DNA from: Escherichia coli
GTDB lineage: Bacteria > Pseudomonadota > Gammaproteobacteria > Enterobacterales > Enterobacteriaceae
NCBI RefSeq assembly: GCF_024223415.1
Contig: NZ_CP100500.1
Reading direction: 5' to 3' (one strand)
Length of the DNA stretch: 64,000 bases
The position numbers and the translations under genes were made by a program. This document shows positions 1-64,000 of this stretch, piece after piece. Every line of letters starts with the position of its first letter. The first letter of the stretch is position 1. The notes below the pieces were generated by a model. That model had not been told where the DNA came from, searched no databases, and saw nothing but the letters and a program-made list of their open reading frames with translations.

Positions 1-6675: not shown

Positions 6676-8575
6676 TATGATGAGTGCTGTCACAACAGCA
6701 TTACAGCCCCTGATAAGGGCATTGCCGGTGACGGCAGTTGAATGGGCTGACCAGTATTATTATCTGCCTAAAGAATCCTCATACGGTGACGGCGAATGGA
6801 AAACGCTGCCGTTCCAGATCGCCATCATGAACAGTATGGGTAATGACCTGATCCGCACTGTTAATCTGATTAAATCTGCCCGTATTGGTTATACAAAGAT
6901 GTTGCTGGGGGTGGTCGGGTATTTTATTGAGCATAAATCCCGAAACAGTCTGCTTTTTCAGCCCACGGATTCTGCCGCTGAAGATTTTATGAAGTCTCAC
7001 GTGGAGACGACGATTAGGGACGTGCCATGCCTGAAAGACCTTTCCCCATGGCTGGGTCGTAAACATCGTGATAATACCCTCACGCTGAAACGCTTTTCAT
7101 CGGGCGTCGGTTTCTGGTGCCTGGGCGGCGCTGCCGCCAAAAACTACCGTGAAAAATCCGTGGACGTGGTCTGCTATGACGAACTCTCATCGTTTGAACC
7201 TGATGTTGAAAAAGAGGGCTCGCCAACCCTGCTGGGGGATAAGCGTATTGAGGGCTCTGTATGGCCAAAATCCATTCGCGGCTCGACGCCTAAAATCAAA
7301 GGCTCCTGCCAGATCGAAAAAGCCGCTAACGAGTCGGCACATTTCATGCGTTTTTATGTGCCCTGTCCGCACTGTGGGGAGGAGCAGTATCTGAAATTTG
7401 GTGATGATGCCTCGGCTTTCGGTCTTAAGTGGGAGAAGAATAAGCCAGAAAGTGTTTTCTACCTTTGTGAGCATCATGGCTGTGTGATCCATCAGTCTGA
7501 GCTTGACCAGAGTAACGGGCGGTGGATCTGTGAAAACACGGGGATGTGGACCCGTGACGGTCTGACGTTTTTCAGCGCCCGGGGTGATGAAATTCCGCCG
7601 CCGCGCTCCATCACTTTCCATATCTGGACGGCGTACAGTCCGTTCACCACCTGGGTACAGATAGTCTATGACTGGCTGGATGCACTGAAAGATCCCAACG
7701 GCCTGAAAACCTTTGTGAACACCACGCTGGGCGAGACCTGGGAAGAGGCCGTGGGCGAAAAACTCGATCACCAGGTACTGATGGATAAGGTTGTGCGTTA
7801 CACGGCGGCGGTGCCTGCCCGGGTGGTTTATCTGACGGCGGGCATTGACTCGCAGCGAAACCGTTTTGAGATGTATGTCTGGGGATGGGCTCCGGGAGAG
7901 GAAGCCTTTCTGGTGGATAAAATCATCATTATGGGACGTCCCGATGAGGAAGAGACGCTGTTACGTGTGGATGCGGCGATCAACAAAAAATACTGCCATG
8001 CAGACGGAACCGAAATGACCATTTCCCGTGTCTGCTGGGACATCGGGGGGATCGATGGCGAAATCGTTTATCAGAGGTCAAAAAAACACGGTGTTTTCCG
8101 GGTGCTGCCGGTAAAAGGCGCATCTGTCTATGGCAAGCCGGTGATCACCATGCCAAAAACCCGCAATCAGCGGGGCGTGTATCTGTGTGAAGTGGGGACG
8201 GACACCGCAAAAGAAATTCTCTATGCCCGTATGAAAGCCGCTCCCACGCCTGCGGATGAATCCACGTCGTATGCCATCCGTTTTCCTGATGATCCGGAGA
8301 TTTTTTCGCAGACAGAGGCGCAGCAACTGGTCGCGGAAGAGCTTGTGGAGAAGTGGGAAAAAGGAAAGATGCGTCTGCTGTGGGATAACAAAAAGCGGCG
8401 TAACGAAGCGCTGGACTGCCTGGTGTATGCCTACGCGGCATTACGTGTGTCCGTGCAACGCTGGCAGCTTGATCTGGCTGTACTGGCAAAATCCCGGGAA
8501 GAAGAGACGACCCGGCCAACCCTTAAAGAACTGGCAGCGAAGCTGTCCGGAGGAGTGAATGGTTACAGTCGCTGA
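6647..8575 (+). CDS. A: Terminase large subunit gpA
   Basis: Starts MNISEQQ. Long runs are identical to recalled lambda gpA (AVEWAD..YYLPKES, KNYREKSVDV, CPHCGEEQYLKFGD, KRRNEALDC). Confidence 0.95.
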   Translation: MNISEQQLNNMMSAVTTALQPLIRALPVTAVEWADQYYYLPKESSYGDGEWKTLPFQIAIMNSMGNDLIRTVNLIKSARIGYTKMLLGVVGYFIEHKSRNSLLFQPTDSAAEDFMKSHVETTIRDVPCLKDLSPWLGRKHRDNTLTLKRFSSGVGFWCLGGAAAKNYREKSVDVVCYDELSSFEPDVEKEGSPTLLGDKRIEGSVWPKSIRGSTPKIKGSCQIEKAANESAHFMRFYVPCPHCGEEQYLKFGDDASAFGLKWEKNKPESVFYLCEHHGCVIHQSELDQSNGRWICENTGMWTRDGLTFFSARGDEIPPPRSITFHIWTAYSPFTTWVQIVYDWLDALKDPNGLKTFVNTTLGETWEEAVGEKLDHQVLMDKVVRYTAAVPARVVYLTAGIDSQRNRFEMYVWGWAPGEEAFLVDKIIIMGRPDEEETLLRVDAAINKKYCHADGTEMTISRVCWDIGGIDGEIVYQRSKKHGVFRVLPVKGASVYGKPVITMPKTRNQRGVYLCEVGTDTAKEILYARMKAAPTPADESTSYAIRFPDDPEIFSQTEAQQLVAEELVEKWEKGKMRLLWDNKKRRNEALDCLVYAYAALRVSVQRWQLDLAVLAKSREEETTRPTLKELAAKLSGGVNGYSR

Positions 8576-8765
8576 ACTGCAGGCGCTGCGTCAGGCGCGC
8601 CTTGATTTATTAACCGGTAAACGGGTGGTGTCTGTCCAGAAAGATGGTCGCAGAATTGAATATACGGCGGCTTCTCTGGATGAGCTTAACCGGGCGATCA
8701 ATGATGCGGAGTCGGTACTGGGGACAACCCGACGTCGCCGTCGTCCGCTGGGAGTGAGGTTATGA
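8559..8765 (+). CDS. W: Head-tail joining protein gpW
   Basis: 68 aa; LTGKRVVSVQKDGRRIEYTAAS resembles lambda W. Confidence 0.9.
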   Translation: MVTVAELQALRQARLDLLTGKRVVSVQKDGRRIEYTAASLDELNRAINDAESVLGTTRRRRRPLGVRL

Positions 8766-10354
8766 AAAGAACGCCTGTCCTGATTGATGTGAACGGCGTT
8801 CCGCTTCGTGAGAGTCTCAGCTACAACGGGGGCGGCGCAGGATTTGGCGGGCAAATGGCGGAGTGGTTGCCACCGGCGCAGAGTGTCGATGCGGCCCTGC
8901 TGCCCGCGTTGCGTCTGGGGAATGCCCGGGCAGATGATCTGGTGCGCAATAACGGAATAGCGGCTAATGCGGTGGCCCTGCATAAGGATCACATAGTCGG
9001 GCATATGTTTCTGATCAGCTACCGTCCGAACTGGCGCTGGCTGGGGATGCGGGAGACCGCAGCAAAAAGCTTTGTCGATGAGGTGGAGGCGGCCTGGTCG
9101 GAATACGCCGAAGGGATGTCTGGCGAGATCGACGTGGAAGGAAAACGCACGTTCACGGAATTTATCCGGGAAGGCGTGGGCGTTCATGCGTTTAACGGCG
9201 AAATCTTTGTGCAGCCGGTCTGGGATGCGGAGACTACGCAGCTGTTTCGTACGCGTTTTAAAGCCGTGAGTCCGAAACGGGTGGACACGCCAGGATACGG
9301 TTTGGGGAACCGCTTTCTGCGGGCCGGGGTGGAGGTCGATCGGCATGGACGGGCCGTTGCGTACCATATCTGTGAGGATGATTTTCCGCTCTCTGGTAGT
9401 GGACGATGGGAACGGATCCCGCGTGAACTTCCCACCGGGCGTCCGGCCATGCTGCATATTTTCGAGCCGGTTGAGGACGGGCAGACCCGTGGGGCTAATC
9501 AGTTTTACAGCGTCATGGAACGGCTGAAAATGCTCGATTCCCTGCAGGCAACACAGCTTCAGTCAGCCATAGTGAAGGCGATGTATGCAGCGACGATTGA
9601 AAGTGAACTTGATACCGAAAAGGCCTTTGAATATATCGCCGGTGCGCCGGAGGGGCAGAAGGATAATCCGCTTATTAATATTCTGGAGAAGTTCTCCAGC
9701 TGGTATGACACGAATAACGTGACACTGGGCGGTGTCAAAATTCCGCACCTTTTCCCCGGTGATGATCTGAAACTACAGACTGCGCAGGATTCAGACAATG
9801 GATTTTCTGCGCTTGAACAGGCGCTGCTGCGGTATATCGCCGCCGGTCTTGGCGTTTCCTACGAACAGTTGTCCCGTGATTACTCGAAGGTCAGCTATTC
9901 AAGTGCCCGCGCCTCCGCCAATGAGTCGTGGCGCTATTTTATGGGGCGGCGAAAATTTATTGCGGCCCGGCTGGCCACGCAGATGTTTTCCTGCTGGCTG
10001 GAAGAGGCTCTTCTGCGGGGGATTATTCGTCCGCCACGGGCGCGTTTTGATTTTTATCAGGCGCGTTCATCCTGGTCACGGGCAGAGTGGATTGGAGCCG
10101 GAAGAATGGCCATTGACGGGCTCAAGGAGGTCCAGGAATCGGTGATGCGCATTGAGGCCGGACTGAGCACGTATGAGAAAGAGCTGGCGCTGATGGGTGA
10201 GGATTATCAGGACATTTTCCGCCAGCAGGTCAGGGAATCTGCAGAGCGGGAAAAAGCCGGACTCTCACGTCCGGTGTGGATAGCGCAGGCGTATCAGCAG
10301 CAGATAGCGGCGAGTCGCAGGCCGGAAGAGGAGACAACACCACGTGAGACGTAA
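8762..10354 (+). CDS. B: Portal protein gpB
   Basis: 530 aa in the lambda position, with size close to lambda B. Confidence 0.9.
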   Translation: MKRTPVLIDVNGVPLRESLSYNGGGAGFGGQMAEWLPPAQSVDAALLPALRLGNARADDLVRNNGIAANAVALHKDHIVGHMFLISYRPNWRWLGMRETAAKSFVDEVEAAWSEYAEGMSGEIDVEGKRTFTEFIREGVGVHAFNGEIFVQPVWDAETTQLFRTRFKAVSPKRVDTPGYGLGNRFLRAGVEVDRHGRAVAYHICEDDFPLSGSGRWERIPRELPTGRPAMLHIFEPVEDGQTRGANQFYSVMERLKMLDSLQATQLQSAIVKAMYAATIESELDTEKAFEYIAGAPEGQKDNPLINILEKFSSWYDTNNVTLGGVKIPHLFPGDDLKLQTAQDSDNGFSALEQALLRYIAAGLGVSYEQLSRDYSKVSYSSARASANESWRYFMGRRKFIAARLATQMFSCWLEEALLRGIIRPPRARFDFYQARSSWSRAEWIGAGRMAIDGLKEVQESVMRIEAGLSTYEKELALMGEDYQDIFRQQVRESAEREKAGLSRPVWIAQAYQQQIAASRRPEEETTPRET

Positions 10355-11849
10355 TCTTTCACACATTATTGCCGCAGCATTCAATGAACCGCTGCTTCTG
10401 GAGCCCGCCTATGCGCGGGTTTTCTTTTGCGCGCTCGGGCGCGAGATGGGGGCAGCAAGTCTTTCGGTACCACAACAGCAGGTACAGCTTGATGCTCCCG
10501 GAATGCTGGCTGAAACGGACGAGTACATGGCCGGAGGTAAACGACCGGCCCGTGTTTACCGGGTGGTGAACGGTATTGCTGTACTGCCGGTGACCGGCAT
10601 GCTGGTGCACCGGCTGGGTGGTATGCGGCCATTTTCCGGAATGACAGGCTATGACGGCATTGTCGCCTGTCTTCAGCAGGCAATGGCGGACACCGCTGTC
10701 CGGGGCGTACTGCTGGACATTGACAGTCCGGGCGGGCAGGTCGCAGGCGCGTTTGACTGCGCTGACATGATTTACCGCCTCCGTCAGCAGAAGCCGGTCT
10801 GGGCACTGTGCAATGACACGGCCTGTTCTGCAGCCATGCTGCTGGCGTCGGCCTGCTCCCGACGGCTGGTTACCCAGACATCCCGTATCGGCTCCATTGG
10901 CGTGATGATGAGCCATCTCAGCTATGCCGGTCATCTGGCGCAGGCCGGTGTGGATATCACGCTGATTTATGCCGGGGCGCACAAGGTGGATGGCAATCAG
11001 TTTGAAGCCTTACCGGAAGAGGTGCGTCAGGACATGCAGCAGCGCATTGATGCGGCACACCGGATGTTTGCCGAAAAAGTGGCGATGTATACCGGGCTGT
11101 CTGTGGATGTGGTCACGGGAACAGAGGCCGCCGTTTTTGAAGGTCAGTCCGGCATTGAGGCCGGGCTGGCGGATGAATTAGTCAATGCGTCGGATGCCAT
11201 CAGTGTGATGACCACGGCGCTGTACACACATGATACAGGAGGCACTATGCCGCAATTAACTGCAACGGAAGCCGCCGCGCAGGAGAACCAGCGAGTGATG
11301 GGGATCCTGACGAGTAAGGAAGCGAAAGGACGTGAACAGCTTGCCACGATGCTGGCGGGACAACAGGGCATGAGCGTTGAACAGGCCCGGGAGATCCTGG
11401 CCGCGGCGGCACCACAGCAGCCGGTGGCATCCGCGCAGAGTGAAGCCGATCGCATTATGGCGTGTGAAGAGGCGAAAGGTCGTGAACAACTGGCGGCAAC
11501 GCTGGCGGCGATGCCGGAGATGACGGTGGAAAAAGCCCGCCCGATCCTGGCAGCTTCACCGCAGGCGGATGCCGGACCATCACTCCGTGATCAGATCATG
11601 GCCCTGGATGAGGCAAAAGGGGCTGAGGCGCAGGCTGAACAGCTGGCTGCCTGCCCGGGAATGACCGTGGAGAACGCCCGGGCTGTGCTGGCTGCGGGAT
11701 CAGGTAAGGCAGAACCGGTCTCTGCATCCACAACCGCCATGTTTGAACATTTCATGGCGAACCATTCACCGGCAGCGGTACAGGGTGGCGTGCCACAGAC
11801 GTCAGCAGACGGTGATGCGGACGTGAAAATGCTCATGGCCATGCCATGA
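10344..11849 (+). CDS. C: Head maturation protease/scaffold gpC (S49 family) with nested Nu3-like scaffold region
   Basis: GTG start. FNEPLLLEPAYARVFFCAL, DSPGGQVAGAFDCADMI and RIGSIGVMMSH match recalled lambda C. The C-terminal motif is present three times. Confidence 0.9.
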   Translation: MRRNLSHIIAAAFNEPLLLEPAYARVFFCALGREMGAASLSVPQQQVQLDAPGMLAETDEYMAGGKRPARVYRVVNGIAVLPVTGMLVHRLGGMRPFSGMTGYDGIVACLQQAMADTAVRGVLLDIDSPGGQVAGAFDCADMIYRLRQQKPVWALCNDTACSAAMLLASACSRRLVTQTSRIGSIGVMMSHLSYAGHLAQAGVDITLIYAGAHKVDGNQFEALPEEVRQDMQQRIDAAHRMFAEKVAMYTGLSVDVVTGTEAAVFEGQSGIEAGLADELVNASDAISVMTTALYTHDTGGTMPQLTATEAAAQENQRVMGILTSKEAKGREQLATMLAGQQGMSVEQAREILAAAAPQQPVASAQSEADRIMACEEAKGREQLAATLAAMPEMTVEKARPILAASPQADAGPSLRDQIMALDEAKGAEAQAEQLAACPGMTVENARAVLAAGSGKAEPVSASTTAMFEHFMANHSPAAVQGGVPQTSADGDADVKMLMAMP

Positions 11850-11885
11850 AGCCAGTGCTGACCATCAATAGGAGGTTTTTACAAT

Positions 11886-12233
11886 ATGGTAACGAAAACC
11901 ATCACTGAACAGCGTGCGGAAGTACGTATTTTTGCCGGTAATGATCCGGCTCATACCGCCACAGGCAGCAGCGGGATTTCCTCGCCAACACCGGCACTGA
12001 CGCCCCTGATGCTGGATGAAGCCACCGGGAAACTGGTGGTCTGGGACGGACAGAAAGCCGGTAGTGCGGTTGGCATACTGGTACTGCCGCTTGAAGGCAC
12101 AGAGACGGTGCTGACGTATTACAAGTCGGGAACCTTTGCGACGGAGGCAATCCGCTGGCCTGACAGTGTGGATGAACACAAAAAGGCCAACGCCTTTGCC
12201 GGTAGTGCCCTGAGTCACGCGGCGCTGCCGTAA
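11886..12233 (+). CDS. D: Head decoration protein gpD
   Basis: 115 aa; DPAHTAT, TPLMLD and YKSGTF match lambda D. Confidence 0.9.
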   Translation: MVTKTITEQRAEVRIFAGNDPAHTATGSSGISSPTPALTPLMLDEATGKLVVWDGQKAGSAVGILVLPLEGTETVLTYYKSGTFATEAIRWPDSVDEHKKANAFAGSALSHAALP

Positions 12234-12290
12234 CACGTTATCAGGCCACCGCGGTGGCCTGACTGATTTCTGAATGAAAGGAACTGATTT

Positions 12291-13318
12291 ATGGGATTGT
12301 TTACGACCCGCCAGTTACTCGGTTATACCGAACAAAAAGTGAAATTTCGTGCGCTGTTTCTGGAGCTGTTTTTCCGTCGTACGGTGAATTTCCATACCGA
12401 AGAGGTGATGCTGGACAAAATTACCGGAAAAACGCCGGTGGCGGCCTATGTCTCCCCGGTTGTTGAAGGAAAAGTGCTGCGTCATCGTGGTGGTGAAACC
12501 CGCGTGTTGCGTCCGGGCTACGTCAAGCCGAAACACGAATTTAATTCCCGGCAGGCGGTTGAGCGCCTTCCTGGTGAAGATCCGGCTCAACTGAACGATC
12601 CGGCTTACCGCCGTCTGCGTATCATTACCGATAACCTCAAACAGGAAGAGCACGCGATTGTCCAGGTGGAAGAAATGCAGGCGGTAAATGCCGTGCTGTA
12701 TGGCAAATACACCATGGAAGGAGACCAGTTCGAGAAAATTGAGGTCGATTTTGGCAGGTCGACGAAGAATAACATTACGCAGGCCAGTGGTAAAAAATGG
12801 TCTGAGCACGATCGTGACACGTTCGATCCTGCGCATGATATTGACCTCTACTGCGACCAGGCCAGCGGCCTTGTGAATATTGCCATTATGGACGGTACCG
12901 TCTGGCGTCTGCTGAATGGTTTTAAGCTGTTCCGCGAAAAACTGGATACCCGTCGCGGTTCAAATTCGCAACTCGAAACGGCAGTGAAAGACCTGGGGGC
13001 GGTGGTGTCTTTCAAAGGGTATTACGGTGATCTGGCCATTGTGGTGGCGAAAACGTCTTATGTGGCAGAGGACGGTACCGAAAAACGTTATCTGCCAGAC
13101 GGCACGCTGGTCCTGGGGAATACTGCTGCAGATGGGATCCGTTGTTACGGTGCCATTCAGGATGCACAGGCGTTGTCTGAAGGAGTGGTGCCTCTTCCCG
13201 TTATCCGAAACACTGGCTGACGGTGGGGGATCCCGCCCGTGAATTTACCATGACGCAGTCCGCGCCGCTGATGGTGTTGCCGGACCCGGATGAGTTTGTG
13301 GTGGTACAGGTGAAATAA
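12291..13318 (+). pseudogene. E: Major capsid protein gpE, interrupted by an apparent 1-nt deletion near 13190
   Basis: Frame 0 stops at 13220 (..EGVVPLPVIRNTG*). The lambda-like C-terminus SSRYPKHWLTVGDPAREFTMTQSAPLMVLPDPDEFVVVQVK* continues in the +2 frame (equivalently -1) relative to the gene start, from about 13193 to 13318. Confidence 0.85.
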
Positions 13319-13326
13319 TCCGTGAG

Positions 13327-13355
13327 CGGGGGCGAAATGCCCCCGTGTCTTTTTT
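13327..13355 (+). terminator. Hairpin with U-tract after the capsid gene
   Basis: CGGGGGC-GAAAT-GCCCCCG then TGTCTTTTTT. Confidence 0.5.
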
Positions 13356-13369
13356 CACAGGGGGCTGAT

Positions 13370-13732
13370 ATGGCAACGAAAGAGCAAAATCTGAAACGGC
13401 TTGATGAACTGGCCCTGATTCTGGGGCGTGAGCCGGATATATCCGGGAGTGCCGCAGAGATAGCGCAGCGGGTGGCGGAATGGGAAGAGGAAGCAGAGGA
13501 CAAAAACCAGGAGAGTGATGAGAACGAAAGGCATTTGATGACGTATAGCCACTCCACTGGCGGGGATGAAATGAGCACTGTTCGTGTACTCAAAACCCTG
13601 CATGTGGCGGGAAAACATCCGCATGATGACAGTGATATGGAGATTGTTGTTACAGGTATGACTGTCAGAGTTGATCCAGTGAATGTTGCGGAACTTGTCC
13701 TGGAGGGGCTTGTTACAGATGAAAGTTATTAA
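13370..13732 (+). CDS. FI: DNA-packaging/head completion protein FI
   Basis: ATG at 13370. Acidic central region, in the lambda position between E and FII. Confidence 0.75.
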   Translation: MATKEQNLKRLDELALILGREPDISGSAAEIAQRVAEWEEEAEDKNQESDENERHLMTYSHSTGGDEMSTVRVLKTLHVAGKHPHDDSDMEIVVTGMTVRVDPVNVAELVLEGLVTDESY

Positions 13733-14081
13733 TATCAGGGATAACGGTTTTGATACAGCCATTGCCCGGGCTGATGAAACGATACGCGGGCATATGGGAA
13801 CGTCAGCCACCATTACATCCGGTGAGCAGCCCGGCGCAGTAATACGTGGTGTTTTTGATGACCCTGAAAATATCAGCTATGCCGGACAGGGCGTGCGCGT
13901 TGAAGGCTCCAGCCCGTCCCTGTTTGTCCGGACTGATGATGTGCGGCAACTGCGGCGTGGAGACACGCTGACCATCGGTGAGGAAAACTTCTGGATAGAC
14001 CGGGTTTCGCCGGATGATGGCGGAAGCTGTCATCTCTGGCTTGGGCGGGGCGTACCGCCTGCCGTTAATCGTCGCCGCTGA
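13719..14081 (+). CDS. FII: Head-tail connector FII
   Basis: AIARADETIRGHMGTSATITSGEQPGAVIRGVFDDPENISYAGQGVRVEG...GRGVPPAVNRRR is nearly identical to recalled lambda FII. Confidence 0.9.
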   Translation: MKVINIRDNGFDTAIARADETIRGHMGTSATITSGEQPGAVIRGVFDDPENISYAGQGVRVEGSSPSLFVRTDDVRQLRRGDTLTIGEENFWIDRVSPDDGGSCHLWLGRGVPPAVNRRR

Positions 14082-14092
14082 AAGGGGGATGT

Positions 14093-14668
14093 ATGGCCAT
14101 ACAGGGTCTTGAGCAGGCCGTTGAAAACCTCAGCCGTATCAGCAGAACGGCGGTGCCTGGTGCCGCCGCAATGGCCATTAACCGCGTGGCCACAACGGCG
14201 ATTAATCAGTCTTCGTCTCAGGTCGCCCGTGAAACCCGGGTGCCGAGAAAACTTGTTAAAGAGCGATCCAGACTGAAACGGGCTACGGTCAGAAATCCGA
14301 ACGCAAAAATTATCGTTAACCGCGGCGATCTTCCTGTGATTAAGCTGGGGATCAGGATGCTGGGACGTCGCCCGAACAGCATACTCAAAGCCGGTCAGCA
14401 TCGTTATCAGCGGGCATTCATCCAGCGACTGAATAATGGGCGCTGGCATGTTATGCAACGTCTGCCAGAAGCCAGGTATGCGAAGGGCAATGACGATAAG
14501 GGAAGGAAAAAGCGTAATCGTCTTCCCATTCAGGTGGTGAAAATTCCGATGTCGGCCCCACTGAAACAGGCTTTTGATGAGAACGTTAACCGTATCCGAC
14601 GCGAACGTCTGCCAAAAGAACTGAGCTATGCGCTGAAACAACAACTGAGGATTGTGATAAAGCGATGA
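14093..14668 (+). CDS. Z: Tail completion protein gpZ
   Basis: MAIQGLEQAVENLSRISRTAVPGAAAMAINRV matches lambda Z. Confidence 0.9.
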   Translation: MAIQGLEQAVENLSRISRTAVPGAAAMAINRVATTAINQSSSQVARETRVPRKLVKERSRLKRATVRNPNAKIIVNRGDLPVIKLGIRMLGRRPNSILKAGQHRYQRAFIQRLNNGRWHVMQRLPEARYAKGNDDKGRKKRNRLPIQVVKIPMSAPLKQAFDENVNRIRRERLPKELSYALKQQLRIVIKR

Positions 14669-15060
14669 AAAATACTGATATCCGTACAGCCGTACTGGAT
14701 GCACTGGAGAAGCATGACACCGGGGCGACGTTTTTTGATGGTCGCCCCGCTGTTTTTGATGAGGCGGATTTTCCGGCAGTTGCCGTTTATCTCACCGGCG
14801 CTGAATACACGGGCGAAGAGCTGGACAGCGATACCTGGCAGGCGGAGCTGCATATTGAAGTTTTCCTGCCTGCTCAGGTGCCGGATTCAGAGCTGGATTC
14901 GTGGATGGAGTCCCGGATTTATCCGGTGATGAGCGATATCCCGGCACTGTCAGATTTGATCACCAGTATGGTGGCCAGTGGCTATGACTACCGGCGCGAC
15001 GATGATGCGGGCCTGTGGAGTTCAGCCGATCTGACTTATGTCATTACCTATGAAATGTGA
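14665..15060 (+). CDS. U: Tail terminator gpU
   Basis: 131 aa in the lambda position, with a 4-nt start/stop overlap with Z. Confidence 0.9.
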
Positions 15061-15067
15061 GGACGAT

Positions 15068-15808
15068 ATGCCAACACCAAATCCTCTGGCACCGGTGAAA
15101 GGGGCCGGGACCACACTGTGGGTTTATAAGGGGAACGGTGACCCTTATGCGAACCCGCTTTCAGACAATGACTGGTCGCGTCTGGCTAAAGTTAAAGACC
15201 TGACGCCCGGCGAACTGACCGCAGATTTCTATGACGACAGCTATCTCGATGATGAAGATTCGGACTGGGCCGCGACCGGACAGGGGCAGAAATCCGCCGG
15301 AGATACCAGCTTCACGCTGGCGTGGATGCCCGGAGAGCAGGGGCAGCAGGCGCTGCTGGCGTGGTTTAATGAAGGTGATACCCGTGCCTATAAAATCCGC
15401 TTCCCGAACGGCACGGTCGATGTGTTCCGCGGCTGGGTCAGCAGCATCGGTAAGGCGGTGACAGCGAAGGAAGTGATCACCCGCACGGTGAAAGTCACCA
15501 ACGTGGGACGTCCGTCGATGGCAGAAGATCGCAGCACGCTAACAGCGGCAACCGGCATGACCGTGACGCCTGCCAGCACCTCGGTGGTGAAAGGGCAGAG
15601 CACCACGCTGACCGTGGCATTCCAGCCGGAAGGCGCAACCGACAAGAGCTTCCGTGCGGTGTCTGCGGATAAAACAAAAGCCACCGTGTCGGTCAGTGGT
15701 ATGACCATCACCGTGAAGGGCGTTGCTGCAGGCAGGGTCAACATTCCGGTCGTATCCGGTAATGGTGAACTTGCTGCGGTTGCAGAAATCAACGTCACCG
15801 CCAGTTAA
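15068..15808 (+). CDS. V: Major tail tube protein gpV with C-terminal Ig-like (Big_2-type) domain
   Basis: Starts [22 protein letters not shown] as in lambda V. The C-terminal [23 protein letters not shown] segment is an Ig-like repeat. Confidence 0.9.
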
Positions 15809-15823
15809 TCCGGAGAGTCAGCG

Positions 15824-16246
15824 ATGTTCCTGAAAAACGAATCATTTGAACATAACGGCGTGACCGTCACGCTTTCTGAACTGTCAGCCCTGCAGCGTAT
15901 TGAGCATCTTGCCTGGTTGAAAGAGCAGGAAAAAAAGGCTGAATCCAGTGGCAACCTGCAGGTGTCTGTAGAGGATCTTATCAGAGGCGGGGCGTTTCTG
16001 GTGGCGATGTCTCTGTGGCATAACCATCCGCAGAAGACAAAGCTGCTGCCCATGAATGAAGCCATTACGCAGATTGAGCAGGAAGTGCTTACCACCTGGC
16101 CCACGGAGGCAATTGCTCAGGCTGAAAACGTGGTGTTACGTCTGTCCGGAATGTCTGAGTTTGTTGTGAATAATGCCCCTGAACAGGCAGATGACGCCGG
16201 GCCTGCAGAGCCTGTTTCTGCGGGAAAGTGTTCGACGGTGAGCTGA
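15824..16246 (+). CDS. G: Tail assembly chaperone gpG
   Basis: 140 aa, ending just after the slippery site. Confidence 0.9.
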   Translation: MFLKNESFEHNGVTVTLSELSALQRIEHLAWLKEQEKKAESSGNLQVSVEDLIRGGAFLVAMSLWHNHPQKTKLLPMNEAITQIEQEVLTTWPTEAIAQAENVVLRLSGMSEFVVNNAPEQADDAGPAEPVSAGKCSTVS

Positions 16247-16662
16247 GTTTTGCCCTGAAACTGGCGCGTGAGATGGGGCGACCCGACTGGCGCGCCATGC
16301 TTGCCGGGATGTCATCCACGGAGTATGCCGACTGGCACCGCTTTTACAGTACCCATTATTTTCATGATGTTCTGCTGGATATGCACTTTTCCGGGCTGAC
16401 GTACACCGTGCTCAGCCTGTTTTTCAGCGATCCGGATATGCATCCGCTGGATTTCAGTCTGCTGAACCGGCGCGAGGCTGACGAAGAGCCTGAAGATGAT
16501 GTGCTGATGCAGAAAGCGGCAGGGCTTGCCGGAGGCGTCCGCTTTGGCCCGGACGGGAATGAAGTTATCCCTGCATCCCCGGATGTGGCGGACATGACGG
16601 AGGATGACGTAATGCTGATGACAGTATCAGAAGGGATCGCAGGAGGAGTCCGGTATGGCTGA
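15824..16662 (+). CDS. T: Tail assembly chaperone gpGT produced by -1 programmed frameshift
   Basis: The -1 frame after the slip reads GKVFDGELSFALKLAREMGRPDWRAM.. (lambda T-like) up to the stop at 16662. Confidence 0.85.
16222..16228 (+). promoter_or_regulatory. G GGA AAG slippery heptamer for the G/GT frameshift
   Basis: Same heptamer, in the same zero-frame phasing (G GGA AAG), as recalled for lambda G-T. Confidence 0.85.
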
Positions 16663-19216
16663 ACCGGTAGGCGATCTGGTCGTTGATTTAAGTCTGGATG
16701 CGGCCAGGTTTGACGAGCAGATGGCCAGAGTCAGGCGTCATTTTTCCGGTACGGAAAGTGATGCGAAAAAAACAGCGGCAGTCGTTGAACAGTCAATGAA
16801 CCGGCAGGCGCTGGCTGCACAGAAAGCGGGGATTTCCGTCGGACAGTATAAAGCCGCCATGCGTATGCTGCCTGCACAGTTCACCGACGTGGCCACACAG
16901 CTTGCAGGCGGGCAGAGTCCGTGGCTGATCCTGCTGCAACAGGGTGGTCAGGTGAAGGACTCCTTCGGCGGGATGATCCCCATGTTCAGGGGGCTTGCCG
17001 GTGCGATCACCCTGCCGATGGTCGGGGCCACCTCGCTGGCGGTGGCGACCGGTGCGCTGGCGTATGCCTGGTATCAGGGCAACTCAACCCTGTCCGATTT
17101 CAACAAAACGCTGGTCCTTTCCGGCAATCAGGCGGGACTGACGGCAGATCGTATGCTGGTCCTGTCCAGAGCCGGGCAGGCGGCAGGGCTGACGTTTAAC
17201 CAGACCAGCGAGTCACTCAGCGCACTGGTTAAGGCGGGGGTAAGCGGTGAGGCTCAGATTGCGTCCATCAGCCAGAGTGTGGCGCGTTTCTCCTCTGCAT
17301 CCGGCGTGGAGGTGGACAAGGTCGCTGAAGCCTTCGGGAAGCTGACCACAGACCCGACGTCGGGGCTGACGGCGATGGCGCGCCAGTTCCATAACGTGAC
17401 GGCGGAGCAGATTGCGTATGTTGCTCAGTTGCAGCGTTCCGGCGATGAGGCAGGGGCATTGCAGGCGGCGAACGAGGCCGCAACGAAAGGGTTTGATGAC
17501 CAGACCCGCCGCCTGAAAGAGAACATGGGCACGCTGGAAACCTGGGCAGACAGGACAGCACGGGCATTCAAATCCATGTGGGATGCGGTGCTGGATACTG
17601 GTCGTCCTGATACCGCGCAGGAGATGCTGATTAAGGCAGAGGCCGCGTTTAAGAAAGCGGACGATATCTGGAATCTGCGCAAGGATGATTATTTTGTTAA
17701 CGATGAAGCGCGGGCGCGTTACTGGGATGATCGTGAAAAGGCCCGTCTTGCGCTTGAAGCCGCCCGAAAGAAGGCTGAGCAGCAGAGTCAACAGGACAAA
17801 AATGCGCAGCAGCAGAGCGATACCGAAGCGTCACGGCTGAAATATACCGAAGAGGCGCAGAAGGCTTACGAACGCCTGCAGACACCGCTGGAGAAATATA
17901 CCGCCCGTCAGGAAGAACTGAACAAGGCACTGAAAGACGGAAAAATCCTGCAGGCAGATTACAACACGCTGATGGCGGCGGCGAAAAAGGATTATGAAGC
18001 GACGCTGAAAAAGCCGAAACAGTCCGGCGTGAAGGTGTCTGCGGGCGATCGTCAGGAAGACAGTGCTCATGCCGCCCTGCTGACGCTTCAGGCAGAACTC
18101 CGGACGCTGGAGAAGCATGCCGGAGCAAATGAGAAAATCAGCCAGCAGCGCCGGGATTTGTGGAAGGCGGAGAGTCAGTTCGCGGTACTGGAGGAGGCGG
18201 CGCAACGTCGCCAGCTGTCTGCACAGGAGAAATCCCTGCTGGCGCATAAAGATGAGACGCTGGAGTACAAACGCCAGCTGGCTGCACTTGGCGACAAGGT
18301 TACGTATCAGGAGCGCCTGAACGCGCTGGCGCAGCAGGCGGATAAATTCGCACAGCAGCAACGGGCAAAACGGGCCGCCATTGATGCGAAAAGCCGGGGG
18401 CTGACTGACCGGCAGACAGAACGGGAAGCCACGGAACAGCGCCTGAAGGAACAGTATGGCGATAATCCGCTGGCGCTGAATAACGTCATGTCAGAGCAGA
18501 AAAAGACCTGGGCGGCTGAAGACCAGCTTCGCGGGAACTGGATGGCAGGCCTGAAGTCCGGCTGGAGTGAGTGGGAAGAGAGCGCCACGGACAGTATGTC
18601 GCAGGTAAAAAGTGCAGCCACGCAGACCTTTGATGGAATTGCACAGAATATGGCGGCGATGCTGACCGGCAGTGAGCAGAACTGGCGCAGCTTCACCCGT
18701 TCCGTGCTGTCCATGATGACAGAAATTCTGCTTAAGCAGGCAATGGTGGGGATTGTCGGGAGTATCGGCAGCGTCATTGGCGGTGCTGCCGGTGGTGGCG
18801 CATCAGTGTCAGGCGGTACAGCCATTCAGGCTGCTGCGGCAAAATTCCATTTTGCGACCGGGGGATTTACGGGAACCGGCGGCAAATATGAGCCAGCGGG
18901 GATTGTTCACCGTGGTGAGTTTGTCTTCACGAAGGAGGCAACCAGCCGGATTGGCGTGGGAAATCTCTACCGGCTGATGCGCGGCTATGCCACTGGTGGT
19001 TATGTCGGTGGCACCGGAAGTCCGGCACAAATGCGGCGTTCAGAGGGTATCAGGTTTGAGCAGAACAACAACGTGGTGATTCAGAACGACGGTACGAATG
19101 GTCTGCCAGGTCCACAGATGCTGAAGGCGGTGTATGACATGGCCCGCAAGGGTGCCCGTGATGAAATTCAGACACAGATGCGTGATGGTGGTCTGTTCTC
19201 CGGAGGTGGACGATGA
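16655..19216 (+). CDS. H: Tape measure protein gpH
   Basis: 853 aa, coiled-coil rich, with a Gly-rich C-terminal region, in the lambda position. Confidence 0.95.
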   Translation: MAEPVGDLVVDLSLDAARFDEQMARVRRHFSGTESDAKKTAAVVEQSMNRQALAAQKAGISVGQYKAAMRMLPAQFTDVATQLAGGQSPWLILLQQGGQVKDSFGGMIPMFRGLAGAITLPMVGATSLAVATGALAYAWYQGNSTLSDFNKTLVLSGNQAGLTADRMLVLSRAGQAAGLTFNQTSESLSALVKAGVSGEAQIASISQSVARFSSASGVEVDKVAEAFGKLTTDPTSGLTAMARQFHNVTAEQIAYVAQLQRSGDEAGALQAANEAATKGFDDQTRRLKENMGTLETWADRTARAFKSMWDAVLDTGRPDTAQEMLIKAEAAFKKADDIWNLRKDDYFVNDEARARYWDDREKARLALEAARKKAEQQSQQDKNAQQQSDTEASRLKYTEEAQKAYERLQTPLEKYTARQEELNKALKDGKILQADYNTLMAAAKKDYEATLKKPKQSGVKVSAGDRQEDSAHAALLTLQAELRTLEKHAGANEKISQQRRDLWKAESQFAVLEEAAQRRQLSAQEKSLLAHKDETLEYKRQLAALGDKVTYQERLNALAQQADKFAQQQRAKRAAIDAKSRGLTDRQTEREATEQRLKEQYGDNPLALNNVMSEQKKTWAAEDQLRGNWMAGLKSGWSEWEESATDSMSQVKSAATQTFDGIAQNMAAMLTGSEQNWRSFTRSVLSMMTEILLKQAMVGIVGSIGSVIGGAAGGGASVSGGTAIQAAAAKFHFATGGFTGTGGKYEPAGIVHRGEFVFTKEATSRIGVGNLYRLMRGYATGGYVGGTGSPAQMRRSEGIRFEQNNNVVIQNDGTNGLPGPQMLKAVYDMARKGARDEIQTQMRDGGLFSGGGR

Positions 19217-19542
19217 AAACCTTCCGCTGGAAAGTGAAACCCGGTATGGATGTGGCTTCGGTCCCTTCTGTAAGAAAGGTGCGCTTTGGTGATGGCTATT
19301 CCCAGCGAGCGCCTGCCGGGCTGAATGCCAACCTGAAAACGTACAGCGTGACGCTTTCTGTCCCCCGTGAGGAGGCCACGGTACTGGAGTCGTTTCTGGA
19401 AGAGCACGGGGGCTGGAAATCCTTTCTGTGGACGCCGCCTTATGAGTGGCGGCAGATAAAGGTGACCTGCGCAAAATGGTCGTCGCGGGTCAGTATGCTG
19501 CGTGTTGAGTTCAGCGCAGAGTTTGAACAGGTGGTGAACTGA
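19213..19542 (+). CDS. M: Minor tail protein gpM
   Basis: 109 aa in the lambda order, overlapping the H stop. Confidence 0.9.
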   Translation: MKTFRWKVKPGMDVASVPSVRKVRFGDGYSQRAPAGLNANLKTYSVTLSVPREEATVLESFLEEHGGWKSFLWTPPYEWRQIKVTCAKWSSRVSMLRVEFSAEFEQVVN

Positions 19543-20240
19543 TGCAGGATATCCGGCAGGAAACACTGAATGAATGCACCCGTGCGGAGCAGTCGGCCAG
19601 CGTGGTGCTCTGGGAAATCGATCTGACAGAGGTCGGTGGAGAACGTTATTTTTTCTGTAATGAGCAGAACGAAAAAGGTGAGCCGGTCACCTGGCAGGGG
19701 CGACAGTATCAGCCGTATCCCATTCAGGGGAGTGGTTTTGAACTGAATGGCAAAGGCACCAGTACGCGCCCCACGCTGACGGTTTCTAACCTGTACGGTA
19801 TGGTCACCGGTATGGTGGAAGATATGCAGAGTCTGGTCGGCGGAACGGTGGTCCGGCGTAAAGTTTATGCCCGTTTTCTGGATGCGGTGAACTTCGTCAA
19901 CGGAAACAGTGACGCCGATCCGGAGCAGGAGGTTATCAGCCGCTGGCGCATCGAGCAGTGCAGTGATTTGACAGCGGTCAGCGCGACCTTTGTACTGGCC
20001 ACGCCGACGGAAACGGACGGCGCTGTTTTTCCGGGACGTATCATGCTGGCCAACACCTGCACCTGGACCTATCGCGGCGATGAGTGCGGTTATAGCGGTC
20101 CGGCTGTCGCGGATGAATATGACCAGCCAACGTCCGATATCACGAAGGATAAATGCAGCAAATGCCTGAGTGGCTGTAAGTTCCGCAATAACGTCGGCAA
20201 CTTTGGCGGTTTTCTTTCCATTCACAAACTTTCGCAGTAA
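19542..20240 (+). CDS. L: Minor tail protein gpL
   Basis: 232 aa with a C-terminal Cys cluster (CTWTYRGDECGY..CSKCLSGC), as in lambda L. Confidence 0.9.
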   Translation: MQDIRQETLNECTRAEQSASVVLWEIDLTEVGGERYFFCNEQNEKGEPVTWQGRQYQPYPIQGSGFELNGKGTSTRPTLTVSNLYGMVTGMVEDMQSLVGGTVVRRKVYARFLDAVNFVNGNSDADPEQEVISRWRIEQCSDLTAVSATFVLATPTETDGAVFPGRIMLANTCTWTYRGDECGYSGPAVADEYDQPTSDITKDKCSKCLSGCKFRNNVGNFGGFLSIHKLSQ

Positions 20241-20244
20241 TTCC

Positions 20245-20988
20245 ATGACAGAGACAGAATCAGCGATTCTGGCGCACGCCCGGCGATGTGCGCCAGCGGA
20301 GTCGTGCGGCTTCGTGGTGAGAGCGCCGGAGGGGGAAAGATATTTCCCCTGCGTGAATATCTCCGGTGAGCCGGAGGCGTATTTCCGGATGTCGCCGGAG
20401 GACTGGCTGCAGGCAGAGATGCAGGGTGAGATTGTGGCGCTGGTCCACAGTCACCCCGGTGGTCTGCCCTGGCTGAGTGAGGCCGACCGGCGGCTGCAGG
20501 TGCAGAGTGATTTGCCGTGGTGGCTGGTCTGCCGGGGGGCGATTCACAAGTTCCGCTGTGTGCCGCATCTCACCGGGCGGTGCTTTGAGCACGGGGTGAC
20601 GGACTGTTACACGCTGTTCCGGGATGCTTACCATCTGGCGGGAATTGAGATGCCGGATTTTCATCGCGGGGATGACTGGTGGCGTAACGGTCAGAATCTC
20701 TATCTTGACAATATGGAGGCGACTGGTTTTTACCGTGTCGCACTGACAGAGGCGCAGCCCGGCGACGTGCTGCTGTGCTGTTTTGGTTCATCGGTGCCGA
20801 ATCATGCCGCCATTTACTGCGGCGACGGCGGGCTGCTGCACCATATTCCTGAACAACTGAGCAAACGAGAGAGGTATACCGACAAATGGCAGCGACGCAC
20901 ACACTCCCTCTGGCGTCACCGGGCATGGCACGCATCTGCCTTTACGGGGATTTGCAACGATTTGGCCGCCGCATCGACCTTCGTGTGA
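20245..20988 (+). CDS. K: Tail tip protein gpK (JAB/MPN + NlpC/P60-like)
   Basis: MTETESAILAHARRCAPAESCGFVV...HSHPGG... is nearly identical to recalled lambda K. Confidence 0.9.
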   Translation: MTETESAILAHARRCAPAESCGFVVRAPEGERYFPCVNISGEPEAYFRMSPEDWLQAEMQGEIVALVHSHPGGLPWLSEADRRLQVQSDLPWWLVCRGAIHKFRCVPHLTGRCFEHGVTDCYTLFRDAYHLAGIEMPDFHRGDDWWRNGQNLYLDNMEATGFYRVALTEAQPGDVLLCCFGSSVPNHAAIYCGDGGLLHHIPEQLSKRERYTDKWQRRTHSLWRHRAWHASAFTGICNDLAAASTFV

Positions 20989-21533
20989 AAACGGGAGCCG
21001 AAGCCATCCGGGCGCTGGCCACGCAGCTCCCTGCGTTTCGTCAGAAACTGAGCGACGGCTGGTATCAGGTGCGTATTGCCGGGCGTGATACAGGCGAAAA
21101 CGAATTATCAGCCCGTCTTAATGAACCGCTGGCAAATGGTGCCGTGATCCACATCGTGCCGCGTCTGGCGGGAGCCAAACGTGGTGGTGTGTTTCAGGCA
21201 GTGCTGGGCGCGGCGCTGATTGCGGTGGCATGGTGGAACCCTGCAGGCTGGCTGGGGGCTGCGGCTTTATCGGGCATGTATGCGGCAGGGGCCAGTATGG
21301 TGCTCGGTGGTGTGGCGCAGATGCTGGCACCGAAAGCCAAAACCCCCCGCACACAGACAACGGATAACGGCAAACAGAACACCTATTTTTCTTCACTGGA
21401 TAACATGGTTGCCCAGGGGAATGCTCTGCCCGTTCTGTACGGTGAAATGCGCGTGGGGTCACGGGTAATTTCGCAGGAGATCAGCACAGCGGATGAGGGG
21501 GATGGCGTCCGGGTTGTGGTGATTGGTCGCTGA
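20886..21533 (+). CDS. I: Tail assembly protein gpI
   Basis: MAATHTLPLASPGMARICLYGDLQRFGRRIDLRV matches lambda I and overlaps the K 3' end, as in lambda. Confidence 0.9.
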   Translation: MAATHTLPLASPGMARICLYGDLQRFGRRIDLRVKTGAEAIRALATQLPAFRQKLSDGWYQVRIAGRDTGENELSARLNEPLANGAVIHIVPRLAGAKRGGVFQAVLGAALIAVAWWNPAGWLGAAALSGMYAAGASMVLGGVAQMLAPKAKTPRTQTTDNGKQNTYFSSLDNMVAQGNALPVLYGEMRVGSRVISQEISTADEGDGVRVVVIGR

Positions 21534-21551
21534 TGAAAAACGTTTTATGTG

Positions 21552-21575
21552 AAACCGCCTCCGGGCGGTTTTGTC
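21552..21575 (+). terminator. Hairpin with U-rich tail between I and J
   Basis: AAACCGCC-TCCG-GGCGGTTT then TGTCGTTT. Confidence 0.45.
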
Positions 21576-21593
21576 GTTTATGGAGCGTGAGGA

Positions 21594-24500
21594 ATGGGTA
21601 AAGGCAGCAGTAAGGGGCATACCCCGCGCGAAGCGAAGGACAACCTGAAGTCCACGCAGTTGCTGAGTGTGATCGATGTCATCAGCGAAGGGCCGATACA
21701 AGGACCGGTGGATGGATTAAAAAGCGTGCTGCTGAACGGTACGCCGGTGCTGGACAGTGAGGGGAATACCAATATATCCGGCGTCACGGTGGTATTCCGG
21801 GCCGGTGAGCAGGAGCAGACGCCGCCGGAGGGATTTGAATCCTCCGGCTCCGAGACGGTGCTGGGTACGGAAGTGAAGTACGACACGCCGATTACCCGGA
21901 CCATCACGTCGGCAAACATCGACCGTCTGCGCCTGACCTTCGGTGTGCAGGCACTGGTGGAAACCACCTCAAAGGGGGACCGGAATCCGTCGGAAGTCCG
22001 CCTGCTGGTTCAGATACAGCGTAACGGTCGCTGGTTAACGGAAAAAGACATCACCATTAAGGGCAAAACCACTTCACAGTATCTGGCTTCGGTGGTGGTG
22101 GATAACCTGCCGCCGCGCCCGTTCAGTATCCGGATGCGCAGGATGACACCGGACAGCACCACAGACCAGCTGCAGAACAAAACGCTCTGGTCGTCATACA
22201 CCGAAATCATCGATGTGAAACAGTGCTACCCGAACACGGCACTGGTCGGTGTGCAGGTGGATTCGGAGGAGTTCGGCAGCCAGCAGGTGAGCCGTAATTA
22301 TCATTTTCGCGGGCGCATTCTGCAGGTGCCGTCGAACTATAACCCGCAGACGCGGCAATACAGCGGTATCTGGGACGGAACGTTTAAACCGGCATACAGC
22401 GATAACCCGGCCTGGTGTCTGTGGGATATGCTGACCCACCCGCGCTACGGCATGGGGAAACGTGTTGGCGCAGCGGATGTGGACAAATGGGCGCTGTATG
22501 TCATCGGCCAGTACTGCGACCAGTCGGTGCCGGACGGCTCTGGTGGCACGGAGCCGCGCATCACCTGTAATGCCTGGCTGACCAGGCAGCGTAAGGCGTG
22601 GGATGTGCTCAGTGATTTCTGCTCGGCGATGCGCTGTATGCCGGTATGGAACGGGCAGACGCTGACGTTCGTGCAGGACCGACCGTCGGATAAGGTGTGG
22701 ACCTATAACCGCAGTAATGTGGTGATGCCGGATGATGGCGCGCCGTTCCGCTACAGCTTCAGCGCCCTGAAGGACCGCCATAATGCCGTTGAGGTGAACT
22801 GGAGTGACCCGGATAACGGCCAGGAGACGGCGACAGAGCTTGTGGAGGACACGCAGGCCATTGCCCGTTACGGTCGTAACGTCACGAAGATGGATGCCTT
22901 TGGCTGTACCAGCCGGGGGCAGGCACACCGCGCCGGGCTGTGGCTGATTAAAACGGAGCTGCTGGAAACGCAGACCGTGGACTTCAGCGTGGGTGCCGAA
23001 GGGCTTCGCCATGTGCCGGGCGATGTCATTGAAATCTGTGATGATGACTATGCCGGTATCAGCACCGGTGGGCGCGTGCTGGCGGTGAACAGCCAGACCC
23101 GGACGCTGACGCTCGATCGTGAAATCACGCTGCCATCCTCCGGTACCACGCTGATAAGCCTGGTTGACGGAAGTGGCAATCCGGTCAGCGTGGAGGTTCA
23201 GTCCGTCACTGACGGCGTGAAGGTGAAAGTGAGCAGTGTTCCTGACGGCGTTGCTGAATACAGCGTGTGGGGGCTGAAGCTGCCGACGCTGCGCCAGCGC
23301 CTGTTCCGCTGCGTGAGTATCCGTGAGAACGACGACGGCACGTATGCCATCACTGCCGTGCAGCATGTACCGGAAAAAGAGGCCATCGTGGATAACGGGG
23401 CGCACTTTGACGGCGACCAGAGCGGAACGGTGAATGGTGTCACGCCGCCAGCGGTGCAGCACCTGACCGCAGAAGTCACCGCAGACAGCGGGGAATATCA
23501 GGTGCTGGCGCGCTGGGACACGCCGAAGGTGGTGAAGGGCGTGAGCTTCCTGCTTCGCCTGACCGTGGCAGCGGATGACGGCAGTGAGCGGCTGGTCAGC
23601 ACGGCCCGGACGACGGAAACCACATACCGCTTCAGGCAACTGGCGCTGGGGCGTTACACGCTGACGGTCCGGGCGGTAAATGCCCGGGGGCAGCAGGGAG
23701 ACCCGGCGTCGGTATCGTTCCGGATTGCCGCACCGGCAGCGCCGTCGCGGATTGAGCTGACGCCGGGCTATTTTCAGATAACCGCCACGCCGCATCTTGC
23801 GGTTTACGATCCGACGGTACAGTTTGAGTTCTGGTTTTCGGAAAAGCGGATTACCGATATCAGGCAGGTTGAAACCACAGCCCGTTATCTTGGTACCGGA
23901 AGGCAGTGGCTTGTCTCCGGCCAGAATATTAAACCTGGCCATGATTATTACTTTTATATCCGCAGTGTTAACACTGTCGGTAAATCGGCATTCGTGGAGG
24001 CAGTCGGTCGGGCGAGTAATGATCCTGCCGGTTACCTTAATTTTTTCAGGGGGGCGATAAATAAAACGCATCTGGGACGGGAGATCAATGAACGCATTGA
24101 TGCCTCTGCACGGCGCACTGAAGTTGAGCAACTGGAGAATGCGATTAACCGCGAAATGACGCAGCTGGAGAAAGATGTGAGGCAGCGTGCGGAGCGTGAT
24201 ATCGCAGAGGTGACGAAAAAAATCACGGCGTCTGAAAACAGCATAACGGAACTGGTGGCGAAAAAGAGCGGTGAACAGTCAATGGCCATTGCGGAAGTTG
24301 ACAGAAAAGTTGACAGGATGGGAAGCGAAATCCGGCAGACAGTAAGCAGGAGCACGGAGGAGAACAGCCGACAGATAGCGCAGATCAGACAGTATGTTGA
24401 TGATAAGGGAAGTCAGATCACACAGAGCACGGATAAAAAACTGGGATCCTGGAATGCCAGCATTGAGCAGATACAGAAAGTTCAGGAGGACACGCGCCGG

Positions 24501-25325
24501 AACCTGAACAGCATGTGGGCTGTGAAGCTGCAGCAGACACGGGATGGACGTCTCTATATTGCAGGTATTGGTGCCGGAATCGAAAATACGTCTGACGGAA
24601 TTCAGAGTCAGATCCTGATGCAGGCAGATCGTATTGCGATGATTAACCCGGAAAATGGCAATACAACACCTTTGTTTGTAGCTCAGGGTGATCAGCTGTT
24701 CATGAATGATGTTTTCATGAAGCGACTGTTTGCGGTGAGTATCACCTCATCCGGCAATCCCCCGGCATTTTCCCTGACACCGGACGGGCGTCTGACGGCG
24801 AAAAATGTCGATATCAGTGGTAACGTGAATGCGAATTCGGGCTCGCTCAACAACGTCACGATTAACGAGAACTGTCGGGTTCTGGGAAAACTGTCTGCAA
24901 ACCAGATTGAAGGCGATCTCGTTAAAACAGTGGGTAAGGCTTTCCCCCGTGACTCCCGTGCACCGGAGACGTGGCCATCAGGGACCATTACCGTCAGGGT
25001 TTATGACGATCAGCCGTTTGACCGGCAAATTGTTATTCCAGCGGTGGCTTTCAGGGGGGCCAGACATCCGCGGAAGGATAAGGAGCCTTATTCGTCATGC
25101 CGCCTGATAGTGAAGAAAAACGGGGCTGAAATTTATAACCGAACGGCTCTGGATAATACGCTGATATACACGGGTGTTATTGATATGCCTGCAGGCAGTG
25201 GCGTAATGACACTGGAGTTTTCGGTATCAGCATGGTGGGTAAATGGCTGGTATCCCTCAGCAAGTATCAGCGATTTGCTGGTTGTTGTGATGAAGAAAGC
25301 CACTGCAGGCATCACGATTAGCTGA
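21594..25325 (+). CDS. J: Tail tip / host-specificity protein J-like (1243 aa)
   Basis: The N-terminal ~800 aa are collinear with recalled lambda J ([22 protein letters not shown]...). The C-terminal ~420 aa contain a coiled-coil stretch and a distinct distal domain. Confidence 0.9.
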
Positions 25326-25343
25326 ATTTTATAACCCAGATAC

Positions 25344-25369
25344 GGGCGCCAGAAATGGCGCCTTTTTTA
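25344..25369 (+). terminator. Intrinsic terminator after J
   Basis: GGCGCC-AGAAAT-GGCGCC then TTTTTTAT. Confidence 0.7.
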
Positions 25370-25383
25370 TTTGTGGAGCGAGT

Positions 25384-27198
25384 ATGGCGGCTGTAAAAAT
25401 TTCAGGCGTGCTGAGGGACGGAACCGGAAAACCGGTACCGGGATGCATTATTGAGCTGAAAGCGAAGAGAACCAGCGAGACAGTCATCGCCACGACAGTG
25501 GCTTATGGCATGCCGGAAGAGACGGGGAGTTACAGTATGGATGTGGAGCCAGGAATATACAGGGTGACACTCAATACAGAAGGTTACCGTCCTTCGTATG
25601 TGGGAGATATCGTGGTCAGGGAGGATTCTTCACCGGGAACACTGAATAAATTTCTGATGGAGATGGAAGATGCTCCTTATTATCCGAAGGCGTTGTCAGA
25701 GCTGGAGGCTGTGGTGCAGTCCATACTGCACAGAGCAGAGTCCGCGGCATCTGAGGCGGAGGAAGCCCGGAAACGAGCTGCATCTGCCCGGGGACCACGA
25801 GGAGAGAAAGGGGATACTGGTGCTCGTGGTGAAAGAGGCATTACCGGGCCACAGGGGCCAAAAGGTGAAACAGGAGCACGTGGCCCGGCAGGACCACAGG
25901 GACCAAAAGGTGAAACAGGTGAACGCGGTCCGGCAGGTCCACAGGGACTAAAGGGCGATACAGGTGAACGCGGCCCGGCAGGTCCACAGGGACCAAAGGG
26001 TGAAACAGGTGCACGCGGCCCGGCAGGTCCACAGGGAGCAAAGGGCGAAACAGGTGAACGCGGCCCGGCAGGTCCACAGGGAGCAAAGGGCGAAACAGGT
26101 GCACGTGGTCCGGAAGGCCCTCAGGGTCTGAAGGGAGAAAAGGGTGAGCGAGGAGAAAAAGGCCCTAAGGGGGATAAAGGAGATCCGGGAGGTCCACAGG
26201 GACCAAAGGGGGATACAGGTGAACGCGGCCCGGCAGGTCCACAGGGATCAAAGGGCGATACAGGTGAACGTGGCCCGGCAGGTCCTCAGGGACCAAAGGG
26301 GGATACAGGTGAACGTGGCCCGGAAGGTCCACAGGGAGCAAAGGGTGAAACAGGTGAACGCGGCCCGGCAGGACCACAGGGACCAAAAGGTGAAACAGGT
26401 GAACGCGGTCCGACAGGTCCACAGGGAGCAAAAGGTGAAACAGGAGCACGCGGTCCGGCAGGTCCTCAGGGACCAAGAGGAGAGTCAGCCCGTGGACAAC
26501 TGCTGAATGGTGATCTGAACCGACTGGGACGAGTGACCGATCAGGGTGATTATTATCAGCCATCAGACAGTGGGGCTACACGAGAAAATAATTATCCGAT
26601 TCAGAGAGCGGGTTATCTTCAGGTAAGAGTTGGTGCATGGGGATATTGCCAGCATGAATATACAACCTGGAACCCACCACGAAAGTTCGTAAGAACTGTT
26701 ACTGGTAATTTTACCGGTAATGGCCCCTGGTCTGAATGGAAAGAGCTGGGAGCCCAGGGGGAGCGTGGTCCACAGGGACCAAAAGGTGAAACAGGTGCAC
26801 GCGGTCCGGCAGGTCCACAGGGGCCAAGAGGGTATACAGGTGAACGCGGGCAGACAGGTCTACAGGGGCCAAGAGGGTATACAGGTGAACGCGGTCCGGC
26901 AGGTCCACAGGGGCCAAGAGGAGAAGCGGGGCGGCCAGCGAGCGTCGGAAGTGTTTATTCCGTGGGGTCTTATGTTCTGGGGATCATAGAACGAAATCAT
27001 GAGATAACAAATACCCGTCAAATACCCGGGTATCGTATCAGACAGGCCGTTATTGTGTCGTCGTCATCGGATAAACTTACAGATATCCGCTTTTTATTTG
27101 GCAATCCTATGCTTGGTACATGGATGTTATGCACAACTAACATGACGGTGAATAATATCATTGGGACGATTTGGGGCCTGTTTCAGAGAATACGGTGA
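25384..27198 (+). CDS. Side tail fibre with collagen-like Gly-X-Y repeats
   Basis: 604 aa. The N-terminal ~90 aa resemble the recalled prophage tail-fibre N-terminal domain. GXY blocks cover aa 137-367 and 456-518, followed by a non-repetitive C-terminal domain. Confidence 0.85.
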
Positions 27199-27212
27199 CA
27201 GGGGAGAAATGA

Positions 27213-27788
27213 ATGAAGGTCGATAAAATCACGTCACCAGTGTGGGCTGACAGGGGTCATACGACCATAAACTGTATAGTGAAGTTTTCAGACGCGGAAA
27301 CAGAATGTGTATTTACAGCAAGTGCGGATGATCCTGAGTCTTACGGTCGTGAAATATTTGAAGCCTGCATAAGAGGTGATGCAGGGCCGGTAGGTGAGTA
27401 CCGGGCAAATGATGATATGGCTGTGGAAGAAGCACGCAGGATGAAAAACGCGGAGATAAATGCCTGGCGTGATGCGATGGAGGCGTCAGGGTATGTTTTT
27501 GAGCACAGAGGACGGAAATGGGATTATGGAAAGGAAACCATGACACGTCTTGGAATGTCGGCATCAGCGGCCAGAGGCGGTGTGTTGCCGGAAGGATTTT
27601 TCTGGACGGACGCAGAGAATAATGATGTACCGATGACGGCAGATGAACTGATATCCCTGAGTGATGCTGCTGGTAAAGCGATGTTCAGGAAAGGCCTTGA
27701 AATACATATAAGGCAAAGGGAGATGAAAAAGGCAATAGCAGAACTGAGTGACAGTGAAACCATTCTGGCGTACAGGGTTGGATGGTGA
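27213..27788 (+). CDS. Putative tail-fibre accessory/assembly protein (DUF4376-like by recollection)
   Basis: 191-aa ORF 15 nt after the fibre gene, preceded by GGGGAGAAATGA. The function is inferred from position only. Confidence 0.5.
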   Translation: MKVDKITSPVWADRGHTTINCIVKFSDAETECVFTASADDPESYGREIFEACIRGDAGPVGEYRANDDMAVEEARRMKNAEINAWRDAMEASGYVFEHRGRKWDYGKETMTRLGMSASAARGGVLPEGFFWTDAENNDVPMTADELISLSDAAGKAMFRKGLEIHIRQREMKKAIAELSDSETILAYRVGW

Positions 27789-27794
27789 AACTGA

Positions 27795-27828
27795 TAAAAA
27801 AACCCCTCTGAAAATTCTGTCAGAGGGG
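27795..27828 (-). terminator. Intrinsic terminator oriented for minus-strand transcripts
   Basis: 8-bp stem CCCCTCTG/CAGAGGGG. The T-run (complement of AAAAAAA at 27796-27802) follows the hairpin only on the minus strand. Confidence 0.6.
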
Positions 27829-28013
27829 GGCAAGGATCTATATTTATTATGCAGTAATGCTTTCACTCCGGTAATTAATTTCCGTGATTAACTGCTTTCG
27901 ATCAATAAAGGAATTGCAAAAAGGTGATCTTGTTCACGACATCGTGGATGATAATATGCCTGATGTCTGAATCCGGAAACAGTGATCTGGCGGGTTTCAT
28001 GTGAAGTTGACGG

Positions 28014-28047
28014 ATAAAAAAATCCGCACGACCAGACAGACGTGCGG
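28014..28047 (-). terminator. Second minus-strand intrinsic terminator
   Basis: 7-bp stem CCGCACG/CGTGCGG with a 10-nt loop. Seven T follow on the minus strand, but only three on the plus strand. Confidence 0.6.
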
Positions 28048-28534
28048 TTTACGAAATTCGTAACAAGAGGCTTTTCTACGGATCACGTGGTGCGTGCCAC
28101 GTGAAATTTTTGTAGCGCAAAATGTGTAATGTGTAAATACAAGGAAGGAAAAAGTTAAATCGGTGGAAGTCCATGCCTGCCACATGTATGTCTGCATTCC
28201 TCGTTTTGAACAGAATTCTCACCAGACATCGTGAATTTCTCATTCAATCATCAGAGATATTAACCAGGATTTTTATTGTTTTGTGATATCAGCAGTGCAG
28301 GTATACAGACATTAAAGTAATCAGGTTTATTATAACCACCTTTACAAAGTTGTATGTGTTTATAATTTAAGGATTTTAATCCCAGTCGTTTTCTGCTGCT
28401 TAAATTGAGGGCGCATATTATACACAATAATATTCCTGGCATTATTAAATTAATAAAAGAGGATTCTTATCACTGTATTTTTGCTCCGCACTACCGTTCT
28501 GGCTGGTGAAGTAATAATACAGGAGAATAACAGA

Positions 28535-29644
28535 ATGCTTAAAAGACGTGATGCTTTTTTAAAGAAAAGCGCGCTGGCAGTGAGTGTGGCCCTGCTGCTC
28601 TCATCTCAGGCTTCGGCTCATAAAACAATTACTGATTCAACGGCGGGTATTATCTGGATTGATGGTGGCGGTCAGTCACTTGAAAAAGTAGCTGTGATTG
28701 ACCGTCAACTAAATGATACAGGATATAATTTTGCCGTAGGTAGTGGTGCAGCAATTCTGGATGCGGATAAATCCATGGCAACAGGAAATAATACAGCTGT
28801 TTTTAATGCAGACAACAGTGTCGCTCTGGGGTATGGCTCTCAGGTGAATGGAGAAAGCAATGTACTTTCTGTAGGGGCCGGTCCTTCAGGATATGGATTT
28901 TCAGTTGATGGTGCACCGGAAACCCGCCGGATTATAAATGTTTCAGATGGTGTTAAGGATAGTGATGCGGCCACAAAAGGACAGATGGACAACGCCATTG
29001 CAGATGCTGTACGGGAGTCGGGGGATGCCCTGCGCGGTGAGATAGGAGCTGTCTACCGTGATGCTGTTGCTGATGCTAAGAGTCGAGTGGAATCGGCAGA
29101 AAACAGACTTAACGGTAATATTACAGCTGCCAGGGCTTCTGCGCAGGAATACACGGATGCGGTGAAGTCGGATGTTCTGGACGAGACGCGTACATATACA
29201 GACAGCAGTGTGCGTACTGTCCGTAACGAGGTGAAAAGCCAGGCAGAACATCTCAGCGATGTGCTTGTGAAGAACAGGGCGCAGACGGATGCAGCAATAG
29301 CCTCAAATACAGCAGCGATAAGGAATAACAGTCATCGTCTGGATTTGACGGAAGCCTGGCAGAAGATGGCGACAGAGAGAATGAATAATATGCAGGAGCA
29401 GATTAAAGAGAACCGGAAGGAGTTAAGGGAGAGTGCAGCCCAGAGCGCGGCACTGGCCGGTCTTTTCCAGCCATACAGTGTTGGAAAATTTAACGCGACA
29501 GCAGCCGTTGGTGGTTACCGTGATGAGCAGGCCATTGCGGTGGGCGTGGGCTACCGTTTCACAGAGAATGTGGCAGGAAAAGTTGCAGTTGCTGCAGGTG
29601 GGTCATCCGCATCGTGGAATGCTGGTGTGAATTTTGAGTTCTGA
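28535..29644 (+). CDS. Trimeric autotransporter adhesin, YadA/Eib family (prophage moron)
   Basis: ATG at 28535 after AGGAG. It has a signal peptide ..SSQASA, head repeats (NTAVFNADNSVALGYGSQV, SVGAG), a coiled-coil stalk, and a C-terminal anchor ..AIAVGVGYRF...WNAGVNFEF. Confidence 0.85.
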   Translation: MLKRRDAFLKKSALAVSVALLLSSQASAHKTITDSTAGIIWIDGGGQSLEKVAVIDRQLNDTGYNFAVGSGAAILDADKSMATGNNTAVFNADNSVALGYGSQVNGESNVLSVGAGPSGYGFSVDGAPETRRIINVSDGVKDSDAATKGQMDNAIADAVRESGDALRGEIGAVYRDAVADAKSRVESAENRLNGNITAARASAQEYTDAVKSDVLDETRTYTDSSVRTVRNEVKSQAEHLSDVLVKNRAQTDAAIASNTAAIRNNSHRLDLTEAWQKMATERMNNMQEQIKENRKELRESAAQSAALAGLFQPYSVGKFNATAAVGGYRDEQAIAVGVGYRFTENVAGKVAVAAGGSSASWNAGVNFEF

Positions 29645-29704
29645 CAGGTCAGGATTTAGATATCTGTCCCGGGGGAGTCCCCCGGGATATAATGAGGTAC
29701 AGAG

Positions 29705-30160
29705 ATGCTGGATATAATCCTGGCGACGAGAGATATTTATTTTGAAAAAGCCCTGCGAGAGATATTTGGAACCGTAAGCAGTCGAATCAGATATATAGAA
29801 GATGCCATATCAGACAGAAGAAGGGTGCAGTCAGGCAGGTCATTCAGATATTATTTTGTATTCTGTGATGATGAGTATACAGATATTGTTCGTATTCTTT
29901 TTACCGGAGAGGCCTGCTGTATTCTGAATAAGTCGATGCTGAATCTGAGAGCGGCCGGAGGTGTGTTGACGCTGGAAGAGCGCAGAGCGGTACTGAACCG
30001 GTATTACAGAGGTTTAAGTATTGCGGAGATTACAGAAGAGACGGGGCAGAATGACAAGACGGTATACGGTCATCTTCGTCGTGCACTGCAGCGGTCTGGA
30101 TTCCGGAAGGGGCGTTTTATAAAGGGGAGAGAAGCTGCGGGGGATTCAGGTGTTGAATAA
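29705..30160 (+). CDS. LuxR/GerE-type HTH transcription regulator
   Basis: 151 aa with the C-terminal HTH LTLEERRAVLNRYYRGLSIAEITEETGQNDKTVYGHLRRALQR. The N-terminal domain has no recognisable receiver Asp pocket. Confidence 0.7.
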   Translation: MLDIILATRDIYFEKALREIFGTVSSRIRYIEDAISDRRRVQSGRSFRYYFVFCDDEYTDIVRILFTGEACCILNKSMLNLRAAGGVLTLEERRAVLNRYYRGLSIAEITEETGQNDKTVYGHLRRALQRSGFRKGRFIKGREAAGDSGVE

Positions 30161-30271
30161 TGTATCTTATATTGTGATATCGGTGCTGCTGCTGTTATTT
30201 TTTGTTGTATTTGTGACGAATGGTTAAGAATAAAACATGAGCTGGTGATTATCAGGACAGGTTGCTTGTAT

Positions 30272-30367
30272 ATGAAGATAACAAAGGCGGCATTTATTTT
30301 TGCGCTGTCAGTGTGGAGTGTTGCTGTGATATGTCTTTTATTATTTGTACTGGTTGTTCTGGGATAG
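30272..30367 (+). CDS. Candidate hydrophobic mini-protein (31 aa)
   Basis: Hand translation: MKITKAAFIFALSVWSVAVICLLLFVLVVLG*. A related hydrophobic 17-codon frame lies at 30174-30227. There is no clear Shine-Dalgarno sequence. Confidence 0.3.
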   Translation: MKITKAAFIFALSVWSVAVICLLLFVLVVLG

Positions 30368-30440
30368 CTATAGTGGAATTATTATTTTTTTAAGACTATG
30401 GTTTATATTTTTATTCGGCAATATTTCTGTAAACAATTAA

Positions 30441-30476
30441 ATATCAGAAAGGCGTGTTGTATGCGTGAACACGCCT
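30441..30476 (-). terminator. Hairpin terminator downstream of the DinI-like gene
   Basis: 9-bp stem AGGCGTGTT/AACACGCCT, followed by TTCTGATAT on the minus strand. Confidence 0.5.
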
Positions 30477-30543
30477 GAGTATGTATACAGAGATTGTTAA
30501 TTTGGAGAGAATAATTACAGTTGTTATTTATTTGACGTCCTGA

Positions 30544-30792
30544 TTAGTGAAAAAACCAGTCATCAGCAGTTTCCCAGACTTCCTGCAGCGTTTCCTGTAT
30601 GAACTTCTGAGCGTTTTCTTTATCTACGGCTCTTAAAATGGTCAGTCCGTCATTACTGGCGGATTTTACTATAACCTCCACATCGTCATATCGTTTTCTG
30701 ATACGGCGAGACATTTCCTGTTGTAGAGCAGGTACAGAGCCTTTTGGCATTTTGCTGAATTTTTCTTTAGCGATACAGATCTCAACACGCAT
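30544..30792 (-). CDS. DinI-family protein
   Basis: 82 aa. MRVEICIAK...[14 protein letters not shown] resembles recalled DinI (MRIEVTIAK...LQETWESADDWFVSE). An AGGAGG Shine-Dalgarno sequence is present. Confidence 0.85.
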
Positions 30793-30807
30793 AACCCCCT
30801 CCTGTAA

Positions 30808-30858
30808 CTGTAGTTATGTACAGGTGTTATTTTTAGCTGTGTGGATAACCAGTGTCAA
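30808..30858 (-). promoter_or_regulatory. Candidate SOS-regulated promoter: TTGACA -35, TAAAAA -10, LexA box CTGTACATAACTACAG
   Basis: A CTGT-N8-ACAG palindrome at 30808-30823 lies between the putative -10 and the Shine-Dalgarno sequence. TTGACA (complement) is at 30853-30858 with a 17-nt spacer. Confidence 0.6.
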
Positions 30859-31006
30859 TTGGTAATATTGCCTATGGGGCATGTATGGGACACTTTTTAT
30901 CGGCGAAATCCGTCGAAGTTCGTCGACATCGAAAACGAATCATCTGTCCAACCCTTGAAAAATGGCGCTCCTGGACGATCTTCGTCGATTTTTAAAAATG
31001 TTGCGT

Positions 31007-31074
31007 CACGCGCGTAACGTGACAGGATTAATATCACAAAGCAACGCCACTTCACCAATTGTGTAAAGCGCCAT
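31007..31074 (-). pseudogene. mlrA: 5' fragment of mlrA (yehV) truncated by the prophage (attR junction near 31000-31010)
   Basis: ATG at 31074 encodes MALYTIGEVALLCDINPVTLRA and then TGA. The recalled MlrA continues ..RAWQRRYGLL. The sequence left of 31007 is phage-type. Confidence 0.85.
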
Positions 31075-31295
31075 CGTCTCACCCTTGCTCGCGAGGTCCC
31101 GGTTTAACTTTAGACGCAGTTTTGCGAACCAGGTAGTTTTGCCCGTTTTTTGTGCATCTATAGGGTGATTTTATTTTTGCCAGGCGATTTTGAGTGATCG
31201 TACTCACGAATTCTCATTTTTCTGCAAGAGTTCAAAGAAAGTTAAACGCAGGCAATGTATGTTACGCGTTTTAAAGGGAAGTGTGGTTTGCGGGT

Positions 31296-32981
31296 ATGTA
31301 CGATTTTAATCTGGTGTTGCTGCTGCTTCAGCAGATGTGCGTTTTTTTAGTCATTGCATGGTTAATGAGTAAAACGCCATTATTCATACCGTTAATGCAG
31401 GTCACGGTTCGTCTGCCGCATAAATTTCTCTGCTACATCGTCTTTTCCATCTTCTGCATCATGGGCACCTGGTTTGGGTTGCACATTGACGATTCTATTG
31501 CCAATACCCGTGCGATAGGCGCGGTAATGGGCGGCTTACTCGGCGGTCCGGTCGTCGGTGGGCTGGTTGGGCTGACCGGCGGCTTACATCGATATTCGAT
31601 GGGGGGCATGACCGCGTTAAGTTGCATGATCTCGACCATCGTTGAAGGATTACTCGGTGGCCTGGTACACAGCATCCTGATCCGCCGCGGGCGCACTGAT
31701 AAAGTCTTTAACCCCATTACCGCCGGTGCCGTCACGTTCGTCGCTGAAATGGTGCAAATGCTGATCATCCTTGCGATCGCCCGACCTTATGAAGATGCGG
31801 TGCGTCTGGTGAGTAATATTGCTGCGCCAATGATGGTCACCAATACCGTCGGCGCGGCGCTGTTTATGCGTATATTGCTCGATAAACGCGCGATGTTTGA
31901 AAAATACACTTCGGCTTTTTCTGCCACTGCGCTGAAAGTGGCAGCCTCGACGGAAGGCATTTTGCGCCAGGGGTTTAACGAAGTGAACAGCATGAAAGTG
32001 GCTCAGGTGCTGTATCAGGAACTGGATATTGGTGCAGTCGCGATTACCGATCGAGAGAAATTGCTGGCCTTTACCGGAATTGGTGACGACCACCATTTAC
32101 CCGGCAAACCGATTTCTTCAACTTATACTTTAAAAGCGATTGAAACCGGTGAAGTGGTCTACGCTGATGGCAACGAAGTACCTTACCGTTGCTCTTTGCA
32201 TCCGCAATGCAAACTGGGGTCGACGCTGGTAATTCCGTTGCGTGGTGAAAATCAGCGGGTGATGGGCACCATCAAATTGTATGAAGCCAAAAACCGTTTA
32301 TTCAGTTCAATCAACCGCACGTTGGGTGAGGGGATTGCGCAATTGCTTTCGGCGCAGATCCTTGCCGGGCAATATGAGCGGCAAAAAGCGATGCTCACCC
32401 AGTCAGAGATCAAACTGCTTCACGCCCAGGTGAATCCCCATTTTTTGTTTAATGCGCTTAACACCATTAAAGCGGTGATCCGCCGCGACAGCGAACAGGC
32501 CAGCCAGCTGGTGCAGTATCTTTCCACTTTTTTCCGCAAAAACTTAAAGCGGCCTTCGGAGTTTGTTACTCTCGCCGACGAAATTGAACATGTGAATGCT
32601 TATCTGCAAATTGAAAAGGCGCGCTTCCAGTCGCGGTTGCAGGTCAACATTGCTATTCCGCAAGAATTATCCCAGCAGCAATTGCCCGCGTTTACCCTGC
32701 AACCGATAGTGGAAAACGCCATTAAACATGGGACATCACAACTGCTGGATACAGGGCGAGTGGCAATCAGCGCCCGACGTGAGGGGCAACATTTGATGCT
32801 GGAGATCGAAGACAATGCCGGTTTGTATCAACCGGTAACCAATGCCAGTGGGCTGGGGATGAATCTGGTGGATAAGCGTTTACGTGAACGGTTTGGCGAT
32901 GACTATGGAATAAGCGTCGCCTGTGAGCCTGATAGTTACACCCGAATAACGTTACGACTACCATGGAGGGACGAGGCATGA
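31296..32981 (+). CDS. btsS: Pyruvate-sensing LytS-type histidine kinase BtsS (YehU)
   Basis: The 561-aa product starting [17 protein letters not shown] matches recalled K-12 BtsS. It has 5TM-LytS, GAF and His-kinase regions. Confidence 0.95.
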
Positions 32982-33697
32982 TTAAAGTCTTAATTGTCGA
33001 TGATGAACCGTTAGCACGGGATAACCTGCGTGTATTTTTGCAGGAGCAGAGCGATATTGAAATCGTTGGAGAGTGTTCAAACGCCGTGGAAGGGATCGGC
33101 GCGGTGCATAAACTGCGCCCGGATGTGCTGTTTCTCGATATCCAGATGCCGCGCATCAGTGGTCTGGAAATGGTGGGGATGCTTGACCCGGAACATCGCC
33201 CGTATATTGTTTTTCTCACTGCGTTTGACGAATACGCAATTAAAGCCTTTGAAGAACATGCCTTTGATTATCTGCTGAAGCCAATTGATGAAGCGCGACT
33301 GGAGAAAACGCTGGCGCGATTGCGTCAGGAGCGCAGCAAGCAGGATGTTTCGCTGTTACCGGAAAATCAACAGGCGCTGAAATTTATCCCTTGTACGGGG
33401 CATAGTCGGATTTATTTGCTGCAAATGAAAGATGTGGCATTTGTCAGCAGTCGGATGAGCGGTGTCTACGTTACCAGCCACGAAGGGAAAGAGGGCTTTA
33501 CCGAATTGACATTACGTACCCTGGAAAGTCGTACACCACTACTGCGCTGCCATCGTCAGTATCTGGTTAACCTCGCGCATTTACAGGAGATTCGTCTGGA
33601 AGATAACGGCCAGGCCGAGTTGATTTTGCGTAATGGCTTAACCGTGCCGGTCAGCCGCCGTTATCTGAAAAGCTTAAAAGAGGCGATTGGCCTGTAA
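32978..33697 (+). CDS. btsR: LytTR response regulator BtsR (YehT)
   Basis: 239 aa, starting [14 protein letters not shown], with a receiver plus LytTR domain and a 4-nt overlap with btsS. Confidence 0.95.
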
Positions 33698-33743
33698 AAG
33701 ACTGCTAAAATGGCTTTTTGCCTCATCAACACCTGAAGGCCTC

Positions 33744-34214
33744 ATGCTAAGTAACGATATTCTGCGCAGCGTGCGCTACATTTTGAAAGCCAATAATAAT
33801 GACCTGGTGCGTATTCTGGCGCTGGGTAATGTCGAAGCCACCGCGGAACAGATCGCCGTCTGGCTACGTAAAGAAGACGAAGAGGGTTTTCAGCGTTGTC
33901 CGGACATTGTTTTGTCGTCATTCCTCAATGGCCTGATTTATGAAAAACGCGGCAAGGATGAGTCTGCTCCGGCACTGGAGCCGGAACGTCGCATTAATAA
34001 CAACATCGTGCTGAAAAAATTACGCATCGCGTTTTCGCTGAAAACCGATGACATTCTGGCTATCCTCACCGAACAGCAGTTCCGCGTTTCGATGCCGGAA
34101 ATTACAGCGATGATGCGCGCACCGGATCATAAAAACTTCCGCGAATGCGGCGATCAATTTTTACGTTATTTTCTGCGTGGACTGGCAGCGCGCCAGCATG
34201 TGAAAAAAGGCTAA
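33744..34214 (+). CDS. yehS: DUF1456 protein YehS
   Basis: 156 aa, starting MLSNDILRSVRYILK, in the K-12 position. Confidence 0.9.
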   Translation: MLSNDILRSVRYILKANNNDLVRILALGNVEATAEQIAVWLRKEDEEGFQRCPDIVLSSFLNGLIYEKRGKDESAPALEPERRINNNIVLKKLRIAFSLKTDDILAILTEQQFRVSMPEITAMMRAPDHKNFRECGDQFLRYFLRGLAARQHVKKG

Positions 34215-34252
34215 AAAATTGGCGGTCATGTTTAGAGCATGACCGCCAACCG
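34214..34252. terminator. Bidirectional terminator between yehS and yehR
   Basis: 11-bp stem TGGCGGTCATG/CATGACCGCCA, with an A-run upstream. Confidence 0.7.
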
Positions 34253-34253
34253 A

Positions 34254-34715
34254 TTATTTCACTTCTTTAAAACCAGCGGCTTTCATCACCAGTTCCATTT
34301 GCGCCATAGTGATACCTTTTTTGGCATCTTCAGCAGAAACGTTGATTCCTGAAATACCCTGCAGGGCTTTAAAATCCACTTTTTCCATATCGATAGTCAC
34401 GTTTTCCTGCGCGTAGGTATCGGTATAGGTTAATTTTTCTTCAACACCCGCGATGTTTTTGTATTTGGCGCTTAACGGCTCAAGTGTCTTGGCAGCATCT
34501 TCTTTGGTGGTTGCACCAATGGAGGCAAATTGAATTTTGGTTTCAGAAGATTGCTTAAGCACCTTGTCACCTTTGTAGACATAGGTAATGGCAATTTCAG
34601 TGCCGTTCAGATTGGCGCTGAATTTCTTCGATTCTTCTTTGTCACCGCAGCCAGCAAGAGAGAAAACCAGAACAGATGCAACAACGAGGGAAAACAGCTT
34701 ATTGAAAGCCTTCAT
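34254..34715 (-). CDS. yehR: Lipoprotein YehR
   Basis: 153 aa with the lipobox LAGC (MKAFNKLFSLVVASVLVFSLAGCGDK). Confidence 0.9.
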   Translation of the reverse strand: MKAFNKLFSLVVASVLVFSLAGCGDKEESKKFSANLNGTEIAITYVYKGDKVLKQSSETKIQFASIGATTKEDAAKTLEPLSAKYKNIAGVEEKLTYTDTYAQENVTIDMEKVDFKALQGISGINVSAEDAKKGITMAQMELVMKAAGFKEVK

Positions 34716-34839
34716 GTAAAACTCCATTTTATTTAATCAAGGAACTGGTGACTCTCACCAGGGGCTATATAGGATATGCCTAATACCGTGGCGTGAGCAG
34801 TCCGGAACTGGAGTAGAACTCTTAGTAAAAAGCACTATT

Positions 34840-36840
34840 TCATCCTTGTTGCTGAAGCATGGGGAATAATTGTTCGCAAAGCAAAACACCGTTATTCATT
34901 GCTTCTACCCGTGCCTCGCTTTCTGTATTACGAAATTGTCCCAACACATGTGCCAGCCGATAAAAACCCACCGCGGTGAGGTCATTCGCCAGCAACTCTG
35001 CCTGACCAATAGCACTCTGTTCCTGATAGCGCCAGCCGTTATGGAGCAGTTGAATAAGTAACGCCTGGCAGCGTATCAGCAACTGATGAGCAGTAGACGG
35101 CACAGGCAAAACGCTGGCAGAAGGTAGCGGTGCCACAGGCGTAGTTTCTGCGTCCAGCGCCCAGGCACGGGTTTTTGTCATCATCACCCGTGGTTCCAGT
35201 GTCAATTGCCCTTCAACAAAACTGACAAAGCCAGAAACCAGACACACGGGGTCGTCTGTTTGTTGCAAAAGCGCCGCCATGCGTTCAACGGCATAAGGTG
35301 CGCTGGCTGAGGCTGGTAATGATAACGTCAGCACATTATCTTCCCCTTCGCCGCTAATGACCTGCGCATCCAGCGTCTGGCGGCTGCTGTCCCAACCGAG
35401 CGAAATACACTCAGCGACCGGCAGAATAAATAAGTTATCGACCTGATTAAGAGGCCGTATGCAGGCGGGGGGACGCTGGCGTAAATATTCCCGCAAAGCC
35501 ACAATGCCCGGCTGGCGTAACGGCGCGCTCAACATTTGCCAGGCATCAGGCGACAGCGGCACAACGCTGCTTAAGCGGTTGCGGGTAGCTAACAGCAGCT
35601 CGCCATCGGCACTGCGTTTTGCTGCTTGTGAAACAATTTGCCCGCCCGCCAGTGCGCCAGCCTGAAAACTAAACAGCCGACGCGTAGCTGCCGGTGAGTT
35701 TTCCTGTTCACTTCGCGGCCAACTGCGCGAAAGGTGCAAAATACTGCCGGTGTCGGGATCGGTAAACCAGATGCGTAAACCATAATGCTCAATATCCTGC
35801 CAGCAACGCATACCTAAAGACACCAGCCGCAGATGATCAAGCTTTGCTTCTCCGGCAATGCCAGAGCCAACGACCGTGCGCCACGGCACAGGAGGAACTT
35901 CACCAATACTGTCGCGCCGGGCCATCTCTTGTGCGCAATTTAATCGACTGTTTAATGCCGCAAGCTGATGTAAGCATTCTCCGGCATTATAGTGGCTGGC
36001 GCGGGCGTGGAAGGCATCAACGCTGGCGCGCAGTTGCCGTAGCGATTCACTCACCCAGCGCCAGTTGCAGGTCTCTGCCGCCTGCAATGCGCGGTTGAAT
36101 GCTGCCTCGTAATGGATGAGCGGCTGGCTGATGCCGCCAAGCCATAATGTCTGGCTTAATTGCTGAACATATTGACGACACGCGTTGCCTTCTTCGCTGG
36201 CAAACGGATCGTCAGATGATGTGACGTGTTCGCTGCGCATCTGCCAGATTAAATGGTTAAATTCTGCTTGCTGCGCTTTGGCCTCGACGAAGGCCTGTAC
36301 CGCCAGTACGACATGTTCGCAAAGTGTGCCTTCAATACAATCACAACGGGCGAAACGAATACTGCTGCGGGAATAAAAACGCACATCGCTCATCGGTAAG
36401 CGGGCAGAGGGAATTTCACCCGGCGCACAGAACAACTCAATGGTGATGCCTTTAGCGACCAGCGCCTGTGCGCGTTTGCGGGTAGCATCGGGAAGGGTAG
36501 CCAGTTCTTCCAGCCAGATTGCCGGATCCCACTCTTCTTCTTTTTCCGTAGACTGAGTGGTGGCACAAAGTCGTTGATAACTTAACACCAGCATCACGCG
36601 ATGACGGCACATACCGTTGGCCCCGCAACTGCACTGAGCCTCTTTCAGTGCCTGGCCGTTCGCCAGCTGGGTACGGACACCGTCACTGAAGGTGGCGATT
36701 AAAGCGTCGTTCTCATGGCTGATCTCCGGGACGTTGCCATTTTCCAGTTCCTTAAGACTGCGCTTAACAAAACCGGCATTGCTTAACGCCGTCAGGGCCT
36801 GCGGTGTCAGTTCTAATAATTCCGGACGTAGTGAATTCAT
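34840..36840 (-). CDS. yehQ: SWIM zinc-finger protein YehQ
   Basis: Start MNSLRPELLEL, with a 4-nt ATGA overlap with the yehP stop. Two CxC-x(n)-CxH motifs are present: CSCGANGMCRH and CDCIEGTLCEH. Confidence 0.9.
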   Translation of the reverse strand: MNSLRPELLELTPQALTALSNAGFVKRSLKELENGNVPEISHENDALIATFSDGVRTQLANGQALKEAQCSCGANGMCRHRVMLVLSYQRLCATTQSTEKEEEWDPAIWLEELATLPDATRKRAQALVAKGITIELFCAPGEIPSARLPMSDVRFYSRSSIRFARCDCIEGTLCEHVVLAVQAFVEAKAQQAEFNHLIWQMRSEHVTSSDDPFASEEGNACRQYVQQLSQTLWLGGISQPLIHYEAAFNRALQAAETCNWRWVSESLRQLRASVDAFHARASHYNAGECLHQLAALNSRLNCAQEMARRDSIGEVPPVPWRTVVGSGIAGEAKLDHLRLVSLGMRCWQDIEHYGLRIWFTDPDTGSILHLSRSWPRSEQENSPAATRRLFSFQAGALAGGQIVSQAAKRSADGELLLATRNRLSSVVPLSPDAWQMLSAPLRQPGIVALREYLRQRPPACIRPLNQVDNLFILPVAECISLGWDSSRQTLDAQVISGEGEDNVLTLSLPASASAPYAVERMAALLQQTDDPVCLVSGFVSFVEGQLTLEPRVMMTKTRAWALDAETTPVAPLPSASVLPVPSTAHQLLIRCQALLIQLLHNGWRYQEQSAIGQAELLANDLTAVGFYRLAHVLGQFRNTESEARVEAMNNGVLLCEQLFPMLQQQG

Positions 36841-37973
36841 GACTGAAGATTCTCCGCAAGCCATGATGCCAGCTCGCCCGGCGTCATGGCGGCTATTTGT
36901 GCGCCGACATTAACCAGCGCCTGGGCCGTATCGCGGTCATAGCAAGGTGTTGCGGTGCTATCGAGCGCTGCCAGTCCCAGCACTTTGATGCCGCTCTGGA
37001 CACACTTTTTCACCTGATGCGTCAGTAATGATGATGAACCCCCTTCGTAAAAATCGCTCACGAGGATAATGACGCTTTTCGCTGGTTGTTCAATAAGTTG
37101 CCGACCATACTCCACGGCACTGGCGATATTGGTCCCGCCGCCCAACTGTACTTTCATTAATAACTCTACCGGATCGGCAACGTCTGCCGTGAGATCAACG
37201 ACGCTTGTGTCAAACGCCACCAGATGGGTACGAATGCCGGGTAACTGCCACAAACAGGCCGCCATCACCGCAGAGTGGATCACCGAATCGACCATCGATC
37301 CGCTTTGATCAACCAGTAAGACCAGTTGCCATTGTTCGCTTTGGCGTTTAATGCGGCTGTTAAAGCGGGGGGATTCGATATACAACTTGCCGTGTTGCGG
37401 GTGCCAGTGTTGCAGGTTGGCGCGCAGAGTACTTTTGAAATCAAAGTTTCGCGCCAGTGGAATAAATGAACGGCGACGGCGATCGCGGACACCAGAAAAA
37501 GCCTGACGAACTTCCTTTGCCAGTCGAGCCATAATTTCTTCAACAACCTGGCACACTATCCGGCGGGCGGCAGCCAGTACTTCGGGGTTCATCAGATGTT
37601 TGGTGTGCAAAACAGCGCGTAGCAGGCTTTCAGAAGGCTGCATACGTTCCAGCACGTCGAGATTCGTCACCACATCTTCAATGCCGTAGCGCAGCACGGC
37701 ATCGCTTTCCAGCCGCTCAATCACCTGCTGCGGAAACAGCGTGTGAATACTGTTGATCCACTCAGGGGTGGTGAGATTTGAGCCACCTAATCCACCGGAA
37801 CGTTCACCACGCTGGAGCCGTTCAGGATCGCGCCCATACAGCCACTCCAGCGCGTGGTCTATCTGCCGGGCGTTGTCATCCAGCCCACAAAGCGTCGTTT
37901 CTGCCGCTTCGCCAAGAATTAATCGCCAGCGTTGTAGCTCACGGGTGGTCAGAAGATCGTTCAGTTCAGACAT
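36837..37973 (-). CDS. yehP: von Willebrand factor A (VWA) domain protein YehP
   Basis: 378 aa starting at MSELNDLL. It carries the MIDAS-type motif LLVDQSGSM and overlaps the yehM stop by 8 nt. Confidence 0.9.
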   Translation of the reverse strand: MSELNDLLTTRELQRWRLILGEAAETTLCGLDDNARQIDHALEWLYGRDPERLQRGERSGGLGGSNLTTPEWINSIHTLFPQQVIERLESDAVLRYGIEDVVTNLDVLERMQPSESLLRAVLHTKHLMNPEVLAAARRIVCQVVEEIMARLAKEVRQAFSGVRDRRRRSFIPLARNFDFKSTLRANLQHWHPQHGKLYIESPRFNSRIKRQSEQWQLVLLVDQSGSMVDSVIHSAVMAACLWQLPGIRTHLVAFDTSVVDLTADVADPVELLMKVQLGGGTNIASAVEYGRQLIEQPAKSVIILVSDFYEGGSSSLLTHQVKKCVQSGIKVLGLAALDSTATPCYDRDTAQALVNVGAQIAAMTPGELASWLAENLQS

Positions 37974-40245
37974 GGAAAACTCCCCAGTTTTGCAGCGATG
38001 CCAGTGCCTGCTGTTCGAGTTGTTGATGATGTGCAATGGCCTGTGGTGGACAATGCAACGGCATTTGCAGCGCCGAAACGGGAAGTTGCGCCAGTTGATA
38101 ATGCTCAAGCACCTGATGCGCCAGCGTCCCGCGTTCTCGTGGTGGTAGCCAGGCCATCGCCGCGCGTAAATCGGGCAGGGCGTTAATAAAATCGGCTTCA
38201 CTCAGTTGATTTAAATGACTGCTGAAACCAGCGATAAATGCCGGCTGACAGGCCAGTTGATGGCGGGCCAGCGCCAGCAAACCGTGCAGCGCCTCACCAG
38301 ATTGTGCCGGGGATAACTGCGCCAGCATCGTCAGCGCCGCTTCGGCACTGGCGTTGGGATGTTCCAGACGCATTAGTGCGCCAAGAGCCGCGCCGCGATC
38401 CAGCGCCGGGGCATGAATTGCCTGACTGCGTCGCTCCAGTAAGGCTACCGCCGCAGAAAGAGAAACGCCGGGTAAATTAACGCCGCTATGTAGATCGCGC
38501 AGAATATGGCAAAGCGCTTGCCAGCTATGCAGGTGAGCGTGAAACTCCTTTTCATCCGGTCTGCCGTTAGATTCACACAGCCACAGCGTGCGATCGATAG
38601 TCGCGCATAACGTCGTTTGTAATATCTGCGCGCCTTGCATACCGCTAATTTCATCCAGCCGCCATAAGGCATAAAGCACTTCCAGCGCCTGGCCCATTTC
38701 GGCAAATTGATTTTCCTGGGCGATTAATAGTGTGAGTTGCTCCAGTAATTGTTGACTGAAGGACGCCAGACCCGCTAACGCCGCCTGGCTAAGACATGTG
38801 GTGATACTGCCGATTCCGCCCGCGTCCAGCATATCGGCTTCTAATTTATTGCGTGCGGCTTCCTGGAGTGTGGCACCAAAACAGGCGGCCTCAATCAATG
38901 CCGCATGCTGGCTAAGCGGGCGGGTTAATTTCCAGCGTTCTTCACCGTTGCCTGCAAGTGTCAGTGTACTTCCCTGCTGGCGTACAATCCCAGGGATCTC
39001 CAGTATTGCCAGCCGATGTAACACCTGACTTTGCGCCAGCCCATCGGGGGTAAAGCGATTTAAGGTAAGCTCCGCCGGAAGGGAGATTGCGGTACGTTCC
39101 AGTTCGCAGGTGACATCTTTTGGCAGAGGCGGTTGTGGCGTAGAAGGGGCAAGTTTACCGAATCCGTCACCCGCTAATGTGTCTATCAACGTTAGCAGAA
39201 TCGGATCGGTATCGGGATGAATAACGCCGCGATAGCTCCACGGCAACGGCGCGTTCAGGGCTTCTTTAATCAGCGAGCCTGCTATGGCATCCAGCCAGTC
39301 AGTGCGTAACGGTAGTGTATGACCGCGCAACTGTGCCAGCGCCATCGCATGCAGATGAGCGGCAGCCATATCCGCGGTAGAAGCGGGCAATTTGTGCTGG
39401 CGCAAACGGGTAAGGATAGTTTTTAGCAGTTGTTCACCGGCCTTCTGCAAGCCCCACTGCCAGCACCAGTTTTGCCATACCGGGGCAGGCATTCCTGAAA
39501 GGTATCCTGCCAGCACATCAAGGCGCTTTTCACTGTAGGGTGTGAGATAACAACCTGTAACGGCATCTGCCAGCGAGGGCAATTCTGGCTTGTTAATTTT
39601 CTGAGGGCATTCGCGCCACATCTTTGCCAGTGCCGGAGCGTGCCAGCCACCGCAGACAACTAACACGTCGCCATTATTTTGCTGCATCGCCCATCCAATC
39701 CAGCGGGCCATAAAGGCTTCGCGCTGACGATTGAGCGCATCGCCGGAGGCGTCGCCCCGCAGTTGGGCAAAATAGTGCGCCAGCGCAGAGGGTAATGCAG
39801 TTTGCTGGCTTTCATCTTCGAACAAGTGATCCCACAGGGTATCGCTGTTATCCATGCGGGTGGCACGCAGCAGTAAGGCCTGGCTTTCATCTTGCGTATC
39901 AGGCGAATCGTCCTCTTCTTCACTCTGCGCCCAGCAAGGCAAATCGATGAAGTAAGTTTGTGCCTGAATGCGACGTGCGGCTTGTAGCGCCTGCCACTCC
40001 GGCGAAAATTCAGCAAATGGCGTCCAGGCACCACGCCCGGGGGCTGCACCGTCCTGATACTGGCAATAACTGTAAATAGCTACCGGAAGCTGGTGGGCTA
40101 AAAACAGTTCGTCTACCCGGTCATTAAAATCAGCCGGGCCTTCAATCAACACGTATCGTGGCCGCTGGCTTTCGATTAACGATTTCACCAGCCGGGCGCA
40201 GGCCGGACTATGATGCCGGATGCCGACAATTAACGGCTCGCTCAT
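37966..40245 (-). CDS. yehM: Large uncharacterised protein YehM (DUF5682-like)
   Basis: 759 aa starting at MSEPLIVGIRHHSPACARL. No recognised catalytic motif. It starts 10 nt after the yehL stop. Confidence 0.9.
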   Translation of the reverse strand: MSEPLIVGIRHHSPACARLVKSLIESQRPRYVLIEGPADFNDRVDELFLAHQLPVAIYSYCQYQDGAAPGRGAWTPFAEFSPEWQALQAARRIQAQTYFIDLPCWAQSEEEDDSPDTQDESQALLLRATRMDNSDTLWDHLFEDESQQTALPSALAHYFAQLRGDASGDALNRQREAFMARWIGWAMQQNNGDVLVVCGGWHAPALAKMWRECPQKINKPELPSLADAVTGCYLTPYSEKRLDVLAGYLSGMPAPVWQNWCWQWGLQKAGEQLLKTILTRLRQHKLPASTADMAAAHLHAMALAQLRGHTLPLRTDWLDAIAGSLIKEALNAPLPWSYRGVIHPDTDPILLTLIDTLAGDGFGKLAPSTPQPPLPKDVTCELERTAISLPAELTLNRFTPDGLAQSQVLHRLAILEIPGIVRQQGSTLTLAGNGEERWKLTRPLSQHAALIEAACFGATLQEAARNKLEADMLDAGGIGSITTCLSQAALAGLASFSQQLLEQLTLLIAQENQFAEMGQALEVLYALWRLDEISGMQGAQILQTTLCATIDRTLWLCESNGRPDEKEFHAHLHSWQALCHILRDLHSGVNLPGVSLSAAVALLERRSQAIHAPALDRGAALGALMRLEHPNASAEAALTMLAQLSPAQSGEALHGLLALARHQLACQPAFIAGFSSHLNQLSEADFINALPDLRAAMAWLPPRERGTLAHQVLEHYQLAQLPVSALQMPLHCPPQAIAHHQQLEQQALASLQNWGVFHV

Positions 40246-40255
40246 GCATCTTTCC

Positions 40256-41344
40256 TCACGGCAGGCGGTGGCGGGCTTGATAATAAGCCTGCCAGTGAGC
40301 TTCTTTATGTGTGGCGACACGCTGTTCGAAGTAACGGCGCAGACGCGCGCGATCTTCTTCGTTATCTTTGACGATGGTTCCGGCAATACATTCCACCAGG
40401 TCGGCAGGCTCCCCCGCGCGATTCGCTAAAAACCAGGCGCGGACGCCCACAGCATGGGCCACGTTCACGGCTTCAGCGGTGGACATAATCGCTGTCAGTG
40501 TATCCATTGACGTTTTCTTTTCGCCGTTGGCACGCAGATCGCGGAAGGTGCGGACCAGTAATTCCAGTACCGCGTCAGGCACTTTATGCGGAATACCGCT
40601 ATGGGCCAGCAAACGCGCCGAAGCACTGGCGACCAGTTCCAACTCCTGGGCGAAATCCATAATCGGAAAAACCGTTTCAAAATCGAAGCGACGCTTTAGC
40701 GCAGCACTCATTTCATTGACGCCGCGATCGCGGGTATTGGCAGTGGCAATAATATTAAAGCCTTCTCGCGCATAGAGCTGACTGGCTTCACCAGTGAGTT
40801 CCGGCACCGTCATCACCCTGTCAGAAAGCATACCTAACAGACAGTCCTGCACTTCCAGCGGTGTACGCGTTATCTCTTCGAAACGGACGATTTTGCCGTC
40901 GCGCATTCCCTGATAAAGCGGGGCAGGGACCAGCGCTTCCGTTGACGGACCATGATTGATAAGCAAGGCGTAGTTCCAGCCATACTTGATTTGATCTTCG
41001 GTGGTAGATGCCCCGCCCTGGATGGTTAACCCGGCATCGCCGCTAATAGCGGTTGCCAGTAATTCAGAAAGAAGAGATTTTGCGGTACCCGGTTCCCCCA
41101 CCAACATCAAACCGCGGCCGGTAGCAAGAGTGACTAACATACGTTCGACAGCGGAGGGGCTAATCACCACTTTACGGCTGATATTTTGCGCTTCGTCGCC
41201 AAGGATAAAAGCACGGGCCGCAGGCAAACTTAACTGCCAACCGGGCGGGCAAGGTGCGTTATCATTTTGTTTTAATTTTGCCAGTTCATCGGCGTATAAC
41301 ACAGCAGCAGGCGGACGCTGCAGATGATTATTCTGCGGTGACAT
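40256..41344 (-). CDS. yehL: MoxR-like AAA+ ATPase YehL
   Basis: 362 aa starting at MSPQNNHLQ. It has Walker A GEPGTAKS, a Walker B-like IVRFEEITR, and a sensor/Arg-finger region ATANTRDRG..ALKRRF. Confidence 0.9.
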   Translation of the reverse strand: MSPQNNHLQRPPAAVLYADELAKLKQNDNAPCPPGWQLSLPAARAFILGDEAQNISRKVVISPSAVERMLVTLATGRGLMLVGEPGTAKSLLSELLATAISGDAGLTIQGGASTTEDQIKYGWNYALLINHGPSTEALVPAPLYQGMRDGKIVRFEEITRTPLEVQDCLLGMLSDRVMTVPELTGEASQLYAREGFNIIATANTRDRGVNEMSAALKRRFDFETVFPIMDFAQELELVASASARLLAHSGIPHKVPDAVLELLVRTFRDLRANGEKKTSMDTLTAIMSTAEAVNVAHAVGVRAWFLANRAGEPADLVECIAGTIVKDNEEDRARLRRYFEQRVATHKEAHWQAYYQARHRLP

Positions 41345-41451
41345 ATATTCATCCCTGAAATGTATTAATGAAATAAACGATATTTTACGCGCAATAAATG
41401 TTTGGCGCATTAGTTGTTTGAGCGAAAAATATCTGGAAAGCAGATCACAGT

Positions 41452-41490
41452 AAATAAAAAAACCTGCTGGTGAGGCAGGTTCTTTTATTT
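41452..41490. terminator. Bidirectional terminator separating yehK from yehL
   Basis: ACCTGC-TGGTGAG-GCAGGT, flanked by AAATAAAAAA upstream and TCTTTTATTT downstream. Confidence 0.7.
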
Positions 41491-41650
41491 ACTATTTTCA
41501 GGCCTAACACCACAGCCTGTGCAACATCGTGTTCCAACGAACGAATTATAACCACGGCTGGACCCCGTTGCAATTAAGATAATGAGATTTATAATCCAGG
41601 CCATTGGGACGTTGCGCCGGATCGGACCAATTTGAATTATTTAGAGTATA

Positions 41651-41968
41651 TTATTCTATTTCTTGGTTGAATATATTCTGTAGTTCACGATTAAAAATTG
41701 CTATTACAGTTTCAGGTGATTCACCTCGTAATTTCCGCTCATCAATACACTCATCTCTTATATAAATCAACGCATCATTTATTAGCGGGTCAGCATCTTC
41801 TCGATCACGTTGATGAAATGTTGGACGTAGCCGGAATCGCTCCAGTCGATAGACGGAACCTGTAAATAATTCAGAGCATTTATGGATCTCAAGTCTGAAG
41901 GAAAACGGATCTTCAGGTACAGGGACCTCATAATCGTAAATAGCAACCAGCTCTTTTTGCACGATCAT
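41651..41968 (-). CDS. yehK: Small uncharacterised protein YehK
   Basis: 105-aa ORF in the K-12 position. The gene is AT-rich relative to its neighbours. Confidence 0.8.
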   Translation of the reverse strand: MIVQKELVAIYDYEVPVPEDPFSFRLEIHKCSELFTGSVYRLERFRLRPTFHQRDREDADPLINDALIYIRDECIDERKLRGESPETVIAIFNRELQNIFNQEIE

Positions 41969-42028
41969 CGCTTTCCCCGCTGGTAAGTCGTGTTGATAAC
42001 GGGCAGTTGCATCACTGCCCGCTGTGTT

Positions 42029-45000
42029 TTAATGGAAAATGACGTCAGGTGCGCTTAACGCCTCACTCAAATCAAACACATCAAGTTCGGCAAAGGTGAC
42101 GGATTTATTGTCACGGTACACTCGAAGAGAACGGAAGCTCATTAGCGCTTTGCTATCAACATTGTAGTGGTTAAAACCGGGTGAAAACTTAAGGACCAGC
42201 CGGTACTCACCCAGGTTATAGACAAATGCGTCCTCATAGCCTGACTCCCAGCCTTTGTATCGCATTCCCATAAGTTGCCCAACGGTAGCGGATTTACCTT
42301 CCCAGCGAGTCAGGCTGTTACTGGTTGACTCGTCAGGTGTGAGCAGCACCGTGCGGCGCGACAACTGGCGAAAAGGCGGCATAATTTCGTAATCGGCAAA
42401 AAGCTGTGCAAATTCACTGCGCATTTCTGCTGTCATTTCTAACGGGTGGGCAATGCCAATCAGAGCGTCCGCAGGCAGGTCAATTGGCTCATCTTGCGCA
42501 TTGCAGAACTCCCCCTCTGCGGCCACACGAAAGGCTTTGAGTAAACAACGCGGTTCATTTGCCGGATAAACCCCCCATATTAATCGCTGGGTAACCAGAC
42601 GGGTAAAGGGATGATTAACAAACAGAGAATGAAAATCTGCCAGCGACCAGCGTCGGGTGGTACGTAGGGCCGTTTCAAGACGCGGGAGCAGGTTTTTGCT
42701 CACCTGAGTAGCATCTTTTTTTAGCCCTTTTAGTCGGGCCAGTGCCTCGGGCGCTTTCAGTTGATCGTCATCGGCGCGCAAACGGGGAACGCTTTTCTGG
42801 CGAACGTTTTGCTGATCAAAGATAACCGGGTTGAGATTTTCATCGAAGCGAACGGTAAACTGCCGGGGACCAAAATCAAAACTCAACGCCTGCGGATCAT
42901 CAAGGCCCAGGGTTGGGACTAATCTGTCCGCTAGCTCTTCCTGGCTTAGCCCGCGATTTTCTGCGACCACCTGAAGAAATTCCGCCGCGTTATCACGTAA
43001 GGGGCGGGATTTAGCCCGTTGCGATATATGATGCAGCTGTATCAGCGCCATATCATTATTCATCAGGGTAAGGATGTTCAGGCCGCTGACAGCACGGGCA
43101 GATTTGCCTTCTTGTGGCCAGGCGAGGATCTGTGTCGTCAGATCCCGTGCCGTGCTTTCGTCACCAAAGAGACTTAACGCCAGAAATGCCCAGTTGTCTT
43201 TTGCGGGGGCACCAGCTTGTTGCCACGCAGTGAAGAGATCCCAAGCAAAAGCTGCCAGCGTTTGTGGCTGGCAGAACGTTTTCAGTTGTTCCAGCCCGCT
43301 ATAAAAACGTCCCCCCTGGGTAAAGCGCAGCATTTCGCCGATAATTTCCAGAGCGTCATTGGTAACAGTTTGATTATTAGTGATAAGGCGCGGCCTGGAC
43401 CACATTTGCGGATGCCAGAAATCAGGGGCTTTTGGAATGCGTGCCGGGTAAATGTCCATTGGACCCTGTTTAAGCAACTGCTCCAGGGCAGACCATACAT
43501 CTGTACGCTGCCAGCGGTTTGCCACGGTTTGTAGCAATTCGCCATGTCCCTGTTCGTACAGTAAACGCAGGGCAAGTAATGCGGCTTCGCTATTATCGCT
43601 GGGTTTGGTAAAGACAAGAGGGATAAGTGCACTAGCCGTATGTTCCGGCCATTGTAAAATCCACTGGCGAGCCAGATCACGCTGCGCCGCGAAACGTCGC
43701 CAGACGTGGGCAACAGGCAGCGCCAGTTCTGTTGCGCCAAAATTTAAAATTAACGGAAATGTTTCTTTTGGACGATGTGAAAAAGCCAACAGCAGACCTG
43801 GTAGCGCATCCAATCCGAGGATACTGAGAAAATAGTCCTCACCCGCGAACAGATGCTTTTTCTCATTGATACGCAGCCAGAAGGTCAAAGCCATCTCACG
43901 CGGCAACTGTGCCAATAAATACAGGTTCCAGACACTCTTTTCCGGACGATAATGTGAGTAGTTGTCATTTTCCCATATGTTAATTAACGCTTCTATGTGA
44001 CCGCTGCGGAGCGCCTGTTCTGCTAATTGTGCTTCCGGGGAGTTCCAGCCATTCAGGATCTCTTCAACCCGCCCCTGGTAGTAATGCCACTGAACAAAGA
44101 GTGAATTGCGTGCAGCATCCAGTTTTCCGGGGAGTATATAATTCAGAAACAGCCATACATCATCCCCAAAACCCAGTTCCTGTAATACAACTCGTCCACT
44201 TTTTTGTTCCATGCGTTGCGCAAGAGATTCCGTGCTGAAATAACGGGCAGGCTCAGTGGCGGCAAGCCTCTCTTGTTCGCCTGGTTGCCAGTAAACTTGC
44301 GGAGTTAATTCGAGCGGTGCCAAATCAAGACGTGGAGCTGTCATTTTTTTCTTACTACGCCACGGTGGTGAAACGAGGATTTCTGGCAGATTGCTGTTAT
44401 CGGTGCCATCAATAACCGGTTTGGGCGGTGCCGATAAATAACTCTTCAGCACTGACTGGGGTTGAGTACTTAACCACGGCATCACTTCTGCTGCCAGTTG
44501 TGGCTGCGATGCCATCAGCGTTTGTAACAGCGCACGCCAGTATTCATCGCGTGCTTTTTGCTGTGCAGGCAGCTTTTTGTCTTCGATGATTGGATAACCA
44601 GGGCGGGCTGGTGGTTCTGTTAACGCCAGCAGTTCTGCCAGTGCGGCGAGCGTCGCATGGGGGAAGTTTTTATGGTATTTAGCTACACGTTGCAGGCTGG
44701 GTTTGTTTTTATCAGCCACCAGTAGCAAGGTGCGGATGACTTGCGGATGGTTAATTTGTACCAGCAGACTGCCGCAATCTTCTTTATGGGCATACATCGC
44801 GAGGCGCGGAATGGCTGCCAGTCCTTGTTCGCGCAAAAGGGCGGCGCAGGCCGCGTAGCCGAAGTGGTTTTCATGCGACATGTAGCTGGCTTCTCGATCG
44901 CTAAATATATCCTGGCTCCAGTAGTGTTCGAGTTTTCTCACCGCTGTGGGGTCATTAGCAACAACTTTTAACCACTCCTTAGAATGAAAATGAGTTCGCG

Positions 45001-45661
45001 GGCATTCAAGGCCTACCAACTCATTGGCTATTTCTGGTTTTTCCGGGAGGATCAGCGCAATAAAAGGGCGGCGAACTTTGGTTATTCCTGGTAGTGCGGC
45101 AATGAGTTTGTCGGCGCAACGCTGCCAGCAGCTTTCCTCTGCCAGAGAGAGATGCTTACGCAGTCGGAGATCGAATTCGTTATAGGTTTCTGAGCGATAA
45201 CCATAGCCATAATCCTCGTCCTGATACTGCAATGTCACTACCAGAGGATCACTCTCATAACACCGCGCAATAAACTGGCGTGCAATCACCACCTCAGTCG
45301 CATATTCCAGCCCCTCTTGTTGGACGATTTCGTCGAGCAACTGTTGGCTGTCATTTTGCGCGATACAGGCTAGCGCCGCCATTGTCCGGTCCGGGATTGA
45401 GGGTTTGTGTTCGCCGATCAAGTTGATGGCCTGCGTGATGGCGGACTGCCACTCCAGTGAAAAATTCTCATAACGCCAGACAATGTTTTTTTTCTTCTCA
45501 GCTTTTTGTAGCAATTCATCACCCAATGTCTGGATGAGACTTCCAGTGATAACGGACACTGGTTCGCCCGGCCAGCGACGATGACTGAGCGGCGTTTTGC
45601 CTTTTTTATATTTCAGTTCCAGTTGGGCGTTATCCGCCAGCCACGGTAATTCCTTGTCCAT
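42029..45661 (-). CDS. yehI: Large DUF4132-type protein YehI
   Basis: 1210 aa. Collinear paralog of the downstream-adjacent molR product (for example FGPRQFTVRFDENL vs FGPRQFTVSFDETL, and RRWSLADF vs RRWSLENF). Confidence 0.9.
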   Translation of the reverse strand: MDKELPWLADNAQLELKYKKGKTPLSHRRWPGEPVSVITGSLIQTLGDELLQKAEKKKNIVWRYENFSLEWQSAITQAINLIGEHKPSIPDRTMAALACIAQNDSQQLLDEIVQQEGLEYATEVVIARQFIARCYESDPLVVTLQYQDEDYGYGYRSETYNEFDLRLRKHLSLAEESCWQRCADKLIAALPGITKVRRPFIALILPEKPEIANELVGLECPRTHFHSKEWLKVVANDPTAVRKLEHYWSQDIFSDREASYMSHENHFGYAACAALLREQGLAAIPRLAMYAHKEDCGSLLVQINHPQVIRTLLLVADKNKPSLQRVAKYHKNFPHATLAALAELLALTEPPARPGYPIIEDKKLPAQQKARDEYWRALLQTLMASQPQLAAEVMPWLSTQPQSVLKSYLSAPPKPVIDGTDNSNLPEILVSPPWRSKKKMTAPRLDLAPLELTPQVYWQPGEQERLAATEPARYFSTESLAQRMEQKSGRVVLQELGFGDDVWLFLNYILPGKLDAARNSLFVQWHYYQGRVEEILNGWNSPEAQLAEQALRSGHIEALINIWENDNYSHYRPEKSVWNLYLLAQLPREMALTFWLRINEKKHLFAGEDYFLSILGLDALPGLLLAFSHRPKETFPLILNFGATELALPVAHVWRRFAAQRDLARQWILQWPEHTASALIPLVFTKPSDNSEAALLALRLLYEQGHGELLQTVANRWQRTDVWSALEQLLKQGPMDIYPARIPKAPDFWHPQMWSRPRLITNNQTVTNDALEIIGEMLRFTQGGRFYSGLEQLKTFCQPQTLAAFAWDLFTAWQQAGAPAKDNWAFLALSLFGDESTARDLTTQILAWPQEGKSARAVSGLNILTLMNNDMALIQLHHISQRAKSRPLRDNAAEFLQVVAENRGLSQEELADRLVPTLGLDDPQALSFDFGPRQFTVRFDENLNPVIFDQQNVRQKSVPRLRADDDQLKAPEALARLKGLKKDATQVSKNLLPRLETALRTTRRWSLADFHSLFVNHPFTRLVTQRLIWGVYPANEPRCLLKAFRVAAEGEFCNAQDEPIDLPADALIGIAHPLEMTAEMRSEFAQLFADYEIMPPFRQLSRRTVLLTPDESTSNSLTRWEGKSATVGQLMGMRYKGWESGYEDAFVYNLGEYRLVLKFSPGFNHYNVDSKALMSFRSLRVYRDNKSVTFAELDVFDLSEALSAPDVIFH

Positions 45662-45670
45662 GCTCTTTCC

Positions 45671-48600
45671 TTATTCAAACAGGGCTTCAATATCGTTAAT
45701 TAGCTCGCTGGCGGTGATGGCATCGATTACGGAGAACTGCGCTTCCTGTGTTGAATTACTCCCCCAGCCATATCTTTCTGCTTTGCCTTCCCATAGCCAC
45801 AGCTTGCTTAAGAGCTGCTCAGCGCTGAGTTCGGCTGGCGACATGCCTACCGCAAAGCCTTCATCGATTTCCATGATTAACGACCAGCGACCCAAAGGTT
45901 TGATCATCCATCCGATCCAGCCTCCATCCTGTGGTTCGCCCTTTATCCAGCCTTTATTCGCCAGCCCCATGACCCGACCACTCGGGCATTTTCTGCCTGC
46001 CCAGCGGGTCAGTTCACTGGCATTGCGCTCGGCTTCTGTCAGGGCGTAGCTGTTACGGTCGATCTGGCGGAACGGTGGTAGCAGTTCGTAGTCGGCAAAA
46101 AGCTGACCAAAGGCGGCAGCATCCGTTGGTGATATTTCCAGAACGTGAGGAGTGCCGATAGAGATATCGCCTTCCGGCAGGGTGAAAAGATCATCGTCAG
46201 CGGTGCTGGAGCTGTTATCTTCTGCTACGCGAAAGCAAGCCAGTAGCTGGTTTTCGGCGCTATAAACGCCCCAAATCAGACGGCGGGTTAAGTGACGAAC
46301 CAGCGGATGCTCAACCAGGAAGAGCTGGAAGTTTTCCAGCGACCAGCGGCGGCGCAGGCACATGGCGGATTCCAGCCTTGCTACCTGCTGGGCGGCGATG
46401 GTACGCGCATCTTTTTTCAGCAATTTGTAGCGGTTAACCGCATCGTTCGCCCGCGTTTCATCATCGCTTTTGTTCGGTTTGGGCAGGTCTTTCAGGCGGC
46501 TGCCGGAAACATCACGCACAAACGGTTTTAAGGTTTCATCAAAGCTGACGGTGAACTGCCGTGGGCCAAAATCCAGCAGCAGCGAACCGTTATCATCCAG
46601 ACCGAGATCCGGTGCTAACCGATCTTCAAGCTCCGCCACCGTGAGTTCGCGGCTCTCGGCAATGTCGGCAATTTTTTCTTTTGCCCGCTCCTGTAATGCT
46701 TTGAATTTCAGTTTCTGGGCGATGCCGTTAAGCTGCATAAGGGCGATATCACTACCGATAGCAGCGAGAATATCCAACCCAACGGTGGCGCGTTTATGCT
46801 GGGATTCACCAGGCCAGGCGCGTATTAATGGCGTCAGTTTGCGGGCGGTGTCATCGTTACCGAGAACGCCTAACGCAGTGAACGCCCAACTCTCTTTCGA
46901 CGGCGCGCCAGCGGTCTGCCAGGCGGTAAACAGATCCCAGGCAAATCCCGCCAGTGAGTCGGCGGAACAGACGTCTTTCACCTGCAATAATCCCGGATAC
47001 AGAGCCTCTTCCTGAGGGAAGCGGAGCATTTCACCGAGGTGGAGGAGGGCGCTATCTGGCAGTGATTGGGCATTTGCTTTTAATACCGGGCGCGTCCAGA
47101 GCGATGGCTGATAAAAGGCCGGAAGAGTGGGGATTTTTGTCGGGTGATTATCTAAGGGATCGAGCGCAAGCAGAGCGTTCACCGCATCGGTTACTTCCGG
47201 CTGGTTATAACGTCGGGCGATTTCTTGCAGTAATGGCTGATGACCGTTTTCGGTAAGCATACGCAAGGCAGCGCGGGCGTTATCCTGGGCTTCACCGGCT
47301 TTGCCGAGCGCCGCAGGCAGCAGGCCGGTAAGGGCATGTTCCGGGTATTTCAACAGCCAGCTACGGGCGTTTTCGCGTAGCGTTTTCAGTTTGTTGAAGG
47401 CACGGGCGACGGCAGGAGCCAGCTCACTCGCTGCGAAGTAATTCGTGATGGGCAAGGCTTCTTGTGGATAGCGTGCAAGTGAGTTTACTAACCCAGGTAA
47501 CCCTTTGAGTCCAAAATGTAACATGGAGTATTCGGTATCGGTATGTGGAGATAGGGTAAGGGCATTCCATGCTTTTACTGCTTTCTCCAGCGGCAATGTT
47601 GTCAAAATCCCCAACTGCCAATAATGCCCGGTAGGTGAATGAAACACCTTAAATTCACTTAGTAAGGTTGAATAATCTTCATTTAGCCATGCCTCAACTA
47701 CCGCTTCGGGAGCTTTAATATATGTACCAGCGATCCGTCGTTGAAAACCCATCCTTGCCAACAGGTTGGTAGTACTTTCTTCATGGCTAACCGTGATGTG
47801 TTTTGAATACCAGATATATTTCGCCAAAAGTTGATTACTGATTTCTTCTGTCAGATAACAGATTGGCTCAATGCCTAATGGCGCTAAATCCAGCACCGGA
47901 ATCGGCGATTTTTTCTTTTTCGAAAGCCAGGGAGGGGAGACTACTACGGCTGGCAGTAGATCGGCGCTGGCATGGTTTGAGGGCTGTGTCAGTTGTTGCT
48001 GGCATGATTTCAGTACGGCAACTGCGGGTGTCGAGAGCCAGGGAATGACCTGTTCTGCCAGTGCTGGTTGTGAGATAAGCATTGTCATTAGCATAATGCG
48101 CCAACTGTTCTCTTCTTTTTGCCCAAGAAGTTCCGTCAGTGCCGCCATTGCTGCATGTGGGAACGCAGCAATGGCTTTCGTCATCCGATCGTGACAGCGT
48201 TTAGTTTGCCCGGCTACACGTATAAGCAGTGTCAATGCGAACGGATGATTGATATGACGCAACACATCGGCGCAGTAGTCACTTGCGGCATAGGGAGCAA
48301 ATCGGGGCAGGGCTGCAACACCTTGCTCCTGTAATACGGTGGCTGACCATATCGCACCACAATAGTAATCATCAAAAATGGCATATGGTTCGTGATATTT
48401 TTCTAATGAGGCAAGAATGTGCTCATCAGTCGCCACTATTTTTAACCACTCAAGCGAGGGTAATTTTTTTTGCCCCAGTAGACGCTGGGCAATTTCATGT
48501 GCAATTTCTGGTTTTTCGGGTAATAACAAAGCAATTAATGGTTGCCGCCATTCTGGAATATGTGGAATTGCTGCAATAAGTTTTTGTGCACATTTTTGCC

Positions 48601-49465
48601 AGAGAGACTCTTCCGTCAGTGATAAATGTTTACGTAGGCGTAATTCAAATCTGGAATATTGCTCCAAGTAGCTAGGTGCAATGCCAGACGGCAGAATAAT
48701 AATGACATTATTCGCATAATCCCATTCAATATCAATCTGTTGAAGGTGTGTTATTACATCAGTAGCATATTCCAGACCGCCTTCCTGGACGATCTGATCC
48801 ATAACATCCTCACGCACTTTATATCTTGTGCATTTCATTTCAAGTGCCGTGAGTACAGCCATTACTGGTGATGGTAACTGTGTTGTTTTCAGGCCGTCGA
48901 TCTGACTGATCGCCTGGGCGACGGTGTTTTGCCATTCTAAAGAACAGGCGCTGAAGTCAAATGTGGCTGTTTTATTATCCCGTTGCGACACACTACAGGC
49001 TAAGCGACGTAATTGGGTCAATTTGTCTGCTTGCTGAACAGGAACTCCGGGAAAGCGGCGATGACTTAACGTGGTGTGTACAACTTCGGGCGGAAAAACG
49101 ACAGCAATATCTTTCGCCAGCCACGGTAAAACAGCATCTGTATTTTTGTCAGGCGCACGGGTTTCTGCTACGAAAGAGGGTTGTTCCTGAATAATGGTGG
49201 ATAAGTCCGCTACCTTGAGAGAGCCCGTTACCGTTTGGGAAGGTTGCAAAGAATTATCCTTCGCTTGCTCCACATACCCCTTCTTCACCTTCTCCGCAAT
49301 CAGCTTAAGTTCCGCTTTTTCCGCTGCCGCAGCATCTGAAAAACTTTTTATCTGACTTTGCCCTTTGGTGCCAACTTTTCCCCAACTGATATGCAACTCG
49401 TTTCCCTGTTGCTCCACCGCCCAGAATTTATGTGATTTTTCGTCCTGATAGATAAAGTGTCTCAT
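45671..49465 (-). CDS. molR: WGR-domain + DUF4132-type protein MolR/YehH, intact 1264-aa form
   Basis: N-terminal WGR module MRHFIYQDEKSHKFWAVEQQGNELHISWGKVGTKGQSQIKSF. The remainder is paralogous to YehI. It is a single uninterrupted ORF here. Confidence 0.9.
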   Translation of the reverse strand: MRHFIYQDEKSHKFWAVEQQGNELHISWGKVGTKGQSQIKSFSDAAAAEKAELKLIAEKVKKGYVEQAKDNSLQPSQTVTGSLKVADLSTIIQEQPSFVAETRAPDKNTDAVLPWLAKDIAVVFPPEVVHTTLSHRRFPGVPVQQADKLTQLRRLACSVSQRDNKTATFDFSACSLEWQNTVAQAISQIDGLKTTQLPSPVMAVLTALEMKCTRYKVREDVMDQIVQEGGLEYATDVITHLQQIDIEWDYANNVIIILPSGIAPSYLEQYSRFELRLRKHLSLTEESLWQKCAQKLIAAIPHIPEWRQPLIALLLPEKPEIAHEIAQRLLGQKKLPSLEWLKIVATDEHILASLEKYHEPYAIFDDYYCGAIWSATVLQEQGVAALPRFAPYAASDYCADVLRHINHPFALTLLIRVAGQTKRCHDRMTKAIAAFPHAAMAALTELLGQKEENSWRIMLMTMLISQPALAEQVIPWLSTPAVAVLKSCQQQLTQPSNHASADLLPAVVVSPPWLSKKKKSPIPVLDLAPLGIEPICYLTEEISNQLLAKYIWYSKHITVSHEESTTNLLARMGFQRRIAGTYIKAPEAVVEAWLNEDYSTLLSEFKVFHSPTGHYWQLGILTTLPLEKAVKAWNALTLSPHTDTEYSMLHFGLKGLPGLVNSLARYPQEALPITNYFAASELAPAVARAFNKLKTLRENARSWLLKYPEHALTGLLPAALGKAGEAQDNARAALRMLTENGHQPLLQEIARRYNQPEVTDAVNALLALDPLDNHPTKIPTLPAFYQPSLWTRPVLKANAQSLPDSALLHLGEMLRFPQEEALYPGLLQVKDVCSADSLAGFAWDLFTAWQTAGAPSKESWAFTALGVLGNDDTARKLTPLIRAWPGESQHKRATVGLDILAAIGSDIALMQLNGIAQKLKFKALQERAKEKIADIAESRELTVAELEDRLAPDLGLDDNGSLLLDFGPRQFTVSFDETLKPFVRDVSGSRLKDLPKPNKSDDETRANDAVNRYKLLKKDARTIAAQQVARLESAMCLRRRWSLENFQLFLVEHPLVRHLTRRLIWGVYSAENQLLACFRVAEDNSSSTADDDLFTLPEGDISIGTPHVLEISPTDAAAFGQLFADYELLPPFRQIDRNSYALTEAERNASELTRWAGRKCPSGRVMGLANKGWIKGEPQDGGWIGWMIKPLGRWSLIMEIDEGFAVGMSPAELSAEQLLSKLWLWEGKAERYGWGSNSTQEAQFSVIDAITASELINDIEALFE

Positions 49466-49564
49466 TCTGCATCCCTGTAATTTTATCCAGTTGAATGCAG
49501 ATGCTACCAGTATTTATGCGGGTTAGAGAGAGACAAAATCGCAAGAAAACAACTTTAGGAATTT

Positions 49565-49594
49565 ATAAAGAAAAGGCGCTGTCGATGCAGCGCC
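49565..49594 (-). terminator. metG terminator
   Basis: GGCGCTG-TCGATG-CAGCGCC, followed by TTTTCTTTAT on the minus strand. Confidence 0.7.
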
Positions 49595-49605
49595 TTGAAG
49601 GGGGA

Positions 49606-51639
49606 TTATTTCACCTGATGACCCGGTTTAGCACCAGCATCCGGGCTTAGCAGGAAGATATCTTTCCCGCCTGGACCGGCAGCCATCACCATGCCTTCGG
49701 AGATTCCAAAGCGCATTTTACGTGGTGCCAGGTTAGCCACCATAATGGTGTGACGACCAATCAGTGCCTGCGGATCCGGGTAGGCAGAACGAATACCGGA
49801 GAAGACATTGCGTTTTTCACCGCCGAGATCCAGTGTCAGGCGCAGCAGTTTGTCAGAACCTTCAACAAACTCTGCGTTTTCGATCAGCGCTACGCGCAGG
49901 TCAACTTTGGCGAAGTCGTCAAAGGTGATGGTTTCCTGAATCGGATCATCTGCCAGTGGGCCAGTAACTGGCGCGGCAGCTGCTTTCACTTCTTCTTTAG
50001 AGGCTTCCACCAGAGCTTCAACCTGTTTCATATCGATGCGGTTATACAGCGCCTTGAACGGATTCACTTTGTGGCCCAGCAGCGGTTGCTGGATACCATC
50101 CCAGGTCAGTTCCGTATTGAGGAAGGCTTCTGCACGCTCGGTCAGTTTCGGCAGTACCGGCTTCAGGTAAGTCATCAGCACGCGGAACAGGTTGATGCCC
50201 ATTGAGCAAATCGCCTGCAGGTCAGCATCGCGACCTTCCTGTTTTGCGACTACCCACGGAGCCTGTTCATCGACATAGCGGTTAGCCAGATCAGCCAGCG
50301 CCATGATTTCGCGCACAGCTTTACCAAATTCACGGCTTTCCCACGCTTCACCAATCACTTCAGCGGCATCAGTGAAGGTTTTGTACAACTGCGGGTCAGC
50401 CAGTTCGTTTGCCAGCACGCCGTCAAAACGTTTGTTGATAAAGCCCGCGTTACGGGAGGCCAGGTTAACCACTTTGTTAACGATATCGGCATTCACGCGC
50501 TGAACGAAATCCTCCAGGTTGAGATCGATATCATCAATGCGCGAAGAGAGTTTCGCAGTGTAGTAGTAACGCAGGCTGTCAGCGTCAAAATGATTCAGCC
50601 AGGTGCTGGCTTTAATAAAGGTGCCGCGAGACTTGGACATCTTCGCGCCGTTCACCGTCACATAGCCATGAACAAACAGGTTGGTCGGCTTGCGGAAGTT
50701 GCTGCCTTCCAGCATGGCAGGCCAGAACAGGCTGTGGAAGTAAACGATATCTTTACCGATGAAGTGGTACAGCTCGGCGGTGGAGTCTTTCTTCCAGTAT
50801 TCATCGAAGCTTACGCTGTCGCCGCGCTTGTCGCACAGATTCTTGAAAGAACCCATGTAGCCAATCGGTGCGTCCAGCCAGACGTAGAAATATTTGCCCG
50901 GCGCGTTCGGAATTTCAAAACCGAAGTAAGGGGCGTCGCGGGAGATATCCCACTGTTGCAGGCCAGATTCAAACCACTCCTGCATTTTATTTGCCACCTG
51001 CTCCTGCAACGCACCGCTGCGGGTCCATGCCTGCAACATTTCGCTGAAAGAGGGCAGATCAAAGAAGAAGTGTTCAGAATCACGCATTACCGGCGTAGCG
51101 CCAGAAACCACCGATTTCGGCTCGATCAATTCAGTCGGGCTGTAGGTCGCGCCGCAGACTTCGCAGTTATCGCCGTATTGATCCGGGGATTTACATTTCG
51201 GGCAGGTGCCTTTCACAAAACGGTCCGGCAGGAACATGCCTTTTTCCGGATCGTACAGCTGAGAGATGGTGCGGTTTTTAATAAAACCGTTTTCTTTCAG
51301 GCGAGAGTAGATAAGTTCTGACAACTGGCGGTTCTCTTCGCTGTGCGTCGAGTGATAGTTGTCATAGCTGATGTTAAAGCCTGCGAAATCAGTCTGATGC
51401 TCCTGACTCATTTCGCCAATCATCTGCTCCGGTGTGATACCAAGCTGCTGAGCTTTCAGCATGATCGGTGTACCGTGGGCATCGTCGGCGCAGATGAAGT
51501 TGACCTCGTGGCCGCGCATTCGCTGGTAACGGACCCAGACATCAGCCTGGATGTGCTCCAGCATATGGCCGAGGTGGATTGAGCCGTTAGCGTACGGCAG
51601 TGCGCACGTCACCAGAATTTTCTTCGCGACTTGAGTCAT
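49606..51639 (-). CDS. metG: Methionyl-tRNA synthetase
   Basis: 677 aa starting at [25 protein letters not shown] (HIGH motif), with KMSKS present, matching recalled K-12 MetG. Confidence 0.97.
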
Positions 51640-51770
51640 AGTAGGCATTACTTCTTAATAGTGAAAAGGGGTTAGATAGTACCAAATGGGAAAATGTTAA
51701 GTAAGTACTTCTCTATATTCTTCAGGTAAACTATCAGCTGATGGTTTATCTATACAAAAAAGGAGTCGGG

Positions 51771-52880
51771 ATGAACGAACAATCCCAGGCCAAATCACCA
51801 GAAGCCTTGCGCGCAATGGTCGCCGGGACACTGGCCAATTTTCAGCACCCAACCCTGAAGCATAACCTCACCACGCTGAAAGCGTTGCACCATGTCGCCT
51901 GGATGGACGACACGTTGCATGTGGAACTGGTTATGCCATTCGTCTGGCATAGCGCGTTTGAAGAGTTAAAAGAGCAATGTAGCGCCGAACTGCTGCGTAT
52001 CACCGGGGCGAAAGCTATCGACTGGAAACTGTCGCACAATATCGCCACCTTAAAACGCGTGAAGAATCAGCCGGGTATTAATGGCGTGAAGAACATCATT
52101 GCGGTCAGTTCCGGTAAAGGCGGCGTGGGTAAATCCTCCACGGCGGTAAACCTGGCACTGGCGCTGGCGGCAGAAGGGGCGAAAGTCGGCATTCTGGACG
52201 CCGATATCTACGGCCCATCAATCCCAACAATGTTGGGCGCAGAAAATCAGCGTCCAACTTCGCCGGACGGTACCCATATGGCACCGATTATGTCTCATGG
52301 CCTGGCAACCAATTCAATTGGTTATCTGGTCACTGACGACAATGCGATGGTGTGGCGTGGACCGATGGCGAGCAAGGCGTTAATGCAGATGTTGCAGGAA
52401 ACCTTGTGGCCGGATCTCGACTATCTGGTGCTTGATATGCCGCCAGGCACCGGTGACATTCAATTGACGCTTGCGCAAAACATTCCAGTAACTGGTGCAG
52501 TCGTGGTCACCACCCCGCAGGACATCGCGTTGATCGATGCGAAAAAAGGCATTGTGATGTTCGAGAAAGTCGAGGTTCCGGTGCTTGGTATTGTCGAGAA
52601 CATGAGTGTGCATATTTGCAGTAACTGTGGTCACCATGAACCGATTTTCGGTACCGGTGGTGCAGAGAAACTGGCTGAAAAATACCACACACAGCTGCTG
52701 GGGCAGATGCCGTTACACATCTCCTTACGTGAGGATCTCGATAAAGGCACGCCAACGGTTATCAGCCGTCCGGAGAGCGAATTTACCGCTATCTACCGCC
52801 AGCTGGCTGACCGCGTTGCAGCTCAGCTCTACTGGCAGGGTGAAGTCATTCCAGGCGAGATTTCCTTCCGCGCGGTCTAA
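51771..52880 (+). CDS. apbC: Fe-S cluster carrier ATPase ApbC (Mrp)
   Basis: 369 aa starting at MNEQSQAKSPEAL, with the deviant Walker A SGKGGVGKS and a CSNCGH motif. Confidence 0.95.
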   Translation: MNEQSQAKSPEALRAMVAGTLANFQHPTLKHNLTTLKALHHVAWMDDTLHVELVMPFVWHSAFEELKEQCSAELLRITGAKAIDWKLSHNIATLKRVKNQPGINGVKNIIAVSSGKGGVGKSSTAVNLALALAAEGAKVGILDADIYGPSIPTMLGAENQRPTSPDGTHMAPIMSHGLATNSIGYLVTDDNAMVWRGPMASKALMQMLQETLWPDLDYLVLDMPPGTGDIQLTLAQNIPVTGAVVVTTPQDIALIDAKKGIVMFEKVEVPVLGIVENMSVHICSNCGHHEPIFGTGGAEKLAEKYHTQLLGQMPLHISLREDLDKGTPTVISRPESEFTAIYRQLADRVAAQLYWQGEVIPGEISFRAV

Positions 52881-52909
52881 CGCCTATTAACCATTCTGGT
52901 TATTCTTCA

Positions 52910-52950
52910 TACACCGCAGAGATGTTACATTGATGCGGTGTATTAGTTTT
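52910..52950 (+). terminator. apbC terminator
   Basis: 9-bp stem TACACCGCA/TGCGGTGTA then TTAGTTTTT. Confidence 0.6.
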
Positions 52951-53142
52951 TGCCGCATTAATGAACACTTATTTAATACTGCGAATATTCTGCGGACCTT
53001 CGTCCGAAACTCTACAAAGTCGATTGATCATACAGGCAATGCTTCATTATCATCCTTCGTGGCTGTGTAGTGGATGTACAGCTATAGTTTGTTATGCACT
53101 CATTCTATCCAGGCATAACCTTTACTACAGGGATAACGTTCA

Positions 53143-53424
53143 ATGAATAAGTATTGGCTGTCAGGAATTATTTTTCTTGCCTATGGATTGGCTTCTCCCG
53201 CATTCTCTTCAGAGACTGCCACATTAGCGATTAATGGCAGGATCAGTCCCCCAACATGCAGTATGGCTATGGTTAATGGTCAACCTCAACAGCATTGTGG
53301 TCAGTTAACGTATAATGTTGACACCCGTCATCTGTTTTCTTCGCCCGTCAAAGGTGTAACGACAGAAGTGGTTGTTGCAGGTAGCGATAGCAAACGTCGA
53401 ATCGTGTTAAATCGCTACGATTAA
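53143..53424 (+). CDS. yehE: Small exported protein YehE
   Basis: 93 aa with a signal peptide, in the K-12 position upstream of yehD. Confidence 0.85.
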   Translation: MNKYWLSGIIFLAYGLASPAFSSETATLAINGRISPPTCSMAMVNGQPQQHCGQLTYNVDTRHLFSSPVKGVTTEVVVAGSDSKRRIVLNRYD

Positions 53425-53454
53425 TTTGGCAACCTGATTTTAATTGCATTTAGA

Positions 53455-53493
53455 AAGCCGAAATCATTTATATAAATGATTTCGGCTTTTTTA
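53455..53493 (+). terminator. yehE terminator
   Basis: Long perfect palindrome AAGCCGAAATCATTTATA/TATAAATGATTTCGGCTT then TTTTATT. Confidence 0.75.
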
Positions 53494-53716
53494 TTGATAT
53501 CAACAATACCATTTACATAAATCTACATTAATTGATAGATGCGATAAATAGTTAATACTCTTAAATATTTGTTGTATTTATATTGCAATGGTTAATTTGT
53601 TTTAAATCAATAAAACAATGTGTTTACATTGCGGCAACTTTTTTGATGTGAGAAATTTGTTTCCAAGAGATACAGACTCTTAACAACCAAAAATAAATTT
53701 TATTAAGGAACATATT

Positions 53717-54259
53717 ATGAAACGTTCAATTATTGCTGCCGCTGTCTTTTCTTCTTTTTTTATGAGCACTGGAGTATTTTCTGCAGACGTTGATACCGGA
53801 ACATTAACTATTAAGGGGAATATTGCAGAATCTCCGTGTAAATTCGAAGCGGGTGGTGATTCAGTAAGTATTAATATGCCGACTGTACCAACCACTGTCT
53901 TTGAAGGTAAAGCTAAATATTCTACCTATGATGATGCAGTCGGTGTAACCAGCAGCATGTTAAAAATTAGCTGCCCGAAAGAAGTTGCTGGTGTAAAACT
54001 CTCGTTGATTACCAACGATAAAATAACCGGTAACGATAAGGCGATAGCCAGTAGCAACGATACCGTGGGGTACTATCTCTATTTAGGTGATAACAGCGAT
54101 GTCCTGGATGTTTCTGCACCTTTTAACATTGAGAGTTATAAAACAGCGGAAGGTCAATATGCTATTCCGTTTAAAGCAAAATACCTGAAACTGACAGATA
54201 ACTCAGTGCAATCAGGTGATGTGTTATCTTCTCTGGTTATGCGTGTGGCGCAGGATTAA
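53717..54259 (+). CDS. yehD: Fimbrial major subunit YehD
   Basis: 180 aa with a signal peptide, a Cys pair, and a C-terminal beta-strand motif typical of chaperone-usher pilins. Confidence 0.9.
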   Translation: MKRSIIAAAVFSSFFMSTGVFSADVDTGTLTIKGNIAESPCKFEAGGDSVSINMPTVPTTVFEGKAKYSTYDDAVGVTSSMLKISCPKEVAGVKLSLITNDKITGNDKAIASSNDTVGYYLYLGDNSDVLDVSAPFNIESYKTAEGQYAIPFKAKYLKLTDNSVQSGDVLSSLVMRVAQD

Positions 54260-54293
54260 TAAATAAAATTGTAAGTTTCTCCAGGTAATAAAC

Positions 54294-55013
54294 ATGGCCG
54301 CTATCCCATGGCGGCCTTTTAATTTAAGAGGCATTAAAATGAAAGGATTATTATCTTTACTCATTTTTTCTATGGTCCTTCCTGCACATGCCGGAATTGT
54401 TATCTACGGGACGCGCATTATTTACCCGGCAGAAAATAAAGAAGTGATGGTGCAGTTGATGAACCAGGGAAACCGTTCTTCGCTGCTGCAGGCGTGGATT
54501 GATGATGGCGATACGTCATTACCACCAGAAAAAATTCAGGTTCCTTTCATGTTAACGCCACCAGTGGCAAAAATAGGGGCAAATTCCGGGCAGCAAGTAA
54601 AAATCAAAATTATGCCGAATAAACTGCCCACTAATAAAGAAAGCATTTTTTATCTGAATGTTCTGGATATTCCACCAAATAGTCCAGAGCAAGAAGGTAA
54701 GAATGCACTGAAGTTTGCGATGCAAAACAGAATTAAGTTGTTTTACCGGCCAGCGGGTATTGCTCCGGTAAATAAAGCGACATTTAAAAAATTGCTGGTA
54801 AATCGCAGTGGCAATGGTTTGGTGATAAAAAATGACTCAGCTAATTGGGTGACGATTTCGGATGTCAAAGCTAATAATGTTAAAGTCAATTATGAAACTA
54901 TTATGATTGCCCCCTTAGAAAGTCAGAGTGTTAATGTCAAAAGTAATAATGCAAATAACTGGTATCTGACCATTATCGATGACCACGGCAACTATATTAG
55001 TGACAAAATTTAA
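54294..55013 (+). CDS. yehC: Periplasmic fimbrial chaperone YehC
   Basis: PapD-like (IVIYGTRIIYP, LFYRP). The annotated 239-aa form starts at 54294; the signal peptide suggests a functional start at MKGLL (54339). Confidence 0.9.
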   Translation: MAAIPWRPFNLRGIKMKGLLSLLIFSMVLPAHAGIVIYGTRIIYPAENKEVMVQLMNQGNRSSLLQAWIDDGDTSLPPEKIQVPFMLTPPVAKIGANSGQQVKIKIMPNKLPTNKESIFYLNVLDIPPNSPEQEGKNALKFAMQNRIKLFYRPAGIAPVNKATFKKLLVNRSGNGLVIKNDSANWVTISDVKANNVKVNYETIMIAPLESQSVNVKSNNANNWYLTIIDDHGNYISDKI

Positions 55014-55028
55014 TTGCAGGAGCTGCCT

Positions 55029-57509
55029 ATGTTGAGAATGACCCCACTTGCATCAGCAATCGTAGCGTTATTGCTCGGCATTGAAGCTTATGCAGCTGAA
55101 GAAACCTTTGATACCCATTTTATGATAGGTGGAATGAAAGACCAGCAGGTTGCAAATATTCGTCTTGATGATAATCAACCCTTGCCGGGGCAGTATGACA
55201 TCGATATTTATGTCAATAAGCAATGGCGCGGGAAATATGAGATCATTGTTAAAGACAACCCGCAAGAAACATGTTTATCAAGAGAAGTTATCAAGCGGTT
55301 AGGCATTAATAGCGATAACTTCGCCAGCGGTAAGCAATGTTTAACATTTGAGCAACTTGTTCAGGGGGGGAGCTATAGCTGGGATATCGGGGTTTTTCGT
55401 CTCGATTTCAGTGTCCCGCAGGCTTGGGTGGAAGAACTGGAAAGTGGCTATGTTCCACCGGAAAACTGGGAGCGGGGTATTAATGCGTTTTATACCTCTT
55501 ATTATGTGAGTCAGTATTACAGCGACTATAAAGCGTCGGGTAATAACAAGAGTACATATGTACGTTTTAACAGCGGGTTAAATTTACTGGGGTGGCAACT
55601 GCATTCTGATGCCAGTTTCAGTAAAACAAATAACAATCCAGGGGTGTGGAAAAGCAATACCCTGTATCTGGAACGTGGATTTGCCCAACTTCTCGGCACG
55701 CTTCGCGTGGGTGATATGTACACATCAAGCGATATTTTTGATTCTGTTCGCTTCAGCGGTGTGCGGTTGTTTCGTGATATGCAGATGTTGCCTAACTCGA
55801 AACAAAATTTTACGCCACGGGTGCAGGGGATTGCTCAGAGTAACGCGCTGGTAACTATTGAACAGAATGGTTTTGTGGTTTATCAGAAAGAGGTTCCTCC
55901 TGGCCCGTTTGCGATTACAGATTTGCAGTTGGCCGGTGGTGGAGCGGATCTTGATGTCAGCGTGAAAGAGGCGGACGGTTCGGTAACCACCTATCTGGTG
56001 CCTTATGCAGCGGTGCCAAATATGCTGCAACCCGGCGTGTCGAAATATGATTTTGCGGCGGGTCGTAGCCATATTGAAGGGGCGAGCAAACAAAGTGATT
56101 TTGTCCAGGCGGGTTATCAGTATGGTTTTAATAACTTATTGACGCTGTATGGTGGCTCGATGGTTGCTAATAATTACTATGCCTTTACTTTGGGGACTGG
56201 CTGGAATACACGCATTGGTGCCATTTCCGTCGATGCCACGAAGTCGCATAGTAAACAAGACAACGGCGATGTGTTTGACGGGCAAAGTTATCAAATTGCC
56301 TACAACAAATTTGTGAGCCAAACGTCGACGCGTTTTGGTCTGGCGGCCTGGCGTTATTCGTCGCGTGATTACCGGACATTTAACGATCACGTTTGGGCAA
56401 ACAATAAAGATAATTATCGCCGTGATGAAAACGATGTCTATGACATTGCCGATTATTACCAGAATGATTTTGGTCGCAAAAATAGCTTTTCCGCCAATAT
56501 GAGCCAGTCATTGCCAGAAGGTTGGGGGTCTGTGTCATTAAGTACGTTATGGCGAGATTACTGGGGGCGTAGCGGCAGTAGTAAGGATTATCAGTTGAGT
56601 TATTCCAACAACCTGCGACGGATAAGCTATACCCTCGCGGCAAGCCAGGCTTATGACGAGAATCATCATGAAGAGAAACGTTTTAATATTTTTATATCGA
56701 TTCCCTTTGATTGGGGTGATGACGTTTCGACGCCTCGTCGGCAAATATATATGTCTAACTCAACGACGTTTGATGATCAGGGGTTTGCCTCAAATAATAC
56801 GGGATTATCAGGAACAGTAGGGAGTCGGGATCAGTTCAATTATGGTGTCAACCTGAGTCATCAACATCAGGGAAATGAAACGACAGCTGGGGCGAATTTG
56901 ACCTGGAACGCGCCGGTTGCGACAGTGAATGGCAGTTATAGTCAGTCGAGTACTTATCGACAGGCTGGAGCCAGTGTTTCAGGGGGCATTGTCGCCTGGT
57001 CGGGTGGCGTTAATCTGGCGAACCGTCTTTCCGAAACGTTTGCTGTGATGAATGCGCCAGGAATTAAAGATGCTTATGTCAATGGGCAAAAATATCGCAC
57101 AACAAACCGTAATGGAGTGGTGATATACGACGGAATGACACCTTATCGGGAAAATCACCTGATGCTGGATGTGTCGCAAAGCGATAGCGAAGCAGAATTA
57201 CGTGGCAACCGGAAAATTGCCGCCCCTTATCGCGGCGCGGTTGTACTGGTTAATTTTGATACCGATCAGCGCAAGCCCTGGTTTATTAAAGCGTTAAGAG
57301 CGGATGGTCAACCATTAATGTTTGGTTATGAAGTCAATGATATCCATGGTCATAATATTGGCGTTGTCGGCCAGGGAAGCCAGTTATTTATTCGCACCAA
57401 TGAAGTACCGCCATCGGTTAATGTGGCAATTGATAAGCAACAAGGACTTTCATGCACAATCACCTTCGGTAAAGAGATTGATGAAAGTAGAAATTATATT
57501 TGCCAGTAA
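55029..57509 (+). CDS. yehB: Fimbrial usher YehB
   Basis: 826 aa starting at MLRMTPLASAIVALLLG, in the usher size class and position. Confidence 0.95.
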   Translation: MLRMTPLASAIVALLLGIEAYAAEETFDTHFMIGGMKDQQVANIRLDDNQPLPGQYDIDIYVNKQWRGKYEIIVKDNPQETCLSREVIKRLGINSDNFASGKQCLTFEQLVQGGSYSWDIGVFRLDFSVPQAWVEELESGYVPPENWERGINAFYTSYYVSQYYSDYKASGNNKSTYVRFNSGLNLLGWQLHSDASFSKTNNNPGVWKSNTLYLERGFAQLLGTLRVGDMYTSSDIFDSVRFSGVRLFRDMQMLPNSKQNFTPRVQGIAQSNALVTIEQNGFVVYQKEVPPGPFAITDLQLAGGGADLDVSVKEADGSVTTYLVPYAAVPNMLQPGVSKYDFAAGRSHIEGASKQSDFVQAGYQYGFNNLLTLYGGSMVANNYYAFTLGTGWNTRIGAISVDATKSHSKQDNGDVFDGQSYQIAYNKFVSQTSTRFGLAAWRYSSRDYRTFNDHVWANNKDNYRRDENDVYDIADYYQNDFGRKNSFSANMSQSLPEGWGSVSLSTLWRDYWGRSGSSKDYQLSYSNNLRRISYTLAASQAYDENHHEEKRFNIFISIPFDWGDDVSTPRRQIYMSNSTTFDDQGFASNNTGLSGTVGSRDQFNYGVNLSHQHQGNETTAGANLTWNAPVATVNGSYSQSSTYRQAGASVSGGIVAWSGGVNLANRLSETFAVMNAPGIKDAYVNGQKYRTTNRNGVVIYDGMTPYRENHLMLDVSQSDSEAELRGNRKIAAPYRGAVVLVNFDTDQRKPWFIKALRADGQPLMFGYEVNDIHGHNIGVVGQGSQLFIRTNEVPPSVNVAIDKQQGLSCTITFGKEIDESRNYICQ

Positions 57510-57524
57510 TAGTCAGGTGGTTCT

Positions 57525-58559
57525 ATGGAAATTCGCATAATGCTATTTATATTAATGATGATGGTTATGCCTGTGAGCTATGCGGCATGTTATAGTGAGT
57601 TATCTGTTCAGCACAATTTGGTTGTTCAGGGGGATTTTGCACTTACTCAAACACAAATGGCGACATATGAGCATAATTTTAATGATTCGTCATGCGTGAG
57701 TACAAATACTATCACCCCTATGAGCCCGTCGGATATTATTGTTGGACTTTATAACGATACCATTAAATTAAATTTACATTTTGAATGGACCAATAAAAAC
57801 AACATCACGTTGTCAAATAATCAGACCAGTTTCACCAGTGGTTATTCAGTTACGGTGACACCTGCGGCCAGTAATGCAAAAGTGAATGTTTCTGCGGGGG
57901 GCGGCGGTTCAGTGATGATTAATGGTGTTGCGACATTATCCAGTGCTTCATCATCGACACGCGGGAGTGCCGCAGTACAATTTCTACTGTGTTTATTAGG
58001 TGGCAAGTCATGGGATGCATGTGTAAATAGCTACAGAAATGCATTGGCACAAAATGCAGGTGTCTATTCCTTTAATCTGACATTGTCATACAACCCGATA
58101 ACCACAACCTGCAAACCGGACGATTTATTAATTACTTTAGACAGTATTCCCGTTTCACAATTACCAGCCACAGGTAACAAAGCAACAATAAATAGTAAAA
58201 AAGAGGATATTATTCTGCGTTGTAAAAATTTATTAGGTCAACAAAATCAAACATCACGGAAAATGCAGGTGTATTTATCAAGTTCTGACTTGTTAACCAA
58301 CAGCAACACAATACTGAAAGGTGCGGAAGATAATGGCGTAGGATTTATTCTTGAAAGTAATGGTTCGCCAGTCACACTTTTAAATATCACTAACAGCAGT
58401 AAAGGATACACAAATTTAAAAGAAATTGCGGCAAAGTCAAAACTTACAGATACAACGGTTTCAATTCCGATAACAGCCAGTTACTACGTCTACGATACAA
58501 ATAAAATTAAATCTGGCGCACTGGAGGCAACCGCATTAATCAACGTGAAATACGACTAA
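57525..58559 (+). CDS. yehA: Fimbrial adhesin-like subunit YehA
   Basis: 344 aa with a signal peptide; last gene of the operon. Confidence 0.9.
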   Translation: MEIRIMLFILMMMVMPVSYAACYSELSVQHNLVVQGDFALTQTQMATYEHNFNDSSCVSTNTITPMSPSDIIVGLYNDTIKLNLHFEWTNKNNITLSNNQTSFTSGYSVTVTPAASNAKVNVSAGGGGSVMINGVATLSSASSSTRGSAAVQFLLCLLGGKSWDACVNSYRNALAQNAGVYSFNLTLSYNPITTTCKPDDLLITLDSIPVSQLPATGNKATINSKKEDIILRCKNLLGQQNQTSRKMQVYLSSSDLLTNSNTILKGAEDNGVGFILESNGSPVTLLNITNSSKGYTNLKEIAAKSKLTDTTVSIPITASYYVYDTNKIKSGALEATALINVKYD

Positions 58560-58615
58560 TAACAAGCAAGACGAGCAAGTGGCTAATAATAAAAAATAAC
58601 AAGGTGTCTGCATTT

Positions 58616-58642
58616 CCCCCTCATGATGAGGGGGCTTTTTTT
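58616..58642 (+). terminator. yehA terminator (overlaps the rcnB 3' end)
   Basis: CCCCCTCA-TGA-TGAGGGGG then CTTTTTTT. Confidence 0.75.
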
Positions 58643-58979
58643 AGCGATGATAAAAAATCTCACCGTCGTAGGCTTTAATGATTTTACCGTCGGTGTCGCT
58701 GATCAACACGTACGCGCCACCCATATAGGTCCAGTGCGTCCCGGCATCAGGCGCGGGCAGGTTACGTAACTGCCACTGCTTAATGTTGTACTCATCGGTG
58801 CGGTACATCTCTGGGACGGTATCACCTGGTTTGAAATGCTTAAAGTCAGCAATGAAACTACTTAACTCATACTTAGAAATTCCCGAGGTATTGGTCGAAC
58901 CCGCGGTGGCTGGTGCGGCCCAGGCGGCACTGGTAACCAGCAAAAGCACACCCAGCAACATCTTATTTTTAATGGTCAT
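58641..58979 (-). CDS. rcnB: Periplasmic Ni/Co homeostasis protein RcnB (YohN)
   Basis: 112 aa starting at MTIKNKMLLGVLLLVTSAAWA. The longer track ORF is rejected as an upstream extension. Confidence 0.9.
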   Translation of the reverse strand: MTIKNKMLLGVLLLVTSAAWAAPATAGSTNTSGISKYELSSFIADFKHFKPGDTVPEMYRTDEYNIKQWQLRNLPAPDAGTHWTYMGGAYVLISDTDGKIIKAYDGEIFYHR

Positions 58980-59197
58980 AAACTCTCCACTTTGGGGATC
59001 TGTAATATCAGTCGCATATCTTTCCTGCCATACAATATAACTGACAAGCGATATTTTGTTAGTGATCCCATGATTTCGTAAAAAGTGTAAATGAAAGGAT
59101 GCCCTAAAAGCATCCTTAGCGAGCAGAGAGTCAGCGGAAATAGCTGATTTAAGAATCATCCTGGGCTGAAGATAACATGCAAGCCTAAAGGATTGAG

Positions 59198-60022
59198 TTA
59201 TCGCATTATGCCCATGAAGCCATGTACGCCCATATACACACCGACTAAGCCAATCAACAGACTGGAAAAATAGGGGGCGCGTTTAGCGAGAGTGTTAAAT
59301 CCGCTCCAGCGTTTTGCGACCTGCTGAACGCTGATTGCTGCGCCAACGCCTACGGTGACAAGCGTTAACGCCAGGCCAATGCTGAAACTGACGACCAGTG
59401 TTGCGCCCAGTGTCAGGGCTTTCAACTGAATGCAAATCAACAGCACGGTAATTGCTGCCGGACAGGGGATAAGACCACCTGTTAAGCCAAATAACAAAAT
59501 TTGCCAGTTGGTGACCTCTCTACCATCAAAGCGTCGTTTAATATCATTGGCATGGGCTCGTGCATGGGCATCCTGATACTCGCCATGTTCGTGATGGTGA
59601 TGATGTCCATGGTCGTGGTGATCTTCGTGATCGTGGTGATGATGTTCATGATCATACTCGTGCATATTCTCCAGCCAGTTGCGTTCGCCGCGCCAGGTAC
59701 GCCAGAACATCCAGAACGCGGTGCCAATAATGATCACTGCGGAAATCAGCTGGAGCCACGGTTCTGCTGATTGAGCAGTAAAGCGCTTGCTGATCACCAT
59801 CCCGCCAAAGGCAATTAACCAGACCACTGCGGTATGCGAAATAGTTGCTGCCAGTCCGAGCATCACCGCCTGTTTAATGGTGCCTTTGATGGCGATGATA
59901 AACGCCGCCATCATCGTTTTTGAGTGCCCTGGTTCCAGGCCATGAAGCGCACCAAGTAAGATGGCGCTGGGGATGAAGAACCAGGCGTTTCCTTGCTGAA
60001 GAAGAGTTGTAAATTCGGTCAT
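59198..60022 (-). CDS. rcnA: Ni/Co efflux protein RcnA
   Basis: 274-aa membrane protein with the His-rich loop HEYDHEHHHHDHEDHHDHGHHHHHEHG. Confidence 0.95.
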   Translation of the reverse strand: MTEFTTLLQQGNAWFFIPSAILLGALHGLEPGHSKTMMAAFIIAIKGTIKQAVMLGLAATISHTAVVWLIAFGGMVISKRFTAQSAEPWLQLISAVIIIGTAFWMFWRTWRGERNWLENMHEYDHEHHHHDHEDHHDHGHHHHHEHGEYQDAHARAHANDIKRRFDGREVTNWQILLFGLTGGLIPCPAAITVLLICIQLKALTLGATLVVSFSIGLALTLVTVGVGAAISVQQVAKRWSGFNTLAKRAPYFSSLLIGLVGVYMGVHGFMGIMR

Positions 60023-60059
60023 GATAATAATTCTTAGTATTAATTCGGCAATCTGATTC

Positions 60060-60095
60060 TACTCCCCCCCCAGTACCTGATACTACCCCCCAGTA
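60060..60095. promoter_or_regulatory. Two RcnR operator sites of TACT-G6-N-AGTA type in the rcnA-rcnR intergenic region
   Basis: TACTCCCCCCCCAGTA (60060-60075) and TACTACCCCCCAGTA (60081-60095), consistent with the published RcnR recognition motif (recalled). Confidence 0.8.
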
Positions 60096-60143
60096 GATTA
60101 ATAGTGCTATGATTTTTCATATTCTTGTTAACCAGGTGTTGCC

Positions 60144-60416
60144 ATGTCTCATACAATCCGTGATAAACAGAAACTGAAAGCGCGTGCCAGTAAGATTCAG
60201 GGCCAGGTCGTGGCGCTCAAGAAAATGCTCGACGAGCCGCACGAATGCGCTGCAGTTTTACAACAGATTGCTGCTATCCGTGGCGCGGTAAACGGTCTGA
60301 TGCGGGAAGTGATTAAAGGTCATCTGACGGAACACATCGTTCACCAGGGGGATGAGCTAAAACGTGAAGAAGATCTGGATGTCGTTCTGAAGGTGCTGGA
60401 TTCATATATCAAATAA
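60144..60416 (+). CDS. rcnR: Ni/Co-responsive repressor RcnR (CsoR/RcnR family)
   Basis: 90 aa starting [22 protein letters not shown]. Confidence 0.95.
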
Positions 60417-60512
60417 TTTATTAACGCGATTGTAAAACTGCCGTTTTTCCTCGTTTACAACGCGTGCGCTGGACATTACCATCCTCCTCTGCGATTTATC
60501 ATCGCAACCAAA

Positions 60513-60557
60513 CGACTCGGGGTGCCCTTCTGCGTGAAGGCTGAGAAATACCCGTAT
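60513..60557 (+). promoter_or_regulatory. 5' part of the thiM TPP riboswitch aptamer (P1 5' strand, P2, P3, CUGAGA pyrimidine-sensor arm), truncated at 60557
   Basis: GACTCGGGGTGCCCTTCTGCGTGAAGGCTGAGAAATACCCGTAT equals the first ~44 nt of the recalled crystallised E. coli thiM aptamer. The expected continuation CACCTGATCTGGATAATGCCAGCG is absent. Confidence 0.8.
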
Positions 60558-60745
60558 TTTCTCATTTAGTGTTTTTTGTGGTTCGGGGTTGTTCGTGGTT
60601 GTTTGTGTATGTGTTTGATATATATTGAATTATTGTGTTTTCTTGTTTGTTGTTGTTCGTCGTTGTTCGTAGAGCTTCAACAAAATGTGTGGTCAGTTGT
60701 GTGGTCAGTTTTTTGAGGCTGGAGGACTGAAAAGAGGATCTGATA

Positions 60746-61969
60746 GTGGGAAAAGCACTAAACAAACTGAGCGATTCGACGTTAAAAAAATTGGCGTCTG
60801 TCCAAGCAGAAAAAGAGCGTTTTTACTCCGACGGGGGCGGGCTGGAGATTAAACACTCAAAGGGCGGCAAATTAACCTGGTATTTCCGGTACCGAACGGG
60901 AGGCCGTGAGGTTGCCGCAGAGCGGTTAAAGCTGGGGGCTTACCCTGAATTGTCGCTGAAAGCTGCAAGGGAAAAACGCGCACAGTGCCGGGCATGGCTG
61001 GCTGAGGGTAAAAACCCCCGTTATGAGTTGTGCGCCACAGTACAGGAAGCGCTAAAACCCGTTACGGTGAAGGAGGCGATTAACTACTGGCTGGATGAAT
61101 ATGCGAAGGATAACCGCAAAGACTACATAAAGCTGGTGCAACGTATGGATAAGCACATCATTTGCCATATAGGGGCAATTCCCCTTGATAAGTGTGATAC
61201 AAGGCAGTGGATCGCATGTTTTGACCGTGTACGAAAAAAAGCACCAGTAGCAGCAGGGCACGTCATGCAAACCTGCAAACAGGCGCTAAAGTTCTGCCGC
61301 AGGAGACGCTACGCGTTCAGTAATGCCCTGGACGATTTGATCGTCAGCGATGTGGGTAAGAGAGCAGAAATTCGCGAGAGGGTGCACAGCAACAGCGAAT
61401 TAAAGGAAATTTTACGCGCTATTGATGGTGATGTGTTCGCGCCTTACTACAGCGCGTTAATGCGCTTGCTGATTGTGTTCGGGTGCAGAACGGCAGAGGT
61501 CAGACTTTCAGAGATCAAAGAATGGGATCTGAAAGAAATGTTGTGGACAGTGCCAAAAGAGCATAGCAAAACGAAGGTAACGATATTCAGGCCAATCCCC
61601 GATGGCATTTTGCCGTTCATTCAGAAGCTGGTGGAGCAGAACCGGCATACAGGGTTATTACTCGGAGAACTGAAAAAAGATACCACGGTAGCGCAATATG
61701 GGCGAAATGCGCATAAGCGGCTTAACCAGGAACACTGGACGCTGCATGACTTTCGCCACACGTTTACAACGATGCTGAACGATTTAGGTGTCGATCCGCA
61801 TATCGTGGAGCACATCACAGCGCATCAGATGCCCGGTCAGCAAAAAACCTATAACCATTCACGCTATTTACAGGCGAAGCGAGACGCTCTGAATCTGTGG
61901 GTTGAGCGCCTCGATGTGCTGGCTGGAAATCATGAAAATATTGTCATATTAAGGGCTGAAAATGAATAA
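60746..61969 (+). CDS. int: Tyrosine integrase, P4/CP4-57 type (DUF4102 N-terminal arm-binding domain)
   Basis: GTG start after AGAGGA. The N-terminal ..FYSDGGGLEIKHSKGGKLTWYFRYR..GAYPELSLKAAREKR is typical of P4-like integrases. The C-terminal HDFRHT...Y catalytic region is present. Confidence 0.9.
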   Translation: MGKALNKLSDSTLKKLASVQAEKERFYSDGGGLEIKHSKGGKLTWYFRYRTGGREVAAERLKLGAYPELSLKAAREKRAQCRAWLAEGKNPRYELCATVQEALKPVTVKEAINYWLDEYAKDNRKDYIKLVQRMDKHIICHIGAIPLDKCDTRQWIACFDRVRKKAPVAAGHVMQTCKQALKFCRRRRYAFSNALDDLIVSDVGKRAEIRERVHSNSELKEILRAIDGDVFAPYYSALMRLLIVFGCRTAEVRLSEIKEWDLKEMLWTVPKEHSKTKVTIFRPIPDGILPFIQKLVEQNRHTGLLLGELKKDTTVAQYGRNAHKRLNQEHWTLHDFRHTFTTMLNDLGVDPHIVEHITAHQMPGQQKTYNHSRYLQAKRDALNLWVERLDVLAGNHENIVILRAENE

Positions 61970-62747
61970 TCTGGGCCGTGTATATCATACGCTGCCAATG
62001 GCAGCTAAAAAAATGGGATGTACTGTAGAGGATATTCTACATTTTGGTGCAACTAACCGACTTGAAATATGTGCGTATATTGATGATATTGAACAGAGAA
62101 AAGATTATTGCACTTTTAATGTGTTTTTTGATAATGAAGATAGCGAGAATAGTTTTTCTAAAACTATAAATAAATATAATTCCATATTTACTGACATGTA
62201 TGAAATATCATTGTTTAATTATAATGATGAGTTTTGTGTTGATGATGAGCGTATGGTTATTGAAGGTTTGTATGCTAATCATATGAAAGGCTTTTTTGCA
62301 ATACCATCTGAATTTCTTGTCGAAGTTGAATTGTCAAGTGCCTGTGAAATCATAAATCTATCGCCTCGTTATTTATATACACCGAAAGGTTATGGTGATT
62401 ATATTCGGTTGGATAGTATAGAAGGTCTTTCTATTCCAGAAAACAGGCTCGTGATATTCGATAGTGAGATATCGGGTTTTAATTATCAAAAGAAACCTAA
62501 ATATGCCGGAGGTGAAAGAGAATCACCTAAAACCAGAGCTAAAAAAGCCGAGATAATACCTGCTCTCATAAAACTGATCCCTGAGATGCAAGATGTGGAT
62601 TTGGAGGATACACCCGTATCCAAAATTGCAGAAATGATAGAGGTTATTGCTGCACAAAGAGGGGTTGAGTTACCTAGCACTCACAGGCAGACATGGCAGA
62701 AATATTTAGGGCGTGATGCTGGTGACGTTCCAAAACGTCAAAAGTGA
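61962..62747 (+). CDS. Hypothetical AT-rich cargo protein (261 aa), possible N-terminal Xis/MerR-like HTH
   Basis: The start overlaps the int stop (ATGAATAA). The N-terminus YHTLPMAAKKMGCTVEDILHFGATNRLE is HTH-like, the middle is acidic and aromatic, and the C-terminus is basic. Confidence 0.6.
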   Translation: MNNLGRVYHTLPMAAKKMGCTVEDILHFGATNRLEICAYIDDIEQRKDYCTFNVFFDNEDSENSFSKTINKYNSIFTDMYEISLFNYNDEFCVDDERMVIEGLYANHMKGFFAIPSEFLVEVELSSACEIINLSPRYLYTPKGYGDYIRLDSIEGLSIPENRLVIFDSEISGFNYQKKPKYAGGERESPKTRAKKAEIIPALIKLIPEMQDVDLEDTPVSKIAEMIEVIAAQRGVELPSTHRQTWQKYLGRDAGDVPKRQK

Positions 62748-62774
62748 TATCACGTACAGATAGTGTGATATCAC
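62744..62774. promoter_or_regulatory. Two copies of the 10-bp palindrome GTGATATCAC, 21 bp centre to centre (operator-like)
   Basis: Exact copies at 62744-62753 and 62765-62774, directly upstream of the alpA leader. Confidence 0.5.
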
Positions 62775-62803
62775 ACAAACGGCATTTTACCACCGCCTAG
62801 AAT

Positions 62804-62837
62804 CGTCCTCGTTCGGCAACGTTCGAGGACGTTTTTT
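62804..62837 (+). terminator. Terminator-like hairpin abutting the alpA start codon and containing its Shine-Dalgarno sequence
   Basis: CGTCCTCG (62804-62811) pairs with CGAGGACG (62824-62831), then TTTTTT, then ATG at 62838. The GAGGA lies in the 3' arm. Confidence 0.55.
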
Positions 62838-63062
62838 ATGAATCAAAATACACAATTTCAATCACTATCAGATCGCGTAATCCGTGAGGATGAATGCCGT
62901 AAGTTAACAGGAGTGTGCCGCACTACACGCTACGAACTGGAGAAAAAAGGGAGCTTTCCGTCTCGCCGTAATCTTGGTGGGCGTTCTGTAGGTTGGCTGC
63001 TGTCCGAGGTTATGGAATGGGTTAAAAGCCGGGATCGCATTAATTCAGGCAAGGCAGCGTAA
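62838..63062 (+). CDS. alpA: AlpA-family transcriptional regulator/excisionase-like protein
   Basis: 74 aa. RVIREDECRKLTGVCRTTRYELEKKGSFPSRRNLGGRSVGWLLSEVMEWV is the typical AlpA/Vis HTH pattern. Confidence 0.85.
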   Translation: MNQNTQFQSLSDRVIREDECRKLTGVCRTTRYELEKKGSFPSRRNLGGRSVGWLLSEVMEWVKSRDRINSGKAA

Positions 63063-63200
63063 AGGGGAGTATATGACACATAAAACAAAGGCGACCGGGG
63101 GCGGTCGCCAATGGGAAAACACTAAACATAAGCCCGGCCATCATAGCGATTTGCTGGCTGGTGGGCAATGTGTCCAGTGTGGTGGCTTGCTGGTGGATTG

Positions 63201-63428
63201 TCAGCCAGGCGGTCGGTTTTTGCCGGATTTAAGCCGCCGTGGGTATTTATCGACAAAATCTTCAAGGGCAAATTTTTCTGGTGGCACTAAGCGCGGCGCT
63301 GGTGGTGGTATTTTTGTTCTGGTTAGTTCTTCCTCAAGTCTGGCGCAGGCTTCTGACTGCCTTTGCCGGATGATTTCATCATCTTGCGTTTGCGTGTCTT
63401 GTATTGGTGATAGTGTGTTGTTGGTCAT
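63201..63428 (-). CDS. Hypothetical charged/Pro-rich protein (75 aa)
   Basis: ORF 57 nt downstream of the YlcI-like gene on the same strand, with a plausible composition but a weak Shine-Dalgarno sequence. Confidence 0.45.
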   Translation of the reverse strand: MTNNTLSPIQDTQTQDDEIIRQRQSEACARLEEELTRTKIPPPAPRLVPPEKFALEDFVDKYPRRLKSGKNRPPG

Positions 63429-63485
63429 GATACTGCCCTGTAAAGCAATGCGCCGTAGTACCTCACACCACGGCGCTGATAGTGA

Positions 63486-63683
63486 TTATTCTGATTCTTT
63501 GGCCTTGCGGCGCTGTTCATATTTTAATTTGCGTCCACAGGCATCTAAGACCCATGCGGAAAAATTAGCACTAGGATTAGTTAATTTTTCTTGTTCAACG
63601 CTGGCATCAATCCCATCTATAAGCTCATGTGGGAATCGAATATTTTTCTTTGCTGATTTGTTGTTTGTGTTACCACTAGACAT
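63486..63683 (-). CDS. YlcI/YnfO-family small protein (DUF3950-like), candidate switch regulator
   Basis: 65 aa. NIRFPHELIDGI...NFSAWVLDACGRKL is paralogous to 5547..5741. A GAGGTG Shine-Dalgarno sequence is present. Confidence 0.7.
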   Translation of the reverse strand: MSSGNTNNKSAKKNIRFPHELIDGIDASVEQEKLTNPSANFSAWVLDACGRKLKYEQRRKAKESE

Positions 63684-63710
63684 TGATGCACCTCACTTAA
63701 ATGGACTTTA

Positions 63711-63790
63711 TGGGCGCACACAATACAGCAAAAAAAGTGAGAAGTTAAGTATTGACATGTGCGCACACATGATTCTAATCTGTGCGCACA
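63711..63790. promoter_or_regulatory. Divergent promoter/operator region: TGTGCGCACA palindromes around a TTGACA-N16/17-TCTAAT(C) rightward promoter
   Basis: Exact 10-bp palindromes at 63758-63767 and 63781-63790, and a 9/10 copy at 63711-63720. TTGACA is at 63752-63757. A leftward candidate is TTAACT-N17-TATTGT. Confidence 0.5.
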
Positions 63791-63882
63791 GTTTGGGTTG
63801 CATTGCTCAAATTAAGCAACGCCCCGCAGTGCTCGCAACACATGCAGGGCGTCTAACCAAACCGTTAATAGGAGTAACGATT

Positions 63883-64000
63883 ATGGCTGGAACACAGCAT
63901 ACCCCACGCCTTGCGCACACACAAACCGCCTTTGTGTGGCGTTTTCTGGCACTGAGTGCCGGAGAATCTCAAATTATCCACGTAACCGCCTGGACGGAAC
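63883..64000 (+). CDS. 5' end of an unidentified gene running off the window
   Basis: ATG at 63883, 8 nt after AGGAG. It reads MAGTQHTPRLAHTQTAFVWRFLALSAGESQIIHVTAWTE.. and is open to the window edge. Confidence 0.5.
   Translation, partial: MAGTQHTPRLAHTQTAFVWRFLALSAGESQIIHVTAWTE

Follow-up and report, generated by a model that had tools for sequence, protein, structure and literature searches.

The molR-yehQ gene cluster

The window, a 64,000-nucleotide stretch of Escherichia coli DNA, is 99.9% identical to many E. coli strains. Open reading frames and the RefSeq annotation place seven minus-strand genes at positions 34840-49465: molR, yehI, yehK, yehL, yehM, yehP and yehQ (Table 1). Reading of the sequence confirmed the close packing of yehLMPQ given in a preliminary description of this DNA. 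yehL and yehM are separated by a 10-nt spacer (TGA-GGAAAGATGC-ATG), yehM and yehP overlap by 8 nt (ATGTCTGA), and yehP and yehQ overlap by 4 nt (ATGA); translational coupling is apparent from these junctions. molR and yehI are separated by a spacer of 9 nt, which that description did not include. G+C content is mixed, at 55-57% for yehLMPQ and 44-47% for the 5' end of molR.

Table 1. Features of the molR-yehQ region, with positions in the window.
Feature	Position	Strand	Description
LexA (SOS) box	49473..49492	-	AACTGGATAAAATTACAGGG; 8 nt upstream of molR start codon; read from sequence
molR	45671-49465	-	1264 aa, intact in the window
MolR hypervariable cassette	47471..47875	-	~aa 531-665 (~135 residues), sharp borders; sliding dN/dS, alignment, BLASTP
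yehI	42029-45661	-	1210 aa
yehK	41651-41968	-	105 aa
OrzO-P antitoxin sRNA gene, orphan	41456..41531	-	Rfam RF02083, 99.9 bits (gathering score 60), model positions 1-76 of 76
yehL	40256-41344	-	MoxR-class AAA+ ATPase
yehM	37966-40245	-	DUF5682, 759 aa
yehP	36837-37973	-	VWA_CoxE
yehQ	34840-36840	-	double SWIM, 666 aa

The two halves of the cluster had been described as separated by a bidirectional terminator. The hairpin exists between yehK and yehL (41461-41481), but it terminates a full-length gene for the OrzO-P antitoxin sRNA. There is no ORF for the ZorO toxin near this gene in the window; one is present in a B2 strain. YehK has no match in Pfam, NCBIfam or PADLOC, and yehK is confined to Escherichia among the loci surveyed. 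It lies outside the conserved system.

Domain composition of the proteins

Domain searches gave clear identities for the core proteins, and the motifs of YehL, YehM, YehP and YehQ agree with the preliminary description. YehL belongs to Pfam family AAA_5 (119 bits), and its Walker A motif, GEPGTAKS, spans residues 83-90. Its score against the bpMoxR profile is 18.4 bits, under the cut-off of 27, and the closest solved sequences are the AAA modules of Midasin (E 7e-10). YehL is the named type of a MoxR subfamily and is one of two MoxR ATPases in E. coli; MoxR proteins are generally viewed as maturation chaperones (PMC3893208). YehP is a VWA_CoxE protein (243.5 bits) with a MIDAS motif, DQSGS, at residues 222-226. 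A +1 frameshift site within yehP, published previously (PMC2790909), was located at 37100-37115 (GTGGAGTATGGTCGGC). As a general principle of MoxR-VWA pairs, a peptide is captured by the VWA protein and then remodelled by MoxR (PMC7159879).

The N-terminal domain of YehM (~aa 1-330) is followed by a middle domain and by a HEAT-like, helical-repeat C-terminus. The faint resemblance of its VGIRHHSP motif (aa 7-14) to TraB/Tiki-type hydrolases holds at the level of the fold: the N-terminal domain has a ChaN/TraB/erythromycin-esterase fold, in which residues RHH…E…H are invariant. It does not extend to sequence-level membership of the ChaN/TraB/PrgY/Tiki/erythromycin-esterase/RRSP superfamily, since DUF5682 is the only Pfam family found, and the middle domain and helical repeats add ~430 residues. 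Conservation of the invariant residues suggests a putative active site; some proteins with the ChaN fold, such as haem binders, are not enzymes. YehQ matches SWIM in Pfam, and both of its SWIM fingers (CxCxnCxH) were located (CSCGANGMCRH, aa 70-80; CDCIEGTLCEH, aa 166-176). The residues C70, C72, C78 and H80 do not vary among 21 homologs. The rest of YehQ, ~480 aa, has no recognizable relative, and a YehQ profile matched nothing in the PDB.

MolR and YehI are the two ~1200-aa paralogs noted earlier (37% identity over 1184 aa). MolR begins with a WGR domain (aa 6-69, 66.9 bits in Pfam), continues with a helical N-terminal and central part of poor conservation, and ends in a conserved C-terminal module that contains DUF4132 (aa 988-1173). 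YehI has DUF4132 (aa 954-1138) and no WGR domain. The MolR family profile matches 2ra8 and the WGR domain of PARP3 (E 8e-4). In PARPs, the WGR domain contacts DNA breaks. Unlike PARP1-3, MolR has no ADP-ribosyltransferase domain, and its WGR domain is N-terminal. The MolR C-terminus is HEAT-like, residues 740-1264 are modelled by AF2 with a pLDDT of 93.5, and the family conservation profile indicates that this module is kept across phyla. No solved relative of DUF4132 was found.

Sequence variation in molR and yehI

MolR contains a hypervariable cassette with sharp, in-frame borders. Alignment and BLASTP showed that alleles within E. coli are only ~43% identical, and a sliding comparison with a B2 strain gave 25-41 differences per 60 codons. 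The cassette is polymorphic across E. coli: the allele of the window is present in 3385 of 5426 genomes, and ~1400 show short partial matches only. Within the cassette, dS is saturated and dN/dS is 0.27-0.39, which does not demonstrate positive selection; a similar pattern would arise from old alleles together with recombination, or from relaxed constraint. YehI has a moderately variable region at residues 360-540. Between two E. coli strains, amino acid identity is 88% for MolR and 92% for YehI, and exceeds 99.4% for flanking core genes. dN/dS is 0.02-0.29 across all genes of the cluster. In other genera, evolutionary rates follow the order L≈P<M<Q<MolR, with local variable patches.

Frames of 1264, 1210, 759 and 666 aa are intact in most genomes. 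According to the literature, molR is disrupted in K-12, without known defect. Furthermore, yehI is frameshifted in strain XYEH3934 and yehK in strain "clone D i2", and a transposon has inserted in the cluster in ST131 L1a. The cassette, the varying paralog number and the frequent disruption weaken the earlier suggestion of a housekeeping role. yehLMPQ, present in 5202 of 5426 E. coli genomes, is near-core and fixed in position.

Conservation and genomic context

The YehM homolog search returned 80 genome loci; in most of the complete ones, one to four MolR-like genes are followed by L-M-P-Q. The genes share a strand, and this holds for Actinobacteria as well as for the alpha, beta and gamma classes of Proteobacteria. 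The order L-M-MolR-P-Q, with the MolR-like gene between M and P, is found in alpha-proteobacteria, Accumulibacter and Hydrogenophaga. In Variovorax, the genes overlap and encode WGR-DUF4132, a 145-aa protein, AAA_5, DUF5682, VWA_CoxE and SWIM. DUF5682 is fused to VWA_CoxE in four of eight long homologs. WGR is absent from every MolR-like paralog seen in Glycomyces and from some other loci. The spread is patchy and includes plasmids. Co-occurrence of the components across phyla, well beyond Enterobacteriaceae, is established together with their domain identities, and the proposal that the seven genes form a functional unit is supported for all except yehK.

The flanks of 24 loci, with 119 ORFs, contain no recurrent neighbour, and a conserved client gene next to the gene set is likewise missing; JetA is the only true defence gene among them. 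These flanks are not defence islands. None of the seven proteins matched a PADLOC model. As had been stated, the literature searched assigns no function to the cluster.

DNA-damage regulation in E. coli and Deinococcus

A known SOS box is listed for molR in E. coli (PMC6590174, Table 1), and the molR ortholog of Intestinirhabdus has a similar box at -19 (CTGGATGTATGCACAG). The published regulation of molR by LexA had been overlooked in the preliminary description. Among the loci scanned, LexA-type boxes were found in Escherichia and Intestinirhabdus only. No LexA box was found upstream of yehL, and the sRNA terminator stands between the molR-side and yehL-side units; hence, the damage link in E. 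coli is the box at molR, and damage induction of yehLMPQ itself would be an extrapolation.

The ddrTUVWX operon of Deinococcus, part of the radiation/desiccation-response regulon, has an AAA_5/DUF5682/VWA_CoxE core in the same order as yehLMP, and DdrV, DdrW and DdrX are 41, 29 and 34% identical to YehL, YehM and YehP, respectively. Each cluster encodes a SWIM zinc-finger protein, and each is tied to a DNA-damage regulon. They differ in the fifth component, which is DUF5691 (DdrU) in Deinococcus and WGR-DUF4132 in the yeh cluster; hhalign gives at best a weak link between the two (probability 1.8%). The Deinococcus SWIM protein is 466 aa long, as opposed to 666 aa for YehQ, with no detectable similarity beyond the finger. 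The D. taeanensis locus, SWIM-DUF5691-AAA-DUF5682-VWA, is a sister form of the yeh set. In D. deserti, the ddrTUVWX genes depend on IrrE/DdrO and rank among those most induced by radiation. An RDRM-like sequence, TTACGCCAGAAACATAA, directly follows a TTGACA-17-TACAAT promoter. Thus, transcriptional links to DNA damage exist in both lineages, through LexA at molR and through DdrO/RDRM at ddrTUVWX; the entire ddrTUVWX operon is induced, whereas the known box in E. coli is at molR only. D. radiodurans, which lacks the L-M-P-Q core, induces a WGR protein and a DUF4132 protein under DdrO control. A nucleic-acid- or stress-sensing complex had been proposed for the yeh cluster. Regulation supplies the DNA-damage link, but a choice between defence, repair and proteostasis is not established.

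Comparison with known MoxR-VWA systems

Like YehL and YehP, RavA and ViaA are an AAA+ ATPase of the MoxR class and a VWA/MIDAS protein from one operon, and ATP-driven remodelling is presumed for both. However, YehL belongs to a subfamily other than that of RavA, a LARA domain and a known client are both missing, and DUF5682, SWIM and DUF4132/DUF5691 come in as three additional obligatory partners. The activases of metal centres or enzymes, CoxD-CoxE, NorQ-NorD and CbbQ-CbbO, also combine AAA_5 with a CoxE-type VWA protein that has an N-terminal helical domain; the yeh system differs in its extra subunits, its damage regulation and the lack of a client enzyme alongside (24 loci). In Midasin/Rea1, AAA_5 rings are coupled to a client-pulling MIDAS domain. 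Midasin is a single eukaryotic polypeptide of 4700-4900 residues that acts on pre-ribosomes, and the likeness to YehL is at the level of modules only.

MoxR-vWA ternary conflict systems (Kaur et al. 2020) share with the yeh set a MoxR-vWA pair, a large third component that is possibly a sensor, and variable, diversifying parts. Nonetheless, YehL does not belong to the published families: it is below the bpMoxR cut-off, the yeh set has no VMAP, iSTAND or beta-propeller protein and no PADLOC match, and YehP has no C-terminal effector domain. SWIM, WGR and TraB go unmentioned in the paper that describes these systems (PMC7159879).

Possible functions of the cluster

The best explanation of these observations is that molR/yehI and yehLMPQ encode a single, self-contained, ATP-driven machine of five components that has spread horizontally. 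We tentatively favor a machine induced by DNA damage, in which MolR/YehI would be the sensor, YehL/YehP a switch driven by ATP and YehM the hydrolase, although we regard this as somewhat short of probable. In its favor are the co-occurrence of the components, the DNA-damage links and the principle of peptide capture by VWA and remodelling by MoxR. Counting against it are the lack of PADLOC matches and of a recurrent neighbour, the near-core status and fixed site of yehLMPQ, the narrow range of LexA-type boxes among the loci scanned and their absence upstream of yehL, the dN/dS of the cassette, the non-enzymes of the ChaN fold, and the disrupted molR of K-12. We count the fast divergence of MolR and YehI, the cassette alleles, the paralog number of one to four and the conserved C-terminal module in favor of sensor-like behaviour.

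An alternative function, which we consider possible but rather doubtful, is genome maintenance: damage-induced, ATP-driven removal or processing of proteins stuck on DNA, such as DNA-protein crosslinks, trapped topoisomerases and stalled complexes. MolR would find the lesion through its WGR domain, and the protein would then be extracted by YehL/YehP, with YehM as the protease, in functional analogy to eukaryotic p97-SPRTN. Control by two unrelated repressors that also regulate repair genes, the WGR domain common to MolR and PARPs, the hydrolase fold of YehM, the induction of WGR and DUF4132 proteins in D. radiodurans, near-core status in E. coli, and the lack of PADLOC matches and of a defence-island context are all consistent with this. 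Nonetheless, 43%-identical alleles in one species, varying paralogs, patchy spread and frequent inactivation are unexpected for housekeeping repair, WGR is missing from the Glycomyces paralogs seen and from other loci, and no sensitivity phenotype is reported in the literature searched.

It is unlikely that the cluster encodes a chaperone for general stress or proteostasis resembling RavA-ViaA, with YehL/YehP maturing or remodelling a specific host protein complex and YehM, YehQ and MolR as assembly adaptors. The MoxR class of YehL, its MIDAS-containing VWA partner and the HEAT-like scaffolds of MolR and YehM would fit such a role; the 24 loci have no conserved client gene, and damage regulation and the hypervariable cassette would be left unexplained. 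The mixed G+C content, the K-12 disruption, the frameshifts and the transposon insertion could mark a decaying, horizontally acquired relic without current function in E. coli, its variation reflecting relaxed constraint. We consider this quite improbable, given the long frames intact in most genomes, the low dN/dS of all genes, the conservation of the MolR C-terminal module across phyla and the sharp, in-frame cassette borders. Least likely of all is metal-centre insertion of the CoxD/CoxE kind tied to molybdate or molybdoenzyme metabolism, as the name "molybdate metabolism regulator" implies. This name stems from a 1990 genetic study, as related in a paper that cites it, and YehP and YehL do resemble such proteins (VWA_CoxE at 243 bits; AAA_5 like CoxD/NorQ/GvpN). 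However, genes for molybdoenzymes, CO-dehydrogenase, NOR and Rubisco are absent from the 25 listed families of flanking ORFs at 24 loci, D. radiodurans molybdate genes are not co-regulated, and molR is disrupted in K-12, a standard molybdoenzyme model.

How might a damage-induced sensor, switch and hydrolase work together? We propose that the giant MolR-type proteins act as sensors or adaptors. The WGR domain of MolR would contact DNA ends, breaks or other nucleic-acid structures, and the variable cassette would bind a varying ligand, most plausibly a (nucleo)protein of a mobile element or an induced prophage. The conserved HEAT-like/DUF4132 C-terminus would dock onto the core, where YehP may hold a peptide from a client or a partner subunit. 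By spending ATP to remodel this peptide, the YehL ring could serve as a threshold switch that uncovers or loads the ChaN/TraB/Tiki-type hydrolase site in YehM, the sole candidate effector enzyme of the system, which would then cleave its target. The two SWIM fingers of YehQ may anchor the complex on nucleic acid or on a partner. Taken as a whole, the system would carry out conflict-type surveillance induced by DNA damage, with sensor, switch and effector, and would not be a classical repair enzyme.

Gene content and organization

Taken together, structure prediction, sequence comparison and expression data from the literature establish that the yeh/molR genes form a single conserved multi-gene module that occurs in two types. 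The module combines a predicted MoxR-VWA motor and a subunit of hydrolase fold, in which a putative site is invariant, with SWIM and HEAT-like adaptors and a variable, sensor-like subunit, and it is linked to DNA-damage regulons. By kind, it is a MoxR-VWA machine.

In the window, a stretch of E. coli chromosome, seven genes on the minus strand are flanked by metG and the yehR lipoprotein gene. The tight coupling of yehLMPQ noted in the preliminary description is evident in the sequence: yehL and yehM are 10 nt apart, yehM overlaps yehP by 8 nt, and yehP and yehQ share an ATGA. The spacer between molR and yehI is just 9 nt. All the protein motifs quoted in that description were found, and its two paralogs of ~1200 aa are MolR and YehI, which are 37% identical over 1184 residues, YehI being without the WGR domain. 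Pfam searches confirmed the WGR, DUF4132, AAA_5, DUF5682, VWA_CoxE and SWIM domains, and gave no match for YehK.

Features of the yeh/molR region (window coordinates)
Feature	Coordinates	Strand	Size	Pfam domains or remarks
molR	45671-49465	minus	1264 aa	WGR + DUF4132
yehI	42029-45661	minus	1210 aa	DUF4132
yehK	41651-41968	minus	105 aa	none
yehL	40256-41344	minus	362 aa	AAA_5
yehM	37966-40245	minus	759 aa	DUF5682
yehP	36837-37973	minus	378 aa	VWA_CoxE
yehQ	34840-36840	minus	666 aa	SWIM
OrzO-P antitoxin sRNA gene	41531->41456	minus		complete; 99.9 bits vs gathering score 60
molR SOS box, AACTGGATAAAATTACAGGG	49492-49473	minus		just 5ʹ of start codon (sequence read)

The G+C content is uneven between 34500 and 49500. 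It amounts to 55-57% from yehQ to yehL and to ~50-55% in the greater part of molR-yehI, but drops to 44-47% near yehK and where molR begins (5ʹ end). This unevenness is consistent with a mosaic or horizontally acquired origin. Within yehP, a +1 shift at 37100-37115 (minus strand) would give a 304-aa product rather than the 378-aa protein, with the VWA domain cut short.

YehL, the name-giving member of a MoxR subfamily, matches AAA_5 (PF07728) with 119.4 bits. Its Walker A motif GEPGTAKS lies at aa 83-90 and its MoxR-type Walker B motif reads IVRFEE at aa 152-157; among proteins of solved structure, its sequence is closest to the Midasin AAA_5 modules. YehP matches VWA_CoxE (PF05762, 243.5 bits), and its MIDAS motif DQSGS (aa 222-226) belongs to a CoxE-type VWA domain. 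YehQ (SWIM, PF04434, 31.1 bits) has two CxCxnCxH fingers, the first of which is invariant in 21 homologs; no relatives were detected for the rest of the protein. Sequence searches of the PDB gave no relatives for YehQ or YehP, and none for MolR besides the WGR domain. The NCBIfam matches were sub-threshold hits to GvpN, MadB and cobaltochelatase, plus one match to WGR only.

YehM is a predicted hydrolase-fold protein

A TraB/Tiki relationship had been suggested speculatively for YehM from its N-terminal motif, and it finds support at the level of fold. In the structure model (pLDDT 78), the N-terminal domain has the alpha/beta fold common to the ChaN/TraB/Tiki/erythromycin-esterase superfamily, and the C-terminal half is HEAT-like. 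All 28 family members compared retain RHH (10-12), E35 and H202. These sequences, which cover both types of the module and include Deinococcus, share the invariant motifs (G/P)-[VI]-R-H-H-(S/G)-P, L-[IV]-E-G-P, SPEW, F-x-D-L-P and C/T-G-[GA]-x-H. The His…Glu…His set may correspond to the GxxH-type catalytic or metal-binding motifs of the superfamily. The fold and the invariant motifs together make YehM the sole candidate effector enzyme, with a putative hydrolase activity.

MolR is a variable subunit

The WGR domain of MolR scores 66.9 bits (PF05406), and the MolR family profile matches 2ra8 and PARP3. Residues 740-1264 are modelled with high confidence (pLDDT 93.5) as a HEAT-like repeat followed by alpha/beta domains, for which no solved relative was significant. 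MolR is thus best seen, as modelled, as a scaffold or adaptor and not as an enzyme.

The region has diverged unevenly between the window strain and a B2 strain. The flanking core genes have >99.4% protein identity and a dN/dS of ~0.01. YehL, YehM and YehP are 97-99% identical (dN/dS 0.02-0.09), YehQ 95% (0.12), YehI 92% (0.19) and MolR 88% (0.29). Divergence in MolR is concentrated in a single block at aa ~531-665, where dS is saturated and every 60 codons hold 25-41 differences; the block is sharply bounded, and its borders are in frame. The two alleles of this cassette are 43% identical, and versions from Klebsiella and cryptic-clade Escherichia are equally distant (45-52%). The allele of the window is found in 3385 of 5426 E. 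coli genomes, and ~1400 give only short partial matches. Family-wide conservation is highest in the C-terminal 500 residues and lowest around aa 560-600. In other genera, divergence increases from YehL and YehP, which are about equal, through YehM and YehQ to MolR, which has local variable patches; one pair of loci (L006 and L047) was left out of this comparison because its genes are non-orthologous paralogs. The cassette divergence is evidence of alleles that are old and have been maintained or exchanged, and it falls short of proof for positive selection, since dN/dS in the cassette is below 1.

The module is widespread and occurs in two types

One genome per species was scanned for relatives of YehM, which gave 570 confirmed places; 80 of these loci were fetched, and their ORFs were labelled through iterative searches that started from the E. 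coli proteins. In a set of 1.84 billion representatives, the DUF5682 family as a whole accounts for 3295 clusters (50% identity, E<=0.001). The genes do travel together: MolR-like genes accompany yehL, yehM, yehP and yehQ (L-M-P-Q) well beyond the Enterobacteriaceae. YehK is confined to Escherichia. Among the fetched loci, one to four MolR-like genes followed by L-M-P-Q are found in gamma- and betaproteobacteria and in Actinobacteria, with three tandem MolR-like genes as a rule in Lentzea and Glycomyces. The called genes of Variovorax encode WGR-DUF4132, a 145-aa protein, AAA_5, DUF5682, VWA_CoxE and SWIM, on one strand and overlapping. In Shinella, Rhizobium, Methylobacterium, Accumulibacter and Hydrogenophaga the order is L-M-MolR-P-Q, and this interleaving shows that the MolR-like gene is a member of the operon. 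In every complete locus the VWA partner lies two genes 3ʹ of yehL, or three where a MolR-like gene is interleaved. Furthermore, four of eight unusually long DUF5682 proteins (P0423, P0470, P0483 and P0485) are natural DUF5682-VWA_CoxE fusions from divergent lineages, pointing to a direct contact of YehM with YehP. Three other long homologs (P0393, P0462 and P0478) have 400-600 additional residues with no Pfam domain.

In an alphaproteobacterial metagenome-assembled genome (L064), L-M-P-Q has no detected MolR-like gene and lies between two giant repeat proteins of secreted type (4065-6665 and 13522-20179) with MopE metal-binding motifs, Lamin-tail and FG-GAP. DUF5682 genes are also carried on large plasmids of Rhizobium, Streptomyces, Iodobacter and Deinococcus; several E. 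coli "plasmid" matches are multi-megabase records, probably misfiled chromosomes. The sole "phage" match (MT835988.1, 14 kb, "UNVERIFIED: Bacteriophage sp.") has AAA_5-DUF5682-VWA_CoxE next to genes for a polysaccharide deacetylase, MgsA/RarA, DUF5717, DUF5716 and a TPR protein, and this locus (L085) is probably bacterial DNA, since none of its ten ORFs scanned against Pfam has a phage hallmark domain; we do not count it as evidence for carriage by phages.

The second type, SWIM (~440-465 aa)-DUF5691-AAA_5-DUF5682-VWA_CoxE, is found in Bacteroidota, at a second locus of Massilia frigida, and on a plasmid of Deinococcus taeanensis (L084). The M. frigida genome has both types, MolR-type L-M-P-Q and SWIM-DUF5691-L-M-P, on two contigs (L017, L082), and a Chitinophagaceae locus (L081) has SWIM, DUF5691, L, M, P and a DUF4132 protein in a single cassette. 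According to the D. taeanensis species description, the plasmid locus is ddrTUVWX, including a 78-aa ORF between ddrV and ddrW. YehL shares 41% identity with DdrV, YehM 29% with DdrW and YehP 34% with DdrX (BLASTP E 3e-78, 8e-37 and 1e-70). Both sets have the core AAA_5-DUF5682-VWA_CoxE in this order. However, SWIM and DUF5691 lie 5ʹ of the core in ddrTUVWX, whereas in E. coli SWIM lies downstream of it and DUF4132 replaces DUF5691, and the E. coli set is therefore a sister type. Alignment of the DUF5691 and MolR family profiles gave a weak score (hhalign probability 1.8%).

DNA-damage regulation

In D. deserti, ddrTUVWX is among the most strongly radiation-induced gene sets; the response is IrrE/DdrO-dependent, and the operon is preceded by an RDRM site. 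The D. taeanensis operon has TTACGCCAGAAACATAA immediately after a TTGACA-17-TACAAT promoter, and this sequence is similar to published RDRM sites such as TTATGCTATTTACATAA. D. radiodurans is without ddrTUVWX; its WGR protein DR2173 and DUF4132 protein DRA0166 are strongly derepressed on DdrO depletion. In E. coli, molR is listed as LexA-regulated, with a known SOS box, and its promoter is also activated by BglJ-RcsB. Hence, damage control is seen in two distant lineages via unrelated repressors, in E. coli for molR.

Reading the sequence 5ʹ of yehL revealed no LexA box; a CTG-N12-CAG nearby is not one. We also scanned upstream of 46 cassettes of other taxa for LexA-type sites (gamma/beta, Cheo and alpha consensus). 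A similar box was found in Intestinirhabdus only, so SOS control of the cassette is not general. Elsewhere in the window, exact CTGT-N8-ACAG sites occur at 18707-18722 and 30808-30823, the second apparently inside mlrA. The chance expectation is ~0.9, with two or more sites in 24 of 100 shuffles, and both are probably chance matches.

An orphan antitoxin separates two transcription units

The preliminary description had placed a bidirectional terminator between the paralogs and yehLMPQ. A division between transcription units at this point stands; the hairpin itself (41461-41481) is the terminator of an OrzO-P antitoxin sRNA. No ZorO toxin ORF is present in the 306-nt spacer between yehK and yehL. 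In clone D i2 the same spacer is 631 nt long and contains both the Orz sRNA and the ZorO toxin ORF MDTLTQKLTVLIAVLELLVALLRLIDLLK; the positions to compare with window 41456-41531 are 11104-11179 and 11425-11514 of that locus (L083). The gap is thus a site of zor-orz, a type I toxin-antitoxin locus (PMC3919570). The pair is incomplete in the window, with the antitoxin sRNA and no ZorO/ZorP ORF, and the toxin at the matching place in the B2 strain indicates an orphan type I antitoxin kept after toxin loss. The sRNA site splits molR-yehI-yehK from yehLMPQ, giving two transcription units.

Genomic context and gene loss

At >=80% coverage, yehLMPQ is found in 5202 of 5426 E. coli genomes and molR-yehI in 4665. 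Disruption is frequent. In K-12, molR is disrupted; yehI has a frameshift in XYEH3934, a strain close to that of the window, and yehK has one in another strain, clone D i2. In sublineage L1a of ST131, the blaCTX-M-15 transposon TnMB1860 lies in the metG/DUF4132/yeh region in 184 isolates (PMC9334617), indicating that loss of the MolR-type genes is tolerated in a successful clinical clone. In E. coli ECGI0523 (L004) and Shigella flexneri SFBU0723 (L030), molR and yehI appear as many short ORF fragments, as does most of yehLMPQ in the latter; these represent either massive pseudogenisation or error-rich assemblies.

At the loci surveyed, the genes do not lie in defence islands: no neighbour recurs in the 119 ORFs around 24 representative cassettes. 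These ORFs include one Wadjet JetA and a few generic ATPase matches, and Pfam otherwise shows transporters and metabolic genes. PADLOC-DB 2.0 gave no matches for eight proteins at E<=0.01.

Possible functions

What is the function of the module? No function was assigned to the cluster in the open-access papers and preprints that we searched, in agreement with the preliminary description, and none of these unites the parts into one system, assigns a fold to DUF5682 or describes the MolR cassette, which does not prove that such a report is absent. The genes, the domains, the YehL subfamily, the molR SOS box and ddrTUVWX are already on record separately.

In the order of events that we infer, MolR and YehI would sense, YehL and YehP would license with ATP, and YehM would cleave. 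A damage-induced role in surveillance or biological conflict ranks first, though we favor it only tentatively, because the MolR cassette is allelic, paralogs have expanded in number, the distribution is patchy and the genes are often lost. The module differs from the MoxR-vWA ternary conflict systems of Kaur et al. 2020. Those have a bpMoxR ATPase, whereas YehL scores 18.4 bits against PF20030 (cut-off 27); they include a VMAP, iSTAND or beta-propeller component, none of which Pfam detects in the seven proteins; and they have effector domains fused to the vWA protein, whereas YehP ends at its VWA domain. Ranked second, and rather less probable, is a repair role in which the module would clear proteins off damaged DNA. 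Co-regulation with repair genes and the missing defence-island signal both speak for it. A chaperone role, a molybdoenzyme role and the reading of the locus as a relic are less likely than these two. CoxD-CoxE-type maturation has an adjacent client metalloenzyme operon, whereas the E. coli locus is without one, and no client metalloenzyme gene was found among 25 listed families of the 119 flanking ORFs at the 24 loci.

A more far-reaching reading, which is rather unlikely, is that the module represents a class of immune or surveillance machine that spans phyla, is triggered by DNA damage and has so far gone unrecognised. Its hypervariable sensors (WGR-HEAT-DUF4132) would recognise induced prophages and other mobile DNA by their proteins or nucleoprotein ends, or else would recognise DNA-protein adducts. 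With the target bound, the MoxR-VWA motor would license DUF5682, as a protease of Tiki/TraB type, to destroy it, much as proteases coupled to AAA+ proteins act on chromatin. On this reading, yehLMPQ-molR of E. coli and ddrTUVWX of Deinococcus are two types of one machine.

The SOS gene molR, the highly radiation-induced ddrTUVWX and YehL, as the second E. coli MoxR ATPase, may be parts of one system. If so, the question becomes tractable in E. coli, where the putative active-site residues of YehM (H11, H12, E35 and H202), the YehP MIDAS, the YehL Walker A motif, and the naturally swappable MolR cassette, with its proposed role in specificity, offer experimental handles. An immune or surveillance role would mean a new effector logic, a MoxR-gated hydrolase of the Tiki/TraB fold, and a new type of sensor, WGR-HEAT-DUF4132. 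A repair role would reveal a new way in which bacteria clear damaged nucleoprotein.

Follow-up and report, generated by a model that had tools for sequence, protein, structure and literature searches.

P4-type tyrosine integrases such as those of P4 (leuX) and CP4-57 (ssrA) have the same architecture as the integrase described below; they also target a short, strongly conserved stretch of a structured RNA gene, and in them int likewise adjoins the junction. In elements that target tRNA or tmRNA genes, attP brings a substitute 3′ end by which the RNA gene is regenerated. The E. coli thiM TPP riboswitch is, reportedly since Winkler et al. 2002, a translational OFF switch. An attachment site at this locus has been tabulated before: the phage-inducible chromosomal island (PICI) EcCI224 is listed with the att core AGAAATACCCGTAT at 'frmR-thiM' (Fillol-Salom et al. 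2018, ISME J, Table S1, PMC6092414), where the site is given as intergenic and the riboswitch is unmentioned in the main text. Alqurainy et al. (bioRxiv 10.1101/2022.09.08.507074) state that, of the six attB sites used in E. coli by the capsid-forming relatives (cf-PICIs; prototype EcCIEDL933), four also serve classical PICIs. The element described here therefore belongs to a family that, like its attachment site, is already catalogued, and the system is of a known type. That the PICI site listed as "intergenic" forms the core of a metabolite-sensing RNA seems to have escaped attention; we found no discussion of riboswitch disruption by an element in the literature searched.

The DNA analyzed, referred to as the window, is a 64,000-nucleotide stretch of an E. 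coli genome (assembly GCF_024223415.1, contig NZ_CP100500.1), which also includes a lambdoid prophage. Nucleotides 60100-60557 are 100% identical to E. coli K-12 and comprise rcnR (60144-60416, + strand, an ORF annotated as rcnR by RefSeq in syntenic genomes), the thiM promoter region and the 5′ half of the thiM TPP aptamer, in an rcnA-rcnR-leader gene order that agrees with that of K-12 and the syntenic genomes. The promoter region includes a candidate native thiM promoter, TTTACA-17-TACCAT (60454-60482, + strand), identified as a consensus match within the K-12-identical stretch. The half-aptamer (60508-60557, + strand), delimited by Rfam alignments and K-12 identity, consists of the P1 5′ strand, P2, P3, J3/2 and the start of J2/4. 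Identity to K-12 breaks off directly 3′ of the 14-bp sequence AGAAATACCCGTAT (60544-60557, + strand), the attL copy of the att core, which is found once in the window and is identical to the published PICI core. Thus 60513-60557 reads ...CGACTCGGGGTGCCCTTCTGCGTGAAGGCTGAGAAATACCCGTAT and the sequence from 60558 is TTTCTCATTTAGTGTTTTTTGTGG..., whereas the K-12 empty site (locus L001) reads ...CCCGTAT and then CACCTGATCTGGATAATGCCAGCGTAGGGAAG. In K-12 the TPP riboswitch is annotated by RefSeq and thiM starts 82 nt 3′ of the core. The comparison bore out the preliminary description of this DNA on several points: the continuation of the K-12 leader that it had given is exactly that of the empty site, the reference leader does not continue as the window does, and the remainder of the aptamer is replaced from 60558 by GT-rich repeats. 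A chance resemblance is ruled out because the perfect K-12 identity extends over 458 nt and only 0.01 occurrences of the 14-mer are expected by chance in the window.

When nucleotides 60100-61000 were compared by megablast with 5,426 complete E. coli genomes, 5,414 gave a match; nearly all of these matches ended at query position 458, which is window nucleotide 60557, and the whole junction was present in 71 genomes. Direct junction queries detected attL in 75 and attR in 74 of the same 5,426 genomes. The window stops inside the element and the second junction lies outside it, as could be expected if the thiM leader had been fused, in a chimeric contig, to some other element with an integrase gene. 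Such an assembly artefact is nonetheless almost inconceivable: the same attL occurs in 75 finished E. coli genomes and in 10 metagenome contigs, the reciprocal attR with the same 14-bp direct repeat occurs in 74 genomes, and one such element, EcCI224, had already been published. With some 75 independent complete genomes sharing this attL, the misassembly that the preliminary description had named as a possible refutation is excluded.

The first 3.4 kb of the element lie within the window, and the element runs off the window end. The junction is followed by a region (60558-60745, + strand) with GTTGTTCGT-type repeats and a G+T content of 75%, compared with 52% for the whole window, that forms the P′ arm of the attachment site and is conserved in O157 and Salmonella elements. 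Within it, a 60-bp block (60653-60712, + strand) includes two copies of TGTGTGGTCAGT at 60686-60709, putative arm-type Int binding sites, and recurs exactly in the P arm, at the right end, of the related element of PEC178. These 12-mers are retained as TGTGWGGTCAGT in the Salmonella elements in spite of diverged flanks. The arm-type Int sites would be the repeated TGTGTGGTCAGT and GTTGTTCGT motifs found in both arms. The int gene (60746-61969, + strand) starts 189 nt past the junction, in agreement with the proposal that a P4-type integrase gene follows closely. It codes for a 407-amino acid tyrosine integrase (PHROG 1, integrase) with the N-terminal arm-binding and C-terminal recombinase domains that define the P4 type: Pfam searches identified Arm-DNA-bind_3 (PF13356, DUF4102; 2.3e-18, residues 8-94) and Phage_integrase (PF00589; 7.1e-17, residues 216-374). 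The motifs GCRTAEV and HDFRHT, matched by eye, presumably are the box I Arg and HxxR motifs of the family. The protein is 99% identical to an E. coli cluster of 588 members. The central claim of the preliminary description is right: the thiM TPP aptamer is interrupted by a site-specific integrative element whose integrase is of the P4 type.

A 261-amino acid ORF (61962-62747, + strand) with a G+C content of 25-35% lies between int and alpA, where the cargo varies and the relatives hold other genes; it gave no match in Pfam, PHROG or PADLOC. It is followed by a gene for an AlpA-family regulator or excisionase (62838-63062, + strand; PF05930, 4.4e-16; PHROG 2790) and by one for a DUF3950 or YlcI/YnfO-like small protein (63486-63683, − strand; PF13132; PHROG 949), which belongs to the satellite regulatory region and is annotated in the relatives too. 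Having int leftmost and then the AlpA regulator on the same strand, the element shows the layout that characterizes Gram-negative PICIs (Fillol-Salom et al. 2018), and its core is the PICI-specific attachment site published for EcCI224. The two elements also share the rcnR-thiM position (rcnR being the gene listed as frmR), a left end with int and alpA, and the conserved arms, P as well as P′. They differ in the cargo after int, which is a DUF6387 gene in EcCI224 and the low-GC ORF in the window element.

The far junction, which the preliminary description had proposed to look for, was located in relatives, where a second copy of the 14-bp repeat is present with thiMD beyond it. The closest relative in a complete genome shows 94.7% identity over 81% of the 3.4 kb in the window, and the elements with the same junction in complete genomes measure 10.6-16.1 kb. 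The complete occupied genomes show, in this order, the element, the second 14-bp copy, the 3′ half of the aptamer, the expression platform and intact thiMD. In four of them (loci L002, L003, L014 and L015) the AGAAATACCCGTAT copy at the far end is followed by a 3′ aptamer half and expression platform 100% identical to K-12. The relatives carry int, AlpA, Icd-like, DUF4222, primase/helicase, SSB and PerC genes, the replication functions being DUF927, primase or RepA helicase. These are followed either by a capsid-protease-portal-connector-HNH-TerS-TerL set or by a smaller packaging module; tail and lysis genes are lacking from the annotation of the relatives that share the junction. These relatives thereby show the features given for Gram-negative PICIs by Fillol-Salom et al. 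2018, namely a length of about 10-15 kb and a primase/replication module but neither tail nor lysis genes. The nearest three among those in complete genomes encode capsid, prohead protease, portal, head-closure, connector, HNH, TerS and TerL proteins. This full capsid-forming module is missing from EcCI224, which has the smaller one at the same site. The capsid-to-TerL set without tails is what cf-PICIs encode, and the use of the thiM site by both classical (EcCI224) and capsid-forming elements fits the attB sharing reported for them (bioRxiv 10.1101/2022.09.08.507074).

We consider it very probable that nucleotides 60544-60745 are the attL of a PICI-family phage satellite. All five annotated occupants of the site that were examined are satellites and none is a prophage. 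The integrase does carry the P4-type Arm-DNA-bind_3 domain, and Icd-like and AlpA genes are common to P4-like elements, features that would also suit a P4-like satellite or a small prophage. This assignment is very unlikely, since the RefSeq annotation of the relatives includes no sid, psu, delta, P4-alpha, tail or lysis genes, the relatives are organized as PICIs or have the packaging module of cf-PICIs, and the literature assigns the att site to a PICI. EcCIEDL933 was considered as the occupant of the thiM site in O157 and rejected: Table S2 of PMC6092414 puts the 15.5-kb HNH/terL element of EDL933 at 1.68 Mb and gives its integrase as an orthologue of the one from EcCICFT073 (similarity 0.978), an element located at ycfD-phoQ.

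Roughly 1.4% of the finished E. coli genomes have an occupied site; some of them belong to serotype O157:H7, in which both empty and occupied sites are found. Salmonella Int homologues with 71-76% identity are located at the identical aptamer nucleotide, and in some Salmonella contigs the leader is split in the same way at attL. A search for the integrase in GTDB species representatives gave no confirmed locus and the exact attL pattern had no match in them; host breadth was therefore taken from protein-cluster contexts, because the species reference genomes are unoccupied. A scan of metagenomes for attL gave 11 matches, 10 of which are E. coli-type junctions; the eleventh (L019) lies in GC-rich DNA of another kind and matches by chance. 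The more distant integrase clades of this satellite family use several other intergenic sites outside tRNA genes. The preliminary description had set the riboswitch against the tRNA and tmRNA genes that P4-like integrases normally target; in this family a non-tRNA target is normal. Within the window, tRNA genes occur only at 1777-2009.

Integration very probably proceeded as follows. The P4-type integrase of the satellite would have recombined attP with the 14-bp host sequence AGAAATACCCGTAT, which in the thiMD leader encodes J3/2, the P2 3′ strand and the start of J2/4, with strand exchange probably in the left part of the core. Because only the 14-bp core is duplicated, the aptamer is split. 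Unlike the tRNA and tmRNA elements, the thiM-site element regenerates the RNA at neither junction, and it falls outside the definition of a tRNA/tmRNA-targeting island also in that its target is an mRNA leader. The thiM promoter region, the P1 5′ strand, P2 and P3 remain at attL, pointing into int, while P4/P5, the P1 3′ strand, the expression platform and thiMD lie 10-16 kb away at attR, behind the right end of the satellite. By comparison with the intact thiM riboswitch, the two halves are identical to K-12 but lie 10-16 kb apart and would sit on different transcripts. In this strain attR would read AGAAATACCCGTAT and then CACCTGATCTGG... and thiM, and attP of the circular form would read ...TTAGTA, then AGAAATACCCGTAT, then TTTCTCATT....

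The Rfam TPP model (RF00059, gathering threshold 54.3 bits) scored 71.2 bits with the intact K-12 leader, 19.5 bits with attL, as a partial match at 60508-60603, and 36.2 bits with attR of PEC178; there is no gathering-level match anywhere in the window. Both junction sequences derive from the thiM leader aptamer, neither has a complete P1-P5 aptamer, and judging from these sequences no functional aptamer is left at either junction. The preliminary description had asked whether the far end of the element supplies a surrogate promoter and 5′ half-aptamer. The half-aptamer is not supplied, since the attR match leaves the P1 5′ strand, P2 and P3 unmatched, and no sigma-70-like promoter was found in the last ~700 nt. 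On the + strand, the 950 nt that precede thiM contain a single promoter-like site, which lies ~715 nt 5′ of the core. A crude and possibly insensitive scan detected no promoter for int in the P or the P′ arm. The native promoter-like site is now directed towards the half-aptamer and int, and no terminator is predicted in between. In thermodynamic folding calculations the unpaired probability of the Shine-Dalgarno (SD) sequence was 0.01 with the aptamer enforced, 0.43 for the free K-12 leader and 0.30-0.56 for attR leaders, in which the ON hairpin is intact. The attR leader of thiM would no longer bind TPP, and the ON-state hairpin would form with the anti-SD held by GGGAAG. On these predictions, thiM expression in occupied strains being blind to TPP, with a leader locked in the translation-ON shape, has somewhat better than an even chance. 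Transcription of thiMD would need read-through or a weak satellite promoter and, with a consensus promoter absent near attR, thiMD could be nearly silent instead of constitutively on. De novo thiamine synthesis requires ThiD.

The same loci could be occupied by a defective, fixed remnant, that is, a domesticated island, the split riboswitch being then a permanent trait of the lineage. The attP junction of the circular form, TAGTAAGAAATRCCCGTATTTTCT, is absent from the IMG/VR and metagenome contigs searched, and in O157 MB41-1 the attL core AGAAATGCCCGTAT differs from the attR core AGAAATACCCGTAT by a mismatch that could hinder excision. However, the window codes for an intact Int (407 aa) and an intact AlpA, empty and occupied sites coexist within one serotype, and the G variant of the core moves with one particular P′ arm into two host backgrounds. 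In addition, the four elements found at this site (10.6-16.1 kb) differ in structure but not in their arms, a sign of repeated independent integrations, and excision and transfer have been demonstrated for members of this family (PMC6092414; bioRxiv 10.1101/2022.09.08.507074). A remnant is therefore improbable, and we infer excision of this lineage from population polymorphism.

Insertion of satellites of this family could act as a reversible switch on thiamine salvage: TPP sensing would be lost, the leader would be locked ON away from its promoter, and int would come under the thiM promoter together with an orphan pyrimidine-sensor arm. This is an unlikely proposal. Were it true, host thiamine physiology would be coupled to satellite excision, and this would be the first described mobile element to use, and functionally disable, a riboswitch aptamer as attB. 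That the switch is an adaptive one, of the kind known as regulated gene integrity or active lysogeny, in which thiMD would alternate, through reversible excision, between control by TPP and a state that is TPP-blind or silent, with int driven by the thiM promoter, is quite doubtful. The native promoter-like site facing int without a predicted terminator, the 3′ aptamer half and platform perfectly kept in all four occupied genomes examined and the retained ON-state hairpin are consistent with it, but recent insertions would in any case leave ~100 nt perfectly conserved, occupancy reaches only ~1.4% of genomes, and the sister integrase clades are at ordinary intergenic sites, so that the choice of site looks driven by sequence and not by function.

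Strains with an occupied site, an empty site or a different satellite constitute a natural allelic series for the in vivo weight of the thiM riboswitch. Annotations of the locus should be read with caution, as RefSeq omits the riboswitch feature in occupied genomes. The 14-bp target is common to Escherichia and Salmonella, which fits the reported cross-species and cross-genus spread of cf-PICIs.

The left junction of the element (attL) lies within the TPP riboswitch of thiM. In the window, the start of rcnA (59800-60023, minus strand) and rcnR (60144-60416, plus strand) are followed by the thiM leader region, which lies 3' of rcnR and includes a promoter-like sequence, TTTACA-17-TACCAT (60454-60482), and the 5' part of the TPP aptamer from about 60508. 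The 188-nt arm 3' of nucleotide 60557 is 75% G+T, as compared to 52% for the whole window, and includes GTTGTTCGT-type repeats as well as a tandem TGTGTGGTCAGT x2 at 60686-60709. An ORF of 407 amino acids starts at 60746 and has the domains Arm-DNA-bind_3 (PF13356) and Phage_integrase (PF00589). The preliminary description, which had reported the aptamer up to 60557, then GT-rich repeats and then a P4-type integrase, was confirmed in every detail. The K-12 empty site, where RefSeq annotates a TPP riboswitch, reads GAAATACCCGTAT followed by CACCTGATCTGGATAATGCCAGCGTAGGGAAG, as that description had given the remainder of the aptamer. A 901-nt query spanning the insertion site matched 5,414 of 5,426 complete E. 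coli genomes; the match ended at query position 458 (window 60557) in almost all of them, and the whole junction was present in 71. A misassembly and a reference thiM leader that continues as it does in the window were the two alternatives to an element inserted inside the aptamer; both were refuted and the insertion was read correctly.

Because the window ends 3.4 kb into the insert, the right junction (attR) was studied in four complete genomes with the same attL. In all four a second copy of the 14-bp core, AGAAATACCCGTAT, closes the insert and is directly followed by CACCTGATCTGG, the remaining part of the aptamer, the expression platform and intact thiM-thiD; the sequence between the core and the thiM start codon, both included, is 100% identical to that of K-12. 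The core-to-core lengths are 10,609 bp in Ecol_224, which has a smaller packaging module, and 14,405, 15,456 and 16,079 bp in JNE170426, PEC178 and O157:H7 MB41-1, respectively, which are capsid-forming. These three larger elements share the order int, a variable ORF, AlpA, YlcI-like, Icd-like, DUF4222, primase/helicase, SSB and PerC, followed by major capsid, prohead protease, portal, head-closure, connector, HNH, TerS and TerL, and their annotation includes no tail or lysis genes. [quoted passage not shown] The Ecol_224 element is a smaller version that carries a protease-capsid fusion. The element is very probably a phage satellite of the PICI family located at an att site already catalogued for PICIs.

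The slot between int and alpA is occupied in the window by a 261-amino-acid ORF (61962-62747, plus strand) of only 25-35% G+C with no Pfam, PHROG or PADLOC match, and in related satellites by other genes (hypothetical proteins, DUF6387); it is likely a position for accessory or defence-type cargo. Near attR of the PEC178 cf-PICI, after the terminase genes (about 35365-35527 of locus L002), three direct TTGCGGGTTAT and inverted ATAACCCGC repeats surround a very AT-rich spacer, an iteron-like arrangement as is typical for the replication origins of PICIs. In the PGAP annotation, empty sites have the TPP riboswitch, but it is silently missing from the four occupied loci (L002, L003, L014 and L015); in PEC178 a hypothetical CDS of 270 nt is annotated on the opposite strand, with its end just upstream of thiM.

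Integration separates the aptamer into two halves. By Rfam alignment, the 14 bp of the core cover the end of J3/2 (AGAA), the P2 3' strand (AUACCCG) and the first J2/4 bases. The P1 5' strand, P2 and P3 (the pyrimidine-sensor arm) are retained at attL, while P4/P5 (the pyrophosphate-sensor arm), the P1 3' strand and the platform are retained at attR. The intact K-12 aptamer scores 71.2 bits with the Rfam TPP model, the attL region (60508-60603) scores 19.5 bits, and the scan proposed for both junctions showed that neither half reaches the gathering threshold of 54.3 bits; no match at that level was found in the whole window. The suggestion that the far end of the element could supply a surrogate 5' half-aptamer did not hold, as at attR the model positions of the P1 5' strand, P2 and P3 fall on unrelated AT-rich satellite DNA. 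Relatives with the same integrase type that target tRNA genes regenerate their target, whereas the satellite at thiM splits the aptamer without repair.

The thiM switch, studied by Winkler et al. in 2002, is reportedly a TPP-dependent translational OFF switch. A folding control on the K-12 leader reproduced this behavior, the probability that the Shine-Dalgarno sequence AGGAGC is unpaired being 0.01 with the aptamer pairs enforced and 0.43 when the leader was free. It was 0.30-0.56 for attR leaders in which the core was preceded by 7-507 nt of satellite sequence. In the minimum free energy fold of the free K-12 leader a long hairpin, GCCAGCGUAGGGAAG…CUUCUUC…GGC, which is entirely 3' of the core, ties up the anti-Shine-Dalgarno sequence, and the same hairpin is formed by all attR leaders. 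The attR leader is thus predicted to be unable to sense TPP and to sit in the ON fold, and TPP-blind expression of thiM would, on balance, be expected from these models. The occupied leaders are a neat and testable natural experiment on riboswitch function.

The native thiM promoter-like site stays at attL after integration. The 950 nt that precede thiM have a single sigma-70-like site on the plus strand, and the distance from this site down to the core is about 715 nt. thiMD may thus depend on read-through from the rightward operon of the satellite or on a weak promoter. The host promoter-like site is directed across the half-aptamer towards int, and no terminator was predicted between them.

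When the circular-form site (attP) was rebuilt from the PEC178 junctions, an exact 60-bp block (60653-60712 in the window) was found in direct orientation in both arms, at positions -123 and +109 relative to the start of the core. Within this block are two GTTGTTCGT-type repeats as well as TGTGTGGTCAGT x2, and further copies of GTTGTTCGT are at +44 and +54. The presence of repeats in the two arms and of an arm-binding domain in the integrase corresponds to the classical lambda/P4 arrangement, and for this reason we consider these motifs putative arm-type Int sites. In the attP core region, AGAAATAC-CC-GTATTTTCT, the two sides form an almost perfect inverted repeat, a symmetry that would be expected for core-type half-sites. 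A variant core, AGAAATGCCCGTAT, which has G in place of A at position 7, was found at attL only; in both host backgrounds where it occurs, O157:H7 MB41-1 (L003, 15987-16000) and a metagenome contig (L024, 495-516), it is accompanied by the same variant of the P' arm. As the matching attR (L003, 32066-32079) and the empty O157 site have A at this position, the variant weakly suggests that the attL core from position 7 on is derived from the element and that strand exchange takes place in the first six bases.

At 99% identity, the integrase is part of a cluster of 588 members. Homologues with 71-76% identity, including two from genomes named Salmonella enterica by NCBI, are located downstream of rcnB, and alignment placed the Salmonella insertions at the identical nucleotide of the thiM aptamer (…GGCTGAGAAATACCCGTAT|TTTCTAA…). 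The TGTG(T/A)GGTCAGT tandem is kept in the Salmonella arm, which has otherwise diverged. A clade with 67% identity adjoins cspD, a position that fits the published cspD-clpS PICI site, and clades with 60% and 55% identity are at other loci. Judging from these positions, one sub-clade targets the riboswitch while the wider family is spread over ordinary intergenic sites, which argues for targeting driven by sequence rather than by RNA structure. The sister clades (L007/L008, L009-L011 and L012/L013), found beside similar AlpA-bearing satellites at other loci, next to cspD (67% clade), a DNA methylase gene in Citrobacter (55% clade) and an SBP_bac_5 gene in Salmonella (60% clade), are a ready-made series for the study of att-specificity shifts within one integrase family.

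The element family and the att site were already known, and the phenomenon itself is not new. The 10.6-kb PICI EcCI224 (CP018948.1, 1961620-1972242) is given by Fillol-Salom et al. 2018 (PMC6092414, Supplementary Table S1) with att core AGAAATACCCGTAT and att gene frmR-thiM. The core and position derived here independently are exactly those of this entry, and the Ecol_224 element is EcCI224. Neither "thiM" nor "riboswitch" is found in the main text of that article, and a full-text literature search, which covered material other than the att-site table of the cf-PICI paper, found no paper linking the att site to the riboswitch. What appears to be new is that this site, catalogued as "intergenic", lies at the heart of the thiM TPP aptamer, and that the aptamer is split by integration and not repaired.

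Among the 5,426 complete E. coli genomes, direct junction queries found attL in 75 and attR in 74, a share of about 1.4%. The intact K-12-type 211-bp site is present in 4,728. Most of the remaining genomes differ upstream of the aptamer and have an intact riboswitch, e.g. the O157:H7 type, in which an O-island takes the place of the thiM promoter region; both occupied and empty sites were found within O157:H7. The E. coli-type attL was also found on ten metagenome contigs, and a pattern scan of all GTDB species-representative genomes did not detect it. The O157:H7 island (L003, 13680-15945; also in Gim1-1) is of about 2.2 kb, extends from the rcnR stop to about 10 nt before the aptamer and includes genes for a small outer-membrane protein, a hypothetical protein and an HTH-like protein; because of this replacement the promoter region of the O157:H7 riboswitch differs from that of K-12, with or without the satellite.

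The window also includes, about 36 kb from the satellite, a lambdoid prophage (1777-2009 and about 4600-24000), preceded by a phage-type tRNA-Met/Arg/Thr cluster. The prophage genes for terminase, portal, tape measure and tail fibre show about 95% identity to those of phage 21 and lambda-like phages. This prophage could in principle act as a tail-donor helper for the satellite. A full-length match to the OrzO-P antitoxin sRNA (Rfam RF02083, 99.9 bits) at 41456-41531 on the minus strand points to a candidate zorO-orzO type I toxin-antitoxin locus.

Follow-up and report, generated by a model that had tools for sequence, protein, structure and literature searches.

What is the role of a gene that lies between the integrase gene of a phage satellite and the gene that sets the satellite in motion? 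This question is raised by a 64,000-nucleotide stretch of Escherichia coli DNA (the window), in which a 261-aa ORF, referred to here as X, separates the tyrosine integrase gene int from alpA. AlpA is the master activator and excision regulator of Gram-negative PICIs (PMC6092414, PMC11773190), and its function as master activator is helper dependent (PMC6092414). An earlier reading made without database searches, the sequence-only reading, had described X as cargo and as a candidate defense, exclusion or helper-interference factor, or alternatively as a directionality factor. The evidence assembled below makes X look less like cargo directed against phages and more like a control module, itself optional, for the induction of the satellite.

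Table 1. Features of the satellite in the window, from the left junction to alpA
Feature	Position	Strand	Remarks
att core AGAAATACCCGTAT, left satellite junction	60544..60557	.	inside thiM TPP riboswitch
Tyrosine integrase gene int (407 aa)	60746..61969	+	Pfam Arm-DNA-bind_3, Phage_integrase
X (261 aa)	61962..62747	+	full-length homologs; AF2 model pLDDT 82; dN/dS 0.12-0.34
X N-terminal HTH-like module (residues 1-45)	61962-62096	+	
X middle module (residues 46-180)	62097-62501	+	acidic, aromatic, alpha/beta
X basic linker and small helical C-terminal module (residues 181-261)	62502-62747	+	
Palindrome 1, GTGATATCAC	62744..62753	.	contains TGA stop codon of X
Palindrome 2, GTGATATCAC	62765..62774	.	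spaced 21 bp, or two turns of the helix, from the first copy
TAGAAT, possible alpA -10 element	62798..62803	+	conjectured from sequence
Hairpin and T-run	62801..62837	+	reaches alpA ATG; z = -4.7
Hairpin core arms, CGTCCTCG / CGAGGACG	62804-62811 / 62824-62831	+	
alpA (74 aa)	62838..63062	+	Pfam Phage_AlpA 4.4e-16

The X gene and its protein family

Of the element, the window shows int, X and alpA, followed by the first few small genes up to its end at position 64000. The layout of a PICI, with int, alpA and a primase gene in the same orientation, a length of 9 to 16 kb and a fixed att site, is found in the related elements L001, L002, L058 and L235, and the 14-nt att core of the left junction recurs at the right junction of L001. 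Relatives that share either int or X with it comprise a classical PICI, a cf-PICI and a capsid-gene-bearing PICI, and they are devoid of psu, sid and delta. The integrase itself is 96% identical in amino acid sequence to integrases that occupy the same rcnR/thiM site in elements with other genes, or none, next to int.

X is a real gene, with full-length homologs in several genera and a signature of purifying selection when compared with four of them (see Table 1). The ORF is present as originally reported, although its start does not fall inside the int stop codon but adjoins it. Because the X ATG (61962-61964) precedes the int TAA (61967-61969) by 3 nt, the two genes share 8 nt (ATGAATAA), and an AAGGG stretch resembling a Shine-Dalgarno sequence is located 8 to 12 nt upstream of the start. 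The marked AT-richness noted for X relative to int is evident, with a GC content of 35.6% for X (GC3 26%; 29.9% GC in the middle part) compared with 49.2% for int (GC3 55%), 47.6% for alpA and 50.5% for the window as a whole.

The translational coupling of X to int that had been suggested holds for the element's own lineage but not for distant relatives, in which a gap of 55 to 100 nt or even other genes intervene. Thus, the coupling is lineage-specific, and the constant feature is adjacency to alpA. Indeed, every member of the X family with an identifiable downstream gene sits immediately upstream of an alpA/HTH_17 gene, and this is true also of distant relatives from metagenomes that consist of the N-terminal module only, as well as of one relative that is parted from int by other genes. 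All family contexts with an identified downstream gene are PICI-type satellites, and no X relatives were found among 50,697 phage and 72,556 plasmid records. In complete E. coli genomes, an X with this C-terminal module beside this type of alpA occurs in 65 of 5426 (~1%), and because a group of O157:H7 strains is among the carriers, material for experiments is at hand.

The acidic, aromatic center and basic tail attributed to the protein were recovered in our calculations. The middle part (residues 46-180) has a pI of 4.5 and contains 23 D+E and 22 F+Y+W residues, whereas the C-terminal part has a pI of 8.2 and is the only basic part of a protein whose overall pI is 5.0 and whose N-terminal HTH-like module has a pI of 5.4. 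The statement that X fits no family was likewise upheld, in that X matched no Pfam family at E<=1, had no match in NCBIfam, PHROGs, PADLOC or PDB sequences, and returned no structural match from BFVD at E<=0.001 with Foldseek. X is not an orphan, however, since about 221 clusters at 50% identity make up its superfamily. Judged from these sequence comparisons, the family of X is undescribed and undergoes domain shuffling, such that a conserved HTH-like N-terminal module (N) is combined with swappable middle (M) and C-terminal (C) modules in the arrangements N+M+C, N+M, N and N+C.

The predicted HTH-like character of the N-terminal module invites comparison with small winged-helix proteins of the MerR superfamily (Pfam HTH_17), such as the Xis protein of phage Pukovnik (4j2n), RdfS (8dgl) and BldC (6amk). 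Only 3 of 32 N-terminal modules from X relatives match HTH_17, with a best E of 2.4e-4, and alignment of X with AlpA by hhalign gives a probability of 0.3%, which indicates no profile similarity. X differs from the MerR-type proteins in that it has no Pfam match, and its N-terminal module is acidic, is followed by some 215 additional residues in the same chain and shows no co-occurrence with the conserved DNA motif described below. No recognizable DNA-binding fold was found in the C-terminal module.

Contents of the interval between int and alpA

A survey of 65 AlpA-anchored loci reveals three recurring states of the int-alpA slot. It holds a DUF6387 gene at 22 loci and a member of the X superfamily at 21, and is empty at 20, where a spacer of 320 to 420 nt separates int from alpA; other unknown proteins are encoded at the remaining two. 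The DUF6387 assignment is exemplified by the slot protein of locus L046, which matches PF19924 at 4.7e-31; no such match was obtained for X and 101 of its relatives. Elements that have Int (96% aa) and AlpA (92-93% aa) in common variously carry X, a DUF6387 gene or the empty spacer. This finding agrees with the earlier suggestion of a separate acquisition and supports the conclusion that X is an optional cassette, acquired separately, between int and alpA. X is absent from 70 of the 80 loci of this integrase clade and, because most PICIs of the clade work without it, cannot be a general means of alpA control.

Could X nevertheless be accessory anti-phage cargo that serves in defense, exclusion or helper interference? 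In such a case, the middle module would sense infection and the palindromes described below would be self-regulatory or unrelated. The presence/absence polymorphism of X among near-identical elements, its low GC content and the shuffling of its middle and C-terminal modules are all consistent with cargo of this kind, and satellites are known to carry defense genes (PMC9122126). However, the P4 hotspot on which the sequence-only reading had drawn is the cos-adjacent interval bounded by psu and int (Rousset et al. 2022, PMC9122126) and not the one bounded by int and alpA. Both are variable gene slots adjoining a satellite integrase, but the P4 hotspot is on the opposite side of int and in a different satellite family, the relatives of the present element being PICIs and cf-PICIs rather than P4-like. 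Furthermore, the P4 hotspot holds many known defense systems, whereas the three recurring contents of the int-alpA slot include none. A PADLOC search with X and nine diverse relatives and slot proteins yielded nothing significant (two matches were marginal, with E values of 0.015 and 0.037), and the confinement of the X family to the site directly upstream of alpA is unlike the distribution of mobile defense genes. The proposal that X is a defense, exclusion or helper-interference factor has thus gained no support from these searches, and we regard it as unlikely. Rather than a generic, diverse defense hotspot, the int-alpA interval is a slot that exists in three states (X family, DUF6387 or empty) and has a matching putative insulator hairpin.

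The Gram-negative PICIs EcCICFT073, EcCIEDL933 and EcCIMP1 have the int-alpA-primase layout in common with the X-bearing relatives. In EcCICFT073, alpA appears to be ORF2, such that there is no slot gene, and the gene after alpA is called 'ORF3'. The slot of EcCIMP1 holds just a small unrelated ORF, unlike X. In the literature searched, we found no description of an HTH-like protein of 230 to 330 aa, or of a GTGATATCAC pair, before alpA.

The palindrome pair and the hairpin upstream of alpA

The 3′ end of X overlaps the first of two identical 10-bp palindromes, which together form the arrangement GTGATATCAC-N11-GTGATATCAC (62744-62774; boxes generalized as GTGAWWTCAC). Two exact copies are observed in the window where 0.02 would be expected, and the pair is the only such site across whole related elements. 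Within a sample of 18 listed flank sequences that represent 17 distinct loci, one of them on both strands, the major-allele frequency is 0.97 to 0.98 in the pair and 0.47 to 0.57 in synonymous sites, spacer and flanks. The distance from box to box is constant at 21 bp, and the 11-nt spacer is fixed in length while its sequence drifts.

The pair is associated with the C-terminal module of X, in that it is present at 9 of 10 loci that encode this module and at none of the 55 that do not; not even a single palindrome site was found in 70 kb of the loci with alternative C-terminal modules (alt-C). Part of this association could be linkage, because the boxes are physically attached to the DNA that encodes the C-terminal module, at its 3′ end. 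When one genome per species was scanned for the exact pattern, 37 stretches were recovered, and the single one with int, X and alpA is from Pantoea (L036). The others are unrelated repeats, mostly from Myxococcales MAGs.

Several other candidates for the protein that binds the boxes were rejected. AlpA is an improper candidate given that loci with 92 to 93% identical AlpA proteins have no boxes, and the N-terminal module of X was dismissed for the reason that alt-C relatives with near-identical N termini have no site within 70 kb. Operators of the lambda CI/Cro type share the TATCAC half-site but have N5 geometry as opposed to the N11 seen here, and CRP half-sites (TGTGA/TCACA) are 6 bp apart compared with 2 bp in these boxes. 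A by-eye comparison of the recognition-helix sequence (HRQTWQKY versus DKNTWA[RK]Y) with the A/T variation at the center of the boxes produced no clean correlation.

The palindrome pair ends about 25 to 30 nt upstream of a hairpin whose 3′ arm includes the alpA Shine-Dalgarno sequence GAGGA. RNAalifold analysis of 26 loci yields 8 base pairs for this hairpin, 6 of which are supported by compensatory changes. The structure is found in all loci with an occupied slot and is missing from those with an empty slot. Because the boundary at which the X cassette is exchanged for the DUF6387 variant is located at this hairpin, the palindrome boxes lie inside the swapped unit. In IS10 fold-back inhibition, the ribosome-binding site of the transposase gene is hidden in a hairpin that is confined to read-through transcripts, and the gene is thereby insulated from outside transcription. 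The alpA hairpin would similarly hide the alpA Shine-Dalgarno sequence in read-through transcripts, but differs from IS10 in that termination is also likely, because a U-run follows in most loci.

A competing view is that the palindrome pair is not a binding site for X. In that case, it would constitute a stem-loop that ends the int-X message, as a stabilizer or processing element, or else a site for a host or helper protein, and X would be unconnected to alpA transcription. The two boxes can indeed form an 11-bp RNA stem, the region folds with z = -4.7, and the mirrored AA/TT variants preserve complementarity and fit an RNA stem equally well. Moreover, the C-terminal module is without a recognizable DNA-binding fold, and because the stop codon of X is part of the first box, this box is inseparable from the DNA of that module. 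On the other hand, it is the sequence itself that is near-invariant (0.97-0.98) rather than pairing alone, and each box stays palindromic. Together with a spacer that drifts in sequence but not in length, these features are those expected of a protein-DNA operator held in helical phase, and the true RNA hairpin downstream, unlike the boxes, drifts freely with compensatory changes. We consider it improbable that the pair is an RNA element or the site of another protein rather than of X.

We conjecture that the hexamer TAGAAT, which overlaps the start of the hairpin region, could be the -10 element of an alpA promoter, which would place the centers of the palindromes near -41 and -62. Most related loci have an A/T-rich hexamer, NANAAT, directly beside the hairpin, but this hexamer may instead do no more than lengthen the stem through base pairing to the U-run. 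A promoter scan from X to alpA called no sigma-70 site, TAGAAT included.

A possible role of X in the control of alpA

We favor, with less than even confidence, a reading in which alpA of a PICI-type satellite is gated by an optional regulatory cassette whose protein is X. Three sets of observations point in this direction. First, adjacency to alpA is strict and relatives are lacking among the phage and plasmid records. Second, the palindrome pair is unique and near-invariant, and it tracks the C-terminal module rather than AlpA. Third, the C-terminal part alone is basic, and the boxes belong to the unit that is swapped. Counted against gating are the acidic N-terminal HTH-like module and its failure to co-occur with the motif, the possible linkage and the 11-bp RNA stem mentioned above, the lack of a consensus promoter and the many loci of the clade that have no X.

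According to this gating model, X would be made together with Int, through translational coupling in this lineage, and the cassette would carry its own cis element in the form of the two in-phase 10-bp palindromes that begin at the X stop codon. An X oligomer would bind the boxes via its C-terminal module, the sole part whose presence predicts them, and might thereby set the activity of the alpA control region as either a repressor or an activator. The variable, acidic middle module would be the input domain and may sense a product of the helper phage, while the conserved N-terminal HTH-like module would be the constant effector or contact domain of the family. The hairpin is proposed to terminate or translationally silence read-through from int and X and, because read-through would be blocked in this manner, alpA would be expressed only via a regulated route.

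That X instead assists the integrase, as an accessory protein or as the directionality factor that had alternatively been suggested, and as its coupling to int in this lineage might imply, is very improbable given that the same Int (96-99% aa) mostly occurs without X, that X is uncoupled or separated from int in distant relatives, that X, at 261 aa and acidic, is unlike the small basic proteins of this kind that have sites in an att arm, that the sole conserved motif linked to X is 2.2 kb from the att core and none is close to it, and that alpA is already required for excision in EcCICFT073 and EcCIMP1, the two PICIs studied by experiment (PMC6092414, PMC11773190).

Gating of alpA by X would resemble the function of Stl/Rpr proteins in the Gram-positive PICIs (SaPIs). 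These too are modular satellite proteins, and X likewise combines a putative DNA-binding part with divergent, putative sensor parts. Both are encoded beside int and act, putatively in the case of X, immediately 5′ of the gene by which the satellite cycle is initiated. The operator repeats found at the junction between regulator and launch gene in Stl/Rpr systems have a match in the conserved palindrome pair between X and alpA. The differences are nonetheless substantial. X has no sequence or fold similarity to Stl/Rpr or to CI-type repressors, as no family and no PDB entry matched it. The orientation differs too, with X and alpA co-directional but stl and str/xis divergent, and X is optional within its own element family.

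The 2018 description of Gram-negative PICIs left the global repressor unclear and the phage inducer unidentified (PMC6092414). It is a speculative and rather doubtful extension of the gating model that, in some of the Gram-negative PICIs, the X family might supply the sensors of helper phages and the gatekeepers of alpA that are still missing and be the functional counterpart of SaPI Stl, wherein the C-terminal module would clamp the GTGAWWTCAC pair and each middle module would recognize a different helper protein. If this is true, exchange of the cassette (X variants, DUF6387 or none) would reprogram which helpers induce the satellite. With its satellite-specific, swappable modules, its operator-like site and its invariable position before alpA, the X family offers a testable entry to the silencing and switching of alpA.

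The satellite and its slot gene

The satellite is inserted between rcnR and thiM, with its integrase at the left end, and the window's own element is readable up to position 64000 only. Three kinds of element occupy this site in complete E. coli genomes, all with a near-identical integrase. The elements compared here are L001, an 11.5-kb classical PICI (int, X, alpA, icd-like, DUF4222, DUF927 primase, and perC); L002, a capsid-forming PICI, which has genes for capsid, protease, portal, and terminase; L046, a PICI in which a DUF6387 gene replaces X; and L235, a 10.4-kb PICI contig with a 99% identical X, a D5-type primase, SSB, and a capsid-E-like gene.

Features of the window, with coordinates on the strand presented
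Feature	Position	Strand	Remarks
tRNA genes	1777-2009		three adjoining (Met-CAT, Arg-TCT, Thr-TGT), far left of window, unrelated to X
thiM TPP riboswitch, integration point	60513-60557		aptamer 5′ half retained (…GGGGTGCCCTTCTGCGTGAAGGCTGAGAAATACCCGTAT)
att core	60544-60557		14 nt, AGAAATACCCGTAT
T/G-rich repeat tract	60555-60680		left junction to int start; degenerate, GTTGTTCGT-like units
60-nt block	60651-60710		contains doubled repeat
doubled direct repeat	60686-60709		TGTGTGGTCAGT x2
int	60746-61969		tyrosine integrase; after rcnB, rcnA, rcnR
X	61962-62747	+	261-aa ORF directly after int
palindrome 1	62744-62753		exact GTGATATCAC; includes TGA stop codon of X
palindrome 2	62765-62774		exact GTGATATCAC; starts 21 bp from palindrome 1 start
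hairpin	62801-62837		core CGTCCTCG…CGAGGACG, then TTTTTT; between boxes and alpA ATG
alpA	62838-63062	+	activator gene
YlcI/YnfO (DUF3950) gene	63486-63683	-	divergent from next (+) gene, ATG 63883
palindrome set	63711-63921		TGTGCGCACA-type at 63711 (one mismatch), 63758, 63781; overlapping TGCGCACACA variant at 63912

X has its ATG 3 nt ahead of the stop codon of int, so that the two genes share 8 nt (ATGAATAA). X is a real gene, with full-length homologues known from Escherichia, Salmonella, Citrobacter, Klebsiella, Pluralibacter, Yersinia, and Serratia and with dN/dS values of 0.12 to 0.34 against four homologues. Several traits noted in a sequence-only reading of this DNA are borne out. 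X is more AT-rich than int (35.6% GC, GC3 26%, and 29.9% in its middle third, vs 49.2%; window 50.5%), its middle is acidic and aromatic (pI 4.5), and the 80 residues at its C-terminal end form a mildly basic tail (pI 8.2). Nor could X be assigned to a family, wherein Pfam, NCBIfam, PHROGs, and PADLOC gave no significant match and a profile search of PDB sequences gave nothing.

The description of X as an orphan did not hold. A word-indexed search returned only 19 clusters; when 1.84 billion representatives were searched in full with a profile, 221 were returned (E ≤ 0.001). Domain mapping of 166 retrieved sequences identified the N-terminal ~45 residues (consensus LPERLYYPLxxAAxKLGCxVxDIIHxGA) as the sole constant part of the family, joined in X by a middle module (residues 46–180) and a C-terminal module (181–261). 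All three modules are present in 55 sequences; 41 have the first two with another C-terminus, 40 only the first, and 20 the outer two around another middle. Pfam matched only 2 of 101 diverse members (HTH_17, weakly), and the N-terminal profile has no similarity to AlpA. AlphaFold2 on the family alignment (pLDDT 82) models the N-terminus as small and winged-helix-like and the middle module, which has no detectable structural relative, as mixed alpha/beta; a basic linker predicted to be disordered then leads to a C-terminus made of helices. The C-terminal module and its alternative are possibly distant relatives (hhalign E 5e-4, probability 32%).

The contents of the int-alpA slot were surveyed in IMG/VR loci, which are redundant in places. 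Among 80 loci of the closest integrase relatives, X was present in 2, DUF6387 in 8, and nothing else, with 70 slots empty (320–400 nt spacer). The 65 AlpA-anchored loci comprised 21 with X-superfamily genes (11 with an alternative C-terminus, 7 with all three modules, and 3 with an alternative middle), 22 with DUF6387, 20 empty, and 2 with other unknown proteins. Since the Int of a DUF6387 element is 96% identical to that of the window, and AlpA is 92 to 93% identical among the window, that element, and an empty-slot element, X is, by these identities, a swappable cassette, consistent with its earlier description as cargo. The two other slot proteins (L188 and L213) are 228 and 244 aa, the former with a C-terminus (…GTIERWLKESG) that resembles the alternative module of the X family. 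The DUF6387 gene of L046 (3073-3927) overlaps the int stop by 4 nt, and ICEKp258.2 lists a DUF6387 gene next to alpA (PMC10763509).

X was also said to be translationally coupled to int. This is true of the window, but the overlap is missing in distant relatives, and in the metagenomic element L231 a DUF4160/DUF2442 gene pair (1581-2101) separates int from an N-only relative that still abuts an HTH_17/AlpA gene. The constant partner of X is therefore alpA, not int. Indeed, an alpA-type gene lies directly downstream in every family member with an identifiable downstream gene, all in int-led elements, across E. coli (two att sites), Citrobacter, Yersinia, Pantoea, Buttiauxella, IMG/VR contigs, and N-only relatives from environmental metagenomes; in one locus (L234) the downstream ORF is 59 aa and matches no family. 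Searches of 50,697 phage records and of 72,556 plasmids found no relatives.

A palindrome pair and a hairpin ahead of alpA

The two palindromes (boxes) are the only GTGATATCAC copies in the window (0.02 expected); relaxed searches near int found no further sites, and whole related elements contain no other copies. The pair is exactly kept in all close loci, and also in a Yersinia element, although its X is only 36% identical and the surrounding DNA has diverged. Over 18 listed sequences representing 17 distinct loci (L036 is counted in both orientations), the major allele reaches frequencies of 0.98 and 0.97 in the two boxes; the comparable values are 0.47 for the final 30 nucleotides of the coding sequence, 0.57 for the spacer of 11 nt, and 0.54 for the DNA downstream. 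Recurrent variants are only mirrored, wherein left GTGAAATCAC accompanies right GTGATTTCAC.

Among AlpA-anchored loci, 9 of the 10 that encode the C-terminal module (…GVELPxTHRQTWQKYLGR) have the pair, as against 0 of the 55 that lack this module. The HTH-like N-terminus was rejected as owner of the boxes, because the 55 include 11 loci with a near-identical N-terminal module but an alternative C-terminus, and twelve such loci lack even single GTGAWWTCAC sites in 70 kb. AlpA was likewise rejected, because loci that lack X yet encode essentially the same AlpA do not have the motif. Ownership of the boxes thus falls to the C-terminal module, which on the simplest interpretation also recognises them. 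A basic arm (PKTRAKK) precedes it. Modelled alone (pLDDT 82), the module matches only generic helical bundles and no DNA-binding fold, and we therefore infer box binding from association and conservation. As the boxes physically adjoin the DNA that encodes the module, linkage contributes to the association; a conservation of 98% where synonymous change is saturated is nevertheless more than linkage can explain.

The hairpin carries the alpA Shine-Dalgarno sequence inside its 3′ arm. When the window and the matching stretch of about 60 loci were surveyed, an equivalent hairpin (dG −11 to −23 kcal/mol) was present in all occupied-slot loci (any X type, DUF6387, and the two unknowns) and absent from empty-slot loci, and a U-run usually accompanies this RBS-sequestering structure. 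RNAalifold on 26 diverse sequences found 8 pairs, 6 of which show compensatory double changes; the hairpin thus behaves as a true RNA structure. Most plausibly, transcription running on from the operon of int and the slot gene is either terminated at the hairpin or silenced there at the level of translation, which would insulate alpA in a manner comparable to IS10 fold-back inhibition. In most loci the stem is abutted by an A/T-rich NANAAT hexamer (TAGAAT in the window). This could be a −10 element, with alpA transcripts starting inside the hairpin and the boxes consequently near −41 and −62, or could equally be a stem extension that pairs with the U-run; a promoter scan did not call TAGAAT.

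Junctions and a candidate second operator set

The right junction of L001 (22188-22280) has the same att core, followed by the riboswitch 3′ half and thiM. Rfam detected no TPP riboswitch at either junction (window left, L001 right), and thus the riboswitch and native thiMD promoter are separated from the thiMD genes. The 60-nt block recurs near both L001 ends (10692-10751 and 22063-22122). Its doubled repeats are probably integrase arm-type sites, similar to the “doubled motif” described for the attP of PICIs (PMC10111431). The palindromes downstream of alpA fall in the stretch that separates the divergent YlcI/YnfO gene and the next plus-strand gene, and have the appearance of a second set of operators in the satellite.

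Possible roles of X

All functions proposed here for X, the boxes, and the hairpin are inferred; the literature searched held no experimental data on the family. A tentative case, the best supported of those considered, can be made for X as an optional regulatory cassette acting on alpA.

It is rather unlikely that X is anti-phage or helper-interference cargo, as the sequence-only reading had proposed by analogy with a P4 defence hotspot. That hotspot lies between psu and int, adjoining cos (PMC9122126), and psu, sid, and delta are absent from L001, L002, L046, and L235; both the slot and the satellite family therefore differ from those of X. The int-alpA slot has three recurring states rather than open-ended diversity, with no known defence system seen in the 80 and 65 loci, and PADLOC gave no significant match for X, the DUF6387 protein, or eight diverse relatives (two marginal, E 0.015 and 0.037). 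We hold it similarly doubtful that the boxes are an RNA element or another factor's site and the role of X unrelated, because they are sequence-invariant, unlike the covarying hairpin. A directionality factor, also suggested earlier, is highly improbable.

Published work leaves open the repressor or sensor of Gram-negative PICIs (PMC6092414). EcCICFT073 appears to lack a slot gene, and its gene after alpA is named “ORF3” (PMC6092414), whereas the EcCIMP1 slot has only a small, unrelated ORF. As a regulatory cassette, X would act as either a repressor or an activator of alpA. It would be made together with Int and would bind the two boxes in the control region of alpA, with its shuffled middle module serving as the input domain.
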